In this document: positions 1 to 64,000 of the stretch, piece by piece
How the letters are laid out: every line of letters starts with the position of its first letter
Numbering within the stretch: position 1 is the first letter of the stretch
NCBI GenBank assembly: GCA_937890005.1
Contig: CALBZA010000040.1
Span: 4,434 to 68,433, forward strand
Direction: 5' to 3'
DNA from: an uncultured Verrucomicrobia subdivision 3 bacterium
Lineage (GTDB): Bacteria > Verrucomicrobiota > Verrucomicrobiia > Limisphaerales > DASXHY01
DNA: 64,000 bases
Notes under the pieces: generated by a model
Database searches by the model: none
What the model saw: the letters and a program-made list of their open reading frames with translations, nothing else
What the model was told of the DNA's origin: nothing
Program-made: the position numbers and the translations under genes

Positions 1-209
1 CGTTTGGCGAGTTTGCCGATGACGATTTCGTTCAGCGTCTTCACCTTGAAACTGTCTTCCGCGCTGAGCTTGATTTCACTCTTCTCCAGCACGATCTCGG
101 CTTTGCTGCCTTTGAAATCGAAGCGGTTGACCAGTTCCTTCTTTGCCTGGTTCACTGCATTCTCGATCTCCATCGAGTTCACCTGCGAAACAATGTCAAA
201 CGATGCCAT
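1..209 (-). CDS. yajQ: YajQ family (UPF0234) nucleotide-binding protein, 3' end cut by window edge
   Basis: Not in the ORF track because it runs off the edge. Reverse translation from the ATG at 209-207 gives MASFDIVSQVNSMEIENAVNQAKKELVNRFDFKGSKAEIVLEKSEIKLSAEDSFKVKTLNEIVIGKLAK, the conserved YajQ N-terminus (xSFDIVS...R(Y/F)DFKGS). Confidence 0.8.
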   Translation of the reverse strand, partial: MASFDIVSQVNSMEIENAVNQAKKELVNRFDFKGSKAEIVLEKSEIKLSAEDSFKVKTLNEIVIGKLAK

Positions 210-262
210 GCCGCGAAGGCTAAAAGGCGATGCCGGAATTCTCAAGGACGCTGTTCAGCATT

Positions 263-296
263 AAAAAAGGCGGCGCTCTTTTCAGAACGCCGCCCG
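263..296 (-). terminator. Rho-independent terminator downstream of the GH51 gene
   Basis: On the minus strand, the GGCGGCG (294-288) / CGCCGCC (275-269) stem with a 12-nt loop is followed by TTTTTT (268-263). It lies 20 nt after the stop at 316. Confidence 0.65.
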
Positions 297-315
297 GTTC
301 AAACCGCAAAGAGAC

Positions 316-1908
316 TTATTCCAATGCGAGCACGACCACTGATTTGGCGGGCAGCGTTGTTGAGAAACCGGAATCGGTTGTCTTGAAAGCATTGAACGCC
401 GCCGGCTTCACCACGTCCGGATTATCGAAGGTGTTGTGCGAGTTGATTGCCGGCGCGGTGAGAACCCGGCCTGAAATCTTCTGAACCTTCAAGCCTGCCA
501 GTTCGCACGCGATTTCAGCGGGTTCGGTCGCGCTGAGATTACAGAGTGTCACGTGGACTTTTCCGTCCTTGCTCCGCGATGCCGAGGCGTTCACCTGCGG
601 GATCTCGTGGTTTCCAGACTTGTAGTTCTGCGTCTTGAGATCGATCGGCAGGAGCGTTGCATCGTGATGCACGGTGTACATCTCAAACACATGATAGGTC
701 GGCGTAAGGACCATCTTTTCCTTGTCGGTGAGGATCATCGACTGCAGCACGTTCACGGTTTGAGCGATGTTCGCCATTTTCACGCGATCGCAGTGCTGGT
801 TGAAGATGTTGAGCGTGATGCCGGCGACCAGCGCGTCGCGCAGCGAATTTTGCTGATATAGGAAGCCGGGGTTGGTTCCCGGTTCCACGTCATACCAGGT
901 GCCCCATTCGTCCACGATCATGCCGATGCGCTTCTGCGGATCGTATTTGTCCATGATTTTGCCGTGGCTGCGGACGAGATCGTCCATCTCGAGTGATTTG
1001 CGGAGCGTGGTGTGCCATTCCGCTTCGTCGAACTGCGTGGCGGAACCTTTCTGACGCCATGAACGCGGGACGGTGTAGTAGTGCAGCGAAAGTCCCTGCA
1101 TGCGGCGTCCGACGTTCCGCATCACCACTTCGGTCCAGTTAGTGTCGCCGGCATTCGCTCCGCAAGCAAAGCGGGCGATCGGATTGTCGCGGTCGTAGTT
1201 TTTCACGAACGTGTTGTAGCGGCGATAGAGGTCAGAGTAGTAATCCGGCGTCATGTTGCCGCCGCAACCCCAGCTTTCGTTGCCGACGCCGAAGAAGGCG
1301 ACCTTCCATGGCTTCTCGCGTCCGTTCTGGCGGCGGAGATTGGCCATCGGGGAATCGGCGCTGGAGGTCAGATACTCGACCCATTCCATCATTTCCTGGA
1401 CTGTGCCGCTGCCGACATTGCCGCAGATGTAAGCGTCGGTTCCGAGCTGCTCGCAGAGATCCATGAATTCGTGCGTGCCGAAGTGATTGTTTTCCACCAC
1501 GCCACCCCAGTGGGTGTTGATCATCGCCGGACGTTTCTCGCGCGGTCCAATGCCATCCTTCCAATGATACTCGTCAGCGAAACATCCGCCCGGCCAGCGA
1601 AGCACTGGAATTTTGATCGCCTTCAATGCAGCGACGACATCGTTGCGAATGCCGCGCGTGTTCGGAATGGGACTGTCCGGTCCGACCCAGATGCCTTCAT
1701 AAATGCAGCGTCCGAGATGTTCGGCGAAGTGGCCGTAGATGTTCTTGTTGATGACATTCGTTCCTTGATCGGCATGGATTACGAGGCGAGTGCCGGTGCT
1801 GTCGGCTCCGGTGCTGACGGGCTCAGTCGCCGCCGCGGAAACCTTGCTGGCGCAACCCGTGGCCAGAAGAAGCGAGGGAATCAATGAAAGGATGGTTCTG
1901 AGTTTCAT
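316..1908 (-). CDS. abfA: alpha-L-arabinofuranosidase, glycoside hydrolase family 51 (lipoprotein)
   Basis: ORF track 316..1926 starts at a GTG; I start at ATG 1908. [19 protein letters not shown] is a lipobox signal. [23 protein letters not shown] and [12 protein letters not shown] are GH51 hallmarks. Confidence 0.9.
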
Positions 1909-2215
1909 GATTGCGGAATTCAACACAATGGGATGGGGCGCACAATCACCAAGTTATGCAAATTTGTGACTGCCGGTACACGAACAAGCCTGACAGGCGA
2001 TCTCTGCAAAAGCCGGTTGAACCAGCGGAGCGCGGAGCATTGCTCCGCAAGTTTCGTCAGATTGTCGCGCAGCTCCGAGCAGTTTGAGCGTGTGCGCGGA
2101 TTTGACGGCAGCCGTAACGCGGCTCACTGTTACAAAAATTGGAAAATGATTTTGTACACAAAGCTGGCGGGAACTGATATGTAACCGGGCGGATGGACGG
2201 TAGGGGTATTGCCTT

Positions 2216-3046
2216 ATGGCACTGTCGCAGGTGGTGAAACACGTTTTTCGCATGGAACTCAAAGACATTGTGGGACAATTCGCCGGCCGGACGCTTCCGG
2301 TCAAAGGCTTCAGCCGCAAACGTTCTCTTCTCCGCCGTTCAAGACGCCATAAAGCGCGACGCGCACCGACCATTTCCGTCATCATCCCCGCGCATAACGA
2401 GGAGCGTTATCTGCGAAAGACGCTGCTCGCATTGCGCCGACAGAGTTTCAGGAAATTTGAAGTCATTGTTGTCGCCAATGGCTGCACGGACCGGACGGAG
2501 GATGTGGCGAGGGAATTGTGCGACCGGCTTGTGGTGCTTTCACAGAAATGTCTTGGCGTGGCGCGGAATCTCGGTGCGCGCATGGCGAAGGGGGACATTC
2601 TGGTTTTTCTCGATGCCGACACGCTTCTCGACCGGCACGCGCTGCGCACGATTTCAGAACGGTTCACCCGACGGCACGCAGCCGGAACGGTGATTGGAAA
2701 ACCGGATTCGTCGCGTTTCGCCTACCGCGTGATTTACGGCGTGAAGAACCTGATCCATCGGACCTCGCTGCATCATGGCAGCTCGGGCGTGATTCTTTGC
2801 TGGCGGGAACACTTCATGAAGCTCGGTGGCTTCAAGGAAAACCTGGAGGTTCGCGAGAACAGTGAACTGATGAAACGGCTGGAACGTTTCGGACGTTACA
2901 CCTGCATTCGAAAGGCCACGGCAGTCACTTCCATGCGCCGCTACGATCAGCGTGGAGTCGGGCGCATGTGCTGGATGTGGACGCGGCTGTGGTTCGAATC
3001 GTTCTTCCGCGATCTTGGCGACCGGAAATACGAGACGATCCGCTGA
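2216..3046 (+). CDS. glycosyltransferase family 2 protein
   Basis: ISVIIPAHNEERYLRKTLLALRRQSFRKFEVIVVANGCTDRT plus FLDADT (DxD) indicate a GT-A fold. The start is uncertain (ATG 2216 or ATG 2252). Confidence 0.8.
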   Translation: MALSQVVKHVFRMELKDIVGQFAGRTLPVKGFSRKRSLLRRSRRHKARRAPTISVIIPAHNEERYLRKTLLALRRQSFRKFEVIVVANGCTDRTEDVARELCDRLVVLSQKCLGVARNLGARMAKGDILVFLDADTLLDRHALRTISERFTRRHAAGTVIGKPDSSRFAYRVIYGVKNLIHRTSLHHGSSGVILCWREHFMKLGGFKENLEVRENSELMKRLERFGRYTCIRKATAVTSMRRYDQRGVGRMCWMWTRLWFESFFRDLGDRKYETIR

Positions 3047-3054
3047 TCGTTCGT

Positions 3055-4050
3055 TCAGGCGGCGAACGCGTTGTTCGCCTTCACCAGCTGCGCCGGCGCT
3101 TTTGCATCCAGGCAAAAAGTCTGACCGACTTCCTGCCAGCCGATGCGGTCGGCACTGATGGCTTCATTCAAACGTTCAAGCGGTTCCACCGTTCCTTCGC
3201 GACCGAATGGGAACGTGTTGAAATGCATCGGGAGAAAACGATCGGCTCCAGCCTGATCCGCCATCTTCACCGCCTGCTCCGGAGAGCAATGCGCGAAAAT
3301 CCACGGGTCGTAAGCGCCGATCGGCATGATGGCAACTTCGAACGGTCCTTTGCTGCGAAGCTTCGAAAACGAATCGCTCCATGCGGTGTCGCCGCCGAAC
3401 AGAATCTTCTTTCCGCCGCGGGACAAAATGTAACCGCTGTAACCGCGTTCCCGATCGTATTTCCAGCGCCGTCCCCAGTGATTCACTTCGAAGGCTTCCA
3501 CTTCCACATCGCCGCTGATTGTCTTCACGACGGCGCTCTCTCCCCAGCGAAGTTCTGTCGGTCGTTTGAACTTCATGTCGCTCAACAGATCGGCGGTTGA
3601 ATGGCCGGTGACGGCTTTCGTCGTCGCCGGGAGAAGTCGCAACGTCGCCGGATCGAGATGATCCATGTGCGCGTGGGAAATCAAAACGAGGTCGATGTGC
3701 GGCAGTTGCTTTGGCGTCAGCGCAGGTTGAATCAGGCGCTTCGGTCCGATGGTGCCAAACGGAGTGTCGGCGCCGATGCGGTTGAACAGGACAGGATCGG
3801 TCAGGATCGTCACGCCGTAAAAGTTGATCAGCACGCTCGCATGGCCGAGCCACGCGGCGGTGATGGTGTTCGGATCCCACAACTCAGGTTGAGGCCTGTC
3901 CGATGGATTCAGGAGCGATCTCTGCGTTTCGGCGATGAAGCCGCGGAGCAATCGGGCTGGAAGAATGTCGGACGCACCAGCCCAGACGCCACAGAGGCTG
4001 AGAGAACTGAGGGTGAGAAAACGGCGACGGGAAAAATCTCTGCTGTTCAA
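3055..4050 (-). CDS. MBL-fold metallo-hydrolase (NAPE-PLD-like), Tat-type signal
   Basis: N-terminal SRRRFLTLSSLSL twin-arginine motif and the HAHMDHLD (HxHxDH) metal site. The first in-frame start is TTG at 4050. Confidence 0.75.
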   Translation of the reverse strand: MNSRDFSRRRFLTLSSLSLCGVWAGASDILPARLLRGFIAETQRSLLNPSDRPQPELWDPNTITAAWLGHASVLINFYGVTILTDPVLFNRIGADTPFGTIGPKRLIQPALTPKQLPHIDLVLISHAHMDHLDPATLRLLPATTKAVTGHSTADLLSDMKFKRPTELRWGESAVVKTISGDVEVEAFEVNHWGRRWKYDRERGYSGYILSRGGKKILFGGDTAWSDSFSKLRSKGPFEVAIMPIGAYDPWIFAHCSPEQAVKMADQAGADRFLPMHFNTFPFGREGTVEPLERLNEAISADRIGWQEVGQTFCLDAKAPAQLVKANNAFAA

Positions 4051-4396
4051 CTGTATCCTGCGTTTAACGGTTCAAAATTGTGGGTAGTTTACCCCATGCG
4101 AAAGGCTGTGCAAGAGGCGCATCGCAGAATGTTCCGAAAATTTCTGTTTCTCCTCGGAAAATCGAACTGCCTCCAATTGAGACAATTCCAAAAAGAAGCC
4201 GTTTGATCATCGCGAGCGTTCGAACTCCACGTTCTCGTCGCAACGCCTGAGAAATCTTCGCGGAACCGGGCTACGCCCTAAGTAGTAGCGGAAACGAGGG
4301 TGCGCAAACTCCCGCTGCGACCGAGGACGTATTCTACACTTTGCGCGTCGATGATAGAACAGGCTCACACAACGGAACTGAACCAAACAAAAAAAT

Positions 4397-4819
4397 ATGA
4401 ATACCCAAAAACAACTCGTCGAAGCTCCCACATCGGATTCTTCCACCACTTACGAAACCCTGGCCTATCTCGATGCCTACGACGCGGTGCTGAACTGCGA
4501 TTACGCGTTCGTGGCCTACAAGGAAACCAGCCGCGATTCCGGCGAATGGCGCGTGCGCATTCGTTCGTCGCAAACCGCGGGTGCGGTGTTCGAGCCGGCA
4601 ATGATGCAGTCGAACGCCCGCTCAACCGGTGCCCAGGGCAAGCCTTGGTTCCAATGGGGCTACAGCTTCGATCCCAGCCCCAGCGATCCGCGCAACATTC
4701 AGTTTCGCGTTCACGTGAAGAACGGCCAACCGTCCGAAATTGAAATGCTCGTGCAGCTTCGGAAATTCGACGGCACGGCGGACGAAGCAAAGTCGGTGAA
4801 GTTTCCCTGGCCGGCCTGA
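4397..4819 (+). CDS. hypothetical protein (140 aa)
   Basis: This is a clean ORF on the same strand as, and closely spaced with, the following genes. I recognise no family motif. Confidence 0.5.
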   Translation: MNTQKQLVEAPTSDSSTTYETLAYLDAYDAVLNCDYAFVAYKETSRDSGEWRVRIRSSQTAGAVFEPAMMQSNARSTGAQGKPWFQWGYSFDPSPSDPRNIQFRVHVKNGQPSEIEMLVQLRKFDGTADEAKSVKFPWPA

Positions 4820-4857
4820 AACGGCTGCAATGCGAAATCGCATTCGCTTGAATCATC

Positions 4858-5202
4858 ATGAAACGCCTCCTTCTGACACTGACCGTCGCGGCGATGCTGA
4901 CCGGATGCCGGACGCCGCAGAGCTGGGTTCGGACAGAAGTTTATTTCGGACTCAGCAAACCGGATGGTTCGCTGGTCAGTGCCAAGGAATGGCAGGCGTT
5001 TCTCGATGAAACAGTGACACCAAGATTTCCCGCCGGTTTGAGCGTGATCGACGGCCGGGGACAATGGCGCGATCGCAGTGGAGAAATCGATCGCGAGCCA
5101 GCCAAGGTGCTGATCGTTGTGCATCCGGCTGGCGCGGCGACCGAAAGGGAAATCGACATGATTCGGAAGCAGTATTGCAGCGCTTCTCGCAAGAGGCGGT
5201 GA
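4858..5202 (+). CDS. DUF3574 family lipoprotein, apparently frameshifted near 5175
   Basis: MKRLLLTLTVAAMLTGC is a lipobox. YFGLSKPDGSLVSAKEWQAFLDETVTPRFPAGLSVIDGRGQWRD matches my recollection of DUF3574. The family-like C-terminus QRFSQEAVMKV is in the -1 frame, running to the stop at 5235-5237. Confidence 0.65.
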   Translation: MKRLLLTLTVAAMLTGCRTPQSWVRTEVYFGLSKPDGSLVSAKEWQAFLDETVTPRFPAGLSVIDGRGQWRDRSGEIDREPAKVLIVVHPAGAATEREIDMIRKQYCSASRKRR

Positions 5203-5244
5203 TGAAAGTGACAACCAAGGTTCGTGTGAAGTTTTAGGAGTGTT

Positions 5245-6429
5245 ATGAAAAAAATCGACCTGCAGACCAAAACGTTTCCGGCGCGTGTAGCCGAACTCGG
5301 ATTTACCACTGATGTTCCGGCCGATTGGATCGTCCACGAGCTGCCAAATGAAATCCCGAACTTTTCCGATCCAACCGCGTTCGTGCCGCTCGCGGTGGTC
5401 ACCGCACCGCATGCCGCCATCATACTCGCGTTCGCGGCGCGTCCGGCCTATGACGACGGCACGCTTCACGAGTGGGCCTGGTATCATCTCAACCACAACA
5501 AAATGCAGGCCCGCGCCGCGGCGCAGGATCAGATTGGTGACATCCCGGCGTTTGTCGGCGAGGCGATCCAGCAATCGGACATGGGGCCGATGCTCGTCCG
5601 ATTTGCGTTCATTGAAGATGGAAACCGGCTGGTTAATCTGACTCTCACCGCGCCGGAAATGCTGGCGGACGCTGTGCAGGAAGTCTGGTTCGCCGTGCTC
5701 CGATCGTTTCGGCTGGAAACTCCGAAAGGTTCGCGCTTCAGCAAAGCGGGACAGCCGGAGCCGGTGGCGGAAACGAGCGTGCCGGTTGAATCGGTGAAGC
5801 CCTCCGAAACTCAGCCCGCTCAAACCAAAGCGAGCGGTTTCGCCGCTCACGCCCTTGCGAACGACGCTGCGTCAATCGATCCGGAACATCCAACAAACGC
5901 GAACCTTCGCAATCGGGGCATCGGGTTCGTTCCGAATGTCGCGGCGATTCACAACGAGGAAAAGCGCGCGACACTCGCTGCTGCGGCCATTGAAGCGTTC
6001 TTCGATGTTCCCTTGGGATGGCATGTGACCGACGACGGCAAACGGACGTTGATCTTCGAACCATCCGGTCAGGTGCAGATCAATCTCAATGTCATCCCGA
6101 CCGAAGGCGGAAGCCGTTCTGATGTGCTCGACGCCATCCAGGCTGAAACGGAGCAAAGCTATCCGCATCCGGAGTTCATGCGGCTCAACCAGGGCAACAT
6201 CGAAGCGCTCGGCGTGAGAAACATCCACGACGGCGACCAGCCGCTGGAGCAGTATCATCTCCTCGTTCCGTGGCACAACGATCGTTGTTATTTGCGCGCC
6301 CGGGTGACTTCGACGCCGGAACGTGCGGCCGATGCCTGCAATCTGGCCGAGTTGATCTTGAACAGCGTCTCTTTCGGCGGCACACCCGCGCATTCGCATC
6401 TGCCGAGTGAAGCGCATTCAGCTGCCTGA
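5245..6429 (+). CDS. hypothetical protein with two related domains joined by a P/E/S-rich linker
   Basis: AGGAG at 5236-5240 precedes ATG 5245. Internal repeat: TTDVPADWIVHELP...VLRSFRLE versus FFDVPLGWHVTDDG...ILNSVSFG. Confidence 0.6.
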   Translation: MKKIDLQTKTFPARVAELGFTTDVPADWIVHELPNEIPNFSDPTAFVPLAVVTAPHAAIILAFAARPAYDDGTLHEWAWYHLNHNKMQARAAAQDQIGDIPAFVGEAIQQSDMGPMLVRFAFIEDGNRLVNLTLTAPEMLADAVQEVWFAVLRSFRLETPKGSRFSKAGQPEPVAETSVPVESVKPSETQPAQTKASGFAAHALANDAASIDPEHPTNANLRNRGIGFVPNVAAIHNEEKRATLAAAAIEAFFDVPLGWHVTDDGKRTLIFEPSGQVQINLNVIPTEGGSRSDVLDAIQAETEQSYPHPEFMRLNQGNIEALGVRNIHDGDQPLEQYHLLVPWHNDRCYLRARVTSTPERAADACNLAELILNSVSFGGTPAHSHLPSEAHSAA

Positions 6430-6473
6430 GCTTCGATCGCACGCTCTGAATCCTGTTCTCCTGACGTTCTCAA

Positions 6474-7013
6474 ATGAACCGTTGGACCACTTATCTCGCG
6501 GGGCCCGAAACCGTGCTCGCGATCATCACAATGCTGATCTTCGGCATCTGCGCGCGCCACAATTCCGGGGAGGGCAGGGATGTGGAGCTGATGGAGAAGC
6601 TGGTGACGGGACTGGCGTTTTGGGTGGTGCCGTTGGTTTTTGCCACCGTCTTCGTTCCTGGTTCAAAGAACTGGTGGTGGCTGGGACGCGCGGTGATGTT
6701 CACATCGGTCATGCTGCTCGTGATGGCTGGAAAGTTGATCAGCGGATTCGGCACCGGCTCCAAAGGACAGGACGCCGGGTTCATCATGGTGATGGTTTTT
6801 GGAGTGTTCATGGTGGCGGTCTGCTCCGCGATCGCGGGTGCGATGATTCTGTCCGAAACGAAACCGGCATTTGGATCGTGGTTCTCGAATCATAAATTCG
6901 TCGGATCGCTGCTGGTGCTCGTTGCGATGGTTCCAATCGGATTTCTGCTGGGAATTATCCAGTCGGTTGGCGTCGGTATATTTTTGAGCGCCTGGTCTGC
7001 CTTCAAACGTTGA
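6474..7013 (+). CDS. hypothetical polytopic membrane protein (179 aa)
   Basis: About five hydrophobic helices, for example LAIITMLIFGICA, GLAFWVVPLVFATVFV, VMFTSVMLLVMAG, FIMVMVFGVFMVAVCSAIAGAMIL and LLVLVAMVPIGFLLGIIQSVGVGIFL. Confidence 0.6.
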   Translation: MNRWTTYLAGPETVLAIITMLIFGICARHNSGEGRDVELMEKLVTGLAFWVVPLVFATVFVPGSKNWWWLGRAVMFTSVMLLVMAGKLISGFGTGSKGQDAGFIMVMVFGVFMVAVCSAIAGAMILSETKPAFGSWFSNHKFVGSLLVLVAMVPIGFLLGIIQSVGVGIFLSAWSAFKR

Positions 7014-7018
7014 ATCTC

Positions 7019-8344
7019 ATGTCACAACTGCTTCGCAACAGTCCGGGTCTCCTCGCTTGGGTGGGGATCTTTGTCATCGCCACGTTCGTCTTCGGCATCA
7101 TCGGAATCATGATGAGCCGCTCGGGAACATCCTTGCGTCCCATCTATTGGATGGCGGGATTTCTTCTGCTGGTCGGCGCGCCGCAGTTCCTGGCACACCT
7201 TGCCTTTGCCATCGCGGCTGTGAAACGCGATGCACCGCGCGTGGCTGCAATGGAGCAATTGTTCAAATCGGACAACCTGGAAGCGCGACGGGATGCGGCA
7301 AAACTGTTGTTCGGACCGGACGCACATGCCGACCTTGTGGCCGACGCGCGACGTTTTTTCAGTCAGTCTATGGCCGATGCGGAGGCCGGGCAGTTCGCGA
7401 GTCTGCCGACCGGTGAAACCGTTCTGCTGGCGAAGTTCAAAGGTTACACCGGTGCGGAAAAGGCGTGGGTGCAGTATCTGCGCGAAACGGGTTTGAACCA
7501 GTTGGGGGGCAAGGGCGATTCCCAACGCGGTTTTGCTGTGACGCGTCCCGTTGGCGATCGCGCGTATGCGTTGCACATGGGCAACATGTTGGGTGTCTGG
7601 ACTGGTCCGAATGACGCCGCGATCCGGCAGCGAATGCTCGCTGGCGGATTCAAAATACCGTCGCGCGCGCCGTTGGACGGAGCCGGAGCCATCGCTCAAA
7701 ACGGTGCCAAATCCAGTCGATCTGGCACGAGTCCGGTTCGCATGGCTGCGATTGCCGGCGGCGTTGCGATCTATCTGCTTCTCGTGGTTGCCTACTTTTT
7801 CAAGGGAGCGGCCTGGGCTTCGGGTGCACCGGCCAAGCCGGGTGTGGTTGCGGTGAACTCAGAAGAACTCGCCGTGCGGCTCGAGTCGATCAATCAGCTG
7901 GACGTTCCATTCCGAATCGAAAAGGGCGAGAAGCCGAACGAATTTTTTGCAACGTGGCGTTATGCGGATGCGAAATGGATTGATCTCGCCCGCGCCCGTG
8001 GCATCAAGCGCACGTTCCGCATCCGACTCACCCTGGACGAATCGGCGAAGGTCGTTCGCGCCACGGATTACATCTCCAGTTACGACTGGTCGGTTGGACG
8101 TGGCGGTGCGGACATTCAGTGGAAGGCGAGTTCCGGGATCGTGTTCTTTCAAAAGGAACAGATGAAGGTTCTGGGCCTGCAGCTGGATCAGTCGGGCATG
8201 CCGAAGCCGGAACTTTCCTACAGCTACAACTTCGATCTCATGGAACTGAAGGAGCCGGTGAAGGCGATCATCACAGAGGCGGGCTGGGACTGGCGTCCGG
8301 TTGTCTGGCAGAGCCCGAAGTCCTTGCGCTGGCTGACGGAATGA
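7019..8344 (+). CDS. hypothetical membrane protein (2 N-terminal TM, soluble region, third TM, C-terminal globular domain)
   Basis: ORF track 7010..8344 starts at a TTG overlapping the upstream TGA; ATG 7019 lies 5 nt after that stop. The TM segments are LAWVGIFVIATFVFGIIGIMM, IYWMAGFLLLVGAPQFLAHLAFAIAAV and MAAIAGGVAIYLLLVVAYFF. Confidence 0.6.
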   Translation: MSQLLRNSPGLLAWVGIFVIATFVFGIIGIMMSRSGTSLRPIYWMAGFLLLVGAPQFLAHLAFAIAAVKRDAPRVAAMEQLFKSDNLEARRDAAKLLFGPDAHADLVADARRFFSQSMADAEAGQFASLPTGETVLLAKFKGYTGAEKAWVQYLRETGLNQLGGKGDSQRGFAVTRPVGDRAYALHMGNMLGVWTGPNDAAIRQRMLAGGFKIPSRAPLDGAGAIAQNGAKSSRSGTSPVRMAAIAGGVAIYLLLVVAYFFKGAAWASGAPAKPGVVAVNSEELAVRLESINQLDVPFRIEKGEKPNEFFATWRYADAKWIDLARARGIKRTFRIRLTLDESAKVVRATDYISSYDWSVGRGGADIQWKASSGIVFFQKEQMKVLGLQLDQSGMPKPELSYSYNFDLMELKEPVKAIITEAGWDWRPVVWQSPKSLRWLTE

Positions 8345-8427
8345 ATCGGGCTGAATCGTTCGACATTCGAACGCGGGCAACAGAAGAAATTAAGGGATCG
8401 TGAAGCGGAAATTGAATCGGAGGTTTT

Positions 8428-9501
8428 ATGCAAATTCTTGGAAACGCTTTTCTGGCTGTAGCGGCGCTGATCTACATCGTGCCGATCCAATGGCTCGCAT
8501 TTGAAAGTCCGGTTGGAAAACGTGACGAAGGCGGCGGCGCCGTCTGGACCGTGATTTTCATTCTCGTTCCATTCTGGCTGCTGATTGCAGGAGGTCTTTT
8601 CATTGTGACCGGCCGCGGTGGCCTGGAATGGATCGGTCGCGAACGGTGGATGCAACATCTGCTCGCGGCGACTGGCGTGATCGGATTGTTCATCGTCACC
8701 GCGTTCTGCTACGTCGGGAAGTTTCAGCCCCACAATCTGTTTCCGGCGGTGCTGCGACCGTTGATGCTGTTGATGCTGCTGGCCGTTCCGTTGATTGCGC
8801 TGTTTTTTTGCGCGATGACGTTGAATGCAGAGCTGCTGCCGAAAGTTCGTCCGCAGTTTTACCGAATTCCGTTCGCAGTGGTTGGAACGATTGGGCTCCT
8901 TGCGTTTGTTGGAGTGATTGGACAATCGCTGTTTTCCAATGTGTTGAGAAGAGGCGTTGCACTGACGAATGCCGTGTCGAGAGAGAGCGAACGCGACCGA
9001 CAGATTCTTGAACGAGTGGCGACGCTCGATCCGCACAAGGATTTCGCCGAGCTGATCGGATTCGCGAACCGTTATGAAAATCAAAAGATTCGCGAGCTGG
9101 CCATCGGCAAGGCGCAGTCGCATCCCGACTTCGATGCCGCGCTGGAGAAAGTTTTGCGCAGCGGCCTGGCGGATGAGGCGCTGACGTACCTTGATGCGTG
9201 CGACGTGCCGAATCCGGAACGTTTTGCAGACGCCGTGAATGCGGCCATCCGGAGGTGTACGGAGTGGGTTCGAGAATCGGTGGCCAACACCCACACGTTT
9301 CACACCAGTGCGTTCGACAGTTCCACGCGCCGGATTCTCTCGGTTGTGGATAAGTTTCGCGGGAATGGAGTTGATTATGTGCCCGCAATCCGCGAATACC
9401 GGAGAGCCATGGATTCGAAGCGAACAGTGGACGTGGAGTTCAACGCAAGGAGAACTCTCGACAAATGGCTCGCGAAACATTCGCATCCAGCAAAACCATG
9501 A
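8428..9501 (+). CDS. hypothetical membrane protein (N-terminal polytopic domain plus helical C-terminal domain)
   Basis: GGAGG lies 6 nt upstream of ATG 8428. There are about 5 TM helices, followed by ATLDPHKDFAELIGFANRYENQKIRELAI... This is a paralogue of the next gene. Confidence 0.6.
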   Translation: MQILGNAFLAVAALIYIVPIQWLAFESPVGKRDEGGGAVWTVIFILVPFWLLIAGGLFIVTGRGGLEWIGRERWMQHLLAATGVIGLFIVTAFCYVGKFQPHNLFPAVLRPLMLLMLLAVPLIALFFCAMTLNAELLPKVRPQFYRIPFAVVGTIGLLAFVGVIGQSLFSNVLRRGVALTNAVSRESERDRQILERVATLDPHKDFAELIGFANRYENQKIRELAIGKAQSHPDFDAALEKVLRSGLADEALTYLDACDVPNPERFADAVNAAIRRCTEWVRESVANTHTFHTSAFDSSTRRILSVVDKFRGNGVDYVPAIREYRRAMDSKRTVDVEFNARRTLDKWLAKHSHPAKP

Positions 9502-10772
9502 ACTGGCTCGGAGCAGCTTTCATCGGCCTGGTGAGCGGAGTTGTCGGGCTGGTGTCTGTTGCCGCCCTGGCTGGCTTTTGCGTCCGTTGGTTTCGCGTTT
9601 CTACCTTTGAAGGTGCTGCCGGTTACTTCGTGGTCATGCTGGCTTTGCTCGGCGGTCTGCTGGGAATTGTCATCGGAGTTGTCACCGGCCTTGTCTTCAA
9701 CTGGGGCAGCGGTGCCGCGGGATTTTTTAAGGCCCTTGGCAGTGCCTGCGGAGCAGTGGTTCTTCTGACCGCACTGGCCCTTCTGATCTGCCGTATGCTG
9801 GCCGACCTTCCGCCCGAGATTGATGGTCATGAACTGGCACTTGAAGTGGAATGGCGTTTGCCGGTTGGGGAATCGAAGCCTTCTGTGACAAACGGTGCCG
9901 AAACCCGCGTTAAACTCGGTTCGGTCGTGGATCATCAACAGCGCGCCGCTCATTTCGGGGAACTGGAGATCGATCAAGCCCGTCAGGTGGATGGACGATG
10001 GATCATTCCGGGTTCGGTTCATCTGTTCACGCGTCGTGGGAACCGGTCCGTCAGCTTTCAACTGAATGGTGAGATGCGGGACGGTTTTCTGATTCCAGTT
10101 CCTGCGCGGCCCGGAAAGGAATCGCTGGAATGGAGTGACTGGTTTCCGAAGCCGCGTCCGGGCGATGCGCCATGGCCGGAAACGAAGTCATCCGTTCGAT
10201 TCCGCGTTCGGCCAATCCTGCCGGAACCGCCTCCGCCGGATCCAATCGTTGTTGAGGCGGAGAAAATTGCGGCGCTGGATCCGCATGCGCCGCTTGCGGA
10301 CTGGCTTGCTTTCCTCAAATATGATGCGCCCGCGGACCGAAACCTGGCTGTCATGCGTGTCGTTGCGGAACAGCCGGAGGAACTGGCGCGGCTCATCGGT
10401 TCAGACAAGGCGGATCTCCGGGAACAGGCGTTGTTTGCAGTGACGCAATTGAGAGAGATCAAGCCTGTGATTTCGGAGGCGGTTCGTGCAGAAGGCCGGG
10501 CGATTGCCGGGCGGCTCAAGGAGTTCAACCGGATGAATTCAGAAGAGCCCGACTTTTATGGCGTGCAAATGGAGCTGCGGAGTCGGTTTTCATACTGGCA
10601 TCGCGCCTGGTGGACGGTGCATCAGCGGTCGGGAATCGATGGGCGACCCGCCGTTCAGGAAATTCTGGAACTGGCAGAGGTGCGGGCAAAGGAGACATCC
10701 ATGAGCGAAATCGTCATCAATGCGAAAGCACATCTCGGCGGAATCAAAACACCGGAACCATTGCCACAATGA
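9498..10772 (+). CDS. hypothetical membrane protein, paralogue of 8428..9501
   Basis: ATG 9498 overlaps the upstream TGA (ATGA), so I trimmed the track start of 9465. There are 4 TM helices, followed by AALDPHAPLADWLAFLKYDAPADRNLAV... Confidence 0.6.
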   Translation: MNWLGAAFIGLVSGVVGLVSVAALAGFCVRWFRVSTFEGAAGYFVVMLALLGGLLGIVIGVVTGLVFNWGSGAAGFFKALGSACGAVVLLTALALLICRMLADLPPEIDGHELALEVEWRLPVGESKPSVTNGAETRVKLGSVVDHQQRAAHFGELEIDQARQVDGRWIIPGSVHLFTRRGNRSVSFQLNGEMRDGFLIPVPARPGKESLEWSDWFPKPRPGDAPWPETKSSVRFRVRPILPEPPPPDPIVVEAEKIAALDPHAPLADWLAFLKYDAPADRNLAVMRVVAEQPEELARLIGSDKADLREQALFAVTQLREIKPVISEAVRAEGRAIAGRLKEFNRMNSEEPDFYGVQMELRSRFSYWHRAWWTVHQRSGIDGRPAVQEILELAEVRAKETSMSEIVINAKAHLGGIKTPEPLPQ

Positions 10773-11806
10773 ACTCCAATCATGCGCAGGAACTCGCGGC
10801 GTTTCCCGCTGTGTTGCGATCGCTGATTGATGCTGAGCTGGCCGCGGGAAATGAAATTGTGGAAATCGCCAGCAGTTTTCCCGCGCCGCCTGCCGGGGCG
10901 TATGTGAAATTGCGCGACAAGGTGAGCACTCGGGAACGCACCTCGGGAGACGGACTCGATTTTTACGAACGCAACAGCTCCCTCTACTCCGGCGAGTTCA
11001 CCGATGCGAAGCGCTTTTATTTTGTCATCGAACCGCCAGACCCGCCGCCGTCTGAGTCGGATATGAACGCCATCCGTGCCGCCCTGGCGGCAAAAATCAA
11101 GGTTCAGGACGAGCGTTGGAACGCGATCGCGCAACGGACCGATGTCAGAACTGCCGGAACGAAGGCCCGTCGCACCAACGGGAAGAAGGCGCGTGAGAAG
11201 CCGGCGTGGGAACGATTTCGTGACAGCATGAAGATCGATTACGAGAAGTGGCACGACGGAATCGGTTACGACGTGGACATCATCCGAAACGCAACCTCGG
11301 AAGAACTTCTTGAGATCGAATCGTTGTTGGTGACCCGTGGAATCAGCGACTGGCGCGATGTGGAGGCGTTGGCGGTTGTGGACTCGCCCAGAGCGCGCAT
11401 GTTGCTCCGGCAGACACTGGAGCAGGGGAATGCCGAGCTGGCGAGCGCGGTGCTCCGCTATGCACCGTATCTGTCATCCAAAACCGAACAGACCGAGGCG
11501 TTGGTCCGCTCCCTTGAGACGGCACAGATTTTTGGTGGACTGGCTCAAACACTGATGCACGTCCGAACGTTTCATCCGCCTGAAATCATCGATGCTCTCC
11601 TCCGCGGTGCGCTGAATCGTCCCGGAGACGTCGCCGCGCATTATGCCGCGATGCTTATGTTCATTCACGGCAAGGCGAAGTCAGACTTCGACTGGGAGCA
11701 ACGGCCGTTCTTTCTCCGATTCAACACACCGGATCGCGCCGGGCGGGAAAAGGTGTTCCGCGAACTCTGCGAAAAAATCGGAGTGGATGCCGGACGCTAT
11801 CTTTGA
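10769..11806 (+). CDS. hypothetical soluble protein with an alpha-helical-repeat-like (HEAT-like) C-terminal half
   Basis: ATG 10769 overlaps the upstream TGA (ATGA). The track start of 10610 lies inside the previous gene. The C-terminal half is helical and repeat-like (LLEIESLLVTRGISDWRDVEALAVVDSPRARMLLRQTLEQGNAELASAVLRYAP...). Confidence 0.6.
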   Translation: MNSNHAQELAAFPAVLRSLIDAELAAGNEIVEIASSFPAPPAGAYVKLRDKVSTRERTSGDGLDFYERNSSLYSGEFTDAKRFYFVIEPPDPPPSESDMNAIRAALAAKIKVQDERWNAIAQRTDVRTAGTKARRTNGKKAREKPAWERFRDSMKIDYEKWHDGIGYDVDIIRNATSEELLEIESLLVTRGISDWRDVEALAVVDSPRARMLLRQTLEQGNAELASAVLRYAPYLSSKTEQTEALVRSLETAQIFGGLAQTLMHVRTFHPPEIIDALLRGALNRPGDVAAHYAAMLMFIHGKAKSDFDWEQRPFFLRFNTPDRAGREKVFRELCEKIGVDAGRYL

Positions 11807-11888
11807 TCTCGGGATCATTCTCCTGCAGTTCGACAAATCTGATGTGATGTCAGAGCTCCATCGGGGAGGAAAATCAATCTCTCATTAG

Positions 11889-12019
11889 CACCCCGCTTGA
11901 GCGGGGTGAAGCAAGGCCCCGTGAAAAGAGCCGTTCCGACGGCTTTTCCTCCAAACGTGCAAAGCTGTTAAAACAGCTGAGCCACTGCAACATCATTGCC
12001 ACCGCGCTGAAGCGCAGTG
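11889..12019. repeat. MITE-like multi-hairpin intergenic repeat, family A, copy 1
   Basis: CACCCCGCttgaGCGGGGTG (11889-11908), AGCCGTtccgACGGCT (11929-11944), palindrome AGCTGTTaaAACAGCT (11963-11978) and CACCGCGCtgaaGCGCAGTG (12000-12019). The same module order recurs at 28306-28432. Confidence 0.7.
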
Positions 12020-12119
12020 CCAAGGAGAGGTTCCCATTTCACCGGAACGAACGCGCTTTCTCCAAAGAGTTCCTTTCTCGGAAGTTTTCAACGGCACCGT
12101 CAGCAGGCATATTCGCCGG

Positions 12120-15100
12120 ATGCCAGTCGAACTCACAGAAGCGCTGCTCAGCAAGGCGGCGGGTTGGGACGTGATGAAGCGCGCGCGCGCGTACATCGAG
12201 CAGGGGCAGGTGCTCAGCTCGTTCTGGGAAGCGCCGCTGTTGCGTGGTGTGGTGCAGAGTGAAGTCTCGTTCCGGGCGTCGATGGTGATCAAGAGCGACA
12301 TCGACATCGAAAACCTCTGCACGTGCCGCGATGCGCGGGAATGGGGGAAAATCTGTGCCCACAGCGTGGCGGTCGGACTGCATTGGATTCAGGCACAGAA
12401 TGGTCCGGCGAAGGAACAGCCGGAACCGAAATCCGTTGGACAAAAGAGCGCTGCCGCGCCGGCGACGCGCAAAGTTTCATCGCTGCGACGCGAAGCCTCC
12501 CGAGAATCTGCCGAGTTGTTTCTCATCCTGCCGCCGAACGTGGATCAGGCCCTCGCCCGCGGCAAAGTGATGCTCGTTTTGGAAGCGAAGTGGGCGGGCG
12601 GACGGGTTCCCTTGAACGCGCTTCCGAAACACAAATCTTACGCGTTCGGAGAACAGGACTCGGCGATCATCGATTTCCTGGAGACACTTTCCAACGGCGA
12701 AACACCCGCGATCGTTCAGCTCGAAGCCACGCAATTCGCGACGCTGCTGACTCGACTTGTGGGGCATCCCAATCTGTCGCTCGGCAAATCGACTGAGGTG
12801 GAAGTCACAACCGAGCCGTTCGCTTTTCCCATCAAGGCCACTCTGGAGAGCAACGGGGAAATTGTTGTCGCGCCGAAAGGCAAAGCCGCCTTCGTTCCCG
12901 TCGGCGACTGGGTCTGGAGCAACAATCGCTTTCAGCTGTTTCAAATGCCGGAGTGGATGCGGGGAATCGTCCGCGGACCCGTGCGTGTTGCGCGCGCGCA
13001 GGTGCCGCAGTTTCTCAGTCAACAATGGCCGCAGCTGCTGTCGGCAGGCGCGGAGGCCAGCTTCAAGCTGGAAGACTTCACGCTGGAACCGCAGGCGCCG
13101 GAGTTCCTGCTCGAATTGAAAGGCGGTCTCGCTCAGCTCTCGGCATTGCTTCAGTGCCGATATGGTTCGCGGATCATGACGGTCGGCGTCACGACCGGGG
13201 ACGAAAGTGTGTGGCTGCCCGATCCTGAATCACCGACGCGTTATTCGACACGGGATGTCGCTGCCGAGCGCGCGGCGTTGGGACGATTGCAACGACACGG
13301 TTTTTCTGCACCAGACGGACAGGGGAAAATGCAATTGCTGGGACAGAATGCGGTGTTGAACTTCTTCGCCCGCGAATTTCCGAAGCTCGAACGCGAATGG
13401 AAGGTCACGCTGGAGGAGCGCCTTGACCGCAGCACGAAGCAGAACATCGAGCGAATCGAACCGCGTTTTGAGGTCACGTCGTCGGGTGTTCAATGGTTCG
13501 ATCTGGGCGTGGTGTTTGAGTCGTCGGGTGGCGAAAAGTTTTCACAGGCCGAGATTCAACGATTGCTGCTTTCGGGACAGAGTCATATGCGGTTGAAGAA
13601 TGGTCGCGTGGCGGTGATCGACACCGGCGCGGTGGAGGAACTGCAGGAGGTGTTGCTGGATTGCGCGCCGCAGCAGCATGCAAACGGGTATCGAATCAAC
13701 AACGCTCAGGCCGGTTTTCTTGAATCGACGCTGAAGCAGCATGCGGGATGGAAGTTTCAGGCACCGGCGCAATGGCGCGAGCGGGCGGCGAAGCAGAGCG
13801 GCGATGCAAAACTGGAATGTCCGCCACTGGGTGCGTTGGAGAATGTGCTGCGACCGTATCAGAAGCATGGCGTGGCGTGGCTGCGATTTCTTCGGGAGAA
13901 CGGTTTTGGCGGAATTCTTGCCGATGAAATGGGCCTGGGCAAAACGTTGCAAGCCCTCGCATTCCTTTGCTCTGTAAGCAATCGCCAATCGCCAATCGCC
14001 AATCGCCAATCAACTCCCCCCAATCTCCAATCAACATTCGACAATCCGCATTCCGCAATCCGCATTCCCCACCTGATCGTCTGTCCCACCAGTCTTGTGT
14101 TCAACTGGCTGGCCGAGGCGGCGAAGTTCACGCCGGAACTGAAGGTGCTCGCGCTGCATGGACCGGATCGACATCGCCACTTCGACCAGATCCCGCAGCA
14201 CGACATTGTCATAACGAGTTACGCTTTGATCCGTCGGGACGCGGAGCGATATCGCGGGTTTGAGTTCGACACGGTGGTGCTCGATGAGGCTCAGCACATC
14301 AAGAACCGGCAGACGCAGAATGCGCAAGCAGTGAAAGCGGTGCGTTCGAAGCATCGGCTGGTTCTGACTGGAACGCCGCTGGAAAATTCCGTGCTCGATC
14401 TCTGGTCGATCTTCGATTTCCTCATGCCCGGTTATTTGGGAACTGCGGCGGACTTCCGCGAGCGGTACGAACAGCCGATCACGCGCGACAAGGACGTGAA
14501 CGCCCAGGCACGACTGGCGCGGCGGCTTCGTCCGTTCATGTTGCGGCGATTGAAGAAGGATGTCGTCGCCGATCTTCCTGCAAAACTCGAACAGGTTTCA
14601 TTCTGCGAACTGACATCCGACCAACGCGCGGTGTATCAGCAGCTGTTGGAATCGACGCGCAATGAAGTTCTCGCGCACGCCGGAGAGAACACCGGCAGAA
14701 CCCGCATGCTGGCGTTGAACGCGCTGCTCCGCTTGCGACAGGTCTGCTGCGATCTTCGTCTGCTGCAATTGGACAAGGTGAATCCTGCCACCGCCTCCGG
14801 AAAGCTCGACCTGTTCAGCGAATTGCTGGAGGAAGTCATCGACGGCGGCCACCGCGTGCTGGTGTTCAGCCAGTTCGTCAGCATGCTGGCCTTGCTCAAG
14901 GAACGGCTGAAGGAGGAGAAAATCGAGTTCTGTTATCTCGATGGATCGACAACCGACCGGCGCGCCGTGGTGGAACGATTTCAGAATTCCTCCATTCCCG
15001 TCTTTCTCATCAGTCTCAAAGCCGGCGGCGTCGGACTCAACCTCACCGGTGCGGACACGGTCATGCACTTCGATCCGTGGTGGAACCCGGCGGTGGAGGA

Positions 15101-15296
15101 TCAGGCGACAGATCGCGCCCATCGAATCGGTCAGACGCGTGTGGTGACCAGCTACAAGCTGATCGCGCGCGACACGGTCGAGGAAAAGATTCTCACATTG
15201 CAGAACCGCAAGCGTGAGATCATCAAGGCGACCCTGTCCGAGGACGAATTCACGTCCGCGTTGAGCTGGGAGGAGATCCAGGAGCTGCTGATGTGA
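12120..15296 (+). CDS. SNF2-family DEAD/DEAH helicase with N-terminal SWIM zinc finger
   Basis: SWIM motif CTCRDAREWGKICAHSVAV. Helicase motifs LADEMGLGKT, LDEAQHIKN, LTGTPLENS, SLKAGGVGLNLTGADTV and QATDRAHRIGQ. Confidence 0.9.
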   Translation: MPVELTEALLSKAAGWDVMKRARAYIEQGQVLSSFWEAPLLRGVVQSEVSFRASMVIKSDIDIENLCTCRDAREWGKICAHSVAVGLHWIQAQNGPAKEQPEPKSVGQKSAAAPATRKVSSLRREASRESAELFLILPPNVDQALARGKVMLVLEAKWAGGRVPLNALPKHKSYAFGEQDSAIIDFLETLSNGETPAIVQLEATQFATLLTRLVGHPNLSLGKSTEVEVTTEPFAFPIKATLESNGEIVVAPKGKAAFVPVGDWVWSNNRFQLFQMPEWMRGIVRGPVRVARAQVPQFLSQQWPQLLSAGAEASFKLEDFTLEPQAPEFLLELKGGLAQLSALLQCRYGSRIMTVGVTTGDESVWLPDPESPTRYSTRDVAAERAALGRLQRHGFSAPDGQGKMQLLGQNAVLNFFAREFPKLEREWKVTLEERLDRSTKQNIERIEPRFEVTSSGVQWFDLGVVFESSGGEKFSQAEIQRLLLSGQSHMRLKNGRVAVIDTGAVEELQEVLLDCAPQQHANGYRINNAQAGFLESTLKQHAGWKFQAPAQWRERAAKQSGDAKLECPPLGALENVLRPYQKHGVAWLRFLRENGFGGILADEMGLGKTLQALAFLCSVSNRQSPIANRQSTPPNLQSTFDNPHSAIRIPHLIVCPTSLVFNWLAEAAKFTPELKVLALHGPDRHRHFDQIPQHDIVITSYALIRRDAERYRGFEFDTVVLDEAQHIKNRQTQNAQAVKAVRSKHRLVLTGTPLENSVLDLWSIFDFLMPGYLGTAADFRERYEQPITRDKDVNAQARLARRLRPFMLRRLKKDVVADLPAKLEQVSFCELTSDQRAVYQQLLESTRNEVLAHAGENTGRTRMLALNALLRLRQVCCDLRLLQLDKVNPATASGKLDLFSELLEEVIDGGHRVLVFSQFVSMLALLKERLKEEKIEFCYLDGSTTDRRAVVERFQNSSIPVFLISLKAGGVGLNLTGADTVMHFDPWWNPAVEDQATDRAHRIGQTRVVTSYKLIARDTVEEKILTLQNRKREIIKATLSEDEFTSALSWEEIQELLM
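13979..14069 (+). repeat. heptanucleotide tandem array, 13 x CAATCNN, in-frame within the SNF2 CDS
   Basis: caatcgc x4, then caatcaa ctccccc caatctc caatcaa cattcga caatccg cattccg caatccg cattccc. The 7-nt phase is kept over 91 nt. Confidence 0.9.
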
Positions 15297-15405
15297 ATTC
15301 GGTTGAAGTTGAAATTTTCCTGAATCAGCGGAGGCTGTTCAGCCGTCCAATGCTGCGTCTCTGTTTCCGGCGCGCCGATGTGATTTGTGCCGGAATGGAA
15401 TTCAG

Positions 15406-17841
15406 ATGAGAACCGAAGTGAAAGCGCCGTCGCGAATTGAAGCTGGCTCAACGCATTTCCTGCGTCGGGCGATGCTTGCGATCGGGTTGTTGTTCGTTTT
15501 GCCGGCGTCTGCCGCGGAAACGGTCGATCCTGTGTTCGAGCAGAGCATCAAACCGATCCTCTCCGAGTATTGCTACGACTGCCATGGCGACGGTGCAGAC
15601 AAGGGAGGCATCACGCTCGATGCATTTCAGAATTCCGACGAACTGTTGAATTCAGAGCTGTGGTTGAAGGTTCTCAAGAATGTCCGGGCCGGCATCATGC
15701 CGCCTCCGAAAAAGGCGCAGCCGGCGCAGGAGGAAAAAGCGGAGCTGGAGCGCTGGATCAAGACGGCCGTTTTCAAATCGGACCCGCTCGATCCCGATCC
15801 CGGCCGCGTGGTGGTGCGACGACTGAATCGCGTGGAGTACCGCAATACGATTCGTGACCTGATGGGAATCGACTTCGACACCGACCAGGAATTTCCGGCG
15901 GACGATTCAGGCAACGGATTCGACAACATGGCGTCGGTGCTGACGATTTCGCCGATGCTGATGGAGAAGTATCTCGATGCCGCGCGTAAGATCGTGTCGC
16001 GAGCGGTTCCAACGGTCTCCGGAGTGCCGGCGCAACGATCGCTGGATGGCAGGAGCTTTGTTGATGAAAAGAATCGTTCCGGACCGCTCACGCTTTCCTA
16101 TTACAGGTCAGCCGCGGTCTCCAACAGTTTTCGAGTAAACCACGCCGGTGGATATGAAATCGTTTTGAATCTCGCCACCTCGGAGCGCGGTGGAAATCAG
16201 TTCGACTACAACTCCTGCATTGTGACGTTTGCCATCGACGGTGAAGAGGTGCTGAGGCGTGAATTCGCCCGCGAGGGAAACAAGCCGTTCGTGTTCAAAT
16301 TCAACCGGGAATGGAACCCGGGAATGCACGCGTTTTCGCTGACGCTCACGCCACAATCCGACGAACCGCCGGCGCGTAATCTCGGCATCCGGCTGAATTC
16401 CGTCGTTGTGCGCGGACCTTTCGTTGAATCGTTGTTCGTGAAACCTCCCAATTACGACCGTTTTTTTCCGCGACCGGTTCCATCTGAACTGTCGCAGCGC
16501 CGGGCGTATGCGGCGGAGATTCTTCGAGGTTTCGCCGAGCGGGCGTGTCGGCGGCCTGTGGACGACACAACGGTCGAACGACTCGTGTCACTCGCGGAAC
16601 GCGTTTACCAGGTTCCGGAGCAGACGTTCGAATCCGGCATCAGCCACGCCATGACTGCAGTTCTTGCTTCTCCGCGATTTCTGTTCCGCGAAGAGCGCAT
16701 CGCGCCGGGCTCCGAACGGGAAAAACATCCGTGGCTGGACGACTTTTCCCTCGCGAGCCGGCTTTCGTATTTCCTTTGGTCAACGATGCCGGACGACGAG
16801 CTGTTCCGTCTGGCGCGCAAGGGAACTTTGCGGACGAACCTTCACTCCCAGTTGAAGCGGATGCTGACGGACCGCCGTTCGGAGGAGTTCATCCGCAACT
16901 TCGGCGGGCAATGGCTTCAGACCCGCGACATCGACAACGTGCAGATCAACGCGCGTGACGTGCGGATTCGGGAGAGCGGGAATAAGAACGACGACAGCCG
17001 GATGGATTTCGATGGCGGGCTTCGCAATGCGATGCGCCAGGAGACGGAACGTTACTTCGAATATGTCGTGCGAAACGACCGCAGCGTTCTCGAACTGATT
17101 GAAAGCGATTACACATTCCTGAACGAACGCCTGGCGAAGCATTATGGCTTGGAGGAATTGAATGTTCGCGGGTCCGAACTGCGCCGGGTTTCGTTGCCGA
17201 AAGGATCGCCTCGCGGCGGTGTTCTGACCCACGGCAGCGTGCTGGCTGTGACTTCGAATCCGACGCGCACGTCGCCGGTGAAGCGAGGATTGTTCGTACT
17301 GGAAAACATTCTGGGCACGCCGCCGCCACCGCCACCGCCGAACATTCCGGCACTGGAAGATTCCGCGAATCCCACCAACCAGCTGACGCTGCGGGAGACG
17401 CTTGAAATTCATCGTCAGAATCCGGCATGCAGTTCCTGTCACAATCGCATGGATCCGATCGGACTTGCCTTCGAGAATTTCAACGCGATGGGCATGTTCC
17501 GAACCAATGAGCTGAACCAGCCGATCGCGGTGGAAGGGCGGCTGGTCAGTGGCGAGACCTTTGAAAGCGTTCAGGAACTCAAACACATTCTTGCCACGCG
17601 CCATGCGCACCGCTTTTACGAGACGCTCGCCGAGAAACTGTTGATGTATGCGCTGGGGCGCGGACTTGAGGCGCCGGACATCACGACGGTGGACAGCATT
17701 GCGGAGCGGCTTGAGAAGTCGGGCGGACGCTTCTCGGCTGCGCTTGTGGGGGTGATCGATTCCCCGGCTTTTCAAAAAACCCGAAACCCGGACCCGGTTC
17801 GCGCGTCCGATCAAAGGAAGACCGATCAGGCGAGACGATGA
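15406..17841 (+). CDS. PSCyt/PSD-domain protein (DUF1592/DUF1588/DUF1585-type, cytochrome-c-like N-terminus)
   Basis: CYDCHG (CxxCH) after the signal peptide MLAIGLLFVLPASA. Also FLWSTMPDDELF, GVLTHGSVLAVTSNPTRTSPVKRG and CSSCHNRMDPIGLAFENF, typical of this PVC family. The start is ATG 15406 or 15469. Confidence 0.8.
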   Translation: MRTEVKAPSRIEAGSTHFLRRAMLAIGLLFVLPASAAETVDPVFEQSIKPILSEYCYDCHGDGADKGGITLDAFQNSDELLNSELWLKVLKNVRAGIMPPPKKAQPAQEEKAELERWIKTAVFKSDPLDPDPGRVVVRRLNRVEYRNTIRDLMGIDFDTDQEFPADDSGNGFDNMASVLTISPMLMEKYLDAARKIVSRAVPTVSGVPAQRSLDGRSFVDEKNRSGPLTLSYYRSAAVSNSFRVNHAGGYEIVLNLATSERGGNQFDYNSCIVTFAIDGEEVLRREFAREGNKPFVFKFNREWNPGMHAFSLTLTPQSDEPPARNLGIRLNSVVVRGPFVESLFVKPPNYDRFFPRPVPSELSQRRAYAAEILRGFAERACRRPVDDTTVERLVSLAERVYQVPEQTFESGISHAMTAVLASPRFLFREERIAPGSEREKHPWLDDFSLASRLSYFLWSTMPDDELFRLARKGTLRTNLHSQLKRMLTDRRSEEFIRNFGGQWLQTRDIDNVQINARDVRIRESGNKNDDSRMDFDGGLRNAMRQETERYFEYVVRNDRSVLELIESDYTFLNERLAKHYGLEELNVRGSELRRVSLPKGSPRGGVLTHGSVLAVTSNPTRTSPVKRGLFVLENILGTPPPPPPPNIPALEDSANPTNQLTLRETLEIHRQNPACSSCHNRMDPIGLAFENFNAMGMFRTNELNQPIAVEGRLVSGETFESVQELKHILATRHAHRFYETLAEKLLMYALGRGLEAPDITTVDSIAERLEKSGGRFSAALVGVIDSPAFQKTRNPDPVRASDQRKTDQARR

Positions 17842-17848
17842 GACGAGC

Positions 17849-19225
17849 ATGAAGAACAGCAACAAACAATCTTTCGGACTCAGCCGACGCCATTTTCTGC
17901 GCGGCGTGGGTGCCTGTCTCGCATTGCCCGCAATGCAATCGCTGCTGCCGGTGCGGCTCCTTGGAGCGGTGTCCGAACAGCCGGCCGCAACAACGGCGAC
18001 GGGCGCGCCGTTGCGTTCGGCCTTCATCTACTTTCCAAACGGAGCCATTCCCGCGGCGTGGTGGCCGGAAGGGAGCGGCACGGATTTCAAACTGGGGCAC
18101 ACCTTGCAGCCGTTGGAATCGACCCGGCAGCTTGTGCAGGTGCTGGGCGGACTCGATCATGCGTGCGCCGTTGGCGGTGTTGATGGCGCGGGCGATCATG
18201 CGCGAGGAAGTTCGGTGTTTCTCACGGGAGTTCGATTGAGGAAGAGCGCCACGGATTTGCGCGCCGGGATCTCAATCGATCAGGTCATTGCAAAACGGAT
18301 CGGTCATCTCACGCGACTTCCTTCGCTGGAGCTGACCTGCGATTCCGTTCGCAAAACCGCAGCGTGCGATTCCAATTATTCGTGCGCGTATCAATTCAAT
18401 ATTTCGTGGGCGTCAGCGACAACGCCCATGACGCCGGAACCGAATCCGCGTCTGGCCTTCGAACGGTTGTTCGGTTCAGGAAGCCCCGGACAGCGTCAGG
18501 AAAATCTTCGCCGCCGCCAGGCCGAGCAGCATTCCATTCTCGATTTCGTCATGGCAGAAGCGCGGTCGATGCAGCAGCGGCTGCCTTCGGACGACCGTGA
18601 CAAGCTCGATCAATATCTGACGAGCGTGCGCGAGATTGAAATGCGGATCGAAAAGGCGGAACGATTGCGTCCGGTGAATGATCCTGCCATTGAAACGCCC
18701 GATGGAATCCCGTTGGAGCGGGTGGAGTATGTGCAACTGATGTATGACATCCTGCTGCTTGCGTTTCAGAGTGATTCGACCCGTGTGGCAACGATGATTC
18801 TGGCGCACGACGGCGACAATCGTTCGTTCAGCCACATTGGAATTCCTGAAGGTCACCACGATCTGTCGCATCATCAGAATCGCCTGGAACGTGTTCACAA
18901 GGTGGTATCGATCGATCGCTGGTATGTGGAGCAGTTCGCGCGGTTTTTGCAGAAGCTGAATGCGACGAAGGACGTGGATGGCAATTCGATTCTTCACAAC
19001 TCGATGATCGTTTACGGCAGCGGCAATGCGGACGGCAACCGTCACACGCATCACAATCTTCCGATTATTCTCGCGGGTGCAGGCGGCGGGACGATTCAGC
19101 CCGGTCGTCATGTTCGGCACGGATCGAAACCGATGACCAATCTGTTTCTCTCAATGGCAGATCGAATGGGCGTTCGTGATCTGGAGCGGTTTGGTGATTC
19201 GACCGGGCGGCTCAAGCAGATTTGA
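17849..19225 (+). CDS. DUF1552 domain-containing protein (usual partner of PSD proteins)
   Basis: SRRHFLRGVGACLALPAM Tat-like N-terminus, with GGLDH..GDHARG, HHDLSHH and HHNLPIILAG. It starts 7 nt after the PSD gene. Confidence 0.75.
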   Translation: MKNSNKQSFGLSRRHFLRGVGACLALPAMQSLLPVRLLGAVSEQPAATTATGAPLRSAFIYFPNGAIPAAWWPEGSGTDFKLGHTLQPLESTRQLVQVLGGLDHACAVGGVDGAGDHARGSSVFLTGVRLRKSATDLRAGISIDQVIAKRIGHLTRLPSLELTCDSVRKTAACDSNYSCAYQFNISWASATTPMTPEPNPRLAFERLFGSGSPGQRQENLRRRQAEQHSILDFVMAEARSMQQRLPSDDRDKLDQYLTSVREIEMRIEKAERLRPVNDPAIETPDGIPLERVEYVQLMYDILLLAFQSDSTRVATMILAHDGDNRSFSHIGIPEGHHDLSHHQNRLERVHKVVSIDRWYVEQFARFLQKLNATKDVDGNSILHNSMIVYGSGNADGNRHTHHNLPIILAGAGGGTIQPGRHVRHGSKPMTNLFLSMADRMGVRDLERFGDSTGRLKQI

Positions 19226-19376
19226 AGCGCCGCTCACCGGCAGACTGGAAAGTTCTTTCTGCAAGAAGCTCCAAGTGCCTGCTGCGTTGCGGGTGATGAC
19301 CGGGTGCGATGCGAAAGATTGCGTTTCGTCGCTGTTCGCGGGCATCCTGCGGTGTTCGCGTTTGCGCGTTCTATTT

Positions 19377-20345
19377 ATGAAGAGATTGATTGTGTTTCTT
19401 TCAACGTTGGTCGCGACGGCCGTGTTCGCCGCGGATGGTTTCCTTTTCGTCACATTCAAAGGCGAACAGACGCCAATGACCGAACAGGTTTATTTTGCAT
19501 TGAGCAAGGATGGCCGGAACTGGACGGCATTGAACGGCGGGGAGCCTGTTCTCGTGAGCCAGCTGGGCGAAAAGGGAGTGCGCGATCCTTATCTGCTGCG
19601 GGCGCATGACGGCAGCCGGTTCTACCTCATTGCCACGGACCTTTCCATCAACCTGAATCGCGACTGGGGCCGCGCCGTGCGGGCCGGAAGCAAATCCGTG
19701 GTGATCTGGGAATCGACGAATCTGGTGCAATGGAGCGAGCCGCGCCTCGTGAAGGTGGCGCCGGACGATGCCGGCTGCACCTGGGCGCCCGAGGCGATTT
19801 ACGATGAGGAAACGAAGGAATACATGGTGTTCTGGGCTTCAACGACCCAGCGCGACGACTTCGCCAAACACAGAATCTGGGCGGCACGCACAAAGGATTT
19901 CAAAACATTCGGCGAACCGTTCATTTACATCGAGAAGCCGACCACGGTGATCGACACGACGATCGTTCACGACGGGACGAACTATTATCGATTCACGAAG
20001 GACGAGAAGTTCAAGGCGATCACGATGGAGGTCAGCCCGAAGCTCAATGGCGAATGGCGCGACGTGCCCAACTTCTCGCTGGCGCAATTGCGCGGCTATG
20101 AAGGACCGGAATGTTATCTGGTGGAACCGGCATCGGAAGGCAAGCCGCCGACATGGTGTCTGATCCTGGATTTCTACAGCCGCGGCCTGGGTTATCAGCC
20201 GTTCATCACACACGATCTTCCCGGCGGGCAGTTCACCAAGGCGGAAGGTTTCAGTTTCCCGTTCCGATTCCGCCATGGTTCGATCCTGCCCCTCAAAAAA
20301 GCTGAGTTCGAACAGCTCGAAGCCGCTTACGGAAACAAGCAGTAG
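19377..20345 (+). CDS. glycoside hydrolase family 43 protein (secreted)
   Basis: I trimmed the track start of 19176 to ATG 19377 (MKRLIVFLSTLVATAVFA signal). VRDPYLLRAHDGSRFYLIATDL, CTWAPEAIYDEE and YEGPE are GH43 five-bladed-propeller motifs. The subfamily is not assignable by eye. Confidence 0.75.
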   Translation: MKRLIVFLSTLVATAVFAADGFLFVTFKGEQTPMTEQVYFALSKDGRNWTALNGGEPVLVSQLGEKGVRDPYLLRAHDGSRFYLIATDLSINLNRDWGRAVRAGSKSVVIWESTNLVQWSEPRLVKVAPDDAGCTWAPEAIYDEETKEYMVFWASTTQRDDFAKHRIWAARTKDFKTFGEPFIYIEKPTTVIDTTIVHDGTNYYRFTKDEKFKAITMEVSPKLNGEWRDVPNFSLAQLRGYEGPECYLVEPASEGKPPTWCLILDFYSRGLGYQPFITHDLPGGQFTKAEGFSFPFRFRHGSILPLKKAEFEQLEAAYGNKQ

Positions 20346-20381
20346 GTTGCTCCGCAATCGGAATTCGGCATGAAGCTGTGC

Positions 20382-20404
20382 GTCGGCGGTCTGTGACCGC
20401 CGAC
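20382..20404. terminator. hairpin between convergent genes (possible bidirectional terminator)
   Basis: GTCGGCGGT ctgtg ACCGCCGAC, a perfect 9-bp stem, lies between the GH43 stop (20345) and the DUF2892 stop (20463). It has no strong U-tract. Confidence 0.45.
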
Positions 20405-20462
20405 ATATTCACACTTTCCTCCAGGTCGAAACTGTCGTTACGGAATCGAACACTTCGGGAAT

Positions 20463-20750
20463 CTAGATCCGGTCGCCCGCCATCGGTTCCTGCATCACCG
20501 GCGACCCGGCCTCGTCTGAATCGAATTCTTCACGCGACGAGTCCTGTGACGAGTCCTTGTTGGTATCCAATCCGATGAATGCATTCATCGGGCAATGCCG
20601 CGTTGTCGCCGTGATCAGTTCACTGGTTCCGAGCAGCAACGCGACGATTCGCCACGGCGCGCTCAGATTTCCAATGAATGCGGTTGCCAGCAATGCACCT
20701 CCGGCGACGAACCGGATGTTCCGATCGAGTTCACCAACGTTTTCTTTCAT
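20463..20750 (-). CDS. DUF2892 (YgaP-like) small membrane protein
   Basis: LDRNIRFVAGGALL...LLLGTSELITATTRHCPMNAFIGLDT matches the DUF2892 pattern (DR.iR..G...G..ll.t...g.CP). Confidence 0.7.
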   Translation of the reverse strand: MKENVGELDRNIRFVAGGALLATAFIGNLSAPWRIVALLLGTSELITATTRHCPMNAFIGLDTNKDSSQDSSREEFDSDEAGSPVMQEPMAGDRI

Positions 20751-20759
20751 AAAGGCTTT

Positions 20760-21644
20760 TCAGACTGCGGTGGTCATCTGCGGTTCCTTCTTGGTTCCGT
20801 AGAACCGGGAATCTGCGCCACCATCCAGAATGGGTTCCTCGCCTTCGGGTTTCGGGTTGTCCACGTACTCGAACTGGCCCTTGCCGTCCGGCGCGCGTCC
20901 GGCAGCCCAGCGGCCTTCCTTGCTTTCGGTGCCACGGGAACAGTTGAGGAACTGGTAGCTGAAACGTTTTGCCTCCAGTTCCTGGGGGAAGTTGCTGGGG
21001 CAAGGCGTGTCTTCGAGTCCATCCGCCTTCAACTCTTCGATCGCGGCCAGCCACTGGTTCTGGTGCATCGTGTCGCGAGCCAGCAGGAAGCTCAGCATGT
21101 CCCGCACGCCCCGATCCTGTGTCATGTTGTAGAGCCGGGCGACTTGAAGCCGGCCTTGGGATTCCGCCGTGACGTTCATCCGGAAATCGGCGAGGAGATT
21201 CCCGCTCGCAATGATGTACGCAGCGGTCCAACGCTGGCCGATGCTGTCCGCCGGCATTGCGCCCTGCCCGGAAACAATCAAGTGCTGCGGGTTCATCGCC
21301 GCTGCGGCGATCATGTCCTTCGGGCTGGTTCCGCCGAGCACTGCGCCGACAACAGAATTGCCCTTGGCGACAGACTCCGTCGTTTCGGCATCGGCGCCTT
21401 CCAGAAGCCGGGCCACCATGGTCGCCAGCATTTCGATGTGGCCGATCTCCTCTGTGCCGATGTCGAGGATCATGTCCCTGTATTTCGCCGGGCCGCGACA
21501 GTTCCAGCCCTGGAACAGGTATTGAATGGCGACGGACATTTCGCCCCATTGGCCGCCGATGACTTCCTGAAGCTTGCAGGCATACAGCGGGTCAGGGCGT
21601 TCTGGTTTGGCGTTGTATTGAAGATGTTTGTCATGAAAAAACAT
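20760..21644 (-). CDS. manganese catalase
   Basis: I trimmed the track start of 21770 to ATG 21644. MFFHDKHLQYNAKPERPDPLYACKLQEVIGGQWGEMSVAIQYLFQGW...GTEEIGHIEMLATMV is the canonical Mn-catalase di-Mn helical bundle. Confidence 0.9.
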   Translation of the reverse strand: MFFHDKHLQYNAKPERPDPLYACKLQEVIGGQWGEMSVAIQYLFQGWNCRGPAKYRDMILDIGTEEIGHIEMLATMVARLLEGADAETTESVAKGNSVVGAVLGGTSPKDMIAAAAMNPQHLIVSGQGAMPADSIGQRWTAAYIIASGNLLADFRMNVTAESQGRLQVARLYNMTQDRGVRDMLSFLLARDTMHQNQWLAAIEELKADGLEDTPCPSNFPQELEAKRFSYQFLNCSRGTESKEGRWAAGRAPDGKGQFEYVDNPKPEGEEPILDGGADSRFYGTKKEPQMTTAV

Positions 21645-21828
21645 AAATTCCTTTTCTGTGTTGTTGTTATTTGCATGCCGCCAAACCGGGCTGCCCAAGG
21701 GCTGCTGTGGCGGCGAATTCGCCACACTGCTTCGGAACTTCGTTTCGTTCAGCTGGGAGGTTTCCAGCAATTCGCGGGTAGGTTTTCCGCTGCTTTGACT
21801 GTGGTGGTTACCGGATCAACCTTTTGGG

Positions 21829-22407
21829 ATGGAGAAACGATTCGAGGACCGGCGAGCCATAGGAAGGCGGCAAGAAGGCGAGGAGCTGAAGGTTGCAGAC
21901 AGCCAATCGACACTGGGAGCATCAACTTCTGAGTTCAGTTTTTCCGCAAAGCCTGTGGTCAGGGCCGGGATTGTTCTCGGTCTTGGCTTCGGCGGTTTCG
22001 CAGATGGCATCGTGCTTCATCAGATTCTCGGTTGGCATCATCTGGTTTGCATCACTGCACACTGCGAGCCGACTTCGATCGAACATTTGCAGCGTCAGAA
22101 CACGCAGGACGGTTTCTTTCATCTCGCGGTCTGGATCGTTTCACTTGTTGGAACCGCGATGTTGTTTCGCGCGGCGCGCTCGGGCCGAATCTGGTCCGGC
22201 AAAGTGCTTGCCGGAGCCATGCTGGCGGGTTGGGGCCTGTTCAACTTCGTTGAAGGGTTGATCGATCACCAGATTCTTGGAATTCACCACGTCCTGCCGG
22301 GACATCCGCAGCAGTTTCTGTGGGACATGCTGTTTCTGGCAACCGGCCCCCTTTTCGGGCTGGCTGGTTGGTGGATGATCCGCGCTGGAAAACGCGAAGC
22401 TCGATAA
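21829..22407 (+). CDS. DUF2243 membrane protein
   Basis: GFGGFADGIVLHQILGWHHLV and LIDHQILGIHHV are DUF2243 signatures. The start is uncertain. Confidence 0.7.
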   Translation: MEKRFEDRRAIGRRQEGEELKVADSQSTLGASTSEFSFSAKPVVRAGIVLGLGFGGFADGIVLHQILGWHHLVCITAHCEPTSIEHLQRQNTQDGFFHLAVWIVSLVGTAMLFRAARSGRIWSGKVLAGAMLAGWGLFNFVEGLIDHQILGIHHVLPGHPQQFLWDMLFLATGPLFGLAGWWMIRAGKREAR

Positions 22408-22453
22408 ACGCAACGAAGGAGTCCTGATGACGTTTCCTTCGCGGCGCGGCATT

Positions 22454-24895
22454 TCATTGGAACGCAAGAGCGCCGGGCGCGAACCCAAGCCGGTCGCCGA
22501 GCACGAGCAGTTCCTTCAAACAATTGGCTGCCTCCTCATCCCCCGTTTCCGACCGTTGCTTGAGTTCGGGTAATGTGGTTCTCCGGATGTTCCAGAAAAC
22601 GTTCTGCACTTCGGCCACGTTGAGGCCAAGTGGCAGGGGCATCATGATCCGCGCGATTTCCTGAAGTTCCTTGACGGCATCGAGGTTATTTGGATTCGCG
22701 GCAATTTCATGGATCGTTTTCTCCATCCGGTTCTTTACGGCGTAACTGATGTCGGCATCAAGAACGGCCGGACCCCGCGACTGGGCGTCGTTCACAAGGC
22801 TCGAGAGTTGTTCGATATCCGTGTGGCCGTTGGTGAACTGGCGGCGGATGTTGCTGTGCAAGGTCAGATCCCATGCAACCTGCAATCCGCCCGGCAGGGG
22901 CGCGCCCGCGCTTTCCAGAAACTTCATCAGCGGCGCGTAACGGTCTGTGATGTTCTTGAATCGACCTTCGAGATCTTCGCGGGCTGACGCAACAATCTCG
23001 TTCAAAATGCGCCGCTGCTCGTCCTTGAACAGCGAACGCAATGTGTACGACGAGCCGCCAAAGTGCTGGTCGATCAGGCGGATGATCTGCGGCAGATCGA
23101 CGATTTCAAAAGCGCCCTGAAGCTGGCGGGTCATTTCGTCGAACGCCTCCTGCGATGGAAATTTTCCGACGCCGCCGATCAGATTGTGTTCGCCCATGTA
23201 GAGAATCGCATAGGCAAGATGTTCCGTTTCCTCGGTGATTTCCGACATGACACAGACCCGTCCCGTCGCGAGTTTGGTTTTTCCGGTGGTGAGGGTCTGG
23301 CGTTGCTCGTCTTCGAACGTGAACGAGAAGACCCGCGTGCGTTTGTCGTATTCCTTGAAGAGTGAGCTGATGGCGTAGTGGGCAACGGCCTTCTTCCAGT
23401 CGATCATCGCGGGTTTCACGAACTTCTCATAGATGACCCGGCCGTCCTTGTGTTCGTGAATGTTGCTCTTCGCGTGTTCCAGTCGCTCGAGGAATGGAGG
23501 CTCGAAATCGCGGTCGAACAATTCGTTTGCGAGCTGAATCACGCGCGCGGCGTATTGAATCACCTGGACGGTTTCGATTCCTGAAAGTTCGTCGAAGAAC
23601 CAGCCGCAGCTGGTGTACATGAGCATGGCGTGCCGTTGCAGTTCCAGAAGTTTGAGCGCAACGATCTTTTCGGCATCATTCAGTTCCCCTTTCGCCTGGG
23701 CGGCAAAGAAGCGGTTTCGGCTTTCTTCCGACCGGTCGAGGATGATTTCGATGTAGGCGTTGCGCGCCTCCCACGGATCGCGCAACAGTTCTCCGGCCCG
23801 CGCGGCGTAAAGCGGTTCCAGTTCATCGCGGAGCCAGTCCAGAGCCGCCCGCAACGGAGCGCGCCATTTCTGATTCCAATCGCCATGGCCGCCGCTGTTG
23901 CAGCCGCAATCCTCCTTCCAGCGTCCGACGCCGTGCGAACAGCTCCAGGCGCTGCCTTCGTGAATCTGCGCTTCGTATTCCGGCGGATGTTTCTCCAGGA
24001 ACTCGCCGTAGTTGGTGAGTTTCGCGAGGTTGTTCTGCTGAATGTGTTCCAGCGCGTAGGCGAGCGCCATCTCACCGTGGCGATGGTGATGCCCGTACGA
24101 TTCGCCATCGGTGGCGATGTGAACCAGTTGATCGGCGCTGTCGTCATCGGTAAATGCGCCAAGAATCCGGCTGGCAAAACGTTCCCCGCTGACGAGCAAC
24201 TTTTCAAAGGCGACCGCCTGCGATACCGGCGCGTCGTAGAAGAACACGCTGATCTTCCGGCCCGACGGGAGATTAATGAGATAAGGGCGCCTGGGATCGA
24301 TGCGTGCGCCATTCGCGTCATTCCATTCCTTATCGCCGAGTTTTCGAACGGCGCTTGCCTGAAACGGCGAGAGAATCGTGAAGAGGATTCCCTGTTCCGC
24401 GAGCGCTTCCAATGTCGGTGTATCGGCCGCGGTTTCGGACAGCCAGATGCCCTCGGGCTTTCGTCCGAAACGCGATTCAAAATCACGAATGCCCCAAACG
24501 ATCTGCGTGGTTTTGTCGCGCTGGTTCGCGAGCGGCATGATCATGTGATTGTAAACCTGCGCGAGTGCGGAGCCGTGGCCGGAGAAACGTTCGCGGCTGA
24601 TCTTGTCCGCGAGAACGATGGCGTCGTGGGTCTCCGGCATCTTGTCCTTCATCCACGCCAGCAGCGTTGGACCGATGTTGAAGCTGATCTTGGAGAAGTT
24701 GCTGGTGATTTTCTCAATCCGGCCTTCGCCATTGATGATCCGTGCGGCGGCATTGGGCGCGTAACATTCGACGGCGATGCGCTCGTTCCAATCGTGCCAC
24801 GGCGCGGCGGAATCCTGAATTTCAACCGACTCCAGCCACGGATTCTCACGGGGAGGCTGATAGAAATGTCCGTGGATGCAGATAAATTTTTCCAT
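22454..24895 (-). CDS. glycoside hydrolase family 57 / DUF3536 protein
   Basis: I trimmed the track start of 24979 to ATG 24895. MEKFICIHGHFYQPPRENPW is the GH57 N-terminus, and the 813-aa length fits the GH57+DUF3536 architecture. Confidence 0.8.
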   Translation of the reverse strand: MEKFICIHGHFYQPPRENPWLESVEIQDSAAPWHDWNERIAVECYAPNAAARIINGEGRIEKITSNFSKISFNIGPTLLAWMKDKMPETHDAIVLADKISRERFSGHGSALAQVYNHMIMPLANQRDKTTQIVWGIRDFESRFGRKPEGIWLSETAADTPTLEALAEQGILFTILSPFQASAVRKLGDKEWNDANGARIDPRRPYLINLPSGRKISVFFYDAPVSQAVAFEKLLVSGERFASRILGAFTDDDSADQLVHIATDGESYGHHHRHGEMALAYALEHIQQNNLAKLTNYGEFLEKHPPEYEAQIHEGSAWSCSHGVGRWKEDCGCNSGGHGDWNQKWRAPLRAALDWLRDELEPLYAARAGELLRDPWEARNAYIEIILDRSEESRNRFFAAQAKGELNDAEKIVALKLLELQRHAMLMYTSCGWFFDELSGIETVQVIQYAARVIQLANELFDRDFEPPFLERLEHAKSNIHEHKDGRVIYEKFVKPAMIDWKKAVAHYAISSLFKEYDKRTRVFSFTFEDEQRQTLTTGKTKLATGRVCVMSEITEETEHLAYAILYMGEHNLIGGVGKFPSQEAFDEMTRQLQGAFEIVDLPQIIRLIDQHFGGSSYTLRSLFKDEQRRILNEIVASAREDLEGRFKNITDRYAPLMKFLESAGAPLPGGLQVAWDLTLHSNIRRQFTNGHTDIEQLSSLVNDAQSRGPAVLDADISYAVKNRMEKTIHEIAANPNNLDAVKELQEIARIMMPLPLGLNVAEVQNVFWNIRRTTLPELKQRSETGDEEAANCLKELLVLGDRLGFAPGALAFQ

Positions 24896-25053
24896 GGCCA
24901 CCAGTCTCCGTTTTCCACTCCGGCCAACAATAGGGGGCTTTCCCCGTTCGAATGGGAGCGCGGCAGCCGCGGAGGTCACGAGGCGGAACTGTCGGGGAGA
25001 GAACGTCCGCCTTCGCCCGTCGCGAGCTACAGTTTTCTGGAACTGTTCTTAAC

Positions 25054-27663
25054 TCAACGCCATTCGTGCTTCGGATACCGACGCTGCAGCTCAGATTTGA
25101 TCTTCGGATAATGCTCGCGCCAGAAGTTGGAGAGATCCTGAGTGACCTGAACCGGCTTCATTCCGGGAGTCAAAATGTGAACGAGCACCGGCACGCGGCC
25201 CATCGCGATCTTCGGCGTTTGTGTCACATCGTAAAGCTCCTGAATGCGCATCGCGATGTGCGGAGGATTGCCGGGTTCGTAGGTGATTTTTGGAGTGCGT
25301 CCGTTTGGAAGCGAAAGGCGTTCCGGCGCATGTTTGTCGAGAAGTTCGCGCTGAGCCTGCGACAGCCACGATTTCACGACCGGTTTGACGTCCTTGTCCT
25401 TGATGTCCTTGTAGCCAATCGCGCCGTGACAAAGTTGTTCAATCAACGTCTTCCGATCGGCATCGGTAATTGGAGGCAGTTCAAACTCCGGACACCACTT
25501 GCTCAACAGGTTCAATCGGAGAATCCATTGTTCGACCGTGTGATCCCATTCCTTGAGCGTCAGGCGCTCCGCGATGACTTCCTCGGCGAGCAATCGCGCC
25601 GCGGCATCGGCGGGCGGCGGTTCGATGCGTTTTGCCGAGAGGGCGAGTCCGCGGAAGCGTGAAAGTTCCGCGGCGACGACGCGTTTCTGCGTCGCATCGA
25701 ACATCACGCGCAGGTCTCGTTCGATGTCATCGGGAAAGAGTTCGTGCAGCCATTCCGGTTGAATGGCGGTGGCCAGCGAAAGGATGGTATTCACTTCCTT
25801 GTCCTTGCCTTCGACTTCACGAACTTCTGCCGCGACAAAAAGCTGGCTGTGTTGAACGGTGCTTTCGCGGGCCAGCACGCCGCGACGGCCGTGAACGAGT
25901 TCGCATCGAAGCGTTCCCTGATCGAGCCGGTGTGCCACACGGTCGGAGAATCCAATCAACACGCATTTCTGCAAGGCCTCGTCCTTCACTTCGCGCGGCT
26001 GGACGTCGAGCCCTTCGCGTTCGGCGATGCGTAGGAAATGGTCGAGCAGGGGACCGACCTGTCGTGCAGTGACGGCGTGAATGCCAAGCTTGCGGCAGGC
26101 ATCCAGGCGAAACTGATTCTTCGCCGCAAACGTCCACGCGCGCATCAGAATCCAGAAATCCGAGGAAGCCTTTTCGCCGAGCAAATCTTCGCGCAACTGA
26201 TTCGTTGCCTTGTCCACGCCGCGCAACAGGAGATCGCGTCCCTGCGTGAGTGCTGCGACCAATGCGGCCTGATAAACACAGCCGTATTCCTGTGCCGCCA
26301 GCAACATGCGCGCGTAACGCGGGTGGACCGGAAACGCGAGCATCTTTCGACCAACGGGAGTGATCTGCAACGTTTGTGGTGCAGGTTTCAGCGCGCCCAA
26401 ATCGGCCAGCAATTCTTCCGCATGCGCGAGGCTTTGTTCGTCGGGCGGTTCAAGCCAGCGGAACTTGCGCAAATCTTCAATGCCCGCGGCCTTCAACGTA
26501 AGAACCACTTCGGCCAGGTCGAGCCGCTTGATCTCGGGCAGTTCCTGTGCGGCGCGATGCGAATGTTCCTCACGCGACCAGAGCCGCATGCAAACGCCCG
26601 GCGCAGTGCGGCCCGCGCGGCCGGCGCGTTGATCGGCTGAGGACTGGCTGATCTTTTCGACGAGCAGCGTATTGATGCCGCGATAGGCATCGTATCGCGG
26701 AATGCGCGCGAGCCCGGAATCGATCACGAGCCGGACGCCGTCAATCGTGAGCGACGTTTCCGCGACATTTGTGGAAACGACAACTTTCGGCTGACGATAG
26801 CGCGCGACGGCTGCGTCCTGGTCCTTTGGCGACAGTTCGCCGTGCAATGGGAGCAGAATAAAACCGCGCGATTCGTCCGTGTGCCGAATGGCTTCAATCG
26901 TTTGAAAAATCTCAAATCCGCCCGGCATGAACACGAGCACGTCGCCGGTTCCACCGGATCGAACGTATCGGCTGAACGCATCCGCCGCCTGATCCCAGAT
27001 CGGTCGCCTGTCGGTGTAACTCGGTTCGGATGCGTAACGGATCTCGACCGGAAAGGTGCGTCCGGCGGAGGTCAGGACGGCGCAGGGATGACGGGTGATT
27101 GCGGATTGCGGATTGTGGATTGCGGATTTCTCCCGCTGACGGGTTTGGGAGAAGTAGTCGGCGAGCTGGTCGGCGTCCAGAGTCGCGGACATCACAGCGA
27201 GTTTCAGGTCGGGCCGTTGTGATTCCTGGACGTCGAGGGCGCGGGCGAGCGTGATGTCTCCGTAAAGATGGCGTTCATGAAACTCGTCGAACAGCAGCGC
27301 GGTGACGCCTTTGAGCGAAGGATCGTCAATCATCTGCCGCAACAGGACGCCTTCGGTGACAAAGCGAATCTTCGTGTCGCGCGACGTGACGTTTTCGAAA
27401 CGGATTTGATAGCCGACTTCTTTGCCGAGCTGGACGCCAAGTTCTTCCGCGACGCGTGTGGCGAGCAATCGTGCGGCGAGCCGGCGCGGTTGGAGAATGA
27501 CGACCTGTCCGTTCTCAAGCAGTCCGGACTGTAAAAGCATTTGCGGAACCTGCGTGGTTTTGCCGGAGCCGGTTGGTGCGGAGAGAATGAGGCGGTTGCC
27601 CGACCGCAGCGATTCGATGATCTGCGGCTGGATTTCCCAAATGGGAAGCGAGGTATCAGGCAC
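25054..27663 (-). CDS. hrpB: ATP-dependent RNA helicase HrpB
   Basis: APTGSGKTTQ, DEFHER, SATL and QRAGRAGR motifs, with a long HrpB-type C-terminal region. It is 869 aa. Confidence 0.9.
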   Translation of the reverse strand: MPDTSLPIWEIQPQIIESLRSGNRLILSAPTGSGKTTQVPQMLLQSGLLENGQVVILQPRRLAARLLATRVAEELGVQLGKEVGYQIRFENVTSRDTKIRFVTEGVLLRQMIDDPSLKGVTALLFDEFHERHLYGDITLARALDVQESQRPDLKLAVMSATLDADQLADYFSQTRQREKSAIHNPQSAITRHPCAVLTSAGRTFPVEIRYASEPSYTDRRPIWDQAADAFSRYVRSGGTGDVLVFMPGGFEIFQTIEAIRHTDESRGFILLPLHGELSPKDQDAAVARYRQPKVVVSTNVAETSLTIDGVRLVIDSGLARIPRYDAYRGINTLLVEKISQSSADQRAGRAGRTAPGVCMRLWSREEHSHRAAQELPEIKRLDLAEVVLTLKAAGIEDLRKFRWLEPPDEQSLAHAEELLADLGALKPAPQTLQITPVGRKMLAFPVHPRYARMLLAAQEYGCVYQAALVAALTQGRDLLLRGVDKATNQLREDLLGEKASSDFWILMRAWTFAAKNQFRLDACRKLGIHAVTARQVGPLLDHFLRIAEREGLDVQPREVKDEALQKCVLIGFSDRVAHRLDQGTLRCELVHGRRGVLARESTVQHSQLFVAAEVREVEGKDKEVNTILSLATAIQPEWLHELFPDDIERDLRVMFDATQKRVVAAELSRFRGLALSAKRIEPPPADAAARLLAEEVIAERLTLKEWDHTVEQWILRLNLLSKWCPEFELPPITDADRKTLIEQLCHGAIGYKDIKDKDVKPVVKSWLSQAQRELLDKHAPERLSLPNGRTPKITYEPGNPPHIAMRIQELYDVTQTPKIAMGRVPVLVHILTPGMKPVQVTQDLSNFWREHYPKIKSELQRRYPKHEWR
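27097..27131 (-). repeat. heptanucleotide array (about 5 x CAATCCG on the coding strand), in-frame within hrpB
   Basis: The + strand reads gattgcg gattgcg gattgtg gattgcg gatttct. It is translated on the minus strand as EKSAIHNPQSAITRH. Confidence 0.85.
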
Positions 27664-27687
27664 AGGAACGAAAACGGAAACGTCGGA

Positions 27688-27993
27688 CTAAACGTGCCGC
27701 AGGACCAGCGCAACGAGCGTGACGATGAGCATCATTCCGGCGGGCATGAATTTCCTGGTTTTTGCCAGCCGAATTCCGAACACCACGAGCAGGAGAGTCA
27801 TCACGACGTCCGCAATGCCGCGGGCGGCGGGAGGTGAAAGGAGATTGGGAATGGCCGTGAGAATCAGGACTGCGGCGAACGCCACCGACATGATGAGGGA
27901 CACCTGGCTCTTGCCCTTGAGGAAGCCGATCAGGCCGCCAATGATGAGCAGCACGATGTAAATCCACAGCACTTTGGTGGCGAAATCTTGCAT
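27688..27993 (-). CDS. TMEM14-family small membrane protein
   Basis: The 101-aa product has 4 predicted TM helices (IVLLIIGGLIGFLKG..., VAFAAVLILTAI, VVMTLLLVVFGIRL, MMLIVTLVALVL). The family call is from memory. Confidence 0.5.
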   Translation of the reverse strand: MQDFATKVLWIYIVLLIIGGLIGFLKGKSQVSLIMSVAFAAVLILTAIPNLLSPPAARGIADVVMTLLLVVFGIRLAKTRKFMPAGMMLIVTLVALVLRHV

Positions 27994-28008
27994 GGGGCGA
28001 AAGGTGCC

Positions 28009-28188
28009 TCAACCGGGCGCGACGTCCAAGCTCAGAATTTCCCCGTCCTCGCACTCCACCGTGACTTCAAAAGGCCGGCAGCAAACCTCGCAATCACTAG
28101 TGAACCGCTGGCTCGGCTGGTCGGTGTCGATGTTTACGGTCGATTCCTGGCCGCAGAACGGGCACTGGATGCTCTCGGGAATTTCCAC
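28009..28188 (-). CDS. CPXCG-motif cysteine-rich small protein (59 aa)
   Basis: This gene is absent from the ORF track, possibly because it falls under a length cutoff. From GTG 28188 it translates as VEIPESIQCPFCGQESTVNIDTDQPSQRFTSDCEVCCRPFEVTVECEDGEILSLDVAPG*. The CPFCG + CEVCC pairs suggest a zinc ribbon. It ends 15 nt upstream of the TMEM14 gene. Confidence 0.6.
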   Translation of the reverse strand: MEIPESIQCPFCGQESTVNIDTDQPSQRFTSDCEVCCRPFEVTVECEDGEILSLDVAPG

Positions 28189-28305
28189 GCCTCAGCAGTA
28201 CGCCTTGGGGCACTGCAATACAAGCGCGAGTTCCGTGCATGAAATGCGGATATTTGGACGATGGGGTTCTGGAATGGAATTTCCAAAAATGGAATTCTCA
28301 TTAAT

Positions 28306-28432
28306 ACCGTGCTTCAGCGCGGTGAAATTGGGTGAACACCAGAGCCGTTTCCAACGGCTCTGGCGAATGGAAGAAAAGCTGTTAAAACAGCTGAATTCCG
28401 CACCATTTCCGACACCCCGCTGAAGCGGTGGG
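28306..28432. repeat. MITE-like multi-hairpin intergenic repeat, family A, copy 2
   Basis: ACCGTGCttcaGCGCGGTG, CCAGAGCCGTTtccAACGGCTCTGG, AAAGCTGTTAAAACAGCTGA and CACCCCGCtgaaGCGGTGGG. The modules and their order match 11889-12019. Confidence 0.7.
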
Positions 28433-28479
28433 TAATGAAAGTGCGGCTCAGCGTTTCCGCAGGATTTCAGCACCTTTTG

Positions 28480-30234
28480 TCAGCGCAGCAGGAAAGGCTT
28501 CAATGGGTTTTCAACAAGGGCGTTTAATCCGGTCACCACACACTTCGCATTCAGCTCCGCTCCCGCTTTGCTCGTGTGCGTGTGTTCGTCTGCGAACAAC
28601 GATTCCACCGCGTCGCGTCCAAGTTCTTCGTAACGTTGGGCCACCTGTTCGTTCAGGTTTATGAATGCCACTCCTTCCGCTTGCGCCACCTGTTCGGCCC
28701 ATCCGGCATAACTGTCGTTGTTGCGGACGATCTTTCCATCTTTCCAGATTTTTCGCGGGACGAGTGAACAGAGAATGGGCGTCGCACCTTTTGCACGCGT
28801 CTCAGAGATGAATTGCCGCAAATACCAGCCGTAGGTGTGAACCGTTTCGCGCTTCTTCGTGAGGGGATTGTCGATCTCTTCAGCTTCGTCGCCGATGCCC
28901 TTGATGGTCCCGCGGGCGCGGCTGTTGTCTGCAAGCGGACCGTTGTCGTTGTGGCCGAATTGCATCATGACGTAATCGCCCTTCTTCACCATGGCGAGAA
29001 CGGCGGGCCACTGATTGTTGTAGAATGTCCGGCTGCTGGTGCCGCCGAGAGCGCGGTTCACCATGTTGATTTTCTTAAGATCAAAATGGGAACCGATAAA
29101 ATCTCCCCAGCCCCATTGGCCGCCCGCGCCGTCGCCACGGCCATTGCGAACGGTCGAGTCGCCGATCAAAAACAGGGTCGGATTTGACGGCGTGATGGGA
29201 CGCGGCAGGTTGGCAGATGCAGCTCGATCTGCGGCGATGGACCTGCCTTTGGGAGAAAGGAACTTGCCGATCGGATTGCTGCGAAGACCTCTCAAGCCGG
29301 CGATCACGGCTTGCGCGTGCAGATCGGCGCCGGCGGCGTTGAAGTGCGTATGATCTTTCGGATACAGCTCCTTCACGGCTTCCGGTCCCATGGCCTGATA
29401 TTTCTCCGCCATCATTTCGCTCAGATCGATGAATTGAACTCCCTCCGTGCGCGCGACTTCGCCGGCCCAAACGCCCCAGCTGCCGGAACCGCGTTCGATC
29501 TTTCCATCGCGCCAGATGTTTCTGAGCGTCAAGGAAAGCACGATCGGTGTGGCACCCCTGGCTTTCGTGTCGGCAATCATCTTGCGCAGATACCAGCCGT
29601 AGGTGTGAACGATCTCATGTTTCCTCGTGACGAGATTGTCGATCTCCTGGGTTTCGTCGCCAATGCCGCGAATCGATCCGCGGGCGCGCGACGTGTCGTT
29701 GATCGCGCCGGCATCGTTGTGACCGAATTGAATCAAAACAATGTCTCCGGGCTCCACCATCGCCATCAGTTCGTCCCAAAGGCCTTCGGTGATGAACGTT
29801 CGGCTGCTCCGTCCGCCCCGGGCGCGATTCACCACGTTGACTTTGTCTGAATCGAAATAGCTGCTGAACGGAACTGCCCAGCCCTGCTGCAGTTCTCCAG
29901 AGCCACGGGCGGCGGTGGAATCTCCGGCGATGAAAATCGTGGGGAGATTCGTGCGATTGGGAAGTGCGGTGGCGGGTGCGTTGGTTGCGAGATCGGGCGC
30001 GGGTGAAACGGTTGCTGAAATTTCAGAAGGTTTTTCAGACGACGACGCAGTTTGGCAGCCGCAGAGATTCACGACGAACGTGACGAGCAGCAATGTGAGA
30101 AAACTGCGGACCGCGTTCGAACCTGCAGCGATGTTTCGCAGCGAAGATTCTGTGTCGTCCGAATCGAAGAAGTATGTTCGTGTCGAGGAACTGTTCTGAT
30201 CTGAATCCTGCGGGCGGCAATCAATAATGCTCAT
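28480..30234 (-). CDS. tandem SGNH/GDSL esterase (two rhamnogalacturonan acetylesterase-like CE12 domains)
   Basis: There are two copies of the block (IFIAGDSTAA...VNRARGGRSSRTF...FGHNDAG and LFLIGDSTVR...VNRALGGTSSRTF...FGHNDNG). The lipobox-like LCGC lies after a long N-terminal region. The start ATG 30234 overlaps the PL11 stop (ATGA). Confidence 0.8.
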   Translation of the reverse strand: MSIIDCRPQDSDQNSSSTRTYFFDSDDTESSLRNIAAGSNAVRSFLTLLLVTFVVNLCGCQTASSSEKPSEISATVSPAPDLATNAPATALPNRTNLPTIFIAGDSTAARGSGELQQGWAVPFSSYFDSDKVNVVNRARGGRSSRTFITEGLWDELMAMVEPGDIVLIQFGHNDAGAINDTSRARGSIRGIGDETQEIDNLVTRKHEIVHTYGWYLRKMIADTKARGATPIVLSLTLRNIWRDGKIERGSGSWGVWAGEVARTEGVQFIDLSEMMAEKYQAMGPEAVKELYPKDHTHFNAAGADLHAQAVIAGLRGLRSNPIGKFLSPKGRSIAADRAASANLPRPITPSNPTLFLIGDSTVRNGRGDGAGGQWGWGDFIGSHFDLKKINMVNRALGGTSSRTFYNNQWPAVLAMVKKGDYVMMQFGHNDNGPLADNSRARGTIKGIGDEAEEIDNPLTKKRETVHTYGWYLRQFISETRAKGATPILCSLVPRKIWKDGKIVRNNDSYAGWAEQVAQAEGVAFINLNEQVAQRYEELGRDAVESLFADEHTHTSKAGAELNAKCVVTGLNALVENPLKPFLLR

Positions 30235-32225
30235 TTCTGATTTCGAGTCGTGATGATGTGCGGTCGTTTCGGCAGCGGCGCGGCTTCATCCAGATAGAAA
30301 CTCGGATGCGGCGGCTGATTGTAGCCGACGTTCTGCCAGGCGACGGCGCAACGATATTGCGGATCGTGCATGAGCGTGAACAGCCGATGCTTTGTCGGAA
30401 TCGTCGTCGTGTAGATCCGCAATTCTTTGTTGTCGAGTGTGCGCCAGATGATCTCCTCGCGCCAATCGCCAAAAATGTCGGCACTTAAAACTGGCGTCGC
30501 CTTGGTGCCGCCGATCGAGGTCAGTCCCTGTGCGACGAGGAGGATCGTCTCCGTGCCGTCTTCCCAGTTCCATTTCGAAACGTAATTGCGATCCAGCAGT
30601 TCACGCAGCAGGTCGCCATCCCACCAGACGGCGAAGTTGCACGAGCGTGGTGTGCGGTCGGAAATTTTTTTGCCGTTGGCATCGTAAAGACCGCGAATGC
30701 CCGCACCGAACGCCCAGGTTTCGTTTCCGGGATAACGTGGATCAATGTTGAACGAAGCGCCGCGGCCGGGGCCTTCTCCGGCATCGCCACCTTCGGTATC
30801 CGCCACCACGGATGGAATCAAAAAGATCGGACGTCCGGTGCGGGCATCGCGCACATTGATTCCTTCGCCCGCGAATCGTTCCTGAATGCTCATGACCTCA
30901 AGGCCGGGATTCGAAGGATTCAGATCGGAGACGTGCAATGCGTCGCCGTGGCCCCAGCCGGTCGAGTAAAGACCCTTGCCATTGTCGTCGATCACCGCGG
31001 CGCCATAGACGATTTCGTCCCGGCCATCGCCATCGACGTCCGCGACGCTGAGATTGTGATTCCCCTGACCGCGAAACTTTCGGTTCTCCGGTGATTCGTC
31101 GCTATCGAACACCCAGCGTTGTGTCAGTTTTCCATCGCGCCAATCCCAGGCCGCAAGGACGGTGCGACTGTAATAACCGCGGCACATGACCAGGCTTGGG
31201 TGTTTGCCGTCGAGGTACGCCACACACGCGAGATAACGTTCGGATCGATTGCCATTGCCGTCGCCCCAGATCGCGGCGAGTTCCTGGGACGTGGGATCGA
31301 GTTTGGAAGGGTGCCGGCCGGGAACATAGTTCGTGGTGAAAAGCGCCGCGCCGGTGAGGCCATCAAAGATGGTGAGATACTCCGGGCCGCTCAGGATTCG
31401 TCCCTGTTGATTCACGTGATTCGCGTTCGGATCTCCAATCACCTTGCCTGTGCCGTCCTTGGTTCCATCCGCAGTTTTGCAGGCGATTTCGGCGCGGCCA
31501 TCGCCATCGAGATCATAGACCATGAACTGCGTGTAATGTGCGCCGGCGCGAATGTTGGGGCCGAGGTTGATTTCCCAGAGCAACGTTCCGTCCAGCCGGT
31601 ACGCCTGAAGAATCGGCGGGTCGGTGACGCCATTGGCGCCGTTATCGCGGGCACGGCCGTTTTGCATCAGAACGATTTCGTATTCACCGTCGCCGTCCAG
31701 GTCGCCGACCGAACCGTCTCCAACGGTGTAACCCTCGATCTGTTTGATCGGGATGGAAATGTAGGGCAGTGGAAGCGCTCCGGCCGGAAGAGTGAATGCC
31801 GCGCTGGGTTCGCCTTCAACGCCGTTGACCACAGGTCGAACCGTGTAGGAAGTGCGACCCGAGAGATTGGCGGTGGTGTCGATGAACCATGTGGGGCCGG
31901 TGAGCGGTTCGTTGTTCAGCTTGAACGGCATGTTGAAGGCCGGTGCGTTCGTGAATAAACGCCGTCCCTGTCCGCCCCCAAAACGTCCGAATCCGCGTCC
32001 CGGCGGCGGCTCGCTTCTACGATACACATTGAAGGCGGTTCCTTCCGGATCGGTGCCAAGGAGCCGCCAGCTGATGAAGACTTTTCCGTCCGGCTGATGG
32101 ACCGCCACGACGCCGCGACCGAGATTCTCCATTTGCCTCTGAGCGAGAGTCCGGCTGGACAGAAGCACGAAGGCAACGAGGAGAAATCGTCCGAGACTTC
32201 GTCCCGAATTCAAGTGTGATGACAT
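30231..32225 (-). CDS. rhamnogalacturonan lyase, PL11 (YesW/YesX-like beta-propeller)
   Basis: I trimmed the track start of 32306 to ATG 32225, which begins a signal peptide. The repeated Ca-binding blades GDLDGDGEYEIVL, YDLDGDGRAEIA and ADVDGDGRDEIVYG, plus the overall length, fit PL11. Confidence 0.8.
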   Translation of the reverse strand: MSSHLNSGRSLGRFLLVAFVLLSSRTLAQRQMENLGRGVVAVHQPDGKVFISWRLLGTDPEGTAFNVYRRSEPPPGRGFGRFGGGQGRRLFTNAPAFNMPFKLNNEPLTGPTWFIDTTANLSGRTSYTVRPVVNGVEGEPSAAFTLPAGALPLPYISIPIKQIEGYTVGDGSVGDLDGDGEYEIVLMQNGRARDNGANGVTDPPILQAYRLDGTLLWEINLGPNIRAGAHYTQFMVYDLDGDGRAEIACKTADGTKDGTGKVIGDPNANHVNQQGRILSGPEYLTIFDGLTGAALFTTNYVPGRHPSKLDPTSQELAAIWGDGNGNRSERYLACVAYLDGKHPSLVMCRGYYSRTVLAAWDWRDGKLTQRWVFDSDESPENRKFRGQGNHNLSVADVDGDGRDEIVYGAAVIDDNGKGLYSTGWGHGDALHVSDLNPSNPGLEVMSIQERFAGEGINVRDARTGRPIFLIPSVVADTEGGDAGEGPGRGASFNIDPRYPGNETWAFGAGIRGLYDANGKKISDRTPRSCNFAVWWDGDLLRELLDRNYVSKWNWEDGTETILLVAQGLTSIGGTKATPVLSADIFGDWREEIIWRTLDNKELRIYTTTIPTKHRLFTLMHDPQYRCAVAWQNVGYNQPPHPSFYLDEAAPLPKRPHIITTRNQK

Positions 32226-32374
32226 GGGCTGTTCGACGACGAATCGCCGGAAAAGGTTGCGGACAGACATGCCGCCAAAACTGATGAATTCCGAGGGCCG
32301 GAGCAATCGATGTTTCAGTCAGTTTTTTCAATTCGGCTTTTCCGGCCCGGTCAGTATTCTCCGGCTATCAGACC

Positions 32375-35300
32375 ATGAACAACGCCAATACGACGGAACC
32401 GTCGCAGTCATCGCTGAAAGGATTCTGGAGCCTGTTCGTTACGCAGTTTCAGGGGGCGTTCAGTGATAATGTTTTCAAGTTCCTGGTAATATTTTTCATC
32501 ACCAGCACCATGCCGCCCGAGCAGCGGGACAAGATGATTTCCCTCACGCTCGCCCTGTTCGCGCTGCCGTTCGTGCTCTTTTCGATGGCTGGCGGTTATT
32601 TCGCTGATCGTTTCAGCAAACGATCCGCGATCGTTTGGATCAAGGTGGCGGAAGTGGGAATCATGTCTTTGGGGCTGATAGGGTTTTGGTTGGGGAACAT
32701 TCCGTTGTTGTTGGGCGTGATTTTCCTGATGAGTGTTCAAAGCGCCTTTTTCGGTCCGGCGAAATATGGATCACTTCCCGAGTTGCTGACGGAGAAGAGG
32801 CTTTCATGGGGGAATGGAGTTCTAAGTCTGGGAACTTTCATGGCGATCATTACCGGTGGCATTACGGCCGGATTGATGCACACGTTTCTGGGCGATCATC
32901 GCTATCTCTTCGGCATTCTGCTGGTAGTGCTGGCAGGGGCAGGTCTGCTCGCGAGTCTGGGAATTCCAAAGATTCCCGCTGCCAACCCGTCGAAACGGCT
33001 TCAGTTGAATCCGCTCGGAGATGTTTGGCTCAACCTCAAGCTGGTGGGCAAGGATCGCGTGCTCGCACTGGCCATCGCGGGCAGCACCTATTTTTGGTTC
33101 ATCGGTGCGCTGTTCGGCGAACCGACGGTTTTGATCTACAGCCAGGATATCCTCCGGCTGCAAGAAGATCAGATCATGTATCTGCGTGCGGGAATGGCTG
33201 TGGGAATTGGGCTGGGCAGCCTCGCCGCCGGATTTCTGTCAGGAAAAAAGATCGAATACGGTCTGGTCCCGTTGGGAGCATTTGGTCTGTCAATCTGTGC
33301 GGCGCTGTTGGGCATTCTCAAGCTCAGCCCGGTGGGTGCCGGCGTGGTGCTTGGTCTGTTGGGATTCGCCGGAGGATTCTTCATCGTGCCGATCAATGCG
33401 CTGATTCAGCATCGGCCTGATTCGCGAAATAAAGGATCGGTTGTTGCCACCAATCTCTGGCTCTCGGCGGTCGGAGTGTTTCTTGCATCCGGTGCGTTCT
33501 GGTTGTTACGAACAGTTTTGAATCTGGAGCCGACAACGATCTTCATTGTTGGCGCGATCGTTACTGCAGTCGGCACCGCCTACGCCGTCAAACTGGTTCC
33601 CGATTCGCTGCTGCGTTTCCTGCTCTGGTGTGCGGTTCACACGATCTATCGCGTGCGGGTCATGGGGCGCGACAACATTCCTTCCAAGGGCGGCGCGTTG
33701 TTCGTCTGCAATCACGTGTCGTTCGTCGATGCCGTCCTGATGCTCGCGTCCACCGACCGGCAGGTGAGGTTCATCATGTTCAAGGGAAATTACGAACAGT
33801 CGTTCATCAGGCCGTTCGCGAAGATTCTCGGCGTGATCCCAATCTCCTCGGAACAGCGGCCTCGGGAAATGATCAAGTCGCTTCAGACGGCAAGTGATGC
33901 GATCCGCGCCGGCGAAGTGGTTTGCATTTTCGCCGAAGGACAAATCACGCGCGTCGGACATCTGCTGCCGTTCCGTCGCGGATTTGAACGCATCATGAAG
34001 GATCTCGACGCCCCGATCATTCCGGTCGGAATCGACGGCGTGTGGGGCAGCATCTTCAGTTTCAACAAGGGACGATTCCTCTGGAAGTTGCCAAGGCGGC
34101 TGCCGTATCCGATCACCATCAATTACGGAAAGCCGCTGCCGTCAACGGCAAGTCCGATGGAAGTGCGTTCCCGCGTGCAGGAGCTGCTTGTTGAAGCGTG
34201 GCAGGAGCGAAAGGCCCGGATGCGTCCGTTGCCGATCGCGCTGGTGAACACTGCGAGAAAATATCCGTTCCGCGTCGCGATGGCCGATGCGCAGGGCGCG
34301 AAGCTGAACTTCATTTCTGTGCTGATCCGTTCGGTGCTGATTGCGCGTCGGATGCGGAAGATCTGGGCGGGCCAGAAGATGGTCGGCCTTTTGTTGCCGC
34401 CGTCTCCCGGTGGCGCGCTCGTGAATTACGCAGCCCTGCTGCTGGGCAGGGTGCCGGTTAATTTGAACTACACCGTGTCGGAAGAAACGCTTGCGTCCTG
34501 CATCCGGCAATGCGGCATTCAAACGGTCGTCAGTTCCAGAACGTTCCTCACCAAAGTGAAACTGAAAGTTCCCTGCGAACTGGTGTTGCTGGAGGAAGTG
34601 ATGGGACTTGGAACGCAGGGGACGGAGGCAGCGCAAACATCATCATCAGCACCGGCAGGTTCAACGGAAATTCAAACGGCGGAGATTTCTCAGGTTGTGA
34701 CATCGGAAAACCGTCGTCCGGGATTGTTTGAAAAACTTGCTGCGATTCTGATCGCGGTGTGTGTGCCGGATCGATGGATTCAACGTGTGGTTGGCGCGGA
34801 GGAGAAATCGAAACTGGATGACCTTGTGACTGTCATTTTTTCCAGCGGCAGCACAGGCGATCCAAAAGGCGTGATGCTGAGCCACTACAACGTGGGTTCA
34901 AACGTCGAGCAGCTGGAACAGGTGTTTGGACTGAATCCGAACGACCGGCTGCTGGGCATCCTTCCGTTCTTCCATTCATTCGGATTCATGGGAACGCTCA
35001 CATTGCCCGCGATGCTCGGTGTGGGCGTGGCGTATCATCCGAATCCGCTCGATGGAAAAACGATCGGCCAGTTGGTGCGCGATCATAAACTGACTTTCCT
35101 GCTCGCGACGCCGACGTTCCTGCAGATCTACATGCGCGGCTGCGGCGGTGACGATTTTGGAAGTTTGCGTGTGGTGATGACGGGCGCGGAAAAACTTCCC
35201 GATCGCCTGGCGGCCGCGTTCGAGGAGCAGTTCGGCATCCGGCCGCTGGAAGGTTATGGCTGCACCGAATGCGCGCCCGCGGTTGCAGTGAATACACTGG

Positions 35301-35935
35301 ATTTTCGTTCCGCAGGATTTCGTCAGATTGGCGGCAAGCGCGGAAAGATCGGTCATCCGTTGCCGGGCGTTTCTGTTCGAATTGTGGATCCTCAAACAAT
35401 GCAACCGATGCCGATGGGGCAGCCGGGCTTGATGTTGGTGAAGGGGCCGAATGTGATGCAGGGCTATTTGGGCAAGCCGGAAAAGTCGGCTGAAGTGCTG
35501 ATCACGGATGGCGAAGGCGACGCGCCGTGGTATGTCACCGGCGACATTGCAGCGATCGATGAAGATGGTTTCCTGCAGATCACTGATCGTCTCAGCCGAT
35601 TCTCCAAGATCGGCGGTGAGATGGTGCCGCACATCAAGATTGAGGAGAAGTTGCACGAACTTTCGGCGGCGACGGAGCAGACGTTTGTGGTGGCGGGAGT
35701 GCCGGACGAGAAGAAGGGGGAACGTCTCATCGTGCTGCACAAGTTGACTGCGGAAAAACTTCAGCCGGTTCTCGACAAGCTTGGTCAGTCTGAACTGCCG
35801 AATCTTTGGAAGCCCCGCGCAGATCAGTTTTTTCAGGTCGAAGCGTTTCCATATCTGGGAACCGGCAAGCTCGACCTGCGAAAGATCAAGGAACTGGCGT
35901 CGCAATTGAGCGGCGCGGTTCCAGCCACGGTCTGA
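32375..35935 (+). CDS. aas: acyl-[ACP]--phospholipid O-acyltransferase: LplT-like MFS + PlsC acyltransferase + Aas acyl-ACP synthetase fusion
   Basis: The N-terminal ~400 aa are a polytopic MFS domain. CNHVSFVDAVL is the HX4D acyltransferase motif. FSSGSTGDPKGVMLSH and GYGCTE are AMP-binding motifs. Confidence 0.85.
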   Translation: MNNANTTEPSQSSLKGFWSLFVTQFQGAFSDNVFKFLVIFFITSTMPPEQRDKMISLTLALFALPFVLFSMAGGYFADRFSKRSAIVWIKVAEVGIMSLGLIGFWLGNIPLLLGVIFLMSVQSAFFGPAKYGSLPELLTEKRLSWGNGVLSLGTFMAIITGGITAGLMHTFLGDHRYLFGILLVVLAGAGLLASLGIPKIPAANPSKRLQLNPLGDVWLNLKLVGKDRVLALAIAGSTYFWFIGALFGEPTVLIYSQDILRLQEDQIMYLRAGMAVGIGLGSLAAGFLSGKKIEYGLVPLGAFGLSICAALLGILKLSPVGAGVVLGLLGFAGGFFIVPINALIQHRPDSRNKGSVVATNLWLSAVGVFLASGAFWLLRTVLNLEPTTIFIVGAIVTAVGTAYAVKLVPDSLLRFLLWCAVHTIYRVRVMGRDNIPSKGGALFVCNHVSFVDAVLMLASTDRQVRFIMFKGNYEQSFIRPFAKILGVIPISSEQRPREMIKSLQTASDAIRAGEVVCIFAEGQITRVGHLLPFRRGFERIMKDLDAPIIPVGIDGVWGSIFSFNKGRFLWKLPRRLPYPITINYGKPLPSTASPMEVRSRVQELLVEAWQERKARMRPLPIALVNTARKYPFRVAMADAQGAKLNFISVLIRSVLIARRMRKIWAGQKMVGLLLPPSPGGALVNYAALLLGRVPVNLNYTVSEETLASCIRQCGIQTVVSSRTFLTKVKLKVPCELVLLEEVMGLGTQGTEAAQTSSSAPAGSTEIQTAEISQVVTSENRRPGLFEKLAAILIAVCVPDRWIQRVVGAEEKSKLDDLVTVIFSSGSTGDPKGVMLSHYNVGSNVEQLEQVFGLNPNDRLLGILPFFHSFGFMGTLTLPAMLGVGVAYHPNPLDGKTIGQLVRDHKLTFLLATPTFLQIYMRGCGGDDFGSLRVVMTGAEKLPDRLAAAFEEQFGIRPLEGYGCTECAPAVAVNTLDFRSAGFRQIGGKRGKIGHPLPGVSVRIVDPQTMQPMPMGQPGLMLVKGPNVMQGYLGKPEKSAEVLITDGEGDAPWYVTGDIAAIDEDGFLQITDRLSRFSKIGGEMVPHIKIEEKLHELSAATEQTFVVAGVPDEKKGERLIVLHKLTAEKLQPVLDKLGQSELPNLWKPRADQFFQVEAFPYLGTGKLDLRKIKELASQLSGAVPATV

Positions 35936-36841
35936 CGCATTTCGACCAGTCGTGCAAATTGTGCGCGACGTGGCTGCGCAAAGTGAAACGCTTTGCGCAC
36001 CTGCTGCGGCGTGGTTTGGCGCGATTCGTTTTCTTTCGCCGTGTTTTCATGGGGAATTCACATTCCCGTCATCGTGTTGTCACTATCGGCTCGAACTATG
36101 CTTGGAAATTGTAAAGGCGTTTTGGAAATGCCTTTGAATAAAGTCTCGGCCGAAAGGTCGAAGCTACAGTGGAAAGGGCAAGTATGAAGTCGATCATGGT
36201 GACGTATCCGTATTTTCAATCGCTGCCGAAGGGCGTCAAAATGATGCTCCTCGCATCGGAGAATTATTTCTTCAGCGAGGCTGGTTCAATGAGCAGCGAT
36301 TGTCGCGACCGGCTGTATCGAAGCAGCATCTCGATGCAGCCGCGGCCGTGGAGCGCGGTGGGTGCGCGTCCGATGAGCCTCGCAGACGCGCGGGCGCGGG
36401 TGATCTAGAGGAAGGGGAATCGGGCCAATAATTGCGCAAGGCTGGACAAAACAGGTGGAGCGCAGTCAGTCGTCGTAACGCATCTTCCACCAAAAAGCCC
36501 GTCAGGGCGGAAAGGTGTTGAGCTATGAACGATCGAAAGACGAGAGAAGTACGCAGGACAGCAACCGCCCGGAGCCTCAAGCTGGAACGCGTGCAATGCA
36601 ATGGCATGCAGCATATCGCTTTCAGAGATTCCAGTGGTGCATTGCGGGATTATTCCACGGGCGCGTATCTTCAAAATGCAGTGGGCATCGCGCCGTTGGC
36701 GGTCTCATATTTCTTCTGAATGAGATCGTCGAAAGCGCGGGACGTTTCGTTGATTCAAATCAATCGTGAGCGCTTGGGGGATTGATCAGCTGCATTGTGG
36801 TTGAGATGAACTTGAGTCACGAAGCGTCCCGGCCGAGAAAG

Positions 36842-37306
36842 TTACTTCAACTCGATGTATTCGGGGCGAATCCCCTTGTCCTCCCACTCAAGGGTGGCCA
36901 CGCTGCGTTCCAGTTTGAAACGTTGCCTTCCTGCGTAACCAGGATTGAAGAAGAGCATGCCACTGAGAATCTGACAGAATTTCTTGTGGGTGTGACCGAA
37001 GACGATCACATCCGGACGCAATGTTTTGATCTTCGATTGCAGATCAGAGTCCAGTTCCCGCGGTTCGACGATGTGTTGAATGAGAAACTTTCGGCCGCCG
37101 AGTTCGATGACTTCGATTTCCTTGAATGGAAGGCCTTGATCGGTATTGCCCGTCACCGCAGTCACCGGCGCAATTGCTTCCAACTCATGAATGATGAGCG
37201 GTGAACCGATGTCGCCCGCGTGGAGAATGTGGTCCACCCCTTTGAAGATTCTCGAAATCTCCGGATCGAGATAGTCGTGGGTGTCCGAGATGATGCCGAG
37301 TTTCAT
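36842..37306 (-). CDS. YfcE/MJ0936-family metallophosphoesterase
   Basis: MKLGIISDTHDYLD...HILHAGDIGS...VFGHTH are the phosphoesterase motifs. It is 154 aa. Confidence 0.8.
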   Translation of the reverse strand: MKLGIISDTHDYLDPEISRIFKGVDHILHAGDIGSPLIIHELEAIAPVTAVTGNTDQGLPFKEIEVIELGGRKFLIQHIVEPRELDSDLQSKIKTLRPDVIVFGHTHKKFCQILSGMLFFNPGYAGRQRFKLERSVATLEWEDKGIRPEYIELK

Positions 37307-37386
37307 GTGTATTGGCCCACCGGGGCACGGTAATTGGTCGGTCTGACGGTGCGAAAATTAAGCCGGAATTCTCGCGTAAATACTTC

Positions 37387-38040
37387 TCAGGCCTTGGCTT
37401 CTGCCGGTTGTTCCGCTTCCTCGGGCTCTTCCTCCCGTTCAGCAGGTTCCTTCTTTTCCTCGGCCGATTCCGCAGTCGAAAGTTTCATGGCACCGACGAA
37501 GATGCCTGTAAACAAACCCGCGCTCAGGAAGGTGTTGCGGAAAAACGTCCACGTTTCAGGCCAGCCACCGGTGCCTTTGATCAGGGCCCAAAGCCAGCCG
37601 AAGAAGGTTTTTGTGTACTCAGGATTGTTGAATGGATTGAAGAGCCACGCCGCTGTGTTTGTGACGAAATAAAAGATCAATGCGCCGAGCAAACCGCCGC
37701 CGAGCAGGGAAGCGAACGAGTGCTTCGGTTTGAAAAATTTCCCGAGGAGAATGAGCAGCACCCAGGCAACGTAATTGAAAATCTGGTAGCGAAGCATCGG
37801 CCACGCCCAGACGTCGTAGCCGAGCGCCAGTTGATAATAAAGATTCAGGCCGATGTCCGTGAGAACCATCGCCGAAAGCGGAAGCCACCAGGCGGTTTGC
37901 CGGGAGAGATAAACGCCGCTGCAGAAGAGCAGGGCGTAGGCGGCGCTGAAGTTTCCGAATTCGCGTGAAAGCATTCCTGGAATTCGCGACAACGCGAATA
38001 TCACGATAAACAACAGCAACGGCCCGATCTTCTTCATCAC
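37387..38040 (-). CDS. DUF6580-family membrane protein with an acidic C-terminal tail
   Basis: ALSRIPGML..FGNFSAAYALLFCSGVYL...WWLPLSAMVLTDIGLN resembles DUF6580. The family call is from memory. The tail is AEEKKEPAEREEEPEEAEQPAEAKA. Confidence 0.55.
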   Translation of the reverse strand: MMKKIGPLLLFIVIFALSRIPGMLSREFGNFSAAYALLFCSGVYLSRQTAWWLPLSAMVLTDIGLNLYYQLALGYDVWAWPMLRYQIFNYVAWVLLILLGKFFKPKHSFASLLGGGLLGALIFYFVTNTAAWLFNPFNNPEYTKTFFGWLWALIKGTGGWPETWTFFRNTFLSAGLFTGIFVGAMKLSTAESAEEKKEPAEREEEPEEAEQPAEAKA

Positions 38041-38096
38041 ACCGCGGATAGCATACGCCGCGAGACTGAGGATTCAATTCCGGAGTTGATGAGGTA

Positions 38097-38117
38097 GATT
38101 GGCGATTGGCGATTGGA
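38097..38117 (-). repeat. heptanucleotide array (3 x CAATCGC on the minus strand), intergenic
   Basis: The + strand reads gattggc gattggc gattgga, the reverse complement of the SNF2 unit. It lies 57-77 nt upstream of the DUF6580 start. Confidence 0.8.
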
Positions 38118-38263
38118 TTCGAGCTCTGAAAAATTCTAGGAAAAATCAAGCCTTTCCGCCGAGTTCCTGAACCCGCTACAGTCCGCGACCAACTTCAAAC
38201 CAAACTTATGAATGATTGATGTAAACAGAACCCGGCCTCCTGAAAGGCCCCGTTCAATCCGCC

Positions 38264-39082
38264 ATGCAGCAACTGTTCGACATCATTCACGAAGATTCCG
38301 AACTCCTGGTCATCAACAAACCGGCAGGCCTCGTCTGTCATCCGACCAAGGGTGACGAATATTCCAGTCTGATCAGCCGCGTAAGGCTCTATCTCGGGCC
38401 GAACGCCCGCGCGCATCTCGTCAACCGTCTCGATCGCGAAACCAGCGGGGTGACCCTTGTCGCGAAGACCGATGAAGCCGCACGCGAGCTGCGGCGATTG
38501 ATGGAGGGGCGGGCAATCGAAAAGGATTACATCGCAATCGTTCATGGCCACGTGCAAGACGATTACGGAATGGTCGATGCCCCGATCGGGAAAGATGAAC
38601 AGAGCCGCGTGGCTGTCAAAGATTGCGTCCGTCTAGACGGCGCTCCATCACAGACAGAGTTCTGGGTGGAAAAACGCTTCACAAAGTTCGTGCCCGCAGT
38701 CGTCGGTACGAGTTCGAAATTCTCATTGGCAGCCACAGCTTCGAACCAAACACATGTTTGCGTTTCCGAAGACTTGACGGAGCAGCCTTTCACGTTGCTT
38801 CGACTGAAGCCATTGACCGGTCGAAAGCATCAGATCCGTATTCACCTCGCGCACCTCGGACATCCCATTGTCGGTGACAAAATCTACGGCGGTGACGAGG
38901 AGATTTACCTCGCCTTTGTGGAGTATCGTTTGACGGAGAACCAAAGGGCGCGCCTCATCGTGGAGAACCATGCGCTCCATGCATCCAGTCTGCGTTTTCA
39001 ATGGAAGGACAACGGCATGACGTTCCGATGCGTGCCGGAGCGTGGATTCCAGCTTTTTTGCGATTCGACTTTCCGTGACTGA
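38264..39082 (+). CDS. RluA-family pseudouridine synthase
   Basis: LVINKPAGLVCHP, HLVNRLDRETSG (catalytic Asp) and TGRKHQIRIHLAHLGHPIVGDKIYG. Confidence 0.85.
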   Translation: MQQLFDIIHEDSELLVINKPAGLVCHPTKGDEYSSLISRVRLYLGPNARAHLVNRLDRETSGVTLVAKTDEAARELRRLMEGRAIEKDYIAIVHGHVQDDYGMVDAPIGKDEQSRVAVKDCVRLDGAPSQTEFWVEKRFTKFVPAVVGTSSKFSLAATASNQTHVCVSEDLTEQPFTLLRLKPLTGRKHQIRIHLAHLGHPIVGDKIYGGDEEIYLAFVEYRLTENQRARLIVENHALHASSLRFQWKDNGMTFRCVPERGFQLFCDSTFRD

Positions 39083-39197
39083 GTTTGAACGGTCTTCCGT
39101 TTGGACGGGCGCTTTTGCTTCGTGATCCAATGAAATTGTAGCGATCGACACAGCACTTTGCTCTTTGAACTCCAGCCAGTTTTTCTAACTTCGCCGC

Positions 39198-40370
39198 GTG
39201 CCTGTCATTCCGAAAGAAATGCGCGCGGCGGTTTACCGCGGTCCCAACGATCTTCAGATCGAGACTGTCCCCGTTCCAAAAATTCGGCTCGGCGAACTGC
39301 TTGTTAAAGTTGCCGTTTGCGGTGTCTGTCCCACCGACATAAAGAAAATTCACCACGGCACTGTTCCGCCGCCTCGCATTTTTGGTCATGAAACGTCGGG
39401 AACGATTGTGGCCATTGGCGGCAGCCGCTCGAAACTCGAAATTCAAAGCTCGGAACTCAGAATTGGTGACCGCGTTGCCCTGCATCACCATGTTCCCTGT
39501 ATGGCGTGCCATGCCTGCCGGCATCGCGCTTTCGCGCAGTGCGAGACCTACAAGAGGACCGGGATCACGGCCGGATTCGAACCTGCCGGGGGCGGATTTG
39601 CCGAGTACGTGCGCGTCATGCCCTTTGTGCTCCCCGGCGTGGTGAAGATTCCGCCGCGAAACACATTTGAAGAAGGGGCAATGTTGGAGCCGGTGAATAC
39701 TGTTCTGAAAGCCGTGAAACGTCTGGCGCTTCTGGCTGGCGACACGGTTCTCGTGGCGGGGCAGGGTCCAATCGGCCTCATGTTCACGCGGATTTTGCAG
39801 CTGAGCGGGATGAATGTGTTGGCAACGGACCTGTTGCCATCCCGACTCGAACTCGCCCGGCAGTTTGGCGCGAAGTGGGCGGTAAAGCCTGAGGAGGTTT
39901 CAGGTTTTGAGTTTCGCCTTTTGAGCCAGTGGAGGGAAAAAACGTTTCGAAAGGAAACAAAGTCGAAAGAACGGCGATTGGCTGGTGGCGGCCGGCGATT
40001 ACACAGAAGTTACATCGACGCCGCTGTCCTGGCGGTTCCATCCGATGCGGCATTGAAACAGGCGATGGAAGTCGTGCGTGGAGCCGGGCAGATTTTGTTG
40101 TTCGCCCACACGAAGCGGGGAGCGCTGACGGAGGTTGATCTGGCGTCGGTTTGCGTTGACGAGAAGGATCTGATTGGAAGCTATTCCGCGGATTTCACCC
40201 TTCAAAAAGAAGTGGCAAAGCTGGTGTTTTCGAGAAAGCTCGACGTTCGCCCGTTGATTTCCCATCGCTTTCAGCTCTCCGAAACTGCCGCCGCCGTAAA
40301 CCTCGCCGCTCATCCGACGCCGGAGTCCTTGAAGGTTGTGGTGGAGCAGAGCAAAGTGAGGCGTCCTTAG
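39198..40370 (+). CDS. zinc-dependent alcohol/threonine dehydrogenase-family oxidoreductase (MDR)
   Basis: VAVCGVCPTDIKK, GHETSGTIVAIG, GDRVALHHHVPCMACHAC and VLVAGQGPIGLM. The GTG at 39198 is the longest start. ATG 39219 (MRAAVYRG...) looks more canonical. Confidence 0.8.
   Translation: MPVIPKEMRAAVYRGPNDLQIETVPVPKIRLGELLVKVAVCGVCPTDIKKIHHGTVPPPRIFGHETSGTIVAIGGSRSKLEIQSSELRIGDRVALHHHVPCMACHACRHRAFAQCETYKRTGITAGFEPAGGGFAEYVRVMPFVLPGVVKIPPRNTFEEGAMLEPVNTVLKAVKRLALLAGDTVLVAGQGPIGLMFTRILQLSGMNVLATDLLPSRLELARQFGAKWAVKPEEVSGFEFRLLSQWREKTFRKETKSKERRLAGGGRRLHRSYIDAAVLAVPSDAALKQAMEVVRGAGQILLFAHTKRGALTEVDLASVCVDEKDLIGSYSADFTLQKEVAKLVFSRKLDVRPLISHRFQLSETAAAVNLAAHPTPESLKVVVEQSKVRRP
39424..39465 (+). 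repeat. heptanucleotide array (6 units, GAAACTC family), in-frame within the ADH CDS
   Basis: gccgctc gaaactc gaaattc aaagctc ggaactc agaattg totals 42 nt and is translated as SRSKLEIQSSELRI. Confidence 0.8.
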
Positions 40371-40636
40371 CTGTCTTCGGATGATAGAGACTTTGGGAAG
40401 ACTCGTGCTTGATCTGTTTAGAGCGGTTATCCCACCTAGAGCCTAGAGGCGGCGCAAATTTTCTGTAAATTTGGCGGGCATCAAACTGAGGGCGGGTTTT
40501 CGATGAGAAGCGCGGTGACGCGAGACGCAGGAGGGAGTTTTCGTTTGGGAAGACGCGCTTTCCCGATCGGACTTCACGCATCCATCGGCACCGACTTCCT
40601 CGGCTTGAGCCCGATTCGCGGATTCATTTGGACGGT

Positions 40637-41665
40637 TCAATCGATCAACTCTTCCAGGGATTGCACGCGCGGTTGCATGCCCTTGACGATCGGCATGGCC
40701 CTCACGATTGCGTTGTCCTCGGTCTGGCCTGGAAATGATCTCAAACGGAGTCGAACGGCGGCAATCGGATCGCCATTCCGATCACGCAAAGGCATTGTGA
40801 CGACGACCCATTCCTTGCCTTTGCCGTAATAGGTTTTTCCGCTGACGATGACGTCCTCTTCCGTCTTGGTTCCGATTTCACCGAGGTCCTTTGAATTCTT
40901 TGCCGCAATGGCGACCGGTGTTTCACCGGTGTTGCGGGATGCAAAGATCGCGAGGTCGAGAACGCGTGGATACTGTTCGAGCGCGTCGCGCACGAGCGCC
41001 TGGGCGAGCGGTTGATGCGGCGTGTAGGTGAACCGGACATCGCTGAACTGCGCGGCCGTGTCGGATTTGGTCCAGAAACCAACCCGGCCCGTCCTCCGCG
41101 CGCTGTTGTCAATGAGCTTCACTGCGTCCTGCCCGTCGATGGCGCAAAGGATGCGGGTCCCTTCGCATTGAATGACCAGTGTGTGCCATTCGTTTGCGGA
41201 AATTTTCATTGCCGGTCCGTACGGCTGCCTTGGATCTCCGTTCTCGACCTTGTAGCAGCGAAATGAATTGCCGAGGGCATCGGCGCGAATGACGTAGTAG
41301 TTCGATTCGTTCTGAAACCGGAAAACCATTCCAGCACTTTGTTCCAGCGCGCCGCCGGTGATTTTGAATTTTGTCTCCAGCCGGAAATCCGAAAACACCT
41401 CGTCATGAAGTAGAATCGGAAAACGATTCGCCAGTGGCTCGCGCGCCGTCTGCGTGAGAACGCGCTTTTCGGTCGTTGTTCCGGCGGGGCCGGTTTCTTC
41501 GACGCTTTCAACCTTCCAGTCACCGGGTTTTCCGAATCCGAGGACAAGGCTTTTGAATTCGGCTGGCGTCGCTCCGACGGGAACATCTTTGAACGAGATA
41601 ATTTTTTCAGCGGCAGACGCGGACGTCACCAGAAGCGCGGTCATGACCACAAACAGGAATCGCAT
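40637..41665 (-). CDS. secreted hypothetical protein with a DUF1080/LamG-like N-terminal domain
   Basis: Signal peptide MRFLFVVMTALLVTSASA. FRLETKFKITGGALEQSAGMVFRFQNESNYYVIRAD...GRVGFWTKSDTAAQFSDVRF resembles 3-keto-disaccharide hydrolase (DUF1080). The C-terminal domain is unassigned. Confidence 0.5.
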   Translation of the reverse strand: MRFLFVVMTALLVTSASAAEKIISFKDVPVGATPAEFKSLVLGFGKPGDWKVESVEETGPAGTTTEKRVLTQTAREPLANRFPILLHDEVFSDFRLETKFKITGGALEQSAGMVFRFQNESNYYVIRADALGNSFRCYKVENGDPRQPYGPAMKISANEWHTLVIQCEGTRILCAIDGQDAVKLIDNSARRTGRVGFWTKSDTAAQFSDVRFTYTPHQPLAQALVRDALEQYPRVLDLAIFASRNTGETPVAIAAKNSKDLGEIGTKTEEDVIVSGKTYYGKGKEWVVVTMPLRDRNGDPIAAVRLRLRSFPGQTEDNAIVRAMPIVKGMQPRVQSLEELID

Positions 41666-42125
41666 GGATCGGAGGCTAACAGATCAGGCGTTGGCGACAA
41701 GCCATCGCGGAGTGACAAATATGAACAAAATCTATGAGCAAAAGAATCAAGCGCAGCAAAGATTCCGTCACTCGGCACCGCGTCGGTGAAGGTCATATTT
41801 CCGAATGCCCCCGAAGATCAAAAGAAGGCGATCGACGGAAAGTCTGATCTCGCCAAAACCAGATAGTTGAGCCGCTACGTCCTTGAATGCACCGACTGCG
41901 ACTTTTTCTCGAACTGGCGCGGCATTGCCGAACAACGCTCACAGCTTTGAAGGTTCTGTTTTATGTCATCGTGAAGCTGCGACCAATGCCGCGTGCTGAT
42001 TCTGTTTATGAGACGAGTTGTACATTGATGCGTGTTTCGATAGCGTGTCTCTGGGTTGCGGGAGCAAATCGCGCTTTTCACGAGCCGGGAATATTGCGAA
42101 AGTTCGCGCGAGGGTTCCCGGAACG

Positions 42126-43310
42126 ATGAAGAGAATTTTGTTCGTTGAGGATGATGATGTCGTAGCCCGTATTTACAGCGGCAAGCTGTCGGTTGCAGGC
42201 TTTGAAGTGACGCGTGCGCCAGATGGACTTGAGGCGTTGAAACTGCTGGGGCACAGCGCTCCCGACCTGGTGGTGCTCGACATCCTGATGCCGAAGATGA
42301 GCGGAGTGGAAGTGCTTCAGCATATCCGCAGCGACCCGCGCCTGAAATCGACGAAGGTCATTGTTTTCTCCAATGCATTTCTCGGAGACACAGCCGGGAA
42401 ACTCGCGGCGCTGGGTGTTGATGCCATGCTGCTCAAGGCTTCGGTCACTCCACAACAGCTGATCGATTCCATTCACACGTCATTGAACCGTTCGGAAAGC
42501 AGCAGCAAAACGAGCGGTCCATTGTCCGAAACCCCGCCCGATTCCAATCCGACAAGGCAGGCAATGGAATCCGCCGCGGAATTCAGCCGTCGAATCCGGC
42601 GCGATTTCTTCGAACAGATTCCGGCGATCAGCCAGAACCTGAAGCAGAGCTGGGCGGAGTTTCTCGGCGCCGGTGGTGATGCCGACCGGATGCAAAAGCT
42701 CGAAGCCTTCAGCCGCAAGATCAACTTTCTCACCCACATGACCGGCATGGCCGGTTGCTATCGGATCGCGCAGCTCTCCAGCGCGTTGGAGGCGTTGCTG
42801 TTCGAAATGCAGGAGAAATCCTCGAACGTCAACGAATCGTCGCGTCATACGGTTCAGGCCACGGTCGAACTGCTCGTTGCAGGTCTGGGCCGCGCAGATC
42901 AGGCTGATGAACAATGCCTTTCTCCGACGACGATTCTGATCGTGGATGACGACATTGTTTCCAACCGGGCACTCAGCTTCGCGCTTGAACGCTACAAGCT
43001 CAAACCGGTTTCGGTTCCGGAACCGCTCGCTGCGCTCGATCTTCTCCGACGAAACAGCTACGACGCGGTGTTGCTGGACATCAATCTTCCCACGATGGAC
43101 GGAATCACGCTCTGTAAGAGGATGCGCGAACTGCCGACACAGCGTCACACGCCGGTTGTTTTCTTCACCAGTTACATGGAGTTCGAGCCGCGTGCGCGTG
43201 CCATTCTGCGGAATGGTGACGAACTGATTGCCAAACCGGTGCTGCCGATTGAACTCACGGTCAAAGTGATCAGCCTCTCCTTCAAACGCCGCATTCCATT
43301 CTCTGCCTGA
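42126..43310 (+). CDS. REC-HPt-REC phosphorelay protein
   Basis: I trimmed the track start of 42018 to ATG 42126. REC1 is ILFVEDDDVV...DLVVLDILMPKMSG...K. The middle region is FLTHMTGMAGCYRIAQLSSALEALL (HPt-like HxxxG). REC2 is ILIVDDDIVS...DAVLLDINLPTMDG...K. Confidence 0.7.
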   Translation: MKRILFVEDDDVVARIYSGKLSVAGFEVTRAPDGLEALKLLGHSAPDLVVLDILMPKMSGVEVLQHIRSDPRLKSTKVIVFSNAFLGDTAGKLAALGVDAMLLKASVTPQQLIDSIHTSLNRSESSSKTSGPLSETPPDSNPTRQAMESAAEFSRRIRRDFFEQIPAISQNLKQSWAEFLGAGGDADRMQKLEAFSRKINFLTHMTGMAGCYRIAQLSSALEALLFEMQEKSSNVNESSRHTVQATVELLVAGLGRADQADEQCLSPTTILIVDDDIVSNRALSFALERYKLKPVSVPEPLAALDLLRRNSYDAVLLDINLPTMDGITLCKRMRELPTQRHTPVVFFTSYMEFEPRARAILRNGDELIAKPVLPIELTVKVISLSFKRRIPFSA

Positions 43311-43346
43311 AAGAGATTGGAACCATTCATAAGAACTTCGGAATAA

Positions 43347-43412
43347 CCGCAGAGAGGCGGAGGCGCAGAGCGACGGAAACAGGAGTTTCTCTGCGTCCTT
43401 GCGCCTGAGGGG
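43347..43412. repeat. imperfect long hairpin repeat (family C) between convergent genes
   Basis: CCGCAGAGAGGCGGAGGCGCAGAG ... CTCTGCGTCCTTGCGCCTGAGGGG. The arms pair imperfectly around an 18-nt loop. Confidence 0.55.
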
Positions 43413-43455
43413 AACTGTTTCCGGGCGAAAATTCGATATCCGACCACGATCGGTT

Positions 43456-44718
43456 CTACTCGTAGCGAAGTGAATCGATCGGATCGAGGTTCGCCGCCTT
43501 GTAGGCGGGATAAGTGCCGAAGACGATTCCGACGACGGAACAGATGAAAAGGCCGAGGACCACCCAGTCGAGCGGAATCACCGGCATCAGTTTAAGCGCG
43601 AGCGCCAGAAGGTTTCCGCCGACGATGCCGAGTCCCACCCCAATCAATCCGCCGACTTCGCACAACACCACCGCTTCCATCACGAATTGCGTCATGATGT
43701 TCCTCTTTTTGGCCCCGATGGCGCGGCGAATCCCAATCTCACGCGTCCGTTCCGTCACCGACACGAGCATGATGTTCATGATGCCGATGCCGGCGGCGAG
43801 GAGAGAAATCGAGCTGACGACAGCGACTCCGATGCGGACGGCACGGGTGAATGTTTCGAACTGCGCAATCATCGAGTCATTCGAGAACAGTTCGAAGTCG
43901 TCCTCCTCGCCCGGCGGAACCTTGCGGATCACGCGAAGCAATCCGCGAACTTCATCGGCCGTTTCCTCGTAACTTTCTGCGTCATGTGCCTGGACGAGAA
44001 TGCTGATGCTGCGCGAGTAGCGACCGTATCGGTTCAGACCGGTGGTGATCGGGATGATGGCGAAATTATCCTGATCGCCGCCGAGCGAGCTGCCCTTCGG
44101 CTCCAGCACACCCACAACGGTGTAGTTCAAGCCGTTGATCTTGAGTTTCTCACCGACGACGGAGCCGACCGGAAACATGGTGGAGGCGAGACCCGCGCCC
44201 AACACGCAGAAGTCGCGTGCATTGTCCACGTCGGCATCCGTGAGGATGCGTCCTTCTGCGAGCGTCCAGTTTTTTGCCGCAAAGCTTCCCGCCGTTTCGC
44301 CGTAAAGCCGCACATTGGGCGCGCTGGCGTTGTAGCGAGTCTGGACTTCACCGGCCCAGAAGGAGGTTTCCAGTCCGATGCTTGCCGGCAGCACCGCTTT
44401 TTCCTGGAGCCGTTTACCCTGCGCGTAAGTGATGTTTTTCCGGCGCCAGAAACGTTCGAATCCCTCCGGCCCGCCAAAATAAACGCCGGGCCATTTCTGA
44501 ATCATGAAGGTGTGGCTGCCGAGCTGGCTGATGCGTGTTTCCACGTCCTTTTGCAGAACGCGCATGGCTGTCATGACGACGATGATCGAGAATACACCGA
44601 TCAGAACACCGAGCAGCGTGAGTGCGGACCGTAGCTTGTGCGCCGCGAGAGCGCTCATCGCCATCCGGAAGCTTTCATGAATTTCCGCCAGCAGCACCAA
44701 TGTCGATTTCTTCTTCAT
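43456..44718 (-). CDS. ABC transporter permease (MacB/FtsX-type)
   Basis: N-terminal TM, a large periplasmic domain, and the C-terminal FtsX 3-TM bundle (GIMNIMLVSVTERTREIGIRRAIGA). The start overlaps the upstream stop (ATGA at 44715-44718). Confidence 0.85.
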   Translation of the reverse strand: MKKKSTLVLLAEIHESFRMAMSALAAHKLRSALTLLGVLIGVFSIIVVMTAMRVLQKDVETRISQLGSHTFMIQKWPGVYFGGPEGFERFWRRKNITYAQGKRLQEKAVLPASIGLETSFWAGEVQTRYNASAPNVRLYGETAGSFAAKNWTLAEGRILTDADVDNARDFCVLGAGLASTMFPVGSVVGEKLKINGLNYTVVGVLEPKGSSLGGDQDNFAIIPITTGLNRYGRYSRSISILVQAHDAESYEETADEVRGLLRVIRKVPPGEEDDFELFSNDSMIAQFETFTRAVRIGVAVVSSISLLAAGIGIMNIMLVSVTERTREIGIRRAIGAKKRNIMTQFVMEAVVLCEVGGLIGVGLGIVGGNLLALALKLMPVIPLDWVVLGLFICSVVGIVFGTYPAYKAANLDPIDSLRYE

Positions 44719-45944
44719 TCGCTGCGAAGGGCGTCCACCGGATTCATCCGCGCCGCGCGCCAGGCAGGGAAAAATCCGGAGAGCAGGCCGGTGACGATTG
44801 AAACGATGAGCGCAATGCCGATCACCGTGAACGACAGCTGGGCCGGAAGAAATTTCTGCATCAGGATCGTGATCGGCCAGGCGATCCCGATCGCGACCAG
44901 CCCTCCGATCAGGCAGATGCTCGCTGCTTCGAGAAGAAACTGGAGCAGAATGGTGCGGCGTTTGGCACCAATCGCTTTGCGGATTCCGATTTCACGTGTT
45001 CTTTCCGCTACGGAAACGAACATGATGTTCATGATCCCGATGCCGCCGACAAAGAGCGAAAGTCCGGTCACGGACAGACCGATCGCGGCGATCGTTCCCG
45101 CAATGGAATAGAACATCGTCAGGACCTGCTCCTGCTGGTTGATGGCGAAGTCGTCCGGATCGGAAGGGCCGAGCCGCCGGATGCGGCGCATCACGCTGCG
45201 AATTTCCTCCTTCGCGTCCTCCAGTGTTTCGAGGTTGTTCACCTTCACCTGGATTTCGTAGTTGGGATTGTTCTGAAACAGCGAACGATAGATCGGAAGG
45301 GGGACGATGATCTGGTTGTCGATGCCGCCTTCGCCCAGAAAACCGCCCTGTTTTTCAAGAACACCGACCACTTCAAATCCTCGCTGGTCGATCGTGATCC
45401 GTTTTCCAACGGGCGGTTCGTCGAAGAAGAGATTCGTGGCGACGGTGGATCCGATCACGCAGACCGGCCGGCCGCCGTCGCATTCCGCCGCGGTCAGAAC
45501 GCGCCCTTGTTCTATCGTCGCGCCGCTGGTGATGAAGAAGGGAACGGTTGTCCCGATGATTCCAATTCCGTCCGTGCTGCGCTTCTTGTATTTGACCGGC
45601 TTCCTCGTTTGCGCGGTCGGTGCGACAGCGAGCGCCGTGGTGAGTTCGCGCTCCAGTTCCTGCGCCTGGGCCAGTGTGATCTCCCGGCGCTTCTGCATGC
45701 GAACCCATTCATCGTGCGATCGAATGAACCAGTCCGAACGCTGAACGTAGAGGACATCCGCGCCAATGAACGAAATGCTCCGGACGAACGCGCGGTTCAA
45801 TCCCTGGATCGCCGTGCCCATCAGGGTCACGGTCACCACGCCGATGACAATACCCAGTGTCGTGAGAATGGATCGCAGCTTGTTTGCCCGAATCGCGCTC
45901 CAGGCGATCGACATCCCTTCCGTGATTTCGGTCAGGAGGTTCAT
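44715..45944 (-). CDS. ABC transporter permease (MacB/FtsX-type)
   Basis: Same architecture as its neighbour (GIMNIMFVSVAERTREIGIRKAIGA). Confidence 0.85.
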   Translation of the reverse strand: MNLLTEITEGMSIAWSAIRANKLRSILTTLGIVIGVVTVTLMGTAIQGLNRAFVRSISFIGADVLYVQRSDWFIRSHDEWVRMQKRREITLAQAQELERELTTALAVAPTAQTRKPVKYKKRSTDGIGIIGTTVPFFITSGATIEQGRVLTAAECDGGRPVCVIGSTVATNLFFDEPPVGKRITIDQRGFEVVGVLEKQGGFLGEGGIDNQIIVPLPIYRSLFQNNPNYEIQVKVNNLETLEDAKEEIRSVMRRIRRLGPSDPDDFAINQQEQVLTMFYSIAGTIAAIGLSVTGLSLFVGGIGIMNIMFVSVAERTREIGIRKAIGAKRRTILLQFLLEAASICLIGGLVAIGIAWPITILMQKFLPAQLSFTVIGIALIVSIVTGLLSGFFPAWRAARMNPVDALRSE

Positions 45945-45947
45945 GCC

Positions 45948-46691
45948 CTAGCTGCGCCGTTCGATCTGGGGAATCACGGGCGGAATCCCGGCGCCGGCTT
46001 CCGGATTGAGATTGACCGCTTCGTCGCTGGCGATCAGGCCGTCGCGGATGCGGATGATTCGACGGGCCTGACGGGCGACATCCTCTTCATGAGTCACGAG
46101 GATGATCGTGTTGCCCTGTTTCCAGAGCTGTTCGAACAACGCCATGATTTCGGTGCCGGTGCGCGAGTCGAGATTTCCGGTCGGTTCATCGGCGAGCAGG
46201 AGCGAAGGTGTGTTGACGAGCGCGCGCGCGACAGCGACGCGCTGGCGCTGGCCTCCGGAAAGTTCGTTGGGTTTGTGGTGAACGCGGTCCCTCAATCCCA
46301 CTTTCGTGAGCGCCTCCAGTGCAATCTCGTGACGATGTTCCGCGGACATTCCCGCGTAGATCAGTGGCAGCTCGACATTGCGAAGGGCGTCTGATCGCGC
46401 GAGCAGGTTGAATGTCTGAAAAACGAAACCGATTTCGCGATTCCGGATTTCGGCCAGCTGATTGTCCTCCATCTGGCTCACGCGAATGCCATTCAGCTCG
46501 TATTCACCCGACGTCGGCGTGTCGAGGCAGCCGATGATGTTCATCAGCGTCGATTTGCCGGAGCCGGAAGGTCCCATGATGGCGACGTATTCGCCGCGCT
46601 TGATTTCAAGCGATACTTCGCGCAACGCGTGAACGGTTTCCGTTCCCATCTGGTAACGTCGCGAGATTTTCTCCAGCCGGATAAGGCTCAT
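45948..46691 (-). CDS. ABC transporter ATP-binding protein (MacB/LolD family)
   Basis: GPSGSGKST (Walker A), [15 protein letters not shown] (signature) and [12 protein letters not shown] (Walker B). Confidence 0.9.
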
Positions 46692-46727
46692 GTGATTACG
46701 CGATGTCTGCGGATTGAAGTTGAGCGG

Positions 46728-48011
46728 TCACTTCGCGTTCTTCTTCGCCGCGAAATCGCCTTTGCCGCGTGTCACTTTCTTTCCGTCCTGAAGATCGCGG
46801 ATGGCGCGATGGTTTCCCGAGACCACCTCCTGGCCTTCTGTGAGACCTTCGATGATTTCGTAATAGCCGTCGTCGCTGATGCCGCTCTTCACCGGAATCA
46901 TTTTCGCCTGATCGCCTTCGACCACGAACACGACTTCAAGCTGTTTTGGCGTTTCCTTGCGTCGCTCGCTGCTGACGGCATTTGTTGCCGGCGCATTCGT
47001 TTCCCCGCCCTTCGGAGGACGGGTGGTGAGGCTTGCGATCGGCACGGCGATCACATTGGTGCGGTAACGCGTTTCGATTTCAGCGGTGACCGACATTCCG
47101 GGACGAAGGATTTCCTTTTCCTGGATGTGAATGCGGACTTCGAACTTGGTTGAATCCTGTCCGCTGCTGCTGCTCACGCCGAGCGCAGAGCTGCCGCTGC
47201 CTTTCGCGGAGTTCGCAATTTCAGAAACAATGCCTGTGAACTTGCGATCACGGAAGGCATCCACGTCCAGGCGCGCCACCTGTCCTGGCTGGATCAGCAC
47301 GACGTCCATTTCGCCGATGTCCACGCGCGCCTCCATTTCGTTCAGGTCGGCAATAGTCATGATCTCGGTGCCCTTGTTGAACGAGGTTCCGAGAACGCGT
47401 TCGCCGAGCTGCGATTGCAGGCGCGTCACCGTGCCGTCCATCGGCGCGACGATGGTTGTCTTGCTCAAGTCGTCGATCGCCTTGTCGAGACCGAACTTCG
47501 CCTGGTCCTCCTGATGAACGGCGTTTTGATACTGCAGTTTGGCGACCTCATAGGTGGTTTTGTATTCAAGGAAGACGGAATCGGAAACGAGTTTGCTTTC
47601 GAAGAGATGAAGGTTGCGCTTGTATTCGGCCTCGGCTTTTTCGAGCTGCGCCTTTGCGAGGTTTTTGCTGCCGGTTGCGGACCGATAATTCGCCTCGGCG
47701 GAATTGCGGCTCGCAATGTAATTGTCCGGCTTGATCTGAACGAGGAGGTCGCCCTTCTTCACCTGGTCGCCTTCCTTCACCGGCAGCGTCACAATCTCTC
47801 CGGCGACTTCGGGGCTGATGACCACCTGTTTGACGGGTTGGATTTTTCCGTTGGCGACGACGATTTCCGTGATGTTGCGCCGTGTGATTTTTTCGGTCTG
47901 AACCTGGATGGGGGGTGACTTTCTGGCGAGCGACGCGGCCAGCGGGCCACCGATCAACGCTACAACAATGATTGAAATCAGAACCCAACGTTTTCTCTTT
48001 TTGGAGGCCAT
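46728..48011 (-). CDS. efflux transporter periplasmic adaptor (HlyD/MacA family)
   Basis: N-terminal TM, lipoyl/hairpin/beta-barrel pattern (VKEGDQVKKGDLLVQI..., coiled-coil AKAQLEKAEAEYKRN). Confidence 0.85.
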   Translation of the reverse strand: MASKKRKRWVLISIIVVALIGGPLAASLARKSPPIQVQTEKITRRNITEIVVANGKIQPVKQVVISPEVAGEIVTLPVKEGDQVKKGDLLVQIKPDNYIASRNSAEANYRSATGSKNLAKAQLEKAEAEYKRNLHLFESKLVSDSVFLEYKTTYEVAKLQYQNAVHQEDQAKFGLDKAIDDLSKTTIVAPMDGTVTRLQSQLGERVLGTSFNKGTEIMTIADLNEMEARVDIGEMDVVLIQPGQVARLDVDAFRDRKFTGIVSEIANSAKGSGSSALGVSSSSGQDSTKFEVRIHIQEKEILRPGMSVTAEIETRYRTNVIAVPIASLTTRPPKGGETNAPATNAVSSERRKETPKQLEVVFVVEGDQAKMIPVKSGISDDGYYEIIEGLTEGQEVVSGNHRAIRDLQDGKKVTRGKGDFAAKKNAK

Positions 48012-48056
48012 GATGTCTTTCTTGGACAGGGTAAACTCAGGTTTGTTTCAATGTTG

Positions 48057-48845
48057 TCATTTTACAAACCCAAACCCTGCCACAAGCAATCCGAAGCCGA
48101 GCTGCAACGCAAGCCATGTTCCCATCATAAGGAATAACGTTCGGAATAAGGGAACATTCATCAGTCGCGCGAGGGCGGTTGCCAGCAGGAACACGAACCA
48201 GATGTTGAATCCGTTCGAGGCGAGGATGACCGGCCACGATTTGTTGCGCAGTTCGAGCTGCTGGAGAGTGTCGGTGATTCCAGTGGCGCTGCCGGTCTGG
48301 ATGCTGAACGCGAGAATGGCGAAGACAATGTTGCCGAGAATGGAAATCATGCTCGCGAGACCGGCCGCTTCGATTGCTTTCAGCCAGTTCAAACGTTCCT
48401 TCAGGAACAGCCGCGCCAGCAGGCAGAGGACAAATGACCACCACGCGACCCGCAGCACGCTGATGACAAAAAATCCGATGCCGACGAGCGGATGAATGAT
48501 TTCCGGACGGGAAAGCTGTTCGATGATCCGGATGCTCTTTTCCGCTTCGGCCTGCTCGATCTTGCCGGCGGCGAGCTGTTCGTTGACGACTGCTGTCTGC
48601 TTTGATTTGAGTTCGTTGAGGATTCCGGGCTGCGACAAAATCGTTCCAAAGGTGAAGCTGGAAACGATCGTTGCGAGCAGAATGGGAATGATCCAGCTCC
48701 CGGGCTGATGGCGGGCCGATTCGCGGATGTCCTGAAACACTGCGCCGGGAATGGCGAAGACGTTCAGCAATCGGGCGAGGAGCGACATCTGGGCAGTCGG
48801 TCCGGTTGCGGGCGGGACATTCGGTATTACTGGCGGCACTTCCAT
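48057..48845 (-). CDS. Yip1-like polytopic membrane protein
   Basis: I trimmed the track start (TTG 48860, inside a repeat) to ATG 48845. There are five or so TM helices with an inserted helical segment. The family call is tentative. Confidence 0.5.
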   Translation of the reverse strand: MEVPPVIPNVPPATGPTAQMSLLARLLNVFAIPGAVFQDIRESARHQPGSWIIPILLATIVSSFTFGTILSQPGILNELKSKQTAVVNEQLAAGKIEQAEAEKSIRIIEQLSRPEIIHPLVGIGFFVISVLRVAWWSFVLCLLARLFLKERLNWLKAIEAAGLASMISILGNIVFAILAFSIQTGSATGITDTLQQLELRNKSWPVILASNGFNIWFVFLLATALARLMNVPLFRTLFLMMGTWLALQLGFGLLVAGFGFVK

Positions 48846-48847
48846 TT

Positions 48848-48867
48848 CAATCCAATCCAATCCAATC
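48848..48867. repeat. pentanucleotide tandem repeat, 4 x CAATC (GATTG on the gene strand)
   Basis: caatc caatc caatc caatc, a perfect repeat, ends 2 nt upstream of the ATG at 48845 on the minus strand. Confidence 0.9.
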
Positions 48868-48986
48868 AGTCGCGACGGTTCCGCGAAGACTCGGTGTCAG
48901 TTCAGGCGGATATTTTTTCTGTCGCGGCGGTCAGGTTGCAGTGAATCGGCGGCGGTGTCGAGGGACGAGCTTGGGGGAAAACGAAG

Positions 48987-49060
48987 TGGCTGTCCGACAT
49001 GGATTCGAACCATGACAAAAGCCTCCAAAGGGCCTTGTGCTACCATTACACCATCGGACA
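48987..49060 (-). tRNA. tRNA-Gln (anticodon UUG), CCA encoded
   Basis: Hand-folded on the minus strand. Acceptor stem UGUCCGA/UCGGACA. D arm GUGU..GCAC. Anticodon stem AGGCC/GGCUU with loop CU-UUG-GA. T arm CAUGG-UUCGAAU-CCAUG. Discriminator G plus CCA. It is 74 nt. Confidence 0.9.
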
Positions 49061-49140
49061 AGCCGGTGCTGAAAGTAGCCTCGCGCCGCCCGAGGCGTCA
49101 AATCATCTCTCTGCTCCACGGGATGAGAAGGGAGTTTTTA

Positions 49141-49224
49141 CAGAAGATAACGAAGGAAACGAACATGTGAGGATTGATGGCGTGACCCTCGAAAGATTCC
49201 CTTCGTTCTCTTCGTTTCCTTCTG
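49141..49224. repeat. long-stem hairpin repeat, family B, copy 1
   Basis: CAGAAGATAACGAAGGAAACGAAC (49141-49164) pairs with CCCTTCGTTCTCTTCGTTTCCTTCTG (49199-49224). The same arms occur at 54043-54138. Confidence 0.75.
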
Positions 49225-49334
49225 TTCCAATTTTGTTCCGAATCTGGAGTCCTTCCAAAATTCCCGGAATGTTGGAACCAGATGCCGCTTTACTTTGCTG
49301 ACCTCAACGCGTTCTCTCTTGCGGCAGGAAGATT

Positions 49335-51095
49335 ATGAAAACTCCACTGAACACCGTTCTCGTTCTTGCGCTCGCATTCGCATGGTCTGGTTGTAAAAAG
49401 GCCGGCGATTCCGACGCGCAAGCGGTCAAGCCGTATCGCGAAACTTCGTTTGATGCAGTCACACGGCAACTCGATCCGGGCGGCAGCATCTACGGCTATC
49501 TCTCGACCGATCAGTGGATGGCCGGACTTTCGACCAACATTCTCAAGCTGCAGCAACTGGCTGACCTGATTCCTTCGGAACAACTCGAACGTGAACATCT
49601 GCACCGCGCGATCGCCGGTGTTGCGCGTGCGATCGAGAAGAGCGGCGTTGAGTCGCTTACAGGCGTTGGTGTGAGCGGCGTTCAGGTGTCGCCGGAACTG
49701 TTCCGAACCAAGCTGATTCTCCACCACAACAAAGGCCGGGGCGACGGCGTGTTCTGGAACATCATGGGGGAAAAGGCGCACGCGCTCACCGGAATTGACC
49801 TTCTTCCCGAGCACACGGCGCTCGCGGCGTTCGGCGATGTAAACGTGCGGCTGATCTGGTCCACCGTGCAGGAGGAGGTGAAGAACATCGGCGTGCCCGA
49901 ACTTTCGAACGCCATCGCCGAGTGGCCCCAGGTGTTCGAGCAGAGAACGCAGATCAAGTGGAACAAGTTCCTCGACTCCCTGAACGGCGAAGTCGGATTC
50001 GCATTGACGCTGAACGACGCCAACATGGTTGCTGTGCCGTTCACAGAAGGATTGAGGGTCCCGGAACCGGGAATCCTGCTCGCCGTGAAAGTGAACGACG
50101 ATCTGCTTTACGATCGCATCAGCGGCGAAATGGAAAAGAGCGGGATGGCGCGCATGACCAATGAAAAGGGTTTGAGGATGGCGGCGATTCGGATGCCGAT
50201 TCCAGTGCCGCTCGATCTTGAACTCACAGTTGCGCGCAGCGGCGATTATTTGTTCGTTGCCAGTTCAAGTCTGTTGGTGCGAGAGGTGATCGATGTTCAG
50301 TCCGGCAAGGAAAAGGGTTTGCGCGGAAGGGAAGATTTTGTGGAGCTGCTGAAGTATCTGCCGGATGAAGGCAATCATTTCTTTTATACCGACCGGCGAT
50401 TCTCCGGGACGATTCAGTCTGTTCAGAAATCCATTCTGTCGAAGAAAGATCCGGCAAGTGCCAGTTCGCCAGTGGTGCAGACCCTTCTCAATCAAAAACC
50501 AAAATTCGGCATGGTGGTGGGACGCCGCACTTCCACGGGATGGGAAAGTGTTTCAGTCGGCAATCAGGATTCAGCAACCGCGCTGGTTGCCGCACCCGCG
50601 GCGGGCGGCGTGATGATAGGATCAGCGATGCTGCTTCCCGCGCTTGCCAAGGCGAAGGATCGAGCGCAATCGATTTCCTGTGTGAACCACATGAAACAGA
50701 TTGGCCTCGCGTTCCAGGTTTGGGCGGGAGACCACGATGACAGCTTTTCTTTCAATCTCAGCAGACAGAAAGGTGGCACGCTGGAACTTTGCGATCGCGA
50801 CGCCGAGGGATTCGATCGGAACGCTTATCAACATTTGAAGGTGATGGCTGACGAGTTGAGCACTCCCAAAATTCTGGTCTGCCCGGAAGACAAAGTGGCC
50901 GCGGTCGCGGCAGGTTTTTCACAGTTGTCCGCTGGAAACGTGAGTTACAAGTTCCGCTCCGGCAAACAGGTTTCAGAAAACAATCCTTTGGAAGTCCTGG
51001 CGATTTGCCCGATCCATGGACACGTGTTGACGGTTGACGGCGCTGTTAAGAGAGGATTTGAGGAGCATGGATCTCACGCGCACGCGCACCCGTGA
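49335..51095 (+). CDS. lipoprotein with a DUF3352-like N-terminal region and an internal pseudopilin-like (DUF1559-type) C-terminal module
   Basis: Lipobox LALAFAWSGC. At about aa 430: AAPAAGGVMIGSAMLLPALAKAKDRAQSISCVNHMKQIGLAFQVWAGDHDD ... STPKILVCPED. In PVC bacteria this normally follows a prepilin leader. Confidence 0.6.
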   Translation: MKTPLNTVLVLALAFAWSGCKKAGDSDAQAVKPYRETSFDAVTRQLDPGGSIYGYLSTDQWMAGLSTNILKLQQLADLIPSEQLEREHLHRAIAGVARAIEKSGVESLTGVGVSGVQVSPELFRTKLILHHNKGRGDGVFWNIMGEKAHALTGIDLLPEHTALAAFGDVNVRLIWSTVQEEVKNIGVPELSNAIAEWPQVFEQRTQIKWNKFLDSLNGEVGFALTLNDANMVAVPFTEGLRVPEPGILLAVKVNDDLLYDRISGEMEKSGMARMTNEKGLRMAAIRMPIPVPLDLELTVARSGDYLFVASSSLLVREVIDVQSGKEKGLRGREDFVELLKYLPDEGNHFFYTDRRFSGTIQSVQKSILSKKDPASASSPVVQTLLNQKPKFGMVVGRRTSTGWESVSVGNQDSATALVAAPAAGGVMIGSAMLLPALAKAKDRAQSISCVNHMKQIGLAFQVWAGDHDDSFSFNLSRQKGGTLELCDRDAEGFDRNAYQHLKVMADELSTPKILVCPEDKVAAVAAGFSQLSAGNVSYKFRSGKQVSENNPLEVLAICPIHGHVLTVDGAVKRGFEEHGSHAHAHP

Positions 51096-51681
51096 TCCGG
51101 TCGAATGGCTGGAGACATGTCCGGATTTTTCGTCACCGATCGCCAACCAGCTCAGGGAATGGATTCTCGAGTGGGAGCCGGATCTGACGGAGTCGGTCAA
51201 GTGGAACATGCTTTGTTTCTCCGGGCGCAAGCTGATTTGCGGGATCAGCGCCTGCAAGAAGCACGCGGGGCTCTCGTTCTTTCGCGGAACGGAGCTGCCC
51301 GATCCGGAGAAGCTGTTCGAGCCGGGAAGTGAGAACAACACGAACATCTGCAGCCTGCGAATTGTGGCGTTGCAGGAAGTGAATCGCGCCGCGTTGCGTG
51401 ATCTCCTTCATGCGGCCGTTGAGCTGGATGCAGAGCCTGCGATTCCACCTCCGCCCAAGCGCAGACGCGCGCCGCTGCCGCTTCCGGAATCTCTTGCAAA
51501 AGCCTTGAAACGCGACCGCGTGGCTGCGGTAAACTTTGAAAAGCTTTCACCCACCTGCCGACGCGAATACATCGTCTGGGTTGGGACCGCAAAGCTTCCT
51601 GAAACTCAAAAGCGGCGGCTGGAACAGACGCTGAAGGCACTGCGCAGCGGCCTGAAATGGATCGATCGCAAGAAGGCGTAG
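51067..51681 (+). CDS. DUF1801 / YdeI-family protein
   Basis: I trimmed the track start (TTG 51034) to ATG 51067. The N-terminal half is DUF1801-like (ESVKWNMLCFSGRKLICGISACKKHAGLSFFRG). The C-terminus RREYIVWVGTAKLPETQKRRLEQTL is YdeI-like. Confidence 0.65.
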   Translation: MDLTRTRTRDPVEWLETCPDFSSPIANQLREWILEWEPDLTESVKWNMLCFSGRKLICGISACKKHAGLSFFRGTELPDPEKLFEPGSENNTNICSLRIVALQEVNRAALRDLLHAAVELDAEPAIPPPPKRRRAPLPLPESLAKALKRDRVAAVNFEKLSPTCRREYIVWVGTAKLPETQKRRLEQTLKALRSGLKWIDRKKA

Positions 51682-51715
51682 TGAACTGAGCGGACTTTGA
51701 ACTGTCGCGAGTCAC

Positions 51716-51750
51716 AAAACCCGAAACCCGGAACTCAAAACTTGGAACTT
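51716..51750. repeat. heptanucleotide array (5 units, GAAACTC family), intergenic
   Basis: aaaaccc gaaaccc ggaactc aaaactt ggaactt lies between convergent stops at 51681 and 51756. Confidence 0.8.
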
Positions 51751-51755
51751 TGACG

Positions 51756-51953
51756 TCAGGCGTAAACGTCGAGGTGATAGTCGGCGGGATTCTTCACAGC
51801 GGCCTGTTCGAGCATCTGGATCATTGCCGCGCCCTGTTGTTTTTCCACGTCCTGAGCTTTCTTCAGCACGGCCACGCCGATTTCCGCCTGTGTGGTCTGT
51901 GCGTTCAGAACGCTGTCGAGAAGTGAGCTGGCCGGCGCGCCGGAGATGTTCAT
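51756..51953 (-). CDS. YjfB-family small protein (annotated elsewhere as putative motility protein)
   Basis: I trimmed the start to ATG 51953. MNISGAPASSLLDSVLNAQTTQAEIGVAVLKKAQDVEKQQGAAMIQMLEQA fits the YjfB pattern. Confidence 0.65.
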   Translation of the reverse strand: MNISGAPASSLLDSVLNAQTTQAEIGVAVLKKAQDVEKQQGAAMIQMLEQAAVKNPADYHLDVYA

Positions 51954-52049
51954 GGCTCCGTCATCGGCGGAACTTTGCAACACTTGAAGCAATTTTCCGC
52001 GACGGGAACGGGATGGAACTGCCGGCCCGCCTCGGATACTTTCCAGCGC

Positions 52050-52802
52050 GTGAAGCTGATTTCATGGAACGTAAACGGACTGCGCGCCGTGCTGCGCAAA
52101 AGTTTCCTGGATTACATCGAACAGGAACAGCCGGACATCCTCTGCCTTCAGGAAACCAAATGCACGCCCGACGATGTCGAACAGCTCTGGCCGGTGAGCT
52201 ACACGACCTATTGGAATTGCGCGGTGAAGAAGGGCTATTCCGGAGTTGCGATTTTCAGCAAGGTTCGCCCGATCGAAGTGAAGCCGCACATTTCCATTCC
52301 CGAGCACGATCAGGAGGGACGCGTGTTGATGGCGGAGTTTCCCGATTTCTATCTGATCAATGTTTACGTGCCGAACTCCAAACGTGATTTGTCGCGGCTG
52401 GCGTACCGGCAGAACTGGGATCGAGACTTTCTCGCCTATCTCAAACGGTTGGAGACGACAAAGCCGGTGGTGTTCTGCGGCGATTTGAATGTTGCACACA
52501 AGGAAATCGATCTCGCCAATCCGAAGGCCAACGTCCGCAACCACGGTTTCACGCCGGAAGAACGCGCCGGGTTCGACGCCTTCGTCAACGCAGGGTTTGT
52601 GGACACGTTCCGCGAATTCGAAAAGGGCGGGGGACATTACACCTGGTGGAGCCCGATGAGCGGTGCGCGAAAGCGAAACATTGGCTGGCGGCTGGATTAC
52701 TTCCTCATCAGCGCTTCACTCCGTCCGCGCCTGAAAACCGCGTTCATTCGAAAGGATGTCGAGGGATCGGATCATTGCCCGGTCGGCATCGAACTCGGCT
52801 GA
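52050..52802 (+). CDS. xth: exodeoxyribonuclease III
   Basis: The GTG start at 52050 gives (M)KLISWNVNGLRA. Also CLQETK, GDLNVAH and the C-terminal GSDHCPV. Confidence 0.9.
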   Translation: MKLISWNVNGLRAVLRKSFLDYIEQEQPDILCLQETKCTPDDVEQLWPVSYTTYWNCAVKKGYSGVAIFSKVRPIEVKPHISIPEHDQEGRVLMAEFPDFYLINVYVPNSKRDLSRLAYRQNWDRDFLAYLKRLETTKPVVFCGDLNVAHKEIDLANPKANVRNHGFTPEERAGFDAFVNAGFVDTFREFEKGGGHYTWWSPMSGARKRNIGWRLDYFLISASLRPRLKTAFIRKDVEGSDHCPVGIELG

Positions 52803-52910
52803 TCGTTTGAAATGCAGGACTGCGATTCTGTGAGTCGCAGCAGCCCCTGAAGTCAGATCAGCGCTCGAAATCTTCAGTTTTGAAGGGACGACCATGCCCG
52901 TGGCAAACGC

Positions 52911-53927
52911 TCAGGTTTTTTTGTCCGGCTGTGCATCGACGTGATGATAGACGTCGCTCATCACCTTCATGGTGAATCCTCCGACGGCTTCTCCATTGAT
53001 CTCGCACATCCAGTCATTCAGGTCGGCAAAAGCCACGGTGACGTCATCGCCTTCTTTGAGGTTGGTCAGGGCGGCCGGGCTGTTTTCCAGTCTGCCATGA
53101 ATGGATTCCCCTTCGATTGAATTCACCGATACCCACATAAACTCCTCGTTTTCGCCATCCGCAAACCGGGCTTTGATAACGTAGGGCGACTCGGTGTTTG
53201 GTTTCCGGGTGAAGGCATCCACAAACTCCGGCCAGCGTCGGCGCGCTTCATTGACAGCGGCGACAAGGCGTGGGTCATCAGAGGAAACGTTTACGATCGG
53301 GGCAAATGTCGGTTCGTCGAAAAGTTCGAGCGGTTTCCCCGACTGAAGCTTTTCCACGACGCACGGCGCAAACTCGTTGCAACGGCCAAGCTCGGGGCAG
53401 TAGATCGCAAGACAATCGTCCGCCGCAAAAGGCACCAACATCCTGCCCAGAATGGCATAAAGCGGTTCACGTTCCTCCGGTGAAGGGCGGCTGCCGAAAA
53501 CATCGGCGGAGATCCAGGCGCGATGCGAAGCCACGGCGCGGGCCAGTCGCATGTCAGAGATCGACTCGGCGAATTTTTCCGGCTCGCTCATGTAAGGTTG
53601 CACGAAGGAGTTGATCAGGAACTGGCGTGCACCGGTGTTGATGAAATAGCTTTTGCCGCTGCCGGGCTGCAGTGAGGGCTGCACTTTTTCGGCGGGCACC
53701 GGCACGATCGTGTTGGGTTCCGGTTCGTCTGCAATGCGGAGCTCGACCCCCAGTGCGCGCGATGCCGCCTGTCTCACCTGCCAGTCCGCAAAGGTCCGCG
53801 CCTCGCTGAGAAGAAACACGAGCGCGGTGAGCGGTTTCTGTTCTCCGGACTGCCGGCGGCGAAGCAGCCGCCAGGCAACAACGATCGTAAACAGAAGAAT
53901 GACGGAGACGAGGAGCGCGGTTTTCAT
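52911..53927 (-). CDS. membrane-anchored protein with a C-terminal DUF2314 domain
   Basis: N-terminal TM MKTALLVSVILLFTIVVAW. The C-terminus YVIKARFADGENEEFMWVSVNSIEGESIHGRLENSPAALTNLKEGDDV is DUF2314-like. Confidence 0.6.
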   Translation of the reverse strand: MKTALLVSVILLFTIVVAWRLLRRRQSGEQKPLTALVFLLSEARTFADWQVRQAASRALGVELRIADEPEPNTIVPVPAEKVQPSLQPGSGKSYFINTGARQFLINSFVQPYMSEPEKFAESISDMRLARAVASHRAWISADVFGSRPSPEEREPLYAILGRMLVPFAADDCLAIYCPELGRCNEFAPCVVEKLQSGKPLELFDEPTFAPIVNVSSDDPRLVAAVNEARRRWPEFVDAFTRKPNTESPYVIKARFADGENEEFMWVSVNSIEGESIHGRLENSPAALTNLKEGDDVTVAFADLNDWMCEINGEAVGGFTMKVMSDVYHHVDAQPDKKT

Positions 53928-54042
53928 AACGGTGACCGTTGACGAACCGAACGACGCAACACTAGCAGCGTAAAAAGCGAAGTCGAGATTTCTGGTTCAG
54001 TTTCTTTGCAACGGCCTGCGTTAAGCAGAGAAACTGATCTGT

Positions 54043-54138
54043 CACAGAAGAAACGAAGAGAACGAAGTGGTGTTTTCAGAAGTTGACCCGGTTGGTAAGT
54101 CGCCTCTCTCTTCTTCGTTCCCTTCGTTTCCTTCTGTG
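54043..54138. repeat. long-stem hairpin repeat, family B, copy 2
   Basis: CACAGAAGAAACGAAGAGAACGAAG (54043-54067) pairs with CTTCTTCGTTCCCTTCGTTTCCTTCTGTG (54110-54138). It lies 100 nt upstream of moxR. Confidence 0.75.
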
Positions 54139-54237
54139 GTGAATCTGCTTTCCGGAGTCAGTTCATGCGGCATTTACCCGAATGTGGGTTGTTCCCACGC
54201 TTGAGTCTGTTCGGGGCACTCCCTAGATTCTCACCCG

Positions 54238-55218
<981 letters not shown>

Positions 55219-55272
55219 AGCTCTTGAAGTCCGTTTGCGATGCCCTTCGTTTTTTGACCTGAAATTTTGATC

Positions 55273-57603
55273 ATGAACCTGAAAACATTCCTGAGCCTCG
55301 TTGCCGTTGCGTCGCTTACCGCCTGCGCAGCGCAATCCAAAAAGGCCGCACCGGTCCAAGCCAGACACACCTTCACCATTGGCACGAACGATTTCCTGCT
55401 CGACGGCAAACCGCTTCAGATTCGTTGCGGTGAAATTCATGCCGCGCGTGTTCCGAAAGAATACTGGCGTCACCGGTTGCAAATGGCCAAGGCGATGGGC
55501 CTGAACACCGTTTGCGCGTATCTCTTCTGGAACATGCACGAGCCGCGTCCGGGTGAATTCAACTGGTCCGGCCAGGCTGACGTTGCGGAGTTTTGCCGCA
55601 TCGCCCAGGAGGAGGGATTGTGGGTGCTTCTGCGGCCCGGTCCGTATTCCTGTGCCGAATGGGAAATGGGCGGACTGCCGTGGTGGCTGTTGAAACACGA
55701 CGACATCCAGCTTCGTTCCCGCGACGCAAATTTTATCGCTGCTGCGAAACGTTATCTCGCCGAAGTCGGCCGTGTGCTTGGCCCGCTGCAGGTCACTCGA
55801 GGCGGACCGATCCTGTTGGTGCAGGTGGAAAATGAATACGGCTTCTATGCCAAGGACGCCGAATACATGGGCGAACTGCGGCAGGCGTTGCTAGATGCGG
55901 GATTCGATGTGCCCCTCTTTGCCTGCAACCCGACGCATGCGCTGAAGAACGGTTATCGCTCCGATCTGTTCCCCGTTGTGAATTTCGGTTCCGATCCGGC
56001 GAATGGATTCCGTGCGTTGCGTGAGATTCTGCCGGTCGGTCCGCTCATGTGCGGTGAATTTTATCCCGGCTGGTTCGACACGTGGGGCTCGCCGCATCAT
56101 TACGGCAAAACCGATCAATACCTGCGCGACCTGGAATACATGCTGAAGGCAAACGGTTCGTTCAGCATTTACATGGCGCATGGCGGAACCACCTTTGGCT
56201 TCTGGACCGGCGCGGATCGTCCCTTCAAGCCGGACACATCGAGCTACGATTACGACGCGCCGATCAGCGAGGCCGGCTGGACAACGGACAAGTTTTTCAA
56301 AACGCGCGAGCTGTTCGCGAAATACCTTTTGCCGGGCGAAACGCTGCCCGAACCGCCTCCGGCCAATCCGTTGACGTCGATCGCGCCGGTCGAAGTGAAG
56401 GAATTCGCGCCGGTGTTTGCGAACCTGCCGAAACCCGTTCGCGACGAAACGCCGCGGAACATGGAAAAGTACGACCAGGACTTCGGCTGCATCTTGTATC
56501 GCACCACGATTCCTGCCGGTCCGGCAGTGACGCTCGAAGCCAGGGCGATTCACGACATCGGGCAGGTGTTTTTGAACGGTGAGCGCATCGGCTTCACCGA
56601 CCGTCGCAGCCGCAATTTCAAAGTTCGGCTTCCTGAACGCTCCGCCGCGGCACAGTTGGACATTCTCGTCGAAGCGATGGGACGCGTGAACTTTGGTGTC
56701 GAGGTGCATGACCGCAAAGGCATTCATGGGCCTGTGACGCTTGGAGGACAAACGCTGACGGGCTGGGAAGTCTTTAATCTTCCGTTGAACGAGAAAATGA
56801 TTCGTGGATTGAAGTTCACCTCCGGAACCCCCAAAGGCCCGGCGTTCTATCGCGTGAAGGTGAATGTCGATAAACCCGCGGATACGTTCCTGGACATGCG
56901 TCCGTGGGGCAAAGGTTTTGCCTGGGTGAACGGACACAACCTCGGCCGCTTCTGGAACATCGGGCCGCAGCAGACCATGTATGTGCCGGGGCCGTGGCTG
57001 AAGAAGGGTGCCAACGAAATCATCATTCTCGATTTGATCGGTCCGGAAAAACCGGTGGTCGCAGCGCTCGAGAAACCGATTCTCGACACGCTTCGTCCGG
57101 AACTCGATTTCGCGACGGTCAAACGGCCCGCAGTCACGCTTCAGCTCGATTCTGCAAAACCGGTGCATTCCGCGGCGTTTGAACCCGGCGCCGGGCAGCA
57201 GGAAATTCGCTTCGCTCAGCCTGTGTCAGGCCGCTTCTTCTGTCTTGAAACACTCAGTGCGCATGATGGAAAGCCGTACGCCGCGGTGGCGGAACTGTCG
57301 TTGCTCGATGCCGACGGCAAGCTGTTGAGCACGGAAGGCTGGACCATCGCCTATGTTGACAGCGAAGAGCGGACACGCGAAGACGGCACCGCGGAGAACG
57401 CGATCGATGGCCAGACGGCGAACTTCTGGCATACGCAATGGGGCGACGCTCAGCCTGCGCATCCGCACCGTCTGATTCTCAATCTTGGCTCGACGAAAAC
57501 GATCAGCGGCTTCCGCTACGTTCCGCGCCAGGGTTCGGGCAGCGTCGGCGGCCGGATCAAGGATTACCGGATTTACGTCGGAGAGGATCTGGTAAAGCCA
57601 TAG
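55273..57603 (+). CDS. beta-galactosidase, GH35, with a C-terminal F5/8 type C (discoidin) domain; lipoprotein
   Basis: Lipobox SLTAC. GEIHAARVPKEYWRHRLQMAKAMGLNTV, VQVENEYG and the C-terminal NAIDGQTANFWHTQW...ISGFRYVPRQ. The track start of 55267 is a TTG. Confidence 0.9.
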   Translation: MNLKTFLSLVAVASLTACAAQSKKAAPVQARHTFTIGTNDFLLDGKPLQIRCGEIHAARVPKEYWRHRLQMAKAMGLNTVCAYLFWNMHEPRPGEFNWSGQADVAEFCRIAQEEGLWVLLRPGPYSCAEWEMGGLPWWLLKHDDIQLRSRDANFIAAAKRYLAEVGRVLGPLQVTRGGPILLVQVENEYGFYAKDAEYMGELRQALLDAGFDVPLFACNPTHALKNGYRSDLFPVVNFGSDPANGFRALREILPVGPLMCGEFYPGWFDTWGSPHHYGKTDQYLRDLEYMLKANGSFSIYMAHGGTTFGFWTGADRPFKPDTSSYDYDAPISEAGWTTDKFFKTRELFAKYLLPGETLPEPPPANPLTSIAPVEVKEFAPVFANLPKPVRDETPRNMEKYDQDFGCILYRTTIPAGPAVTLEARAIHDIGQVFLNGERIGFTDRRSRNFKVRLPERSAAAQLDILVEAMGRVNFGVEVHDRKGIHGPVTLGGQTLTGWEVFNLPLNEKMIRGLKFTSGTPKGPAFYRVKVNVDKPADTFLDMRPWGKGFAWVNGHNLGRFWNIGPQQTMYVPGPWLKKGANEIIILDLIGPEKPVVAALEKPILDTLRPELDFATVKRPAVTLQLDSAKPVHSAAFEPGAGQQEIRFAQPVSGRFFCLETLSAHDGKPYAAVAELSLLDADGKLLSTEGWTIAYVDSEERTREDGTAENAIDGQTANFWHTQWGDAQPAHPHRLILNLGSTKTISGFRYVPRQGSGSVGGRIKDYRIYVGEDLVKP

Positions 57604-57611
57604 GCGTTCTC

Positions 57612-57639
57612 ATTTATGATTTATGATGTTTGATTTATG
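57612..57639. repeat. heptanucleotide array (4 x ATTTATG-like), intergenic
   Basis: atttatg atttatg atgtttg atttatg begins 9 nt after the GH35 stop. An inverted partial copy, tcataaatc, lies at 57699-57707, just before the DUF58 ATG. Confidence 0.8.
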
Positions 57640-57710
57640 ATCTGGATGGTTGAAAACCCACGATGGCGATGTGTTCAAATCATCCATTGTAGATCATAGT
57701 CATAAATCCC

Positions 57711-58649
57711 ATGACTCTCGCCGAGTTGCTTGAAACGGTCCGCCGCGTTGAGGTGCGAACCAACCGGCTCGTGAACGACACGATGGTCGGCGCGTATCTC
57801 AGCCGCTTTCGCGGGCGCGGCATGGACTTCGAGGAACTCCGCGAATACATGCCGGGCGACGATGTGCGGGACATCGATTGGAATGTGACCAATCGCATGG
57901 GCCGGCCGTTCGTAAAGCGCTTCCGCGAGGAACGCGAGCTGGCCATGGTGCTCGCGGTCGATGTTTCGGCTTCGTCATCGTTCGGTTCCGGCGAGCGGAC
58001 CAAGCGCGAGTTTGCCACGGAGGTCTCCGCCACACTGGCTATCTCCGCTGCGCGCAGCAGTGACAAGGTCGCGCTGCTTCTCTTTTCCGACCAGGTGGAG
58101 CTGTTCGTTCCGCCGCGGAAGGGAAGGCGGCACATTCTGCGGCTGTTGCGAGAAATGCTTACGCTGCAGCCGCGCGGACGTGGTACGAACATTCCCGCGG
58201 CGCTCACGTTTCTCAATCATGTGCTGCATCGACGGGCGCTCGTTTTTCTGCTCACGGATTTCCTTCACAGCATGGACGCCGACGCGATCAACCGGGTGTT
58301 GAACCGGCTGCCTGGAGATCATTCGCGCGATGTCTTTCATGAAGTGGGACTCACCAATTCGCGTCATGACCTGGTTTGCGTTCATCTGCACGACCGGTTG
58401 GAAAGTGAATTTCCGGCAGCGGGAATGGTGACGCTTGAGGATGCGGAAACCGGCGAGCTGTTCGAGTTCGATTCGTCGCGTCAGCCGGTTCGACGCCAGT
58501 TCACAGAAAACAATCAACGCCGACTGATGGAACTCGACACGGCATTGCGTCATGCCGGTGTGGACACGTTGCGTCTGAATTCCGGCGAACCATTCGCTCA
58601 CGCATTGCAGCGCTTTTTCGAGCTGCGCCGCGGCAGGAGGCGCGGATGA
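57711..58649 (+). CDS. DUF58 domain-containing protein
   Basis: GAYLSRFRGRGMDFEELREYMPGDDVRDIDWNVT is the DUF58 signature, in the Bat-operon context. Confidence 0.85.
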   Translation: MTLAELLETVRRVEVRTNRLVNDTMVGAYLSRFRGRGMDFEELREYMPGDDVRDIDWNVTNRMGRPFVKRFREERELAMVLAVDVSASSSFGSGERTKREFATEVSATLAISAARSSDKVALLLFSDQVELFVPPRKGRRHILRLLREMLTLQPRGRGTNIPAALTFLNHVLHRRALVFLLTDFLHSMDADAINRVLNRLPGDHSRDVFHEVGLTNSRHDLVCVHLHDRLESEFPAAGMVTLEDAETGELFEFDSSRQPVRRQFTENNQRRLMELDTALRHAGVDTLRLNSGEPFAHALQRFFELRRGRRRG

Positions 58650-59314
58650 GCTTGCGGTCGGGGCGACAAGGCGGCTGGGAGGCAGGTTTTCGAGCCTGTT
58701 GGTGCAGGCTGGAATACCTGCGCTACACGTGGATCGCTTTGCTCGCATTTTTTGCTTCGTCGGTTTCCGCGCCTGCGCAGGGCACAAACGGTCCTCGCAT
58801 CGGCAACGTTTCCTTGCATCCGCCGCATCCGGAAATTCCACCGGGCATCTGGGAACAACATTGGCCATGGATCATTGGCGCCGTGGTTCTGATGGCGCTG
58901 ATTGCTACCGCGGCCGTTCACTGGTTGCGAAAGGAACCGCTGCCGGTCGTTGAACCGATCGAATCCCGCACACGCCGCGAGCTGGTGATGCTGGTGAATC
59001 ACGCGCCCAGTGCGCAAACACTCAGCAATGTGACCCGCTGCCTTCGAGTTTATTTGTCCGGCGCTTTCGGATTGCCGCCAGAGGAATTGACCACAAGCGA
59101 ACTCGGCCAGGCGATCGAGTCGAATGGGATGCTGGAAGCCGAACTCAAGTCGCGCCTGATCCAATGGTTTTCAGAAGCGGATCAGCTTAAGTTTGCGCCA
59201 GCTCGGAATATTGCTCCGGAACGACTGCGTCAGGCTCAAGTGTTGTTTGAACAATGTGAACAGCGACGCGCGGCGCTTCAGCAGGCCGCGACGAAACCTC
59301 CTGTGAACCGGTGA
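58646..59314 (+). CDS. hypothetical membrane protein (DUF4381-like Bat-operon component)
   Basis: ATGA overlap with the DUF58 stop. One TM (WPWIIGAVVLMALIATAAVHWL) followed by a helical domain ending in ..DQLKFAP. The family call is tentative. Confidence 0.5.
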   Translation: MSLRSGRQGGWEAGFRACWCRLEYLRYTWIALLAFFASSVSAPAQGTNGPRIGNVSLHPPHPEIPPGIWEQHWPWIIGAVVLMALIATAAVHWLRKEPLPVVEPIESRTRRELVMLVNHAPSAQTLSNVTRCLRVYLSGAFGLPPEELTTSELGQAIESNGMLEAELKSRLIQWFSEADQLKFAPARNIAPERLRQAQVLFEQCEQRRAALQQAATKPPVNR

Positions 59315-60351
59315 ACAGCAGCTTCGAATTTCAATATCCCTGGCTGCTGGCGCTCCTTGCACTGCTGCCGATTTACAGCCTGCTGCGCGGGCGTGTCGGT
59401 CGGCATTCGTCGATCCGTTTTTCCAGCTCAGAAGTGATTCGCGCGGTTGGCGCCCAGGCGCGATCGGCCGCGGGACGGCTGCTTTTCTTTCTGCGCCTGC
59501 TCGCAGTGGCGTTCTGCATCATTGCACTGGCCGGACCGCGCTTTGCCGATCATCGCACCGAAACGCAGACGAGCGGCATCGACATCATGCTCGTGCTTGA
59601 TTTGTCGTGGTCGATGATGGCGCTCGACATGAGTCCGCCGGGCGAGCGTGTGACGCGTTATGACATAGCGTCGAGCGTCATCAAGGATTTCATTCGAAAA
59701 CGGCCGGATGATCGCATCGGGCTCATTGTTTTCTCGCAGGTGCCGTATCTCGCCAGTCCGCTGACGTTGAATCACGACTGGCTGATCCAGAACATCGATC
59801 GCATGCACATCGGGATGATTCGCGAACTCGGCACTGCCATCGGCGACGCGACCGCATCTGCGGCCAAACGGTTGAAGGCGTCCAAGGACAGCAAAAGCCG
59901 CGTCATCATTTTGCTCACTGACGGCGACAACAACCGCGGTGACATCGATCCCATTCCTGCCGCGCAACTCGCCGGCGCGTTGGGAGCGAAGATTTACACG
60001 ATCGGCATCGGTGTCGAAGAGCCGTGTCAGTTGCCCGCGTTCGAACCTTCCACCGGCAAACTGCTTCTCGGTCCGAATGGCGAGATCAAGTGGACGCTCG
60101 TTCTTCAGCCGGCGAATTATTCTGTGCTCAGCAGGATGTCGGCGTTGTCCGGAGCGAAATCGTATCGCGCGAAGAATCGTCAGGAACTGGAGAACATTTA
60201 CAACGAAATCGATCGTCAGGAAAAAACCGAGGTCAAACTCCGTCGTTACACCACCTACACGCCGCTGTTTCAATGGCCGTTGCTGGCAGGATTCGGATTG
60301 CTCGCGCTGGAGTTGATCCTGGGCCACACGCGTTACAGGAGGATTCCATGA
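59311..60351 (+). CDS. batA: VWA domain-containing protein BatA
   Basis: GTGA overlap with the upstream stop. N-terminal FQYPWLLALLALLPIY, a VWA MIDAS motif (DIMLVLDLSWSM) and a C-terminal TM. Confidence 0.85.
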   Translation: MNSSFEFQYPWLLALLALLPIYSLLRGRVGRHSSIRFSSSEVIRAVGAQARSAAGRLLFFLRLLAVAFCIIALAGPRFADHRTETQTSGIDIMLVLDLSWSMMALDMSPPGERVTRYDIASSVIKDFIRKRPDDRIGLIVFSQVPYLASPLTLNHDWLIQNIDRMHIGMIRELGTAIGDATASAAKRLKASKDSKSRVIILLTDGDNNRGDIDPIPAAQLAGALGAKIYTIGIGVEEPCQLPAFEPSTGKLLLGPNGEIKWTLVLQPANYSVLSRMSALSGAKSYRAKNRQELENIYNEIDRQEKTEVKLRRYTTYTPLFQWPLLAGFGLLALELILGHTRYRRIP

Positions 60352-61367
60352 ACTGGACCGATCCTCATTTCGCGGAGCCGCAATGGCTATGGCTGGCGGG
60401 ACTTGGTCCGGTGTTGCTGATTGCACTGATGATTTACGCAGCTGCGGCGAGGCGGAGACAGCTTCGGGCCATAGCATCGGCGGAACGCGTTGCGGATCTG
60501 ACCCGTTCTCACAGTTCGATTCGTCGGATTGTGAAGAATGTCCTGCTGGTGCTGGCGGTTCTGGGCATTGGACTGGCCCTCGCGCGGCCGCAGTGGGGCG
60601 TGCATGAGTTTGCCGTGCAGGAGCTGGATGAAGACGTGATTTTCGTGATGGATTGTTCGCGCAGCATGCTGGCCACGGACATCGCGCCGAATCGACTGGA
60701 GCGCGCGAAGCTCGCCGTTCTGGATTTCGTGCATCGACAGCAGCGCGGACGCGTCGGGCTTGTGGCTTTCGCGGGGCAGGCATTTCTTCAATGCCCGCTT
60801 ACGTTCGATCACGACGCATTTGAGGAATCGCTGCGTGCAATTGATGACAAAACGATTTCACTCGCAGGAACCGACATTGGCCGCGCTTTGGAGGAGGCGT
60901 ATCGCGGCATGGAAACCAACAAGAGCCGGAAGGTGATCGTGCTGCTGACTGATGGCGAAGACCTGGAGCAATCCGGCATCAAGACAGCCGAAGCGCTCGC
61001 GAAGCAGGGCGTGGTGGTGTTCACGATCGGCGTGGGAACTGCCACGGGCGCGGAGATCCGGACAATGAACGAGCAGAACGTGCTGGAGACGGTCCGCGAC
61101 AAGGATGGCACGCCGGTGCGCAGCAAGCTCGACGAAGATACGCTCCGTGCGATCGCGACGGTGACAAAGGGGAATTACTATCCGCTCGGCGGACTTGGAG
61201 AAGGACTGGCGAAGGTGCGATTGTCGATGGATGTCATCGATGCGGAATCGCGCCGTGTTCCATTGCGAAAGTTTGGCATCGATCGATTCCATTATTTTGT
61301 CGGCGTCGTGTTACTGTGCCTCGTCGCGGAATCGTTGATGGGAACGAGGCGAAAAAGGGGTGAGTGA
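60348..61367 (+). CDS. batB: VWA domain-containing protein BatB
   Basis: I trimmed the track start of 60024 to ATG 60348 (ATGA overlap). FAEPQWLWLAGLGPVLL, a MIDAS motif (DVIFVMDCSRSM) and a C-terminal TM. Confidence 0.85.
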   Translation: MNWTDPHFAEPQWLWLAGLGPVLLIALMIYAAAARRRQLRAIASAERVADLTRSHSSIRRIVKNVLLVLAVLGIGLALARPQWGVHEFAVQELDEDVIFVMDCSRSMLATDIAPNRLERAKLAVLDFVHRQQRGRVGLVAFAGQAFLQCPLTFDHDAFEESLRAIDDKTISLAGTDIGRALEEAYRGMETNKSRKVIVLLTDGEDLEQSGIKTAEALAKQGVVVFTIGVGTATGAEIRTMNEQNVLETVRDKDGTPVRSKLDEDTLRAIATVTKGNYYPLGGLGEGLAKVRLSMDVIDAESRRVPLRKFGIDRFHYFVGVVLLCLVAESLMGTRRKRGE

Positions 61368-61374
61368 TTGAGTC

Positions 61375-62403
61375 ATGAAGGTCACAATGAGAGAACCGAA
61401 GGCCGGAAATATTCGCAGTTGTTTGCTGCCTGCGATGTTCTTCGTGCTGTCTTCGTTCTTCGGGAACCTTGTTACTGTAGCGGCTAAGCCGGTGTTCATG
61501 GATTTCACCAATGCACCCGCCTCCGCATCAGCCATCGTGACCGAGCCGGAGCCGCGATCGACGCGTGAGATTTTCAATCTCGGAACCCGGAAGCTTCGAG
61601 CCGGTCAGCTGGCCGAGGCGGAGACGCGGTTTCAACAGGTGTTGCAGGCGCAGGAGGAAAAGCTTCAACCGGCGGCACTCTACAATCTCGGGCACACCCG
61701 CTTCGAGCAGGGAGCGCTGGAGCTGAAGAAATCGTCGGACCCGGCACAAGTCGCTGCGCGAGGACGGGCTGCCGCGCAAACGGCGGATCGTGCGGCGGAT
61801 CGGGCGCGCGACGCGGCTTTGGGAAATGATCTTCCCGAGATGCTTGCGGCGTATGTGAACGGACGCGGCGCACGGCGTGAATTGAAGGCGGCGACAGAAG
61901 CGGTGAAGCGTGCCCTTGAACTGCACGGTGCGGCGCTCAGGAAATGGCAGCGTTCAGCCGCGGATTTCCGGAGCGCGGCGGAGTTGAATCCGAAGGACAC
62001 CAACGCACTGCGCAACGCGCAACTTGTGGAAGGTGAAATTGCGAAGCTTGTGGACAGCATCCGCGAAATGCAGCAGGCGCAACAGGCCATGGCCCAGAGC
62101 CGTCAGGGCTTGCAGGAAATGATGAGGCAACTGGGTGGAAGAATTCCGGAATCGATGATGCCGCCGGGCGCGCGTGGTGAGGATGAGGAAGATGAAGAGG
62201 GGGAGAACGGTGACGAAGAGCCGCCGGAACAGACGCCCGGACTTCAACAGGGCAAAGGACGTGAAGGGGACGAAATGAAACTCACGCCGGAGGAAGCGGG
62301 CTGGATTCTCGACAGTCTCAAGGGGGACAGCGACCGTCGGCTGCCAATGGGGCAGGGAGACACTTCCGAGCCACGCAACAAGGACAGGACGCGGACGTGG
62401 TGA
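61375..62403 (+). CDS. TPR-like BatC-type protein with an acidic C-terminal region
   Basis: TPR-like AEAETRFQQVLQAQEEKLQPAALYNLGHTRFEQG, and further on GEDEEDEEGENGDEEPPEQ. The call rests partly on its position between batB and batD. Confidence 0.6.
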   Translation: MKVTMREPKAGNIRSCLLPAMFFVLSSFFGNLVTVAAKPVFMDFTNAPASASAIVTEPEPRSTREIFNLGTRKLRAGQLAEAETRFQQVLQAQEEKLQPAALYNLGHTRFEQGALELKKSSDPAQVAARGRAAAQTADRAADRARDAALGNDLPEMLAAYVNGRGARRELKAATEAVKRALELHGAALRKWQRSAADFRSAAELNPKDTNALRNAQLVEGEIAKLVDSIREMQQAQQAMAQSRQGLQEMMRQLGGRIPESMMPPGARGEDEEDEEGENGDEEPPEQTPGLQQGKGREGDEMKLTPEEAGWILDSLKGDSDRRLPMGQGDTSEPRNKDRTRTW

Positions 62404-64000
62404 TGAAGCGCATTCGACATTTTCTCGCAAAGGTCAAACCGCTCGGCCTGGTTGTGGCCGTGTTTGCGGTTGTTTCCACGGTAGTGGCACAACCTGGCAC
62501 GCCGAACACGATGCCGCCGATCGATCCGTTGTTGCAGTTGATGATGACCCAGCCGTCGATCGACATTTCGACGAACACGGAAATCACTGCGGTTTTCGAT
62601 CCGCCGGTCGTTCGACCGGGAGATGTTTCTATCTGGCGGGTGGCGATCAACGCGTTGAACGATTCGGTTGATTGGACCAATGCCGTTCCATTTCCACCCG
62701 GCCTCGTCGCCACGCAGAGCGCGCGCGGACTGTTCCTGAATCCGACGGAAGGCAAACTGAAACCGATTACCGGTTTGAACTATCGGGTTCGCGCCACTGC
62801 CGAAGGTGTGTTCACGATTCCGTCGTTTGAGGTTCAGGTGTATGGCCGCGCTGTGACAGTTCCCGCGTCGAAACTCGAAGTGAATCGCTTCGCTCCGGTT
62901 TCGGCGCCTCAGTCGATCAGCGTGGAACTTGCGGAGAACGAAGCTTACATCGGACAACCGGTGAAAGCTGCCGTGCTGTTGAGAGCGGCGCGTGGCGGAC
63001 AGGTTCAATTTCTCCAGGAAGTGAAGTTGAACGGCGAAGGTTTTCTCGTCGATCTCGGCAGCTCACGACAGTCGATCAGCACAGTTCGCGGATCCGACGG
63101 CGCGCCTGTGGCGGCGTATGCTTATGAAACGATGATCACACCATTGCGTGCCGGGCAGCTGGAGGTTTCGGCTCAGGGATTTACGGCAGGAAACCGGGTT
63201 GCCGGGGCGATCATCATTCAGGGACAGGTGACAATTCCCGGCGGACCGCCGCGCTTCGACCTGCTGGATGCGGAGCCGGTGATTCTCCGGGCGAAGCCAT
63301 TGCCGAAGGAGGGGGAACTGCCCGGATTTCAGGGAGCGATCGGATTGTTTTCGAACTCGCCGCCGAAACTTTCGACAAACGTGGTGCGCGTCGGCGATGT
63401 TGTGAAGCTGACCGTTTCGTTCAGTGGCGAAGGAAACCTCGCTCGTCTCGCTCCGCCCCGGCCGCCGGTCGGCGCCAACTGGCAGGTTTTTGAAGCTCAA
63501 CGCGGGCCGACGGAGATGATTCCGGGCACACGGATTCTGTATCCGGCCAATTCGGCGATTTTCACCTTCCGAATGATTCCGCTCACGACCGAGGTCACGG
63601 CGACGCCGGCAATTCCATTCAGCTATTTTGATCCGCATCGCGGAGTTTACGTCGATGCCACAGTGCCGCCGCAGCCGGTTAAGGTGTTGCCGGATGAAGG
63701 TGAATCGGACAGCCGCGTGATGGCCGCGCTTGCGGAAAATGCGTCGGCGAAACAAAAACCACTCAGGCTCGCAGATGTGACATCACGGCCGGGCATGGCA
63801 TCGGCGTCGCTGGCACCGCTGCAGAAGCGGGGCTGGTTCGTGGTTGTGCAGGCGGTGCCGTTGTTGGGATTGCTTGGAATCTGGCAATGGGATCGGCGAC
63901 GACGATTTCATGAGCTGCATCCGGAAGTGAAGATTCGTCGTCGGGCGCGAAAAGTTTTCAGGCGGGAACGTCGTTCGATTCGGGCCGCCTTGAGTGCGCG
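62403..64000 (+). CDS. batD: BatD-like (oxygen tolerance) protein, 3' end cut by window edge
   Basis: Not in the ORF track because there is no stop within the window. Translation from ATG 62403 (overlapping the TGA by 1 nt) gives MKRIRHFLAKVKPLGLVVAVFAVVSTVVAQ (signal), long beta-rich repeats, then a TM (WFVVVQAVPLLGLLGIW) near 63830-63890. This is the BatD architecture. Confidence 0.7.
   Translation, partial: MKRIRHFLAKVKPLGLVVAVFAVVSTVVAQPGTPNTMPPIDPLLQLMMTQPSIDISTNTEITAVFDPPVVRPGDVSIWRVAINALNDSVDWTNAVPFPPGLVATQSARGLFLNPTEGKLKPITGLNYRVRATAEGVFTIPSFEVQVYGRAVTVPASKLEVNRFAPVSAPQSISVELAENEAYIGQPVKAAVLLRAARGGQVQFLQEVKLNGEGFLVDLGSSRQSISTVRGSDGAPVAAYAYETMITPLRAGQLEVSAQGFTAGNRVAGAIIIQGQVTIPGGPPRFDLLDAEPVILRAKPLPKEGELPGFQGAIGLFSNSPPKLSTNVVRVGDVVKLTVSFSGEGNLARLAPPRPPVGANWQVFEAQRGPTEMIPGTRILYPANSAIFTFRMIPLTTEVTATPAIPFSYFDPHRGVYVDATVPPQPVKVLPDEGESDSRVMAALAENASAKQKPLRLADVTSRPGMASASLAPLQKRGWFVVVQAVPLLGLLGIWQWDRRRRFHELHPEVKIRRRARKVFRRERRSIRAALSA

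Follow-up and report, generated by a model that had tools for sequence, protein, structure and literature searches.

How does a short tandem repeat with a 7-nt unit come to lie inside the catalytic core of a conserved enzyme, and does it do anything there? The question is raised by an SNF2-family ATPase gene of an uncultured Verrucomicrobia subdivision 3 bacterium (Limisphaerales), carried on the 64,000-nt stretch of contig CALBZA010000040.1 that we refer to as the window. The gene and the parts of the array are as follows:

12120..15296, + strand: SNF2-family ATPase gene hosting the array, 1058 aa, intact (ORF, Pfam, 120 orthologues)
13917..13946, + strand: helicase motif I codons (LADEMGLGKT; from translation, columns invariant in the orthologue alignment)
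13979..14011, + strand: perfect sub-array, CAATCGC x4.7, 33 nt (TRF)
14007..14041, + strand: degenerate middle units CAATCAA CTCCCCC CAATCTC CAATCAA CATTCGA, register kept (7-nt cutting)
14042..14069, + strand: right sub-array CAATCCG/CATTCCG/CATTCCC x4, homologous to the right arm of the orthologues' inverted pair (TRF 14045-14068)
14073..14096, + strand: motif Ia strand codons (LIVCPTSL; from translation and orthologue alignments)

Cutting the plus strand every 7 nt from 13979 to 14069 divides these 91 nt into 13 consecutive units in one register, 12 of which carry CA[AT]TC, in the order CAATCGC x4, CAATCAA, CTCCCCC, CAATCTC, CAATCAA, CATTCGA, CAATCCG, CATTCCG, CAATCCG, CATTCCC. TRF independently called period 7 at 13979-14011 (4.7 copies, 100% match, score 66) and at 14045-14068, with a further period-21 call at 13979-14046; unit cutting and TRF together confirm the phase-locked 13-unit array described in an earlier note on this DNA. 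In the window, CAATCNNCAATC occurs 10 times against 0.43 expected from shuffles, and 0 of 100 shuffles reached 10. Chance or an assembly artefact can be rejected because the array is orthologous across independent assemblies. The earlier note also drew attention to the absence of stop codons from the repeat. Both CAATCGC and CAATCCG are indeed stop-free in six frames, but a minus-strand frame of the actual 91-nt tract contains two stops, and we do not regard the property as special since 50% of all possible heptamers share it.

The array is read in-frame as ..SNRQSPIANRQSTPPNLQSTFDNPHSAIRIPH.., flanked by LADEMGLGKT and LIVCPTSL, so that ORF translation bears out the claimed position between motifs I and Ia. 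The host protein contains a full-length SNF2-rel_dom (residues 580-880, 1.1e-76) together with Helicase_C and SNF2_assoc domains, and its gene is conserved across PVC bacteria as a single-copy orthologue. Comparison of relatives suggests that this position is permissive. Between motifs I and Ia, the linker measures 14-22 aa in Chthoniobacterales, Kiritimatiellia, Lentisphaerae and Opitutia, whereas linkers of 25-77 aa were found in Limisphaerales only among the PVC orders compared; across 120 close SNF2 orthologues (72-87% identity) it spans 18 to 65 aa, the insert being missing from many. (The window SNF2 protein is itself absent from the homologue lists because an unrelated 55-aa fragment stands as representative of its 90% cluster.) Structure alignments place about 7 residues of the Sulfolobus SNF2 core (1z63) where the window protein has 30, leave a 22-residue gap at the insert site in ISWI (5jxr), and in both cases break exactly at the insert, after the motif I helix and before the motif Ia strand. 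The extra ~22-23 aa is thus lineage-specific, and these sequence comparisons show that the ancestral linker was short (14-22 aa) and that the insertion arose within Limisphaerales. The neighbour-joining order of the orthologues is star-like and fits one ancient gain followed by losses or repeated gains alike. An AF2 model based on 46 close orthologues predicts a coil at residues 624-647, between helix and strand, with a mean pLDDT of 58. Since this model is poor, the putative surface exposure of the loop is judged from the alignment gaps and from general knowledge of the RecA fold.

At the DNA level, the SNF2 site in about 50 of the 120 orthologues is occupied by an inverted pair of 4-unit heptamer arrays, with predicted folds of -23 to -55 kcal/mol (z -9), the clearly palindromic ones reaching -47 to -55 kcal/mol, whereas no structure is predicted for the window tract (-7 kcal/mol, z +0.75), which contains no palindrome. 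Description of the locus as a single direct array therefore holds for the window, but overlooks both the orthologous inverted pair with its hairpin and the alternative palindromic families, unrelated to one another, that take up these SNF2 and HrpB positions in other lineages. Hairpin decay is also seen in two further orthologues, L085 and L007; given this and the unstructured window tract, the hairpin appears to be dispensable. Selection for a hairpin at the RNA level was rejected: 17 of 22 arm-to-arm mismatches are transversions and G-U wobbles are not enriched.

L081, the closest relative, shares both arrays with the window, but its left array, CCAATCGCCAACCGCCAACCGCCAATCG, is degenerate and its spacer is 9 nt longer than, and unrelated to, the window's middle units; the position and unit type of the right sub-array are common to L081-L086. 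The degenerate left array of L081 points to recent re-homogenisation of 13979-14011 in the window lineage. There, the right-arm array may have expanded to the left across spacer and left arm; the hairpin would thereby have been lost and a single direct array of 13 units in register created, with the first four units homogenised afterwards.

Within arrays, unit identity among orthologues is 0.89 for the left arm and 0.85 for the right, compared with cross-species identities at matching unit positions of 0.75 and 0.66, which are no different from those at non-matching positions (permutation test of within-array homogenisation, p < 2e-4). The arrays evolve in concert: units are homogenised in each lineage, and register and array length stay fixed. 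Orthologue pairs with 92% core identity have an insert identity of 54% and still a length of 38 aa, the exact linker length in 50 orthologues. This constancy of frame and of a 38-aa length in many lineages, together with the low-confidence AF2 coil between helix and strand, could mean that the encoded low-complexity peptide is itself selected, for instance as a flexible or interaction loop, with the DNA periodicity as a by-product. We consider this very unlikely: the peptide changes at about six times the rate of the flanking core, homogenisation works on 7-nt DNA units that are read in all three frames, unrelated repeat families replace the insert at the same site, and the insert is missing from many orthologues and all outgroups.

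Haemophilus hmw promoters carry 7-bp repeats that act as SSR-based phase-variable contingency loci, and phase-variable tracts known so far are usually much longer than the perfect tract described here. Like those loci, the window array is a short tandem repeat inside or beside a gene with a unit that is not a multiple of three, and the earlier note suggested that slippage could frameshift the helicase. The SNF2 helicase would then be toggled reversibly whenever strand slippage added or removed one CAATCGC unit; the 33-nt perfect tandem is a possible slippage substrate, and some form of slippage is needed to account for concerted evolution. Our data do not support such a switch, which we regard as highly improbable. 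Unlike SSR contingency loci, the window copy has a short perfect tract of only 4.7 units, followed by degenerate ones, in the middle of a conserved, single-copy, housekeeping-type gene (the tract begins at codon 620 of 1058, 58% into the ORF and away from the 5' end). Furthermore, no copy-number polymorphism was seen in the metagenome scan, among near-identical orthologues or between similar IMG/VR contigs. A metagenome scan for strain variants, using the left flank plus two units, recovered no other copy, and exact-protein look-ups of the window SNF2 and HrpB proteins matched no contig. Across 22 near-identical orthologue pairs, insert identity is 99.4% and the length never changes, a constancy to be read with the limit that protein searches are blind to frameshifted alleles; array copy number is likewise identical between IMG/VR contigs that are 94-98% identical overall.

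The SNF2 array is one of several in the 64 kb examined:

25054..27663, - strand: HrpB-like helicase gene, host of the array at 27097..27128
27097..27128, - strand: second in-frame array, (CAATCCG)x4.6 on the coding strand, inside the HrpB-like helicase (TRF, counts, Pfam)
38097..38116, - strand: intergenic (CAATCGC)x3, ~60 nt upstream of a DUF6580 gene on the same strand (TRF)
57612..57707, no strand assigned: intergenic inverted pair, (ATTTATG)x4 followed by its degenerate reverse complement, between two + strand ORFs (TRF)

The HrpB array is read as ..EKSAIHNPQSAIT.., and alignment of empty and filled sites gives a length of 17 aa in 61 of 120 orthologues versus 38 aa in the window. No convincing target-site duplication or other footprint of transposition was found, the HrpB copy being flanked by a weak 8-nt repeat; the arrays may derive from a mobile element or may have grown in place. 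In one intergenic region, an array has been replaced between IMG/VR contigs that are 98.4% identical. In other Verrucomicrobiota, in-frame arrays of the CAATC-type family occur in ThiC, PGM/PMM and PrpD, and heptamer arrays of the same family were also found between genes and in IMG/VR contigs. The earlier note's statement that similar peptides occur in PVC proteins was correct, since NPQSAIR-type peptides recur there; NPQSAIR- and AECGMRN-type peptides in Verrucomicrobiota represent translated repeat DNA and not protein motifs. Hits of a degenerate metagenome scan (CAATCSS x3 + CAATC) were overwhelmingly (CCCCAAT)n arrays at the ends of small linear contigs, and only 8 relevant loci were left.

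Arrays of period 7 outnumber those of other non-codon periods, in line with the earlier note: 1.44 Mb of PVC loci contained 84 of them versus 35, 41 and 24 arrays of periods 8, 10 and 11, and 637 kb of IMG/VR loci, which had been selected for containing one such array, contained 272 versus 45, 35 and 36, respectively. Several features of these arrays suggest that they could be functional cis-elements, either sites for a trans-acting protein or structure-forming DNA or RNA, which need 7-nt periodicity and a length of ~32 nt and play a role in transcription, RNA processing, translation or DNA metabolism, even within coding sequence. Array length has a sharp mode of 32-33 nt among the 272 IMG/VR arrays, and the window sub-arrays, at 33 and 32 nt, fall within the typical 4-5 unit range. 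Neighbouring arrays form 54 pairs, 26 of them in inverted and 3 in direct orientation. Hairpin arrays lie between co-directional genes in a phage-like contig, as does the intergenic hairpin at window 57612-57707 between its two ORFs (-32.2 kcal/mol, z -2.6), and arrays abut start codons from upstream in L026, in L134 and at window 48848. Unlinked loci of one genome share related units (CAATCGC at 13979 and 38097, CAATCCG at 14042 and 27097), and the linker of exactly 38 aa in so many orthologues would also fit. Regulatory roles have been proposed by the authors who described heptamers in Geobacter (PMC2700814), Beggiatoaceae (PMC4679880) and Xanthomonas/Nostoc (PMC4692102). However, unit sequences vary widely among the loci of a single contig, so a single sequence-specific factor is unlikely. 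Moreover, the SNF2 gene remains intact in the window, L085 and L007 without a hairpin, the arm mismatches are mostly transversions rather than G-U wobbles, an Rfam search over the window found no match to the array (a tRNA was the sole hit), and the cited heptamer literature gives no experimentally shown function for any family. A functional cis-element therefore seems unlikely.

The earlier note knew of no description of these sequences as a repeat system, which needs correction, as heptamer arrays are known in other prokaryotes (bioRxiv 10.1101/309039, PMC2700814, PMC4692102). According to one study (bioRxiv 10.1101/309039), tandem heptamers outnumber every other short periodic repeat in the intergenic DNA of many prokaryotes, and there is 'no clear clue' to what they do; lists of four-unit arrays, intragenic ones included, exist for Geobacter (PMC2700814) and for Xanthomonas/Nostoc (PMC4692102). 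Our literature searches turned up no account of such arrays in Limisphaerales. Like the known heptamers (cyanobacterial STRR, Geobacter GGACCGG, Xanthomonas/Nostoc GGGNATC and Beggiatoaceae TAACTGA), the arrays described here consist of head-to-tail 7-nt units, typically 4-5 per array (PMC2700814, PMC4692102, PMC4679880, bioRxiv 10.1101/309039), and occupy many dispersed loci per genome with related units, between genes and sometimes inside them, with no known function. They differ in their CAATCSS-type units, which are not G-tract rich, in their Limisphaerales host, and in that the window copy sits in the catalytic core of a conserved helicase, where it can be traced through an orthologous series.

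Two other systems offer partial parallels. Rickettsia palindromic elements (RPE) are selfish palindromic DNA inserted in-frame in protein-coding genes (PMC10969869). As with RPE, the short repeats described here lie in-frame in unrelated conserved genes, at sites that may be fold-compatible, adding a peptide and leaving the protein intact (PMC10969869), and in SNF2, HrpB, ThiC, PGM and PrpD alike the in-frame insertion is absent from orthologues. Orthologues with inverted pairs are also palindromic, whereas the window copy no longer is; furthermore, RPE are ~100-150 bp long with a conserved family consensus and no internal 7-nt periodicity, whereas the arms here are tandem heptamers with a lineage-dependent unit. 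REPINs, inverted pairs of REP sequences that RAYT transposases mobilise, are scattered and lie mostly between genes (PMC3116915). They share with our arrays the arrangement of two inverted short repeats around a short spacer, forming a hairpin (PMC3116915), but the arms here are built of tandem units where REPINs have a fixed REP sequence, and copies lying in-frame in coding sequence are common.

On balance, we somewhat favor the view that the tract is one of the tandem-heptamer repeats widespread in prokaryotes, lying in-frame in a permissive loop of SNF2 lobe 1 as a tolerated passenger, a status that would be comparable to that of the selfish DNA of RPE. The arrays would turn over by replication slippage, unequal exchange or gene conversion, with purifying selection on the helicase allowing only frame-preserving outcomes to survive. 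The tract would then add a disordered loop and contribute nothing to the helicase, acting at most as a local hotspot for frameshift mutation. Against passenger status, the 32-33 nt mode, the recurrent inverted pairs and the 38-aa retention could instead point to a function or to a trans-acting factor.

As a repeat that a protein loop tolerates, the tract itself is unremarkable; its evolutionary context is the more useful part. A frame-constrained series of orthologous arrays in a conserved gene offers an unusual handle on heptamer evolution, with concerted evolution at fixed register and length, hairpin decay, and replacement by other repeat families all visible at one site. It is also conceivable, though we think it quite unlikely, that the arrays are made or maintained by an active process that holds them near 32 nt independently of unit sequence, or by a factor that reads 7-nt periodicity. 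If so, this process would be at work in PVC bacteria as well as in IMG/VR contigs and would extend into the catalytic cores of conserved enzymes; the series of SNF2 linkers, in which site, register and 4-unit arms are constant and the unit is lineage-specific, would be a natural record of it, and the origin of bacterial 'prime-number periodicity' could become directly testable.

The array in the SNF2 ATPase gene is a single-register run within one open reading frame:

13979-14069, + strand: heptamer tract, 13 consecutive 7-nt units in a single register
12120..15296, + strand: SNF2-family ATPase gene encoding 1058 aa; domains SNF2-rel_dom (matched over its full length), Helicase_C and SNF2_assoc

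The units read, 5' to 3', CAATCGC (four times), CAATCAA, CTCCCCC, CAATCTC, CAATCAA, CATTCGA, CAATCCG, CATTCCG, CAATCCG and CATTCCC. TRF resolved a perfect array of 4.7 copies (13979-14011), a second period-7 array (14045-14068) and a 21-nt super-period; the window contains CAATCNNCAATC 10 times, versus 0.43 expected. The reading frame is kept through the tract, which lies between LADEMGLGKT (helicase motif I) and LIVCPTSL (the motif Ia strand), and sequence, TRF and the ORF with its domain matches all uphold the earlier note's claim of an in-register array translated in-frame within the SNF2 core. Chance and assembly artefact were excluded; the array is orthologous across independent assemblies. 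The window protein (12120-15293, 1058 aa) was missing from the homologue search because a 90%-identity protein collection files it under an unrelated 55-aa representative with no shared sequence, which looks like a clustering artefact.

Alignment to solved structures breaks exactly at the tract, where the Sulfolobus SNF2 core (1z63) has ~7 residues versus 30 in the window, and ISWI (5jxr) has a 22-residue gap facing nrqspianrqstppnlqstfdn. In 80 orthologous loci fetched from species genomes for linker comparison, the motif I-Ia linker measures 14-22 aa among Chthoniobacterales, Kiritimatiellia, Lentisphaerae and Opitutia, and linkers of 25-77 aa occur in Limisphaerales only; 120 close orthologues (72-87% identity) span 18-65 aa. 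Structures and linker lengths both show the insert to be lineage-specific. A poor AF2 model (mean pLDDT 58) predicts the insert as coil between helix 608-622 and strand 651-655.

About 50 of the 120 orthologues carry a 38-aa linker, LR[SN]AECG[VM]RN....IPHSALRTPHL, and six of them, read at the DNA level, contain two heptamer arrays in inverted orientation: a left arm of four units (GCGGATT, GCGGAAT, GCCGATT or GCGAATT), a spacer of ~25 nt and a right arm of four (CAATCCG, CATTCCG, AAATCCG or CCCTCCG). Folding energies of these pairs run from -23 to -55 kcal/mol (one at -55.3 kcal/mol, z -9). The arms are often mismatched at one position per unit, and complementarity has decayed in two orthologous loci (L085, L007), which speaks against the hairpin being needed; in single-stranded form the window tract lacks structure (-7 kcal/mol, z +0.75).

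Register and four-unit length are constant across the six aligned linkers, and the unit differs by lineage. Units within an array are more alike (identity 0.89 left, 0.85 right; permutation p < 2e-4) than units at the same position across species (0.75 and 0.66, equal to the values for different positions). One lineage has a TGCGGAT to TGCCGAT-type substitution in 4/4 units; therefore, the arrays have been repeatedly homogenised, i.e. have undergone concerted evolution. The insert peptide diverges ~6 times faster than the flanking core (54% versus 92% identity in pairs), and since it evolves so fast and homogenisation acts at the DNA level, selection on the encoded peptide itself is unlikely.

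The right end of the window tract (CAATCCG, CATTCCG, CATTCCC) matches the orthologues' right arm, and the remainder shares its unit type, orientation and register. The same pair of direct arrays is present in L081, the closest relative (87% aa identity), the left one degenerate, with a spacer 9 nt longer and unrelated to the window's middle units; because of this, the perfect CAATCGC run and the in-register middle units are recent changes of the window lineage, in which the right-arm array appears to have spread across spacer and left arm. The idea that unit-number slippage acts as a frameshift switch, making the SNF2 gene phase-variable, was not supported and seems very improbable: the perfect run is brief and lies in the middle of the gene, and a survey blind to frameshifted alleles showed no variation in copy number.

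The same repeats occur in other conserved genes. The window holds a second in-frame copy:

25054..27663, - strand: HrpB-like helicase gene with in-frame (CAATCCG)x4.6, read ..EKSAIHNPQSAIT.., located in the loop that follows motif III

This site is 17 aa in 61/120 orthologues and 18-55 aa in the others, the longer ones including heptamer-coded inserts and, as in SNF2, the SRREEA/LLTSAAT and GEGRGEG families; an empty site aligns at the DNA level with one holding a perfect (CGCAATC)x4. Other Verrucomicrobiota carry in-frame arrays in ThiC (among them an AECGMRN...IPHSPF hairpin, -47 kcal/mol), PGM/PMM domain I, PrpD and a radical-SAM/methyltransferase protein, there in its linker. In various Limisphaerales genomes, at least three further palindromic families (SRREEAHS..QSLLTSAATK, PAVEPGVPPG..GGKMPPSTAGKDACRY and GHPLP..RGEGRGEG) recur in-frame at the SNF2 and HrpB loops (protein orthologues P0015, P0027, P0044, P0124 and P0160; locus L003, 11927-12109).

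Period 7 is enriched over other non-codon periods, as the earlier note anticipated, in 1.44 Mb of PVC loci (84 arrays versus 35, 41 and 24 for periods 8, 10 and 11). In IMG/VR, 61 stretches contain (CAATCCG)3 and six (CAATCGC)3; in these 637 kb, picked for carrying either, 272 period-7 arrays with a wide variety of units were counted. Their length mode is 32-33 nt, compared with 33 and 32 nt for the window sub-arrays, and neighbouring pairs are inverted in 26/54 cases and direct in 3/54. Some contigs in this set (L207-L273) hold ~430 arrays per Mb with many units each; arrays are typically 4.6 units long, and the arms differ at exactly one position per unit in 18/26 inverted pairs. Two contigs 98.4% identical overall share one unchanged array and differ in how the array of another intergenic region is organised. 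Heptamer hairpins lie between co-directional genes on a phage-like contig, and in soil metagenome contigs perfect inverted pairs lie between genes (-75 and -106 kcal/mol) and arrays stand just ahead of start codons. The narrow length peak, the surplus of inverted pairs and the positions close to starts and in intergenic space could indicate a cis-element with a function, recognised by some factor or structure; however, units vary greatly even inside single contigs and the window copy does without the hairpin, leaving this a doubtful, though not negligible, alternative.

The window has further repeats:

57612-57707: intergenic inverted heptamer pair, unit other than the CAATCSS type
48848-48867: pentamer array (CAATC)x4, minus-strand reading (GATTG)x4

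The (GATTG)x4 run stops 2 nt short of the probable start codon (ATG) of a Yip1-domain gene, the usual ribosome-binding-site position, with tRNA-Gln (48987-49060, -) just downstream. At 54040-54140, CTTCGTTCCCTTCGTTTC has arms 94% complementary and 45 nt apart, between divergent ORFs. In other loci, arrays immediately precede the SNF2 start codon (L026, 9935-9955; L073, 9923-9990) and the start of a gene resembling, by sequence only, holB (DNA polymerase III delta'; L134, 1031-1058), similar to the TAACTGA arrays adjoining start codons in Beggiatoaceae (PMC4679880). Most CAATCSS-array matches in metagenome contigs L087-L166 are (CCCCAAT)n runs, in inverted orientation at the two ends of contigs 1-10 kb long (e.g. 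L089, 7-48 and 2670-2718). They resemble the telomeres on gene-sized linear chromosomes such as those of ciliate macronuclei, have no relation to the bacterial arrays and interfere with any scan for heptamers.

The window tract belongs to an already known repeat class. Geobacter metallireducens has 49 inter- and intragenic elements of four tandem GGACCGG units each (PMC2700814), GGGNATC arrays of Xanthomonas and Nostoc favour four units (PMC4692102), REPINs are inverted REP doublets (PMC3116915) and Rickettsia carries palindromic selfish DNA in-frame within genes (PMC10969869); our literature search found no published accounts of heptamers in Verrucomicrobia or Planctomycetes. In other SNF2 orthologues, unrelated long palindromes sit at the same codon position (SRREEA...LLTSAAT, PAVEPG...GKMPPSTAGKDACRY and GHPLP..GEGRGEG types; one of these non-heptamer inserts folds at -109 kcal/mol), and nested combinations of repeat families also occur there. 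The SNF2 linker thus serves as a sink for repeat DNA of the hairpin type, and the best-supported reading of the window tract, which we consider somewhat probable, is a tolerated repeat passenger evolving in concert under reading-frame constraint.

Follow-up and report, generated by a model that had tools for sequence, protein, structure and literature searches.

The hrpB gene of an uncultured Verrucomicrobia subdivision 3 bacterium carries, in mid-gene, a tandem array of heptanucleotides that is read in frame, and it raises the question of whether such a segment belongs to the protein or to the genome. The DNA analysed here is a stretch of 64,000 nucleotides (the window), in which hrpB, encoding the DEAH-box ATP-dependent helicase HrpB, occupies positions 25054..27663 on the minus strand. 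The host gene is intact and full length, with neither stops nor frameshifts in its 869 codons, and its product scores 656 bits against TIGR01970, an equivalog model with a cut-off of 546.15, over residues 6-868. Precomputed Pfam matches comprise DEAD, Helicase_C, HA2, and HrpB_C, the motifs GSGKTT, DEFHER, and SAT can be read, and Escherichia coli HrpB (6EUD) matches in two stretches at E = 2e-119. In its protein cluster, the window HrpB is accompanied only by a fragment and by an identical 869-aa product; the latter, the sole other record of the protein, is a JGI entry on a 72-kb contig and may come from the same sample, and near-identical strains differing in unit number were not found.

The array lies at 27097..27131, where the plus strand reads gattgcg, gattgcg, gattgtg, gattgcg, and gatttct, as the preliminary description had claimed, although the fifth unit is weak (4/7 matches). 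TRF delimits the array at 27097-27128, with a period of 7, 4.6 copies, 92% matches, and a score of 57. On the coding (minus) strand the units are of the CAATCCG type (GATTGCG on the plus strand), one of them a G>A variant (CAATCCA), and the array is imperfect, with two identical consecutive units at most. An 8-nt direct repeat, ACCCGTCA, read from the coding-strand sequence, brackets it, the 3′ copy at 27089..27096 and the 5′ copy at 27137..27144 (both minus strand). Heptamer arrays in the window exceed chance: two period-7 arrays were found (three at a looser cut-off), compared with 0.0 (0.01) in 100 codon-block shuffles, and CAATCNNCAATC at ≤1 mismatch has 22 matches, compared with 8.4 ± 2.3 expected, a number reached in 0 of the 100 shuffles. 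The enrichment is visible only with this tighter pattern, and is absent when CAATCCGCAATCCG is searched alone at ≤3 mismatches (20 matches versus 14.5 expected).

The full insert, QTRQREKSAIHNPQSAITRH (27088..27147, minus strand), comprises 60 nt, or 20 codons beyond the canonical 28-aa SATL-to-GRxFPV connector, and lies between motif III (SAT) and GRTFPVE; within it the array is translated as ...REKSAIHNPQSAITRH..., flanked by SATLDADQLADYFS and PCAVLTSAGRTFPVEIRY. The preliminary description had HrpB proteins with only a short connector here, and orthologues bear this out: of 80 species-level verrucomicrobial loci, 57 have a connector of 27-28 aa, among them every distant locus (Opitutae, Chthoniobacterales, and Kiritimatiellia, at 56-63% identity), as does E. 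coli HrpB (6EUD/6HEG), compared with 48 aa in the window. All 23 connector inserts among the 80 species loci fall within the closer clade. Because the distant loci and E. coli HrpB lack the segment, the case that would have spoken against a DNA-level repeat, a distant taxon sharing the segment but not its 7-nt periodicity, was not encountered among them. Of 120 close homologues (76-88% identical), 71 have no insert at the connector, and others carry arrays that differ in unit and copy number, so that a comparison with close relatives also agrees with the earlier proposal; inserts at the site vary among these orthologues in presence, length (4-65 aa), and sequence class.

An AlphaFold model built from 55 close homologues was used only locally, since it is poor overall (mean pLDDT 61). 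The array lies in a stretch predicted to be unstructured: residues 173-192, the insert, are modelled without secondary structure, and pLDDT falls below 50 at residues 178-188. Its position between a helix (164-172) and a strand (195-198), both predicted with confidence, would place it outside the folded core, as a coil of low pLDDT in a model that is weak overall. The insert therefore probably occupies a surface loop of HrpB, an assignment that draws on local confidence and on the pattern of insertions and deletions because of the poor overall quality of the model. At the nucleic acid level, the predicted RNA fold of 27070-27160 (minus strand) is not significant (z = -0.13), Rfam searches over the window matched tRNA only, with nothing at the array, and neither REP-like inverted repeats, in the window or at or near the array, nor GTAG/CTAC in the 60-nt insert were found. 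A hairpin or structured RNA at the array was therefore rejected, as was the idea that the insert is a GTAG/CGTC-tagged REP, for it has no tag, palindrome, or stem-loop; inserts at the same site in orthologues do qualify as such.

At one codon position in the hrpB connector, four genomes carry four arrays: CAATCCG ×4.6 in the window, CGCAATC ×4 in L081, CCGAAAT ×about 5 (5.3) in L082, and AAATCGG ×4.5 in L024, so that unit number varies at the orthologous site, between species only. Each of the orthologous arrays observed keeps the reading frame. The closest relative (L083) retains a decayed remnant, tcaaaatcgaaaagcggcggccgg, and other orthologues carry GTAG...CTAC palindromes, REP hairpins that are likewise read in frame. 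GTAG REPs within genes have been described before, with the highest count in the verrucomicrobium Opitutus terrae (PMC3733652). The connector site is a general insertion hot spot that also takes palindromic REP elements, and the occupants make a natural time series of empty site, perfect array, decayed array, and REP hairpin.

The same family is present elsewhere. A composite array at 13979..14068 (plus strand) lies in frame in an SNF2-family helicase (ORF 12120-15296), in the order CAATCGC ×4.7, degenerate units, and then CAATCCG, CATTCCG, CAATCCG, and CATTCCC. The preliminary description had matched the hrpB array to the distal half of this array, 13 kb away, and unit and sense orientation are indeed the same; the claimed convergence of the peptides is also seen, the distal units encoding ...DNPHSAIRIPH. 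A third array, CAATCGC ×2.9 at 38097..38116 (minus strand), is intergenic, between a DUF6580 gene (37387-38040, minus strand) and a divergent pseudouridine synthase gene (38264-39082, plus strand). Among relatives, the SNF2 position is a hypervariable insertion site, and its commonest insert is an inverted pair in which GCGGAGT/GCGGAAT ×4, a loop, and ATTCCGC/ACTCCGC ×4 follow one another (L084). This site, a second hot spot in hrpB (AAATCCG in L036 and CCCTCAA in L079), and a loop in RecJ that has heptamer arrays of unrelated units in L013 and L042 all behave like the first hrpB site.

Beyond the two helicases, the heptamer family is found throughout the genome and is widespread in metagenomes, and it is period 7 in particular that is over-represented in these genomes. 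The 1.5 Mb of related loci contain 23-24 arrays of period 7, with 5-6 of period 5, 10-11 of period 6, two of period 8, and three of period 9; contigs selected for CAATCCG hold 4, 7, 240, 21, and 5 arrays of periods 5 to 9, respectively. Exact CAATCCG ×3.9 was found in at least 120 stretches of metagenome sequence, both within and outside coding frames. Among the matches listed, copy number peaks at ∼5 units with no monotonic fall, and copies in coding frames are limited to 4-7 units, others reaching 24. Arrays that share a contig with a CAATCCG array and lie >300 nt from it have the same unit in 15 of 58 cases, versus 1 of 24 in unselected loci. Two features, the recurrence of a few units at unlinked sites and across contigs and the ∼5-unit peak, are not accounted for by simple local slippage, and so count against part of the account favored below; they point to a discrete element or to a generator with sequence specificity. 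A stop-codon filter was considered as an explanation for the choice of unit and found too weak, as ∼75% of random heptamers form tandem arrays without stops in one orientation and ∼60% in both. The hrpB array has the features of a dispersed element: head-to-tail 7-nt units, unlinked intergenic and intragenic copies, and a genomic excess of period 7.

The array is thus real, in frame, lineage-specific, hypervariable among orthologues, and part of a genome-wide family. Since the site is vacant in some related bacteria and taken up by other repeats in the rest, the array is most likely repeat DNA that HrpB tolerates, with no functional role in the protein, and we consider it a good deal more probable than any other account that it is a passenger, probably neutral, of a dispersed heptanucleotide-repeat family in a permissive loop. 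The preliminary description favored insertion or expansion of a genomic repeat over a protein-level feature, and the alignment, the structure model, and the close relatives all support that preference. We propose that short tandem heptamers of ∼4-5 units litter this verrucomicrobial lineage (subdivision 3/Limisphaerales-like) and many other environmental bacteria, and that one copy came to occupy a permissive site in hrpB, a probable loop from the helix after motif III (SAT) to the next core β-strand. It would persist because the loop tolerates extra residues, because the insert is a multiple of three, and because CAATCCG is free of stops in all three phases, so that the ribosome reads straight through. 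Reading would cycle through three frames every 21 nt and yield a polar, 7-aa-periodic peptide, (K/N)(S/P)..QSAI... Following its arrival the array may evolve like a microsatellite, with turnover of unit number and sequence, resizing by slipped-strand mispairing, and decay through point mutation, and the insert would be selectively near-neutral for HrpB.

A different origin would be a mobile, REP-like palindrome with heptamer stems that arrived ready-made at a target hot spot by transposition or recombination, the array being one half or a remnant of it. The commonest insert at the SNF2 site is just such an inverted pair, inverted array pairs are frequent elsewhere (e.g. L031, L115, L119, L150, and L086), the hrpB site accepts GTAG REPs, identical units recur at unlinked loci, array size peaks at ∼5 units among the matches listed, and the hrpB array itself is bracketed by the 8-nt repeat ACCCGTCA. 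We nevertheless regard this origin as unlikely, though deserving of attention, since the hrpB array lacks both a GTAG tag and a nearby inverted partner and forms no significant hairpin. Target-site duplication was also rejected as a feature of the family: across 104 CAATCCG arrays, the longest word shared by the flanks is distributed as in displaced controls, and flanking direct repeats no longer than those of the controls argue against family-wide duplication. Selection on the peptide, whether as a linker with a function or as an interaction motif in the HrpB of this lineage, would account for the convergence of different arrays on polar heptads resembling NP(Q/K)S(A/E)IR. A shared DNA repeat, however, gives unrelated proteins the same peptide, the segment is predicted to be disordered, and its presence, length, and class all vary among orthologues that are 76-88% identical. 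An excess of sense over antisense arrays in a loose GC3-frame test (38 versus 16), which would also favor selection, shrinks to 9 versus 8 in a stricter coding test and does not establish a sense-strand bias; we find a selected protein feature scarcely credible.

Since a 7-nt unit does not divide into whole codons, any gain or loss of one unit would truncate HrpB, and the array could in principle act as a phase-variation switch. Exactly this design is found in neuO of the E. coli K1 prophage CUS-3, whose AAGACTC tract (5′-AAGACTC-3′) gives the ON state only at unit numbers that are multiples of 3 (PMC13001214). The two tracts are alike in being 7-nt tandem repeats within coding sequence, translated in three phases into a heptad peptide, with a full-length protein only at frame-compatible repeat lengths. 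In contrast, the neuO tract has 3-53 perfect units at the 5′ end and is demonstrably phase variable, whereas that of hrpB has 4.6 imperfect units in mid-gene, with no length variants observed and the sole other record identical. Coding-like signal in different frames on the two sides of an array, as a switch might leave, was seen in 5 of 88 metagenome arrays, but these may be adjacent genes. A switch in a housekeeping helicase is, in our view, very improbable, given a short tract whose longest run of identical units is two, orthologous arrays that are all in frame, many orthologues with no tract at all, and similar tracts in unrelated housekeeping genes and intergenic DNA. Much the same low standing attaches to a cis-acting DNA or RNA regulatory site overlapping the coding sequence, as proposed for heptanucleotide elements (4× and 5×) annotated as putative global regulatory elements in Geobacter (Aklujkar et al., PMC2700814). 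One array in the window (38097-38116) does lie in a divergent promoter region; on the other hand, the units vary in sequence from one orthologous site or genome to another, many arrays are in mid-gene, and the hrpB array has neither an Rfam match nor a stable fold.

For annotation, strings such as NPQSAIRNPQS, KSEIRNPKS, and CGLRIADCGL in proteins from Verrucomicrobia and other environmental sources are translated repeat DNA and not domains, and length differences among HrpB, SNF2, and RecJ orthologues stem from insertion hot spots. Recurrent insertion sites also flag naturally permissive loops in helicase cores. Literature searches with the repeat and peptide strings returned nothing relevant, and no account of the origin and turnover of heptanucleotide repeats in Verrucomicrobiota was found in the literature searched. 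The time series of site occupants offers a means of studying both. It is possible, and we advance this only tentatively, that a dedicated process in these bacteria makes or spreads 7-nt-periodic DNA as discrete ∼5-unit arrays and inverted pairs (heptamer-stem hairpins), in genome-specific unit "dialects" that colonise permissive loops (hrpB, SNF2, recJ, and zinc-ADH). The hrpB array would then be the footprint of a mechanism shared with Geobacter elements and cyanobacterial short tandemly repeated repetitive sequences (STRRs), not of ordinary replication slippage.

STRRs are genome-wide tandem heptanucleotide families with several unit types per genome, a description that fits the present arrays as well. 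To our knowledge STRRs are mainly intergenic and confined to heterocystous cyanobacteria, and we know of no mechanism that generates them; they were reportedly described as heptamers by Mazel and colleagues in 1990. The present arrays differ in host, a member of the Verrucomicrobiota, and in the in-frame translation of several copies. In Geobacter metallireducens, tandem-heptanucleotide elements comprise four repeats of GGGACCG/GGACCGG, in 49 copies, and five repeats of MTYCTGA (Aklujkar et al. 2009, PMC2700814). As with the hrpB array, these are dispersed and consist of four to five tandem 7-nt units; they differ in phylum, in their GC-rich unit, in being read as regulatory RNA or DNA elements (PMC2700814), and in having no orthologue comparison that places them as in-frame loop insertions at recurrent hot spots. 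GTAG-/CGTC-tagged REPs inside genes and the Rickettsia palindromic elements (RPE) provide a further parallel (Di Nocera et al. 2013, PMC3733652), as short repeated DNA in frame within conserved genes, many of which encode enzymes that process DNA or RNA, RNA helicases among them. The hrpB insert resembles RPE-like selfish DNA in its length of 60 nt, divisible by three, in its absence from many orthologues, and in leaving the gene intact, its loop placement coming from a weak model, and it differs from both groups in being a direct tandem repeat with no palindrome, GTAG/CGTC tag, or hairpin. The hrpB array thus joins a known class that includes the heptanucleotide elements of Geobacter, cyanobacterial STRRs, and intragenic REP/RPE.

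The heptamer array in hrpB is real. On the plus strand, positions 27097-27131 read gattgcg gattgcg gattgtg gattgcg gatttct, and Tandem Repeats Finder reports a period-7 repeat at 27097-27128 (4.6 copies, 92% matches, score 57). The host ORF (25054-27663, minus strand, 869 aa) is HrpB, scoring 656 bits against the TIGR01970 equivalog model (cut-off 546) and matching HrpB of E. coli (6EUD/6HEG) with an E value of about 1e-119. The coding-strand units, CAATCCG or CAATCCA, are translated as ...QREKSAIHNPQSAITRH..., flanked by SATLDADQLADYFS and PCAVLTSAGRTFPVEIRY, and belong to a 20-codon insert, QTRQREKSAIHNPQSAITRH (27088-27147). The preliminary description of the array stood in every detail, including its match to an array in a SNF2-family helicase gene, except that the fifth unit agrees at only 4 of 7 bases; CAATCCG units in sense orientation are indeed common to hrpB and the distal half of the SNF2 array. 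Chance is excluded for such arrays because a period-7 detector found two in the window (three at a looser cut-off) versus 0.0 (0.01) in 100 codon-block shuffles, and because 22 matches to CAATCNNCAATC (up to one mismatch) compare with an expectation of 8.4 +/- 2.3.

Within 22454-28054, hrpB lies between genes for a Tmemb_14 protein (27688-27993, minus) and a GH57/DUF3536 glycoside hydrolase (22454-24979, minus), and gene order is the same in the contig of the closest relative, L083. On the coding strand an exact 8-nt direct repeat, ACCCGTCA, brackets the array (27089-27096 / 27137-27144), and GGGAGAA within the insert can pair with its complement, the native TTCTCCC that immediately precedes the insert (27128-27134 / 27147-27153). 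Either a template switch or a local duplication may have left these features, or they may be due to chance. Folding of the array region was not significant (z = -0.13).

A search of 5.8 billion proteins yielded 120 HrpB homologues (76-100% identity, 804-917 aa), all from Verrucomicrobiae-type metagenome genomes. In a MAFFT alignment their length differences cluster at two sites, query residues 172-194 and about 429-432. At residues 172-194 the insert is absent from 71 of the 120, as in QYLKPRVLTSEGR, and 49 carry 7-38 extra residues. Across 80 species-representative genomes, the SATL-to-GRxFPV segment measures 27-28 aa in 57, and no relative in the 56-63% identity range (Opitutae, Chthoniobacterales, Kiritimatiellia and Lentisphaerae bins) departs from that length; the 23 inserts, of 4-65 aa, all fall within the closer subdivision-3/Limisphaerales clade. 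E. coli HrpB is gapped throughout the segment. The orthologues bear out the earlier statement that HrpB proteins have only a short connector there.

The content of the site is also variable. In four genomes tandem heptamers begin at the same hrpB codon, just after (T/C)T(C/T) TCC, with differing units and copy numbers: CAATCCG (4.6 copies) in the window, CGCAATC (4 copies) in L081 (P0020, 84% identity to the window HrpB), CCGAAAT (5 copies) in L082 (P0044, 81%) and AAATCGG (4.5 copies) in L024 (69%). The comparison with relatives, suggested earlier for presence and unit number, shows both to vary. In the closest relative (L083/P0003) the site contains a short, decayed-looking remnant, tcaaaatcgaaaagcggcggccgg. 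Many orthologues carry GTAG...CTAC palindromes in frame, single or as dimers (loci L003, L010, L015, L025), inverted repeats of other kinds are found in further orthologues (L002, L013, L017), and L005 combines a GTAG dimer with heptamer-like units in its spacer. On a neighbour-joining tree of conserved HrpB columns, inserts are scattered within a tight, otherwise insert-free clade; the site therefore repeatedly gains or exchanges inserts.

The second indel hot spot of hrpB covers residues 426-434 (26362-26388), where the window's own surplus is small, about 3 residues. Close homologues have 0-60 extra residues there, comprising GTAG/REP-like palindromes (QAFQPAGSGDFPVAS, GDRQDACPT) or heptamer arrays, such as AAATCCG x4.3 in locus L036 (5378-5407) and CCCTCAA x3.7 in L079 (11320-11345).

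An AlphaFold model of HrpB built from 55 close homologues was poor overall (mean pLDDT 61), and its first RecA-like domain could be used. The model predicts a helix at 164-172, no secondary structure at 173-194 (pLDDT below 50 at 178-188) and a strand at 195-198. Because of these local features and the indel pattern, the insert probably occupies a loop that joins the helix following motif III to the next strand; on the earlier question of surface loop or core, the model, weak as it is, favours a loop. Judged from its motifs, the SNF2 insert would sit in a comparable helix-to-strand connector that separates motif I from motif Ia.

In the SNF2-family ORF (12120-15296, plus strand), the array at 13979-14068 consists of CAATCGC x4.7, degenerate units and then CAATCCG CATTCCG CAATCCG CATTCCC, all in sense orientation, and encodes ...DNPHSAIRIPH. 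This site, between GLGKTLQxLAFL and PHLIVCPTS, is hypervariable among 120 homologues. What most often fills it is two heptamer arrays in inverted orientation, a hairpin with heptamer-repeat stems translated in frame; in locus L084 (11804-11941), GCGGAGT GCGGAAT GCGGAGT GCGGAGT is followed after about 24 nt by ATTCCGC ATTCCGC ACTCCGC ACTCCGC, giving SAECGVRN...PHSALRTPH, and a second locus, L085, has an insert at 5471-5632. In the window's SNF2 array, the distal half is the counterpart of the right arm in that pair. RecJ (Pfam DHH, DHHA1, RecJ_OB) likewise carries arrays of unrelated units in one loop, after LVNP and before ELCSxGLAFKLA, in two verrucomicrobial genomes: AAGTCCG/AAATCCG in L013 (3640-3675) and CTCAACN in L042 (4449-4481). 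A third in-frame heptamer-derived segment of the window lies in a zinc-dependent alcohol dehydrogenase ORF (39198-40370), where a decayed CTCGAAA-type array (39428-39458, x4.4, 70% matches) encodes SRSKLEIQSSELR directly before the GDRV motif. Three short tandem arrays of the window are intergenic: CAATCGC x2.9 between divergent DUF6580 and pseudouridine synthase genes (38097-38116), a CAATC pentamer x4 flanked by a tRNA gene and the start of a Yip1-domain gene (48848-48867; tRNA 48990-49060, minus), and ATTTATG x4.3 with no spanning ORF (57612-57641). One verrucomicrobial contig, L073, is extremely heptamer-rich (5273-5395, 7238-7289, 7700-7757, 9387-9446): arrays of GGAGTGG, GTCGAAG, CGAACTC/CGATCTC and CAGACCC stand back to back, and GTCTGGC xN ... 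CCAGACG xN form an inverted pair with a spacing of about 400 nt.

The heptamers form a family that is genome-wide and specific to period 7. When the window and 1.5 Mb of related loci were scanned for arrays with three copies or more, the counts were 35, 6, 11, 23, 2 and 3 for periods 4 to 9, respectively. The exact CAATCCG x3.9 pattern occurs in at least 120 metagenome stretches, and contigs selected by it contain 240 period-7 arrays, many forming inverted pairs, versus 7 of period 6. More than 300 nt from the selected array, 15 of 58 arrays have the same unit and 7 more a close variant, versus 1 of 24 in unselected loci; genomes therefore seem to prefer particular units. CAATCCG copy number has its maximum near five (35, 67, 11, 5 and 3 arrays of 4, 5, 6, 7 and 8 units) rather than declining monotonically, and this peak, with the unit sharing within metagenome contigs (L086-L205), points tentatively to discrete elements or to unit preferences that differ by genome. 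Arrays in coding-like frames have 4-7 units and others up to 24. By a strict GC3-frame test, 17 of 88 arrays lie inside a continuous coding frame, 50 adjoin a gene on one side only, 16 have no coding signal and 5 have flanks in different frames.

The best-supported reading is that the hrpB array is a tolerated passenger that is probably functionless in HrpB. One member of a dispersed heptanucleotide-repeat family would have lodged in a permissive loop and been retained for no other reason than a total length divisible by three and a CAATCCG unit that is stop-free in every phase; translated in all three frames, it would yield a polar heptad, and would afterwards turn over like a microsatellite. 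The original interpretation, insertion or expansion of a genomic repeat rather than a protein-level feature, is supported. Hypervariability argues against a selected linker, and against a regulatory site as proposed for Geobacter elements. A phase switch comparable to neuO (PMC13001214) is unlikely, since the tract is short, imperfect, mid-gene and absent from many orthologues. Inverted pairs of arrays, the copy-number peak and recurrent units would fit a rival reading in which the array is one arm, standing alone, of a mobile hairpin whose stems are heptamers; however, the hrpB site has no inverted partner, tag or hairpin, and the CAATCCG arrays examined show no family-wide flank duplications.

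The wider interest of the array lies in recurrent insertion hot spots and an unexplained 7-nt periodicity. The literature searched yielded no paper describing heptamer repeats in Verrucomicrobiota. Cyanobacterial STRR sequences, which are heptamer repeats, are a close analogue. Also among the closest described are the multicopy elements of Geobacter metallireducens, which consist of four or five heptanucleotides in tandem and lie both inside genes and in the gaps separating them (PMC2700814). Intragenic REP/RPE elements are a further close analogue: GTAG REPs within genes have already been published, reach their highest number in the verrucomicrobium Opitutus terrae, and count RNA helicases among their host genes (PMC3733652).
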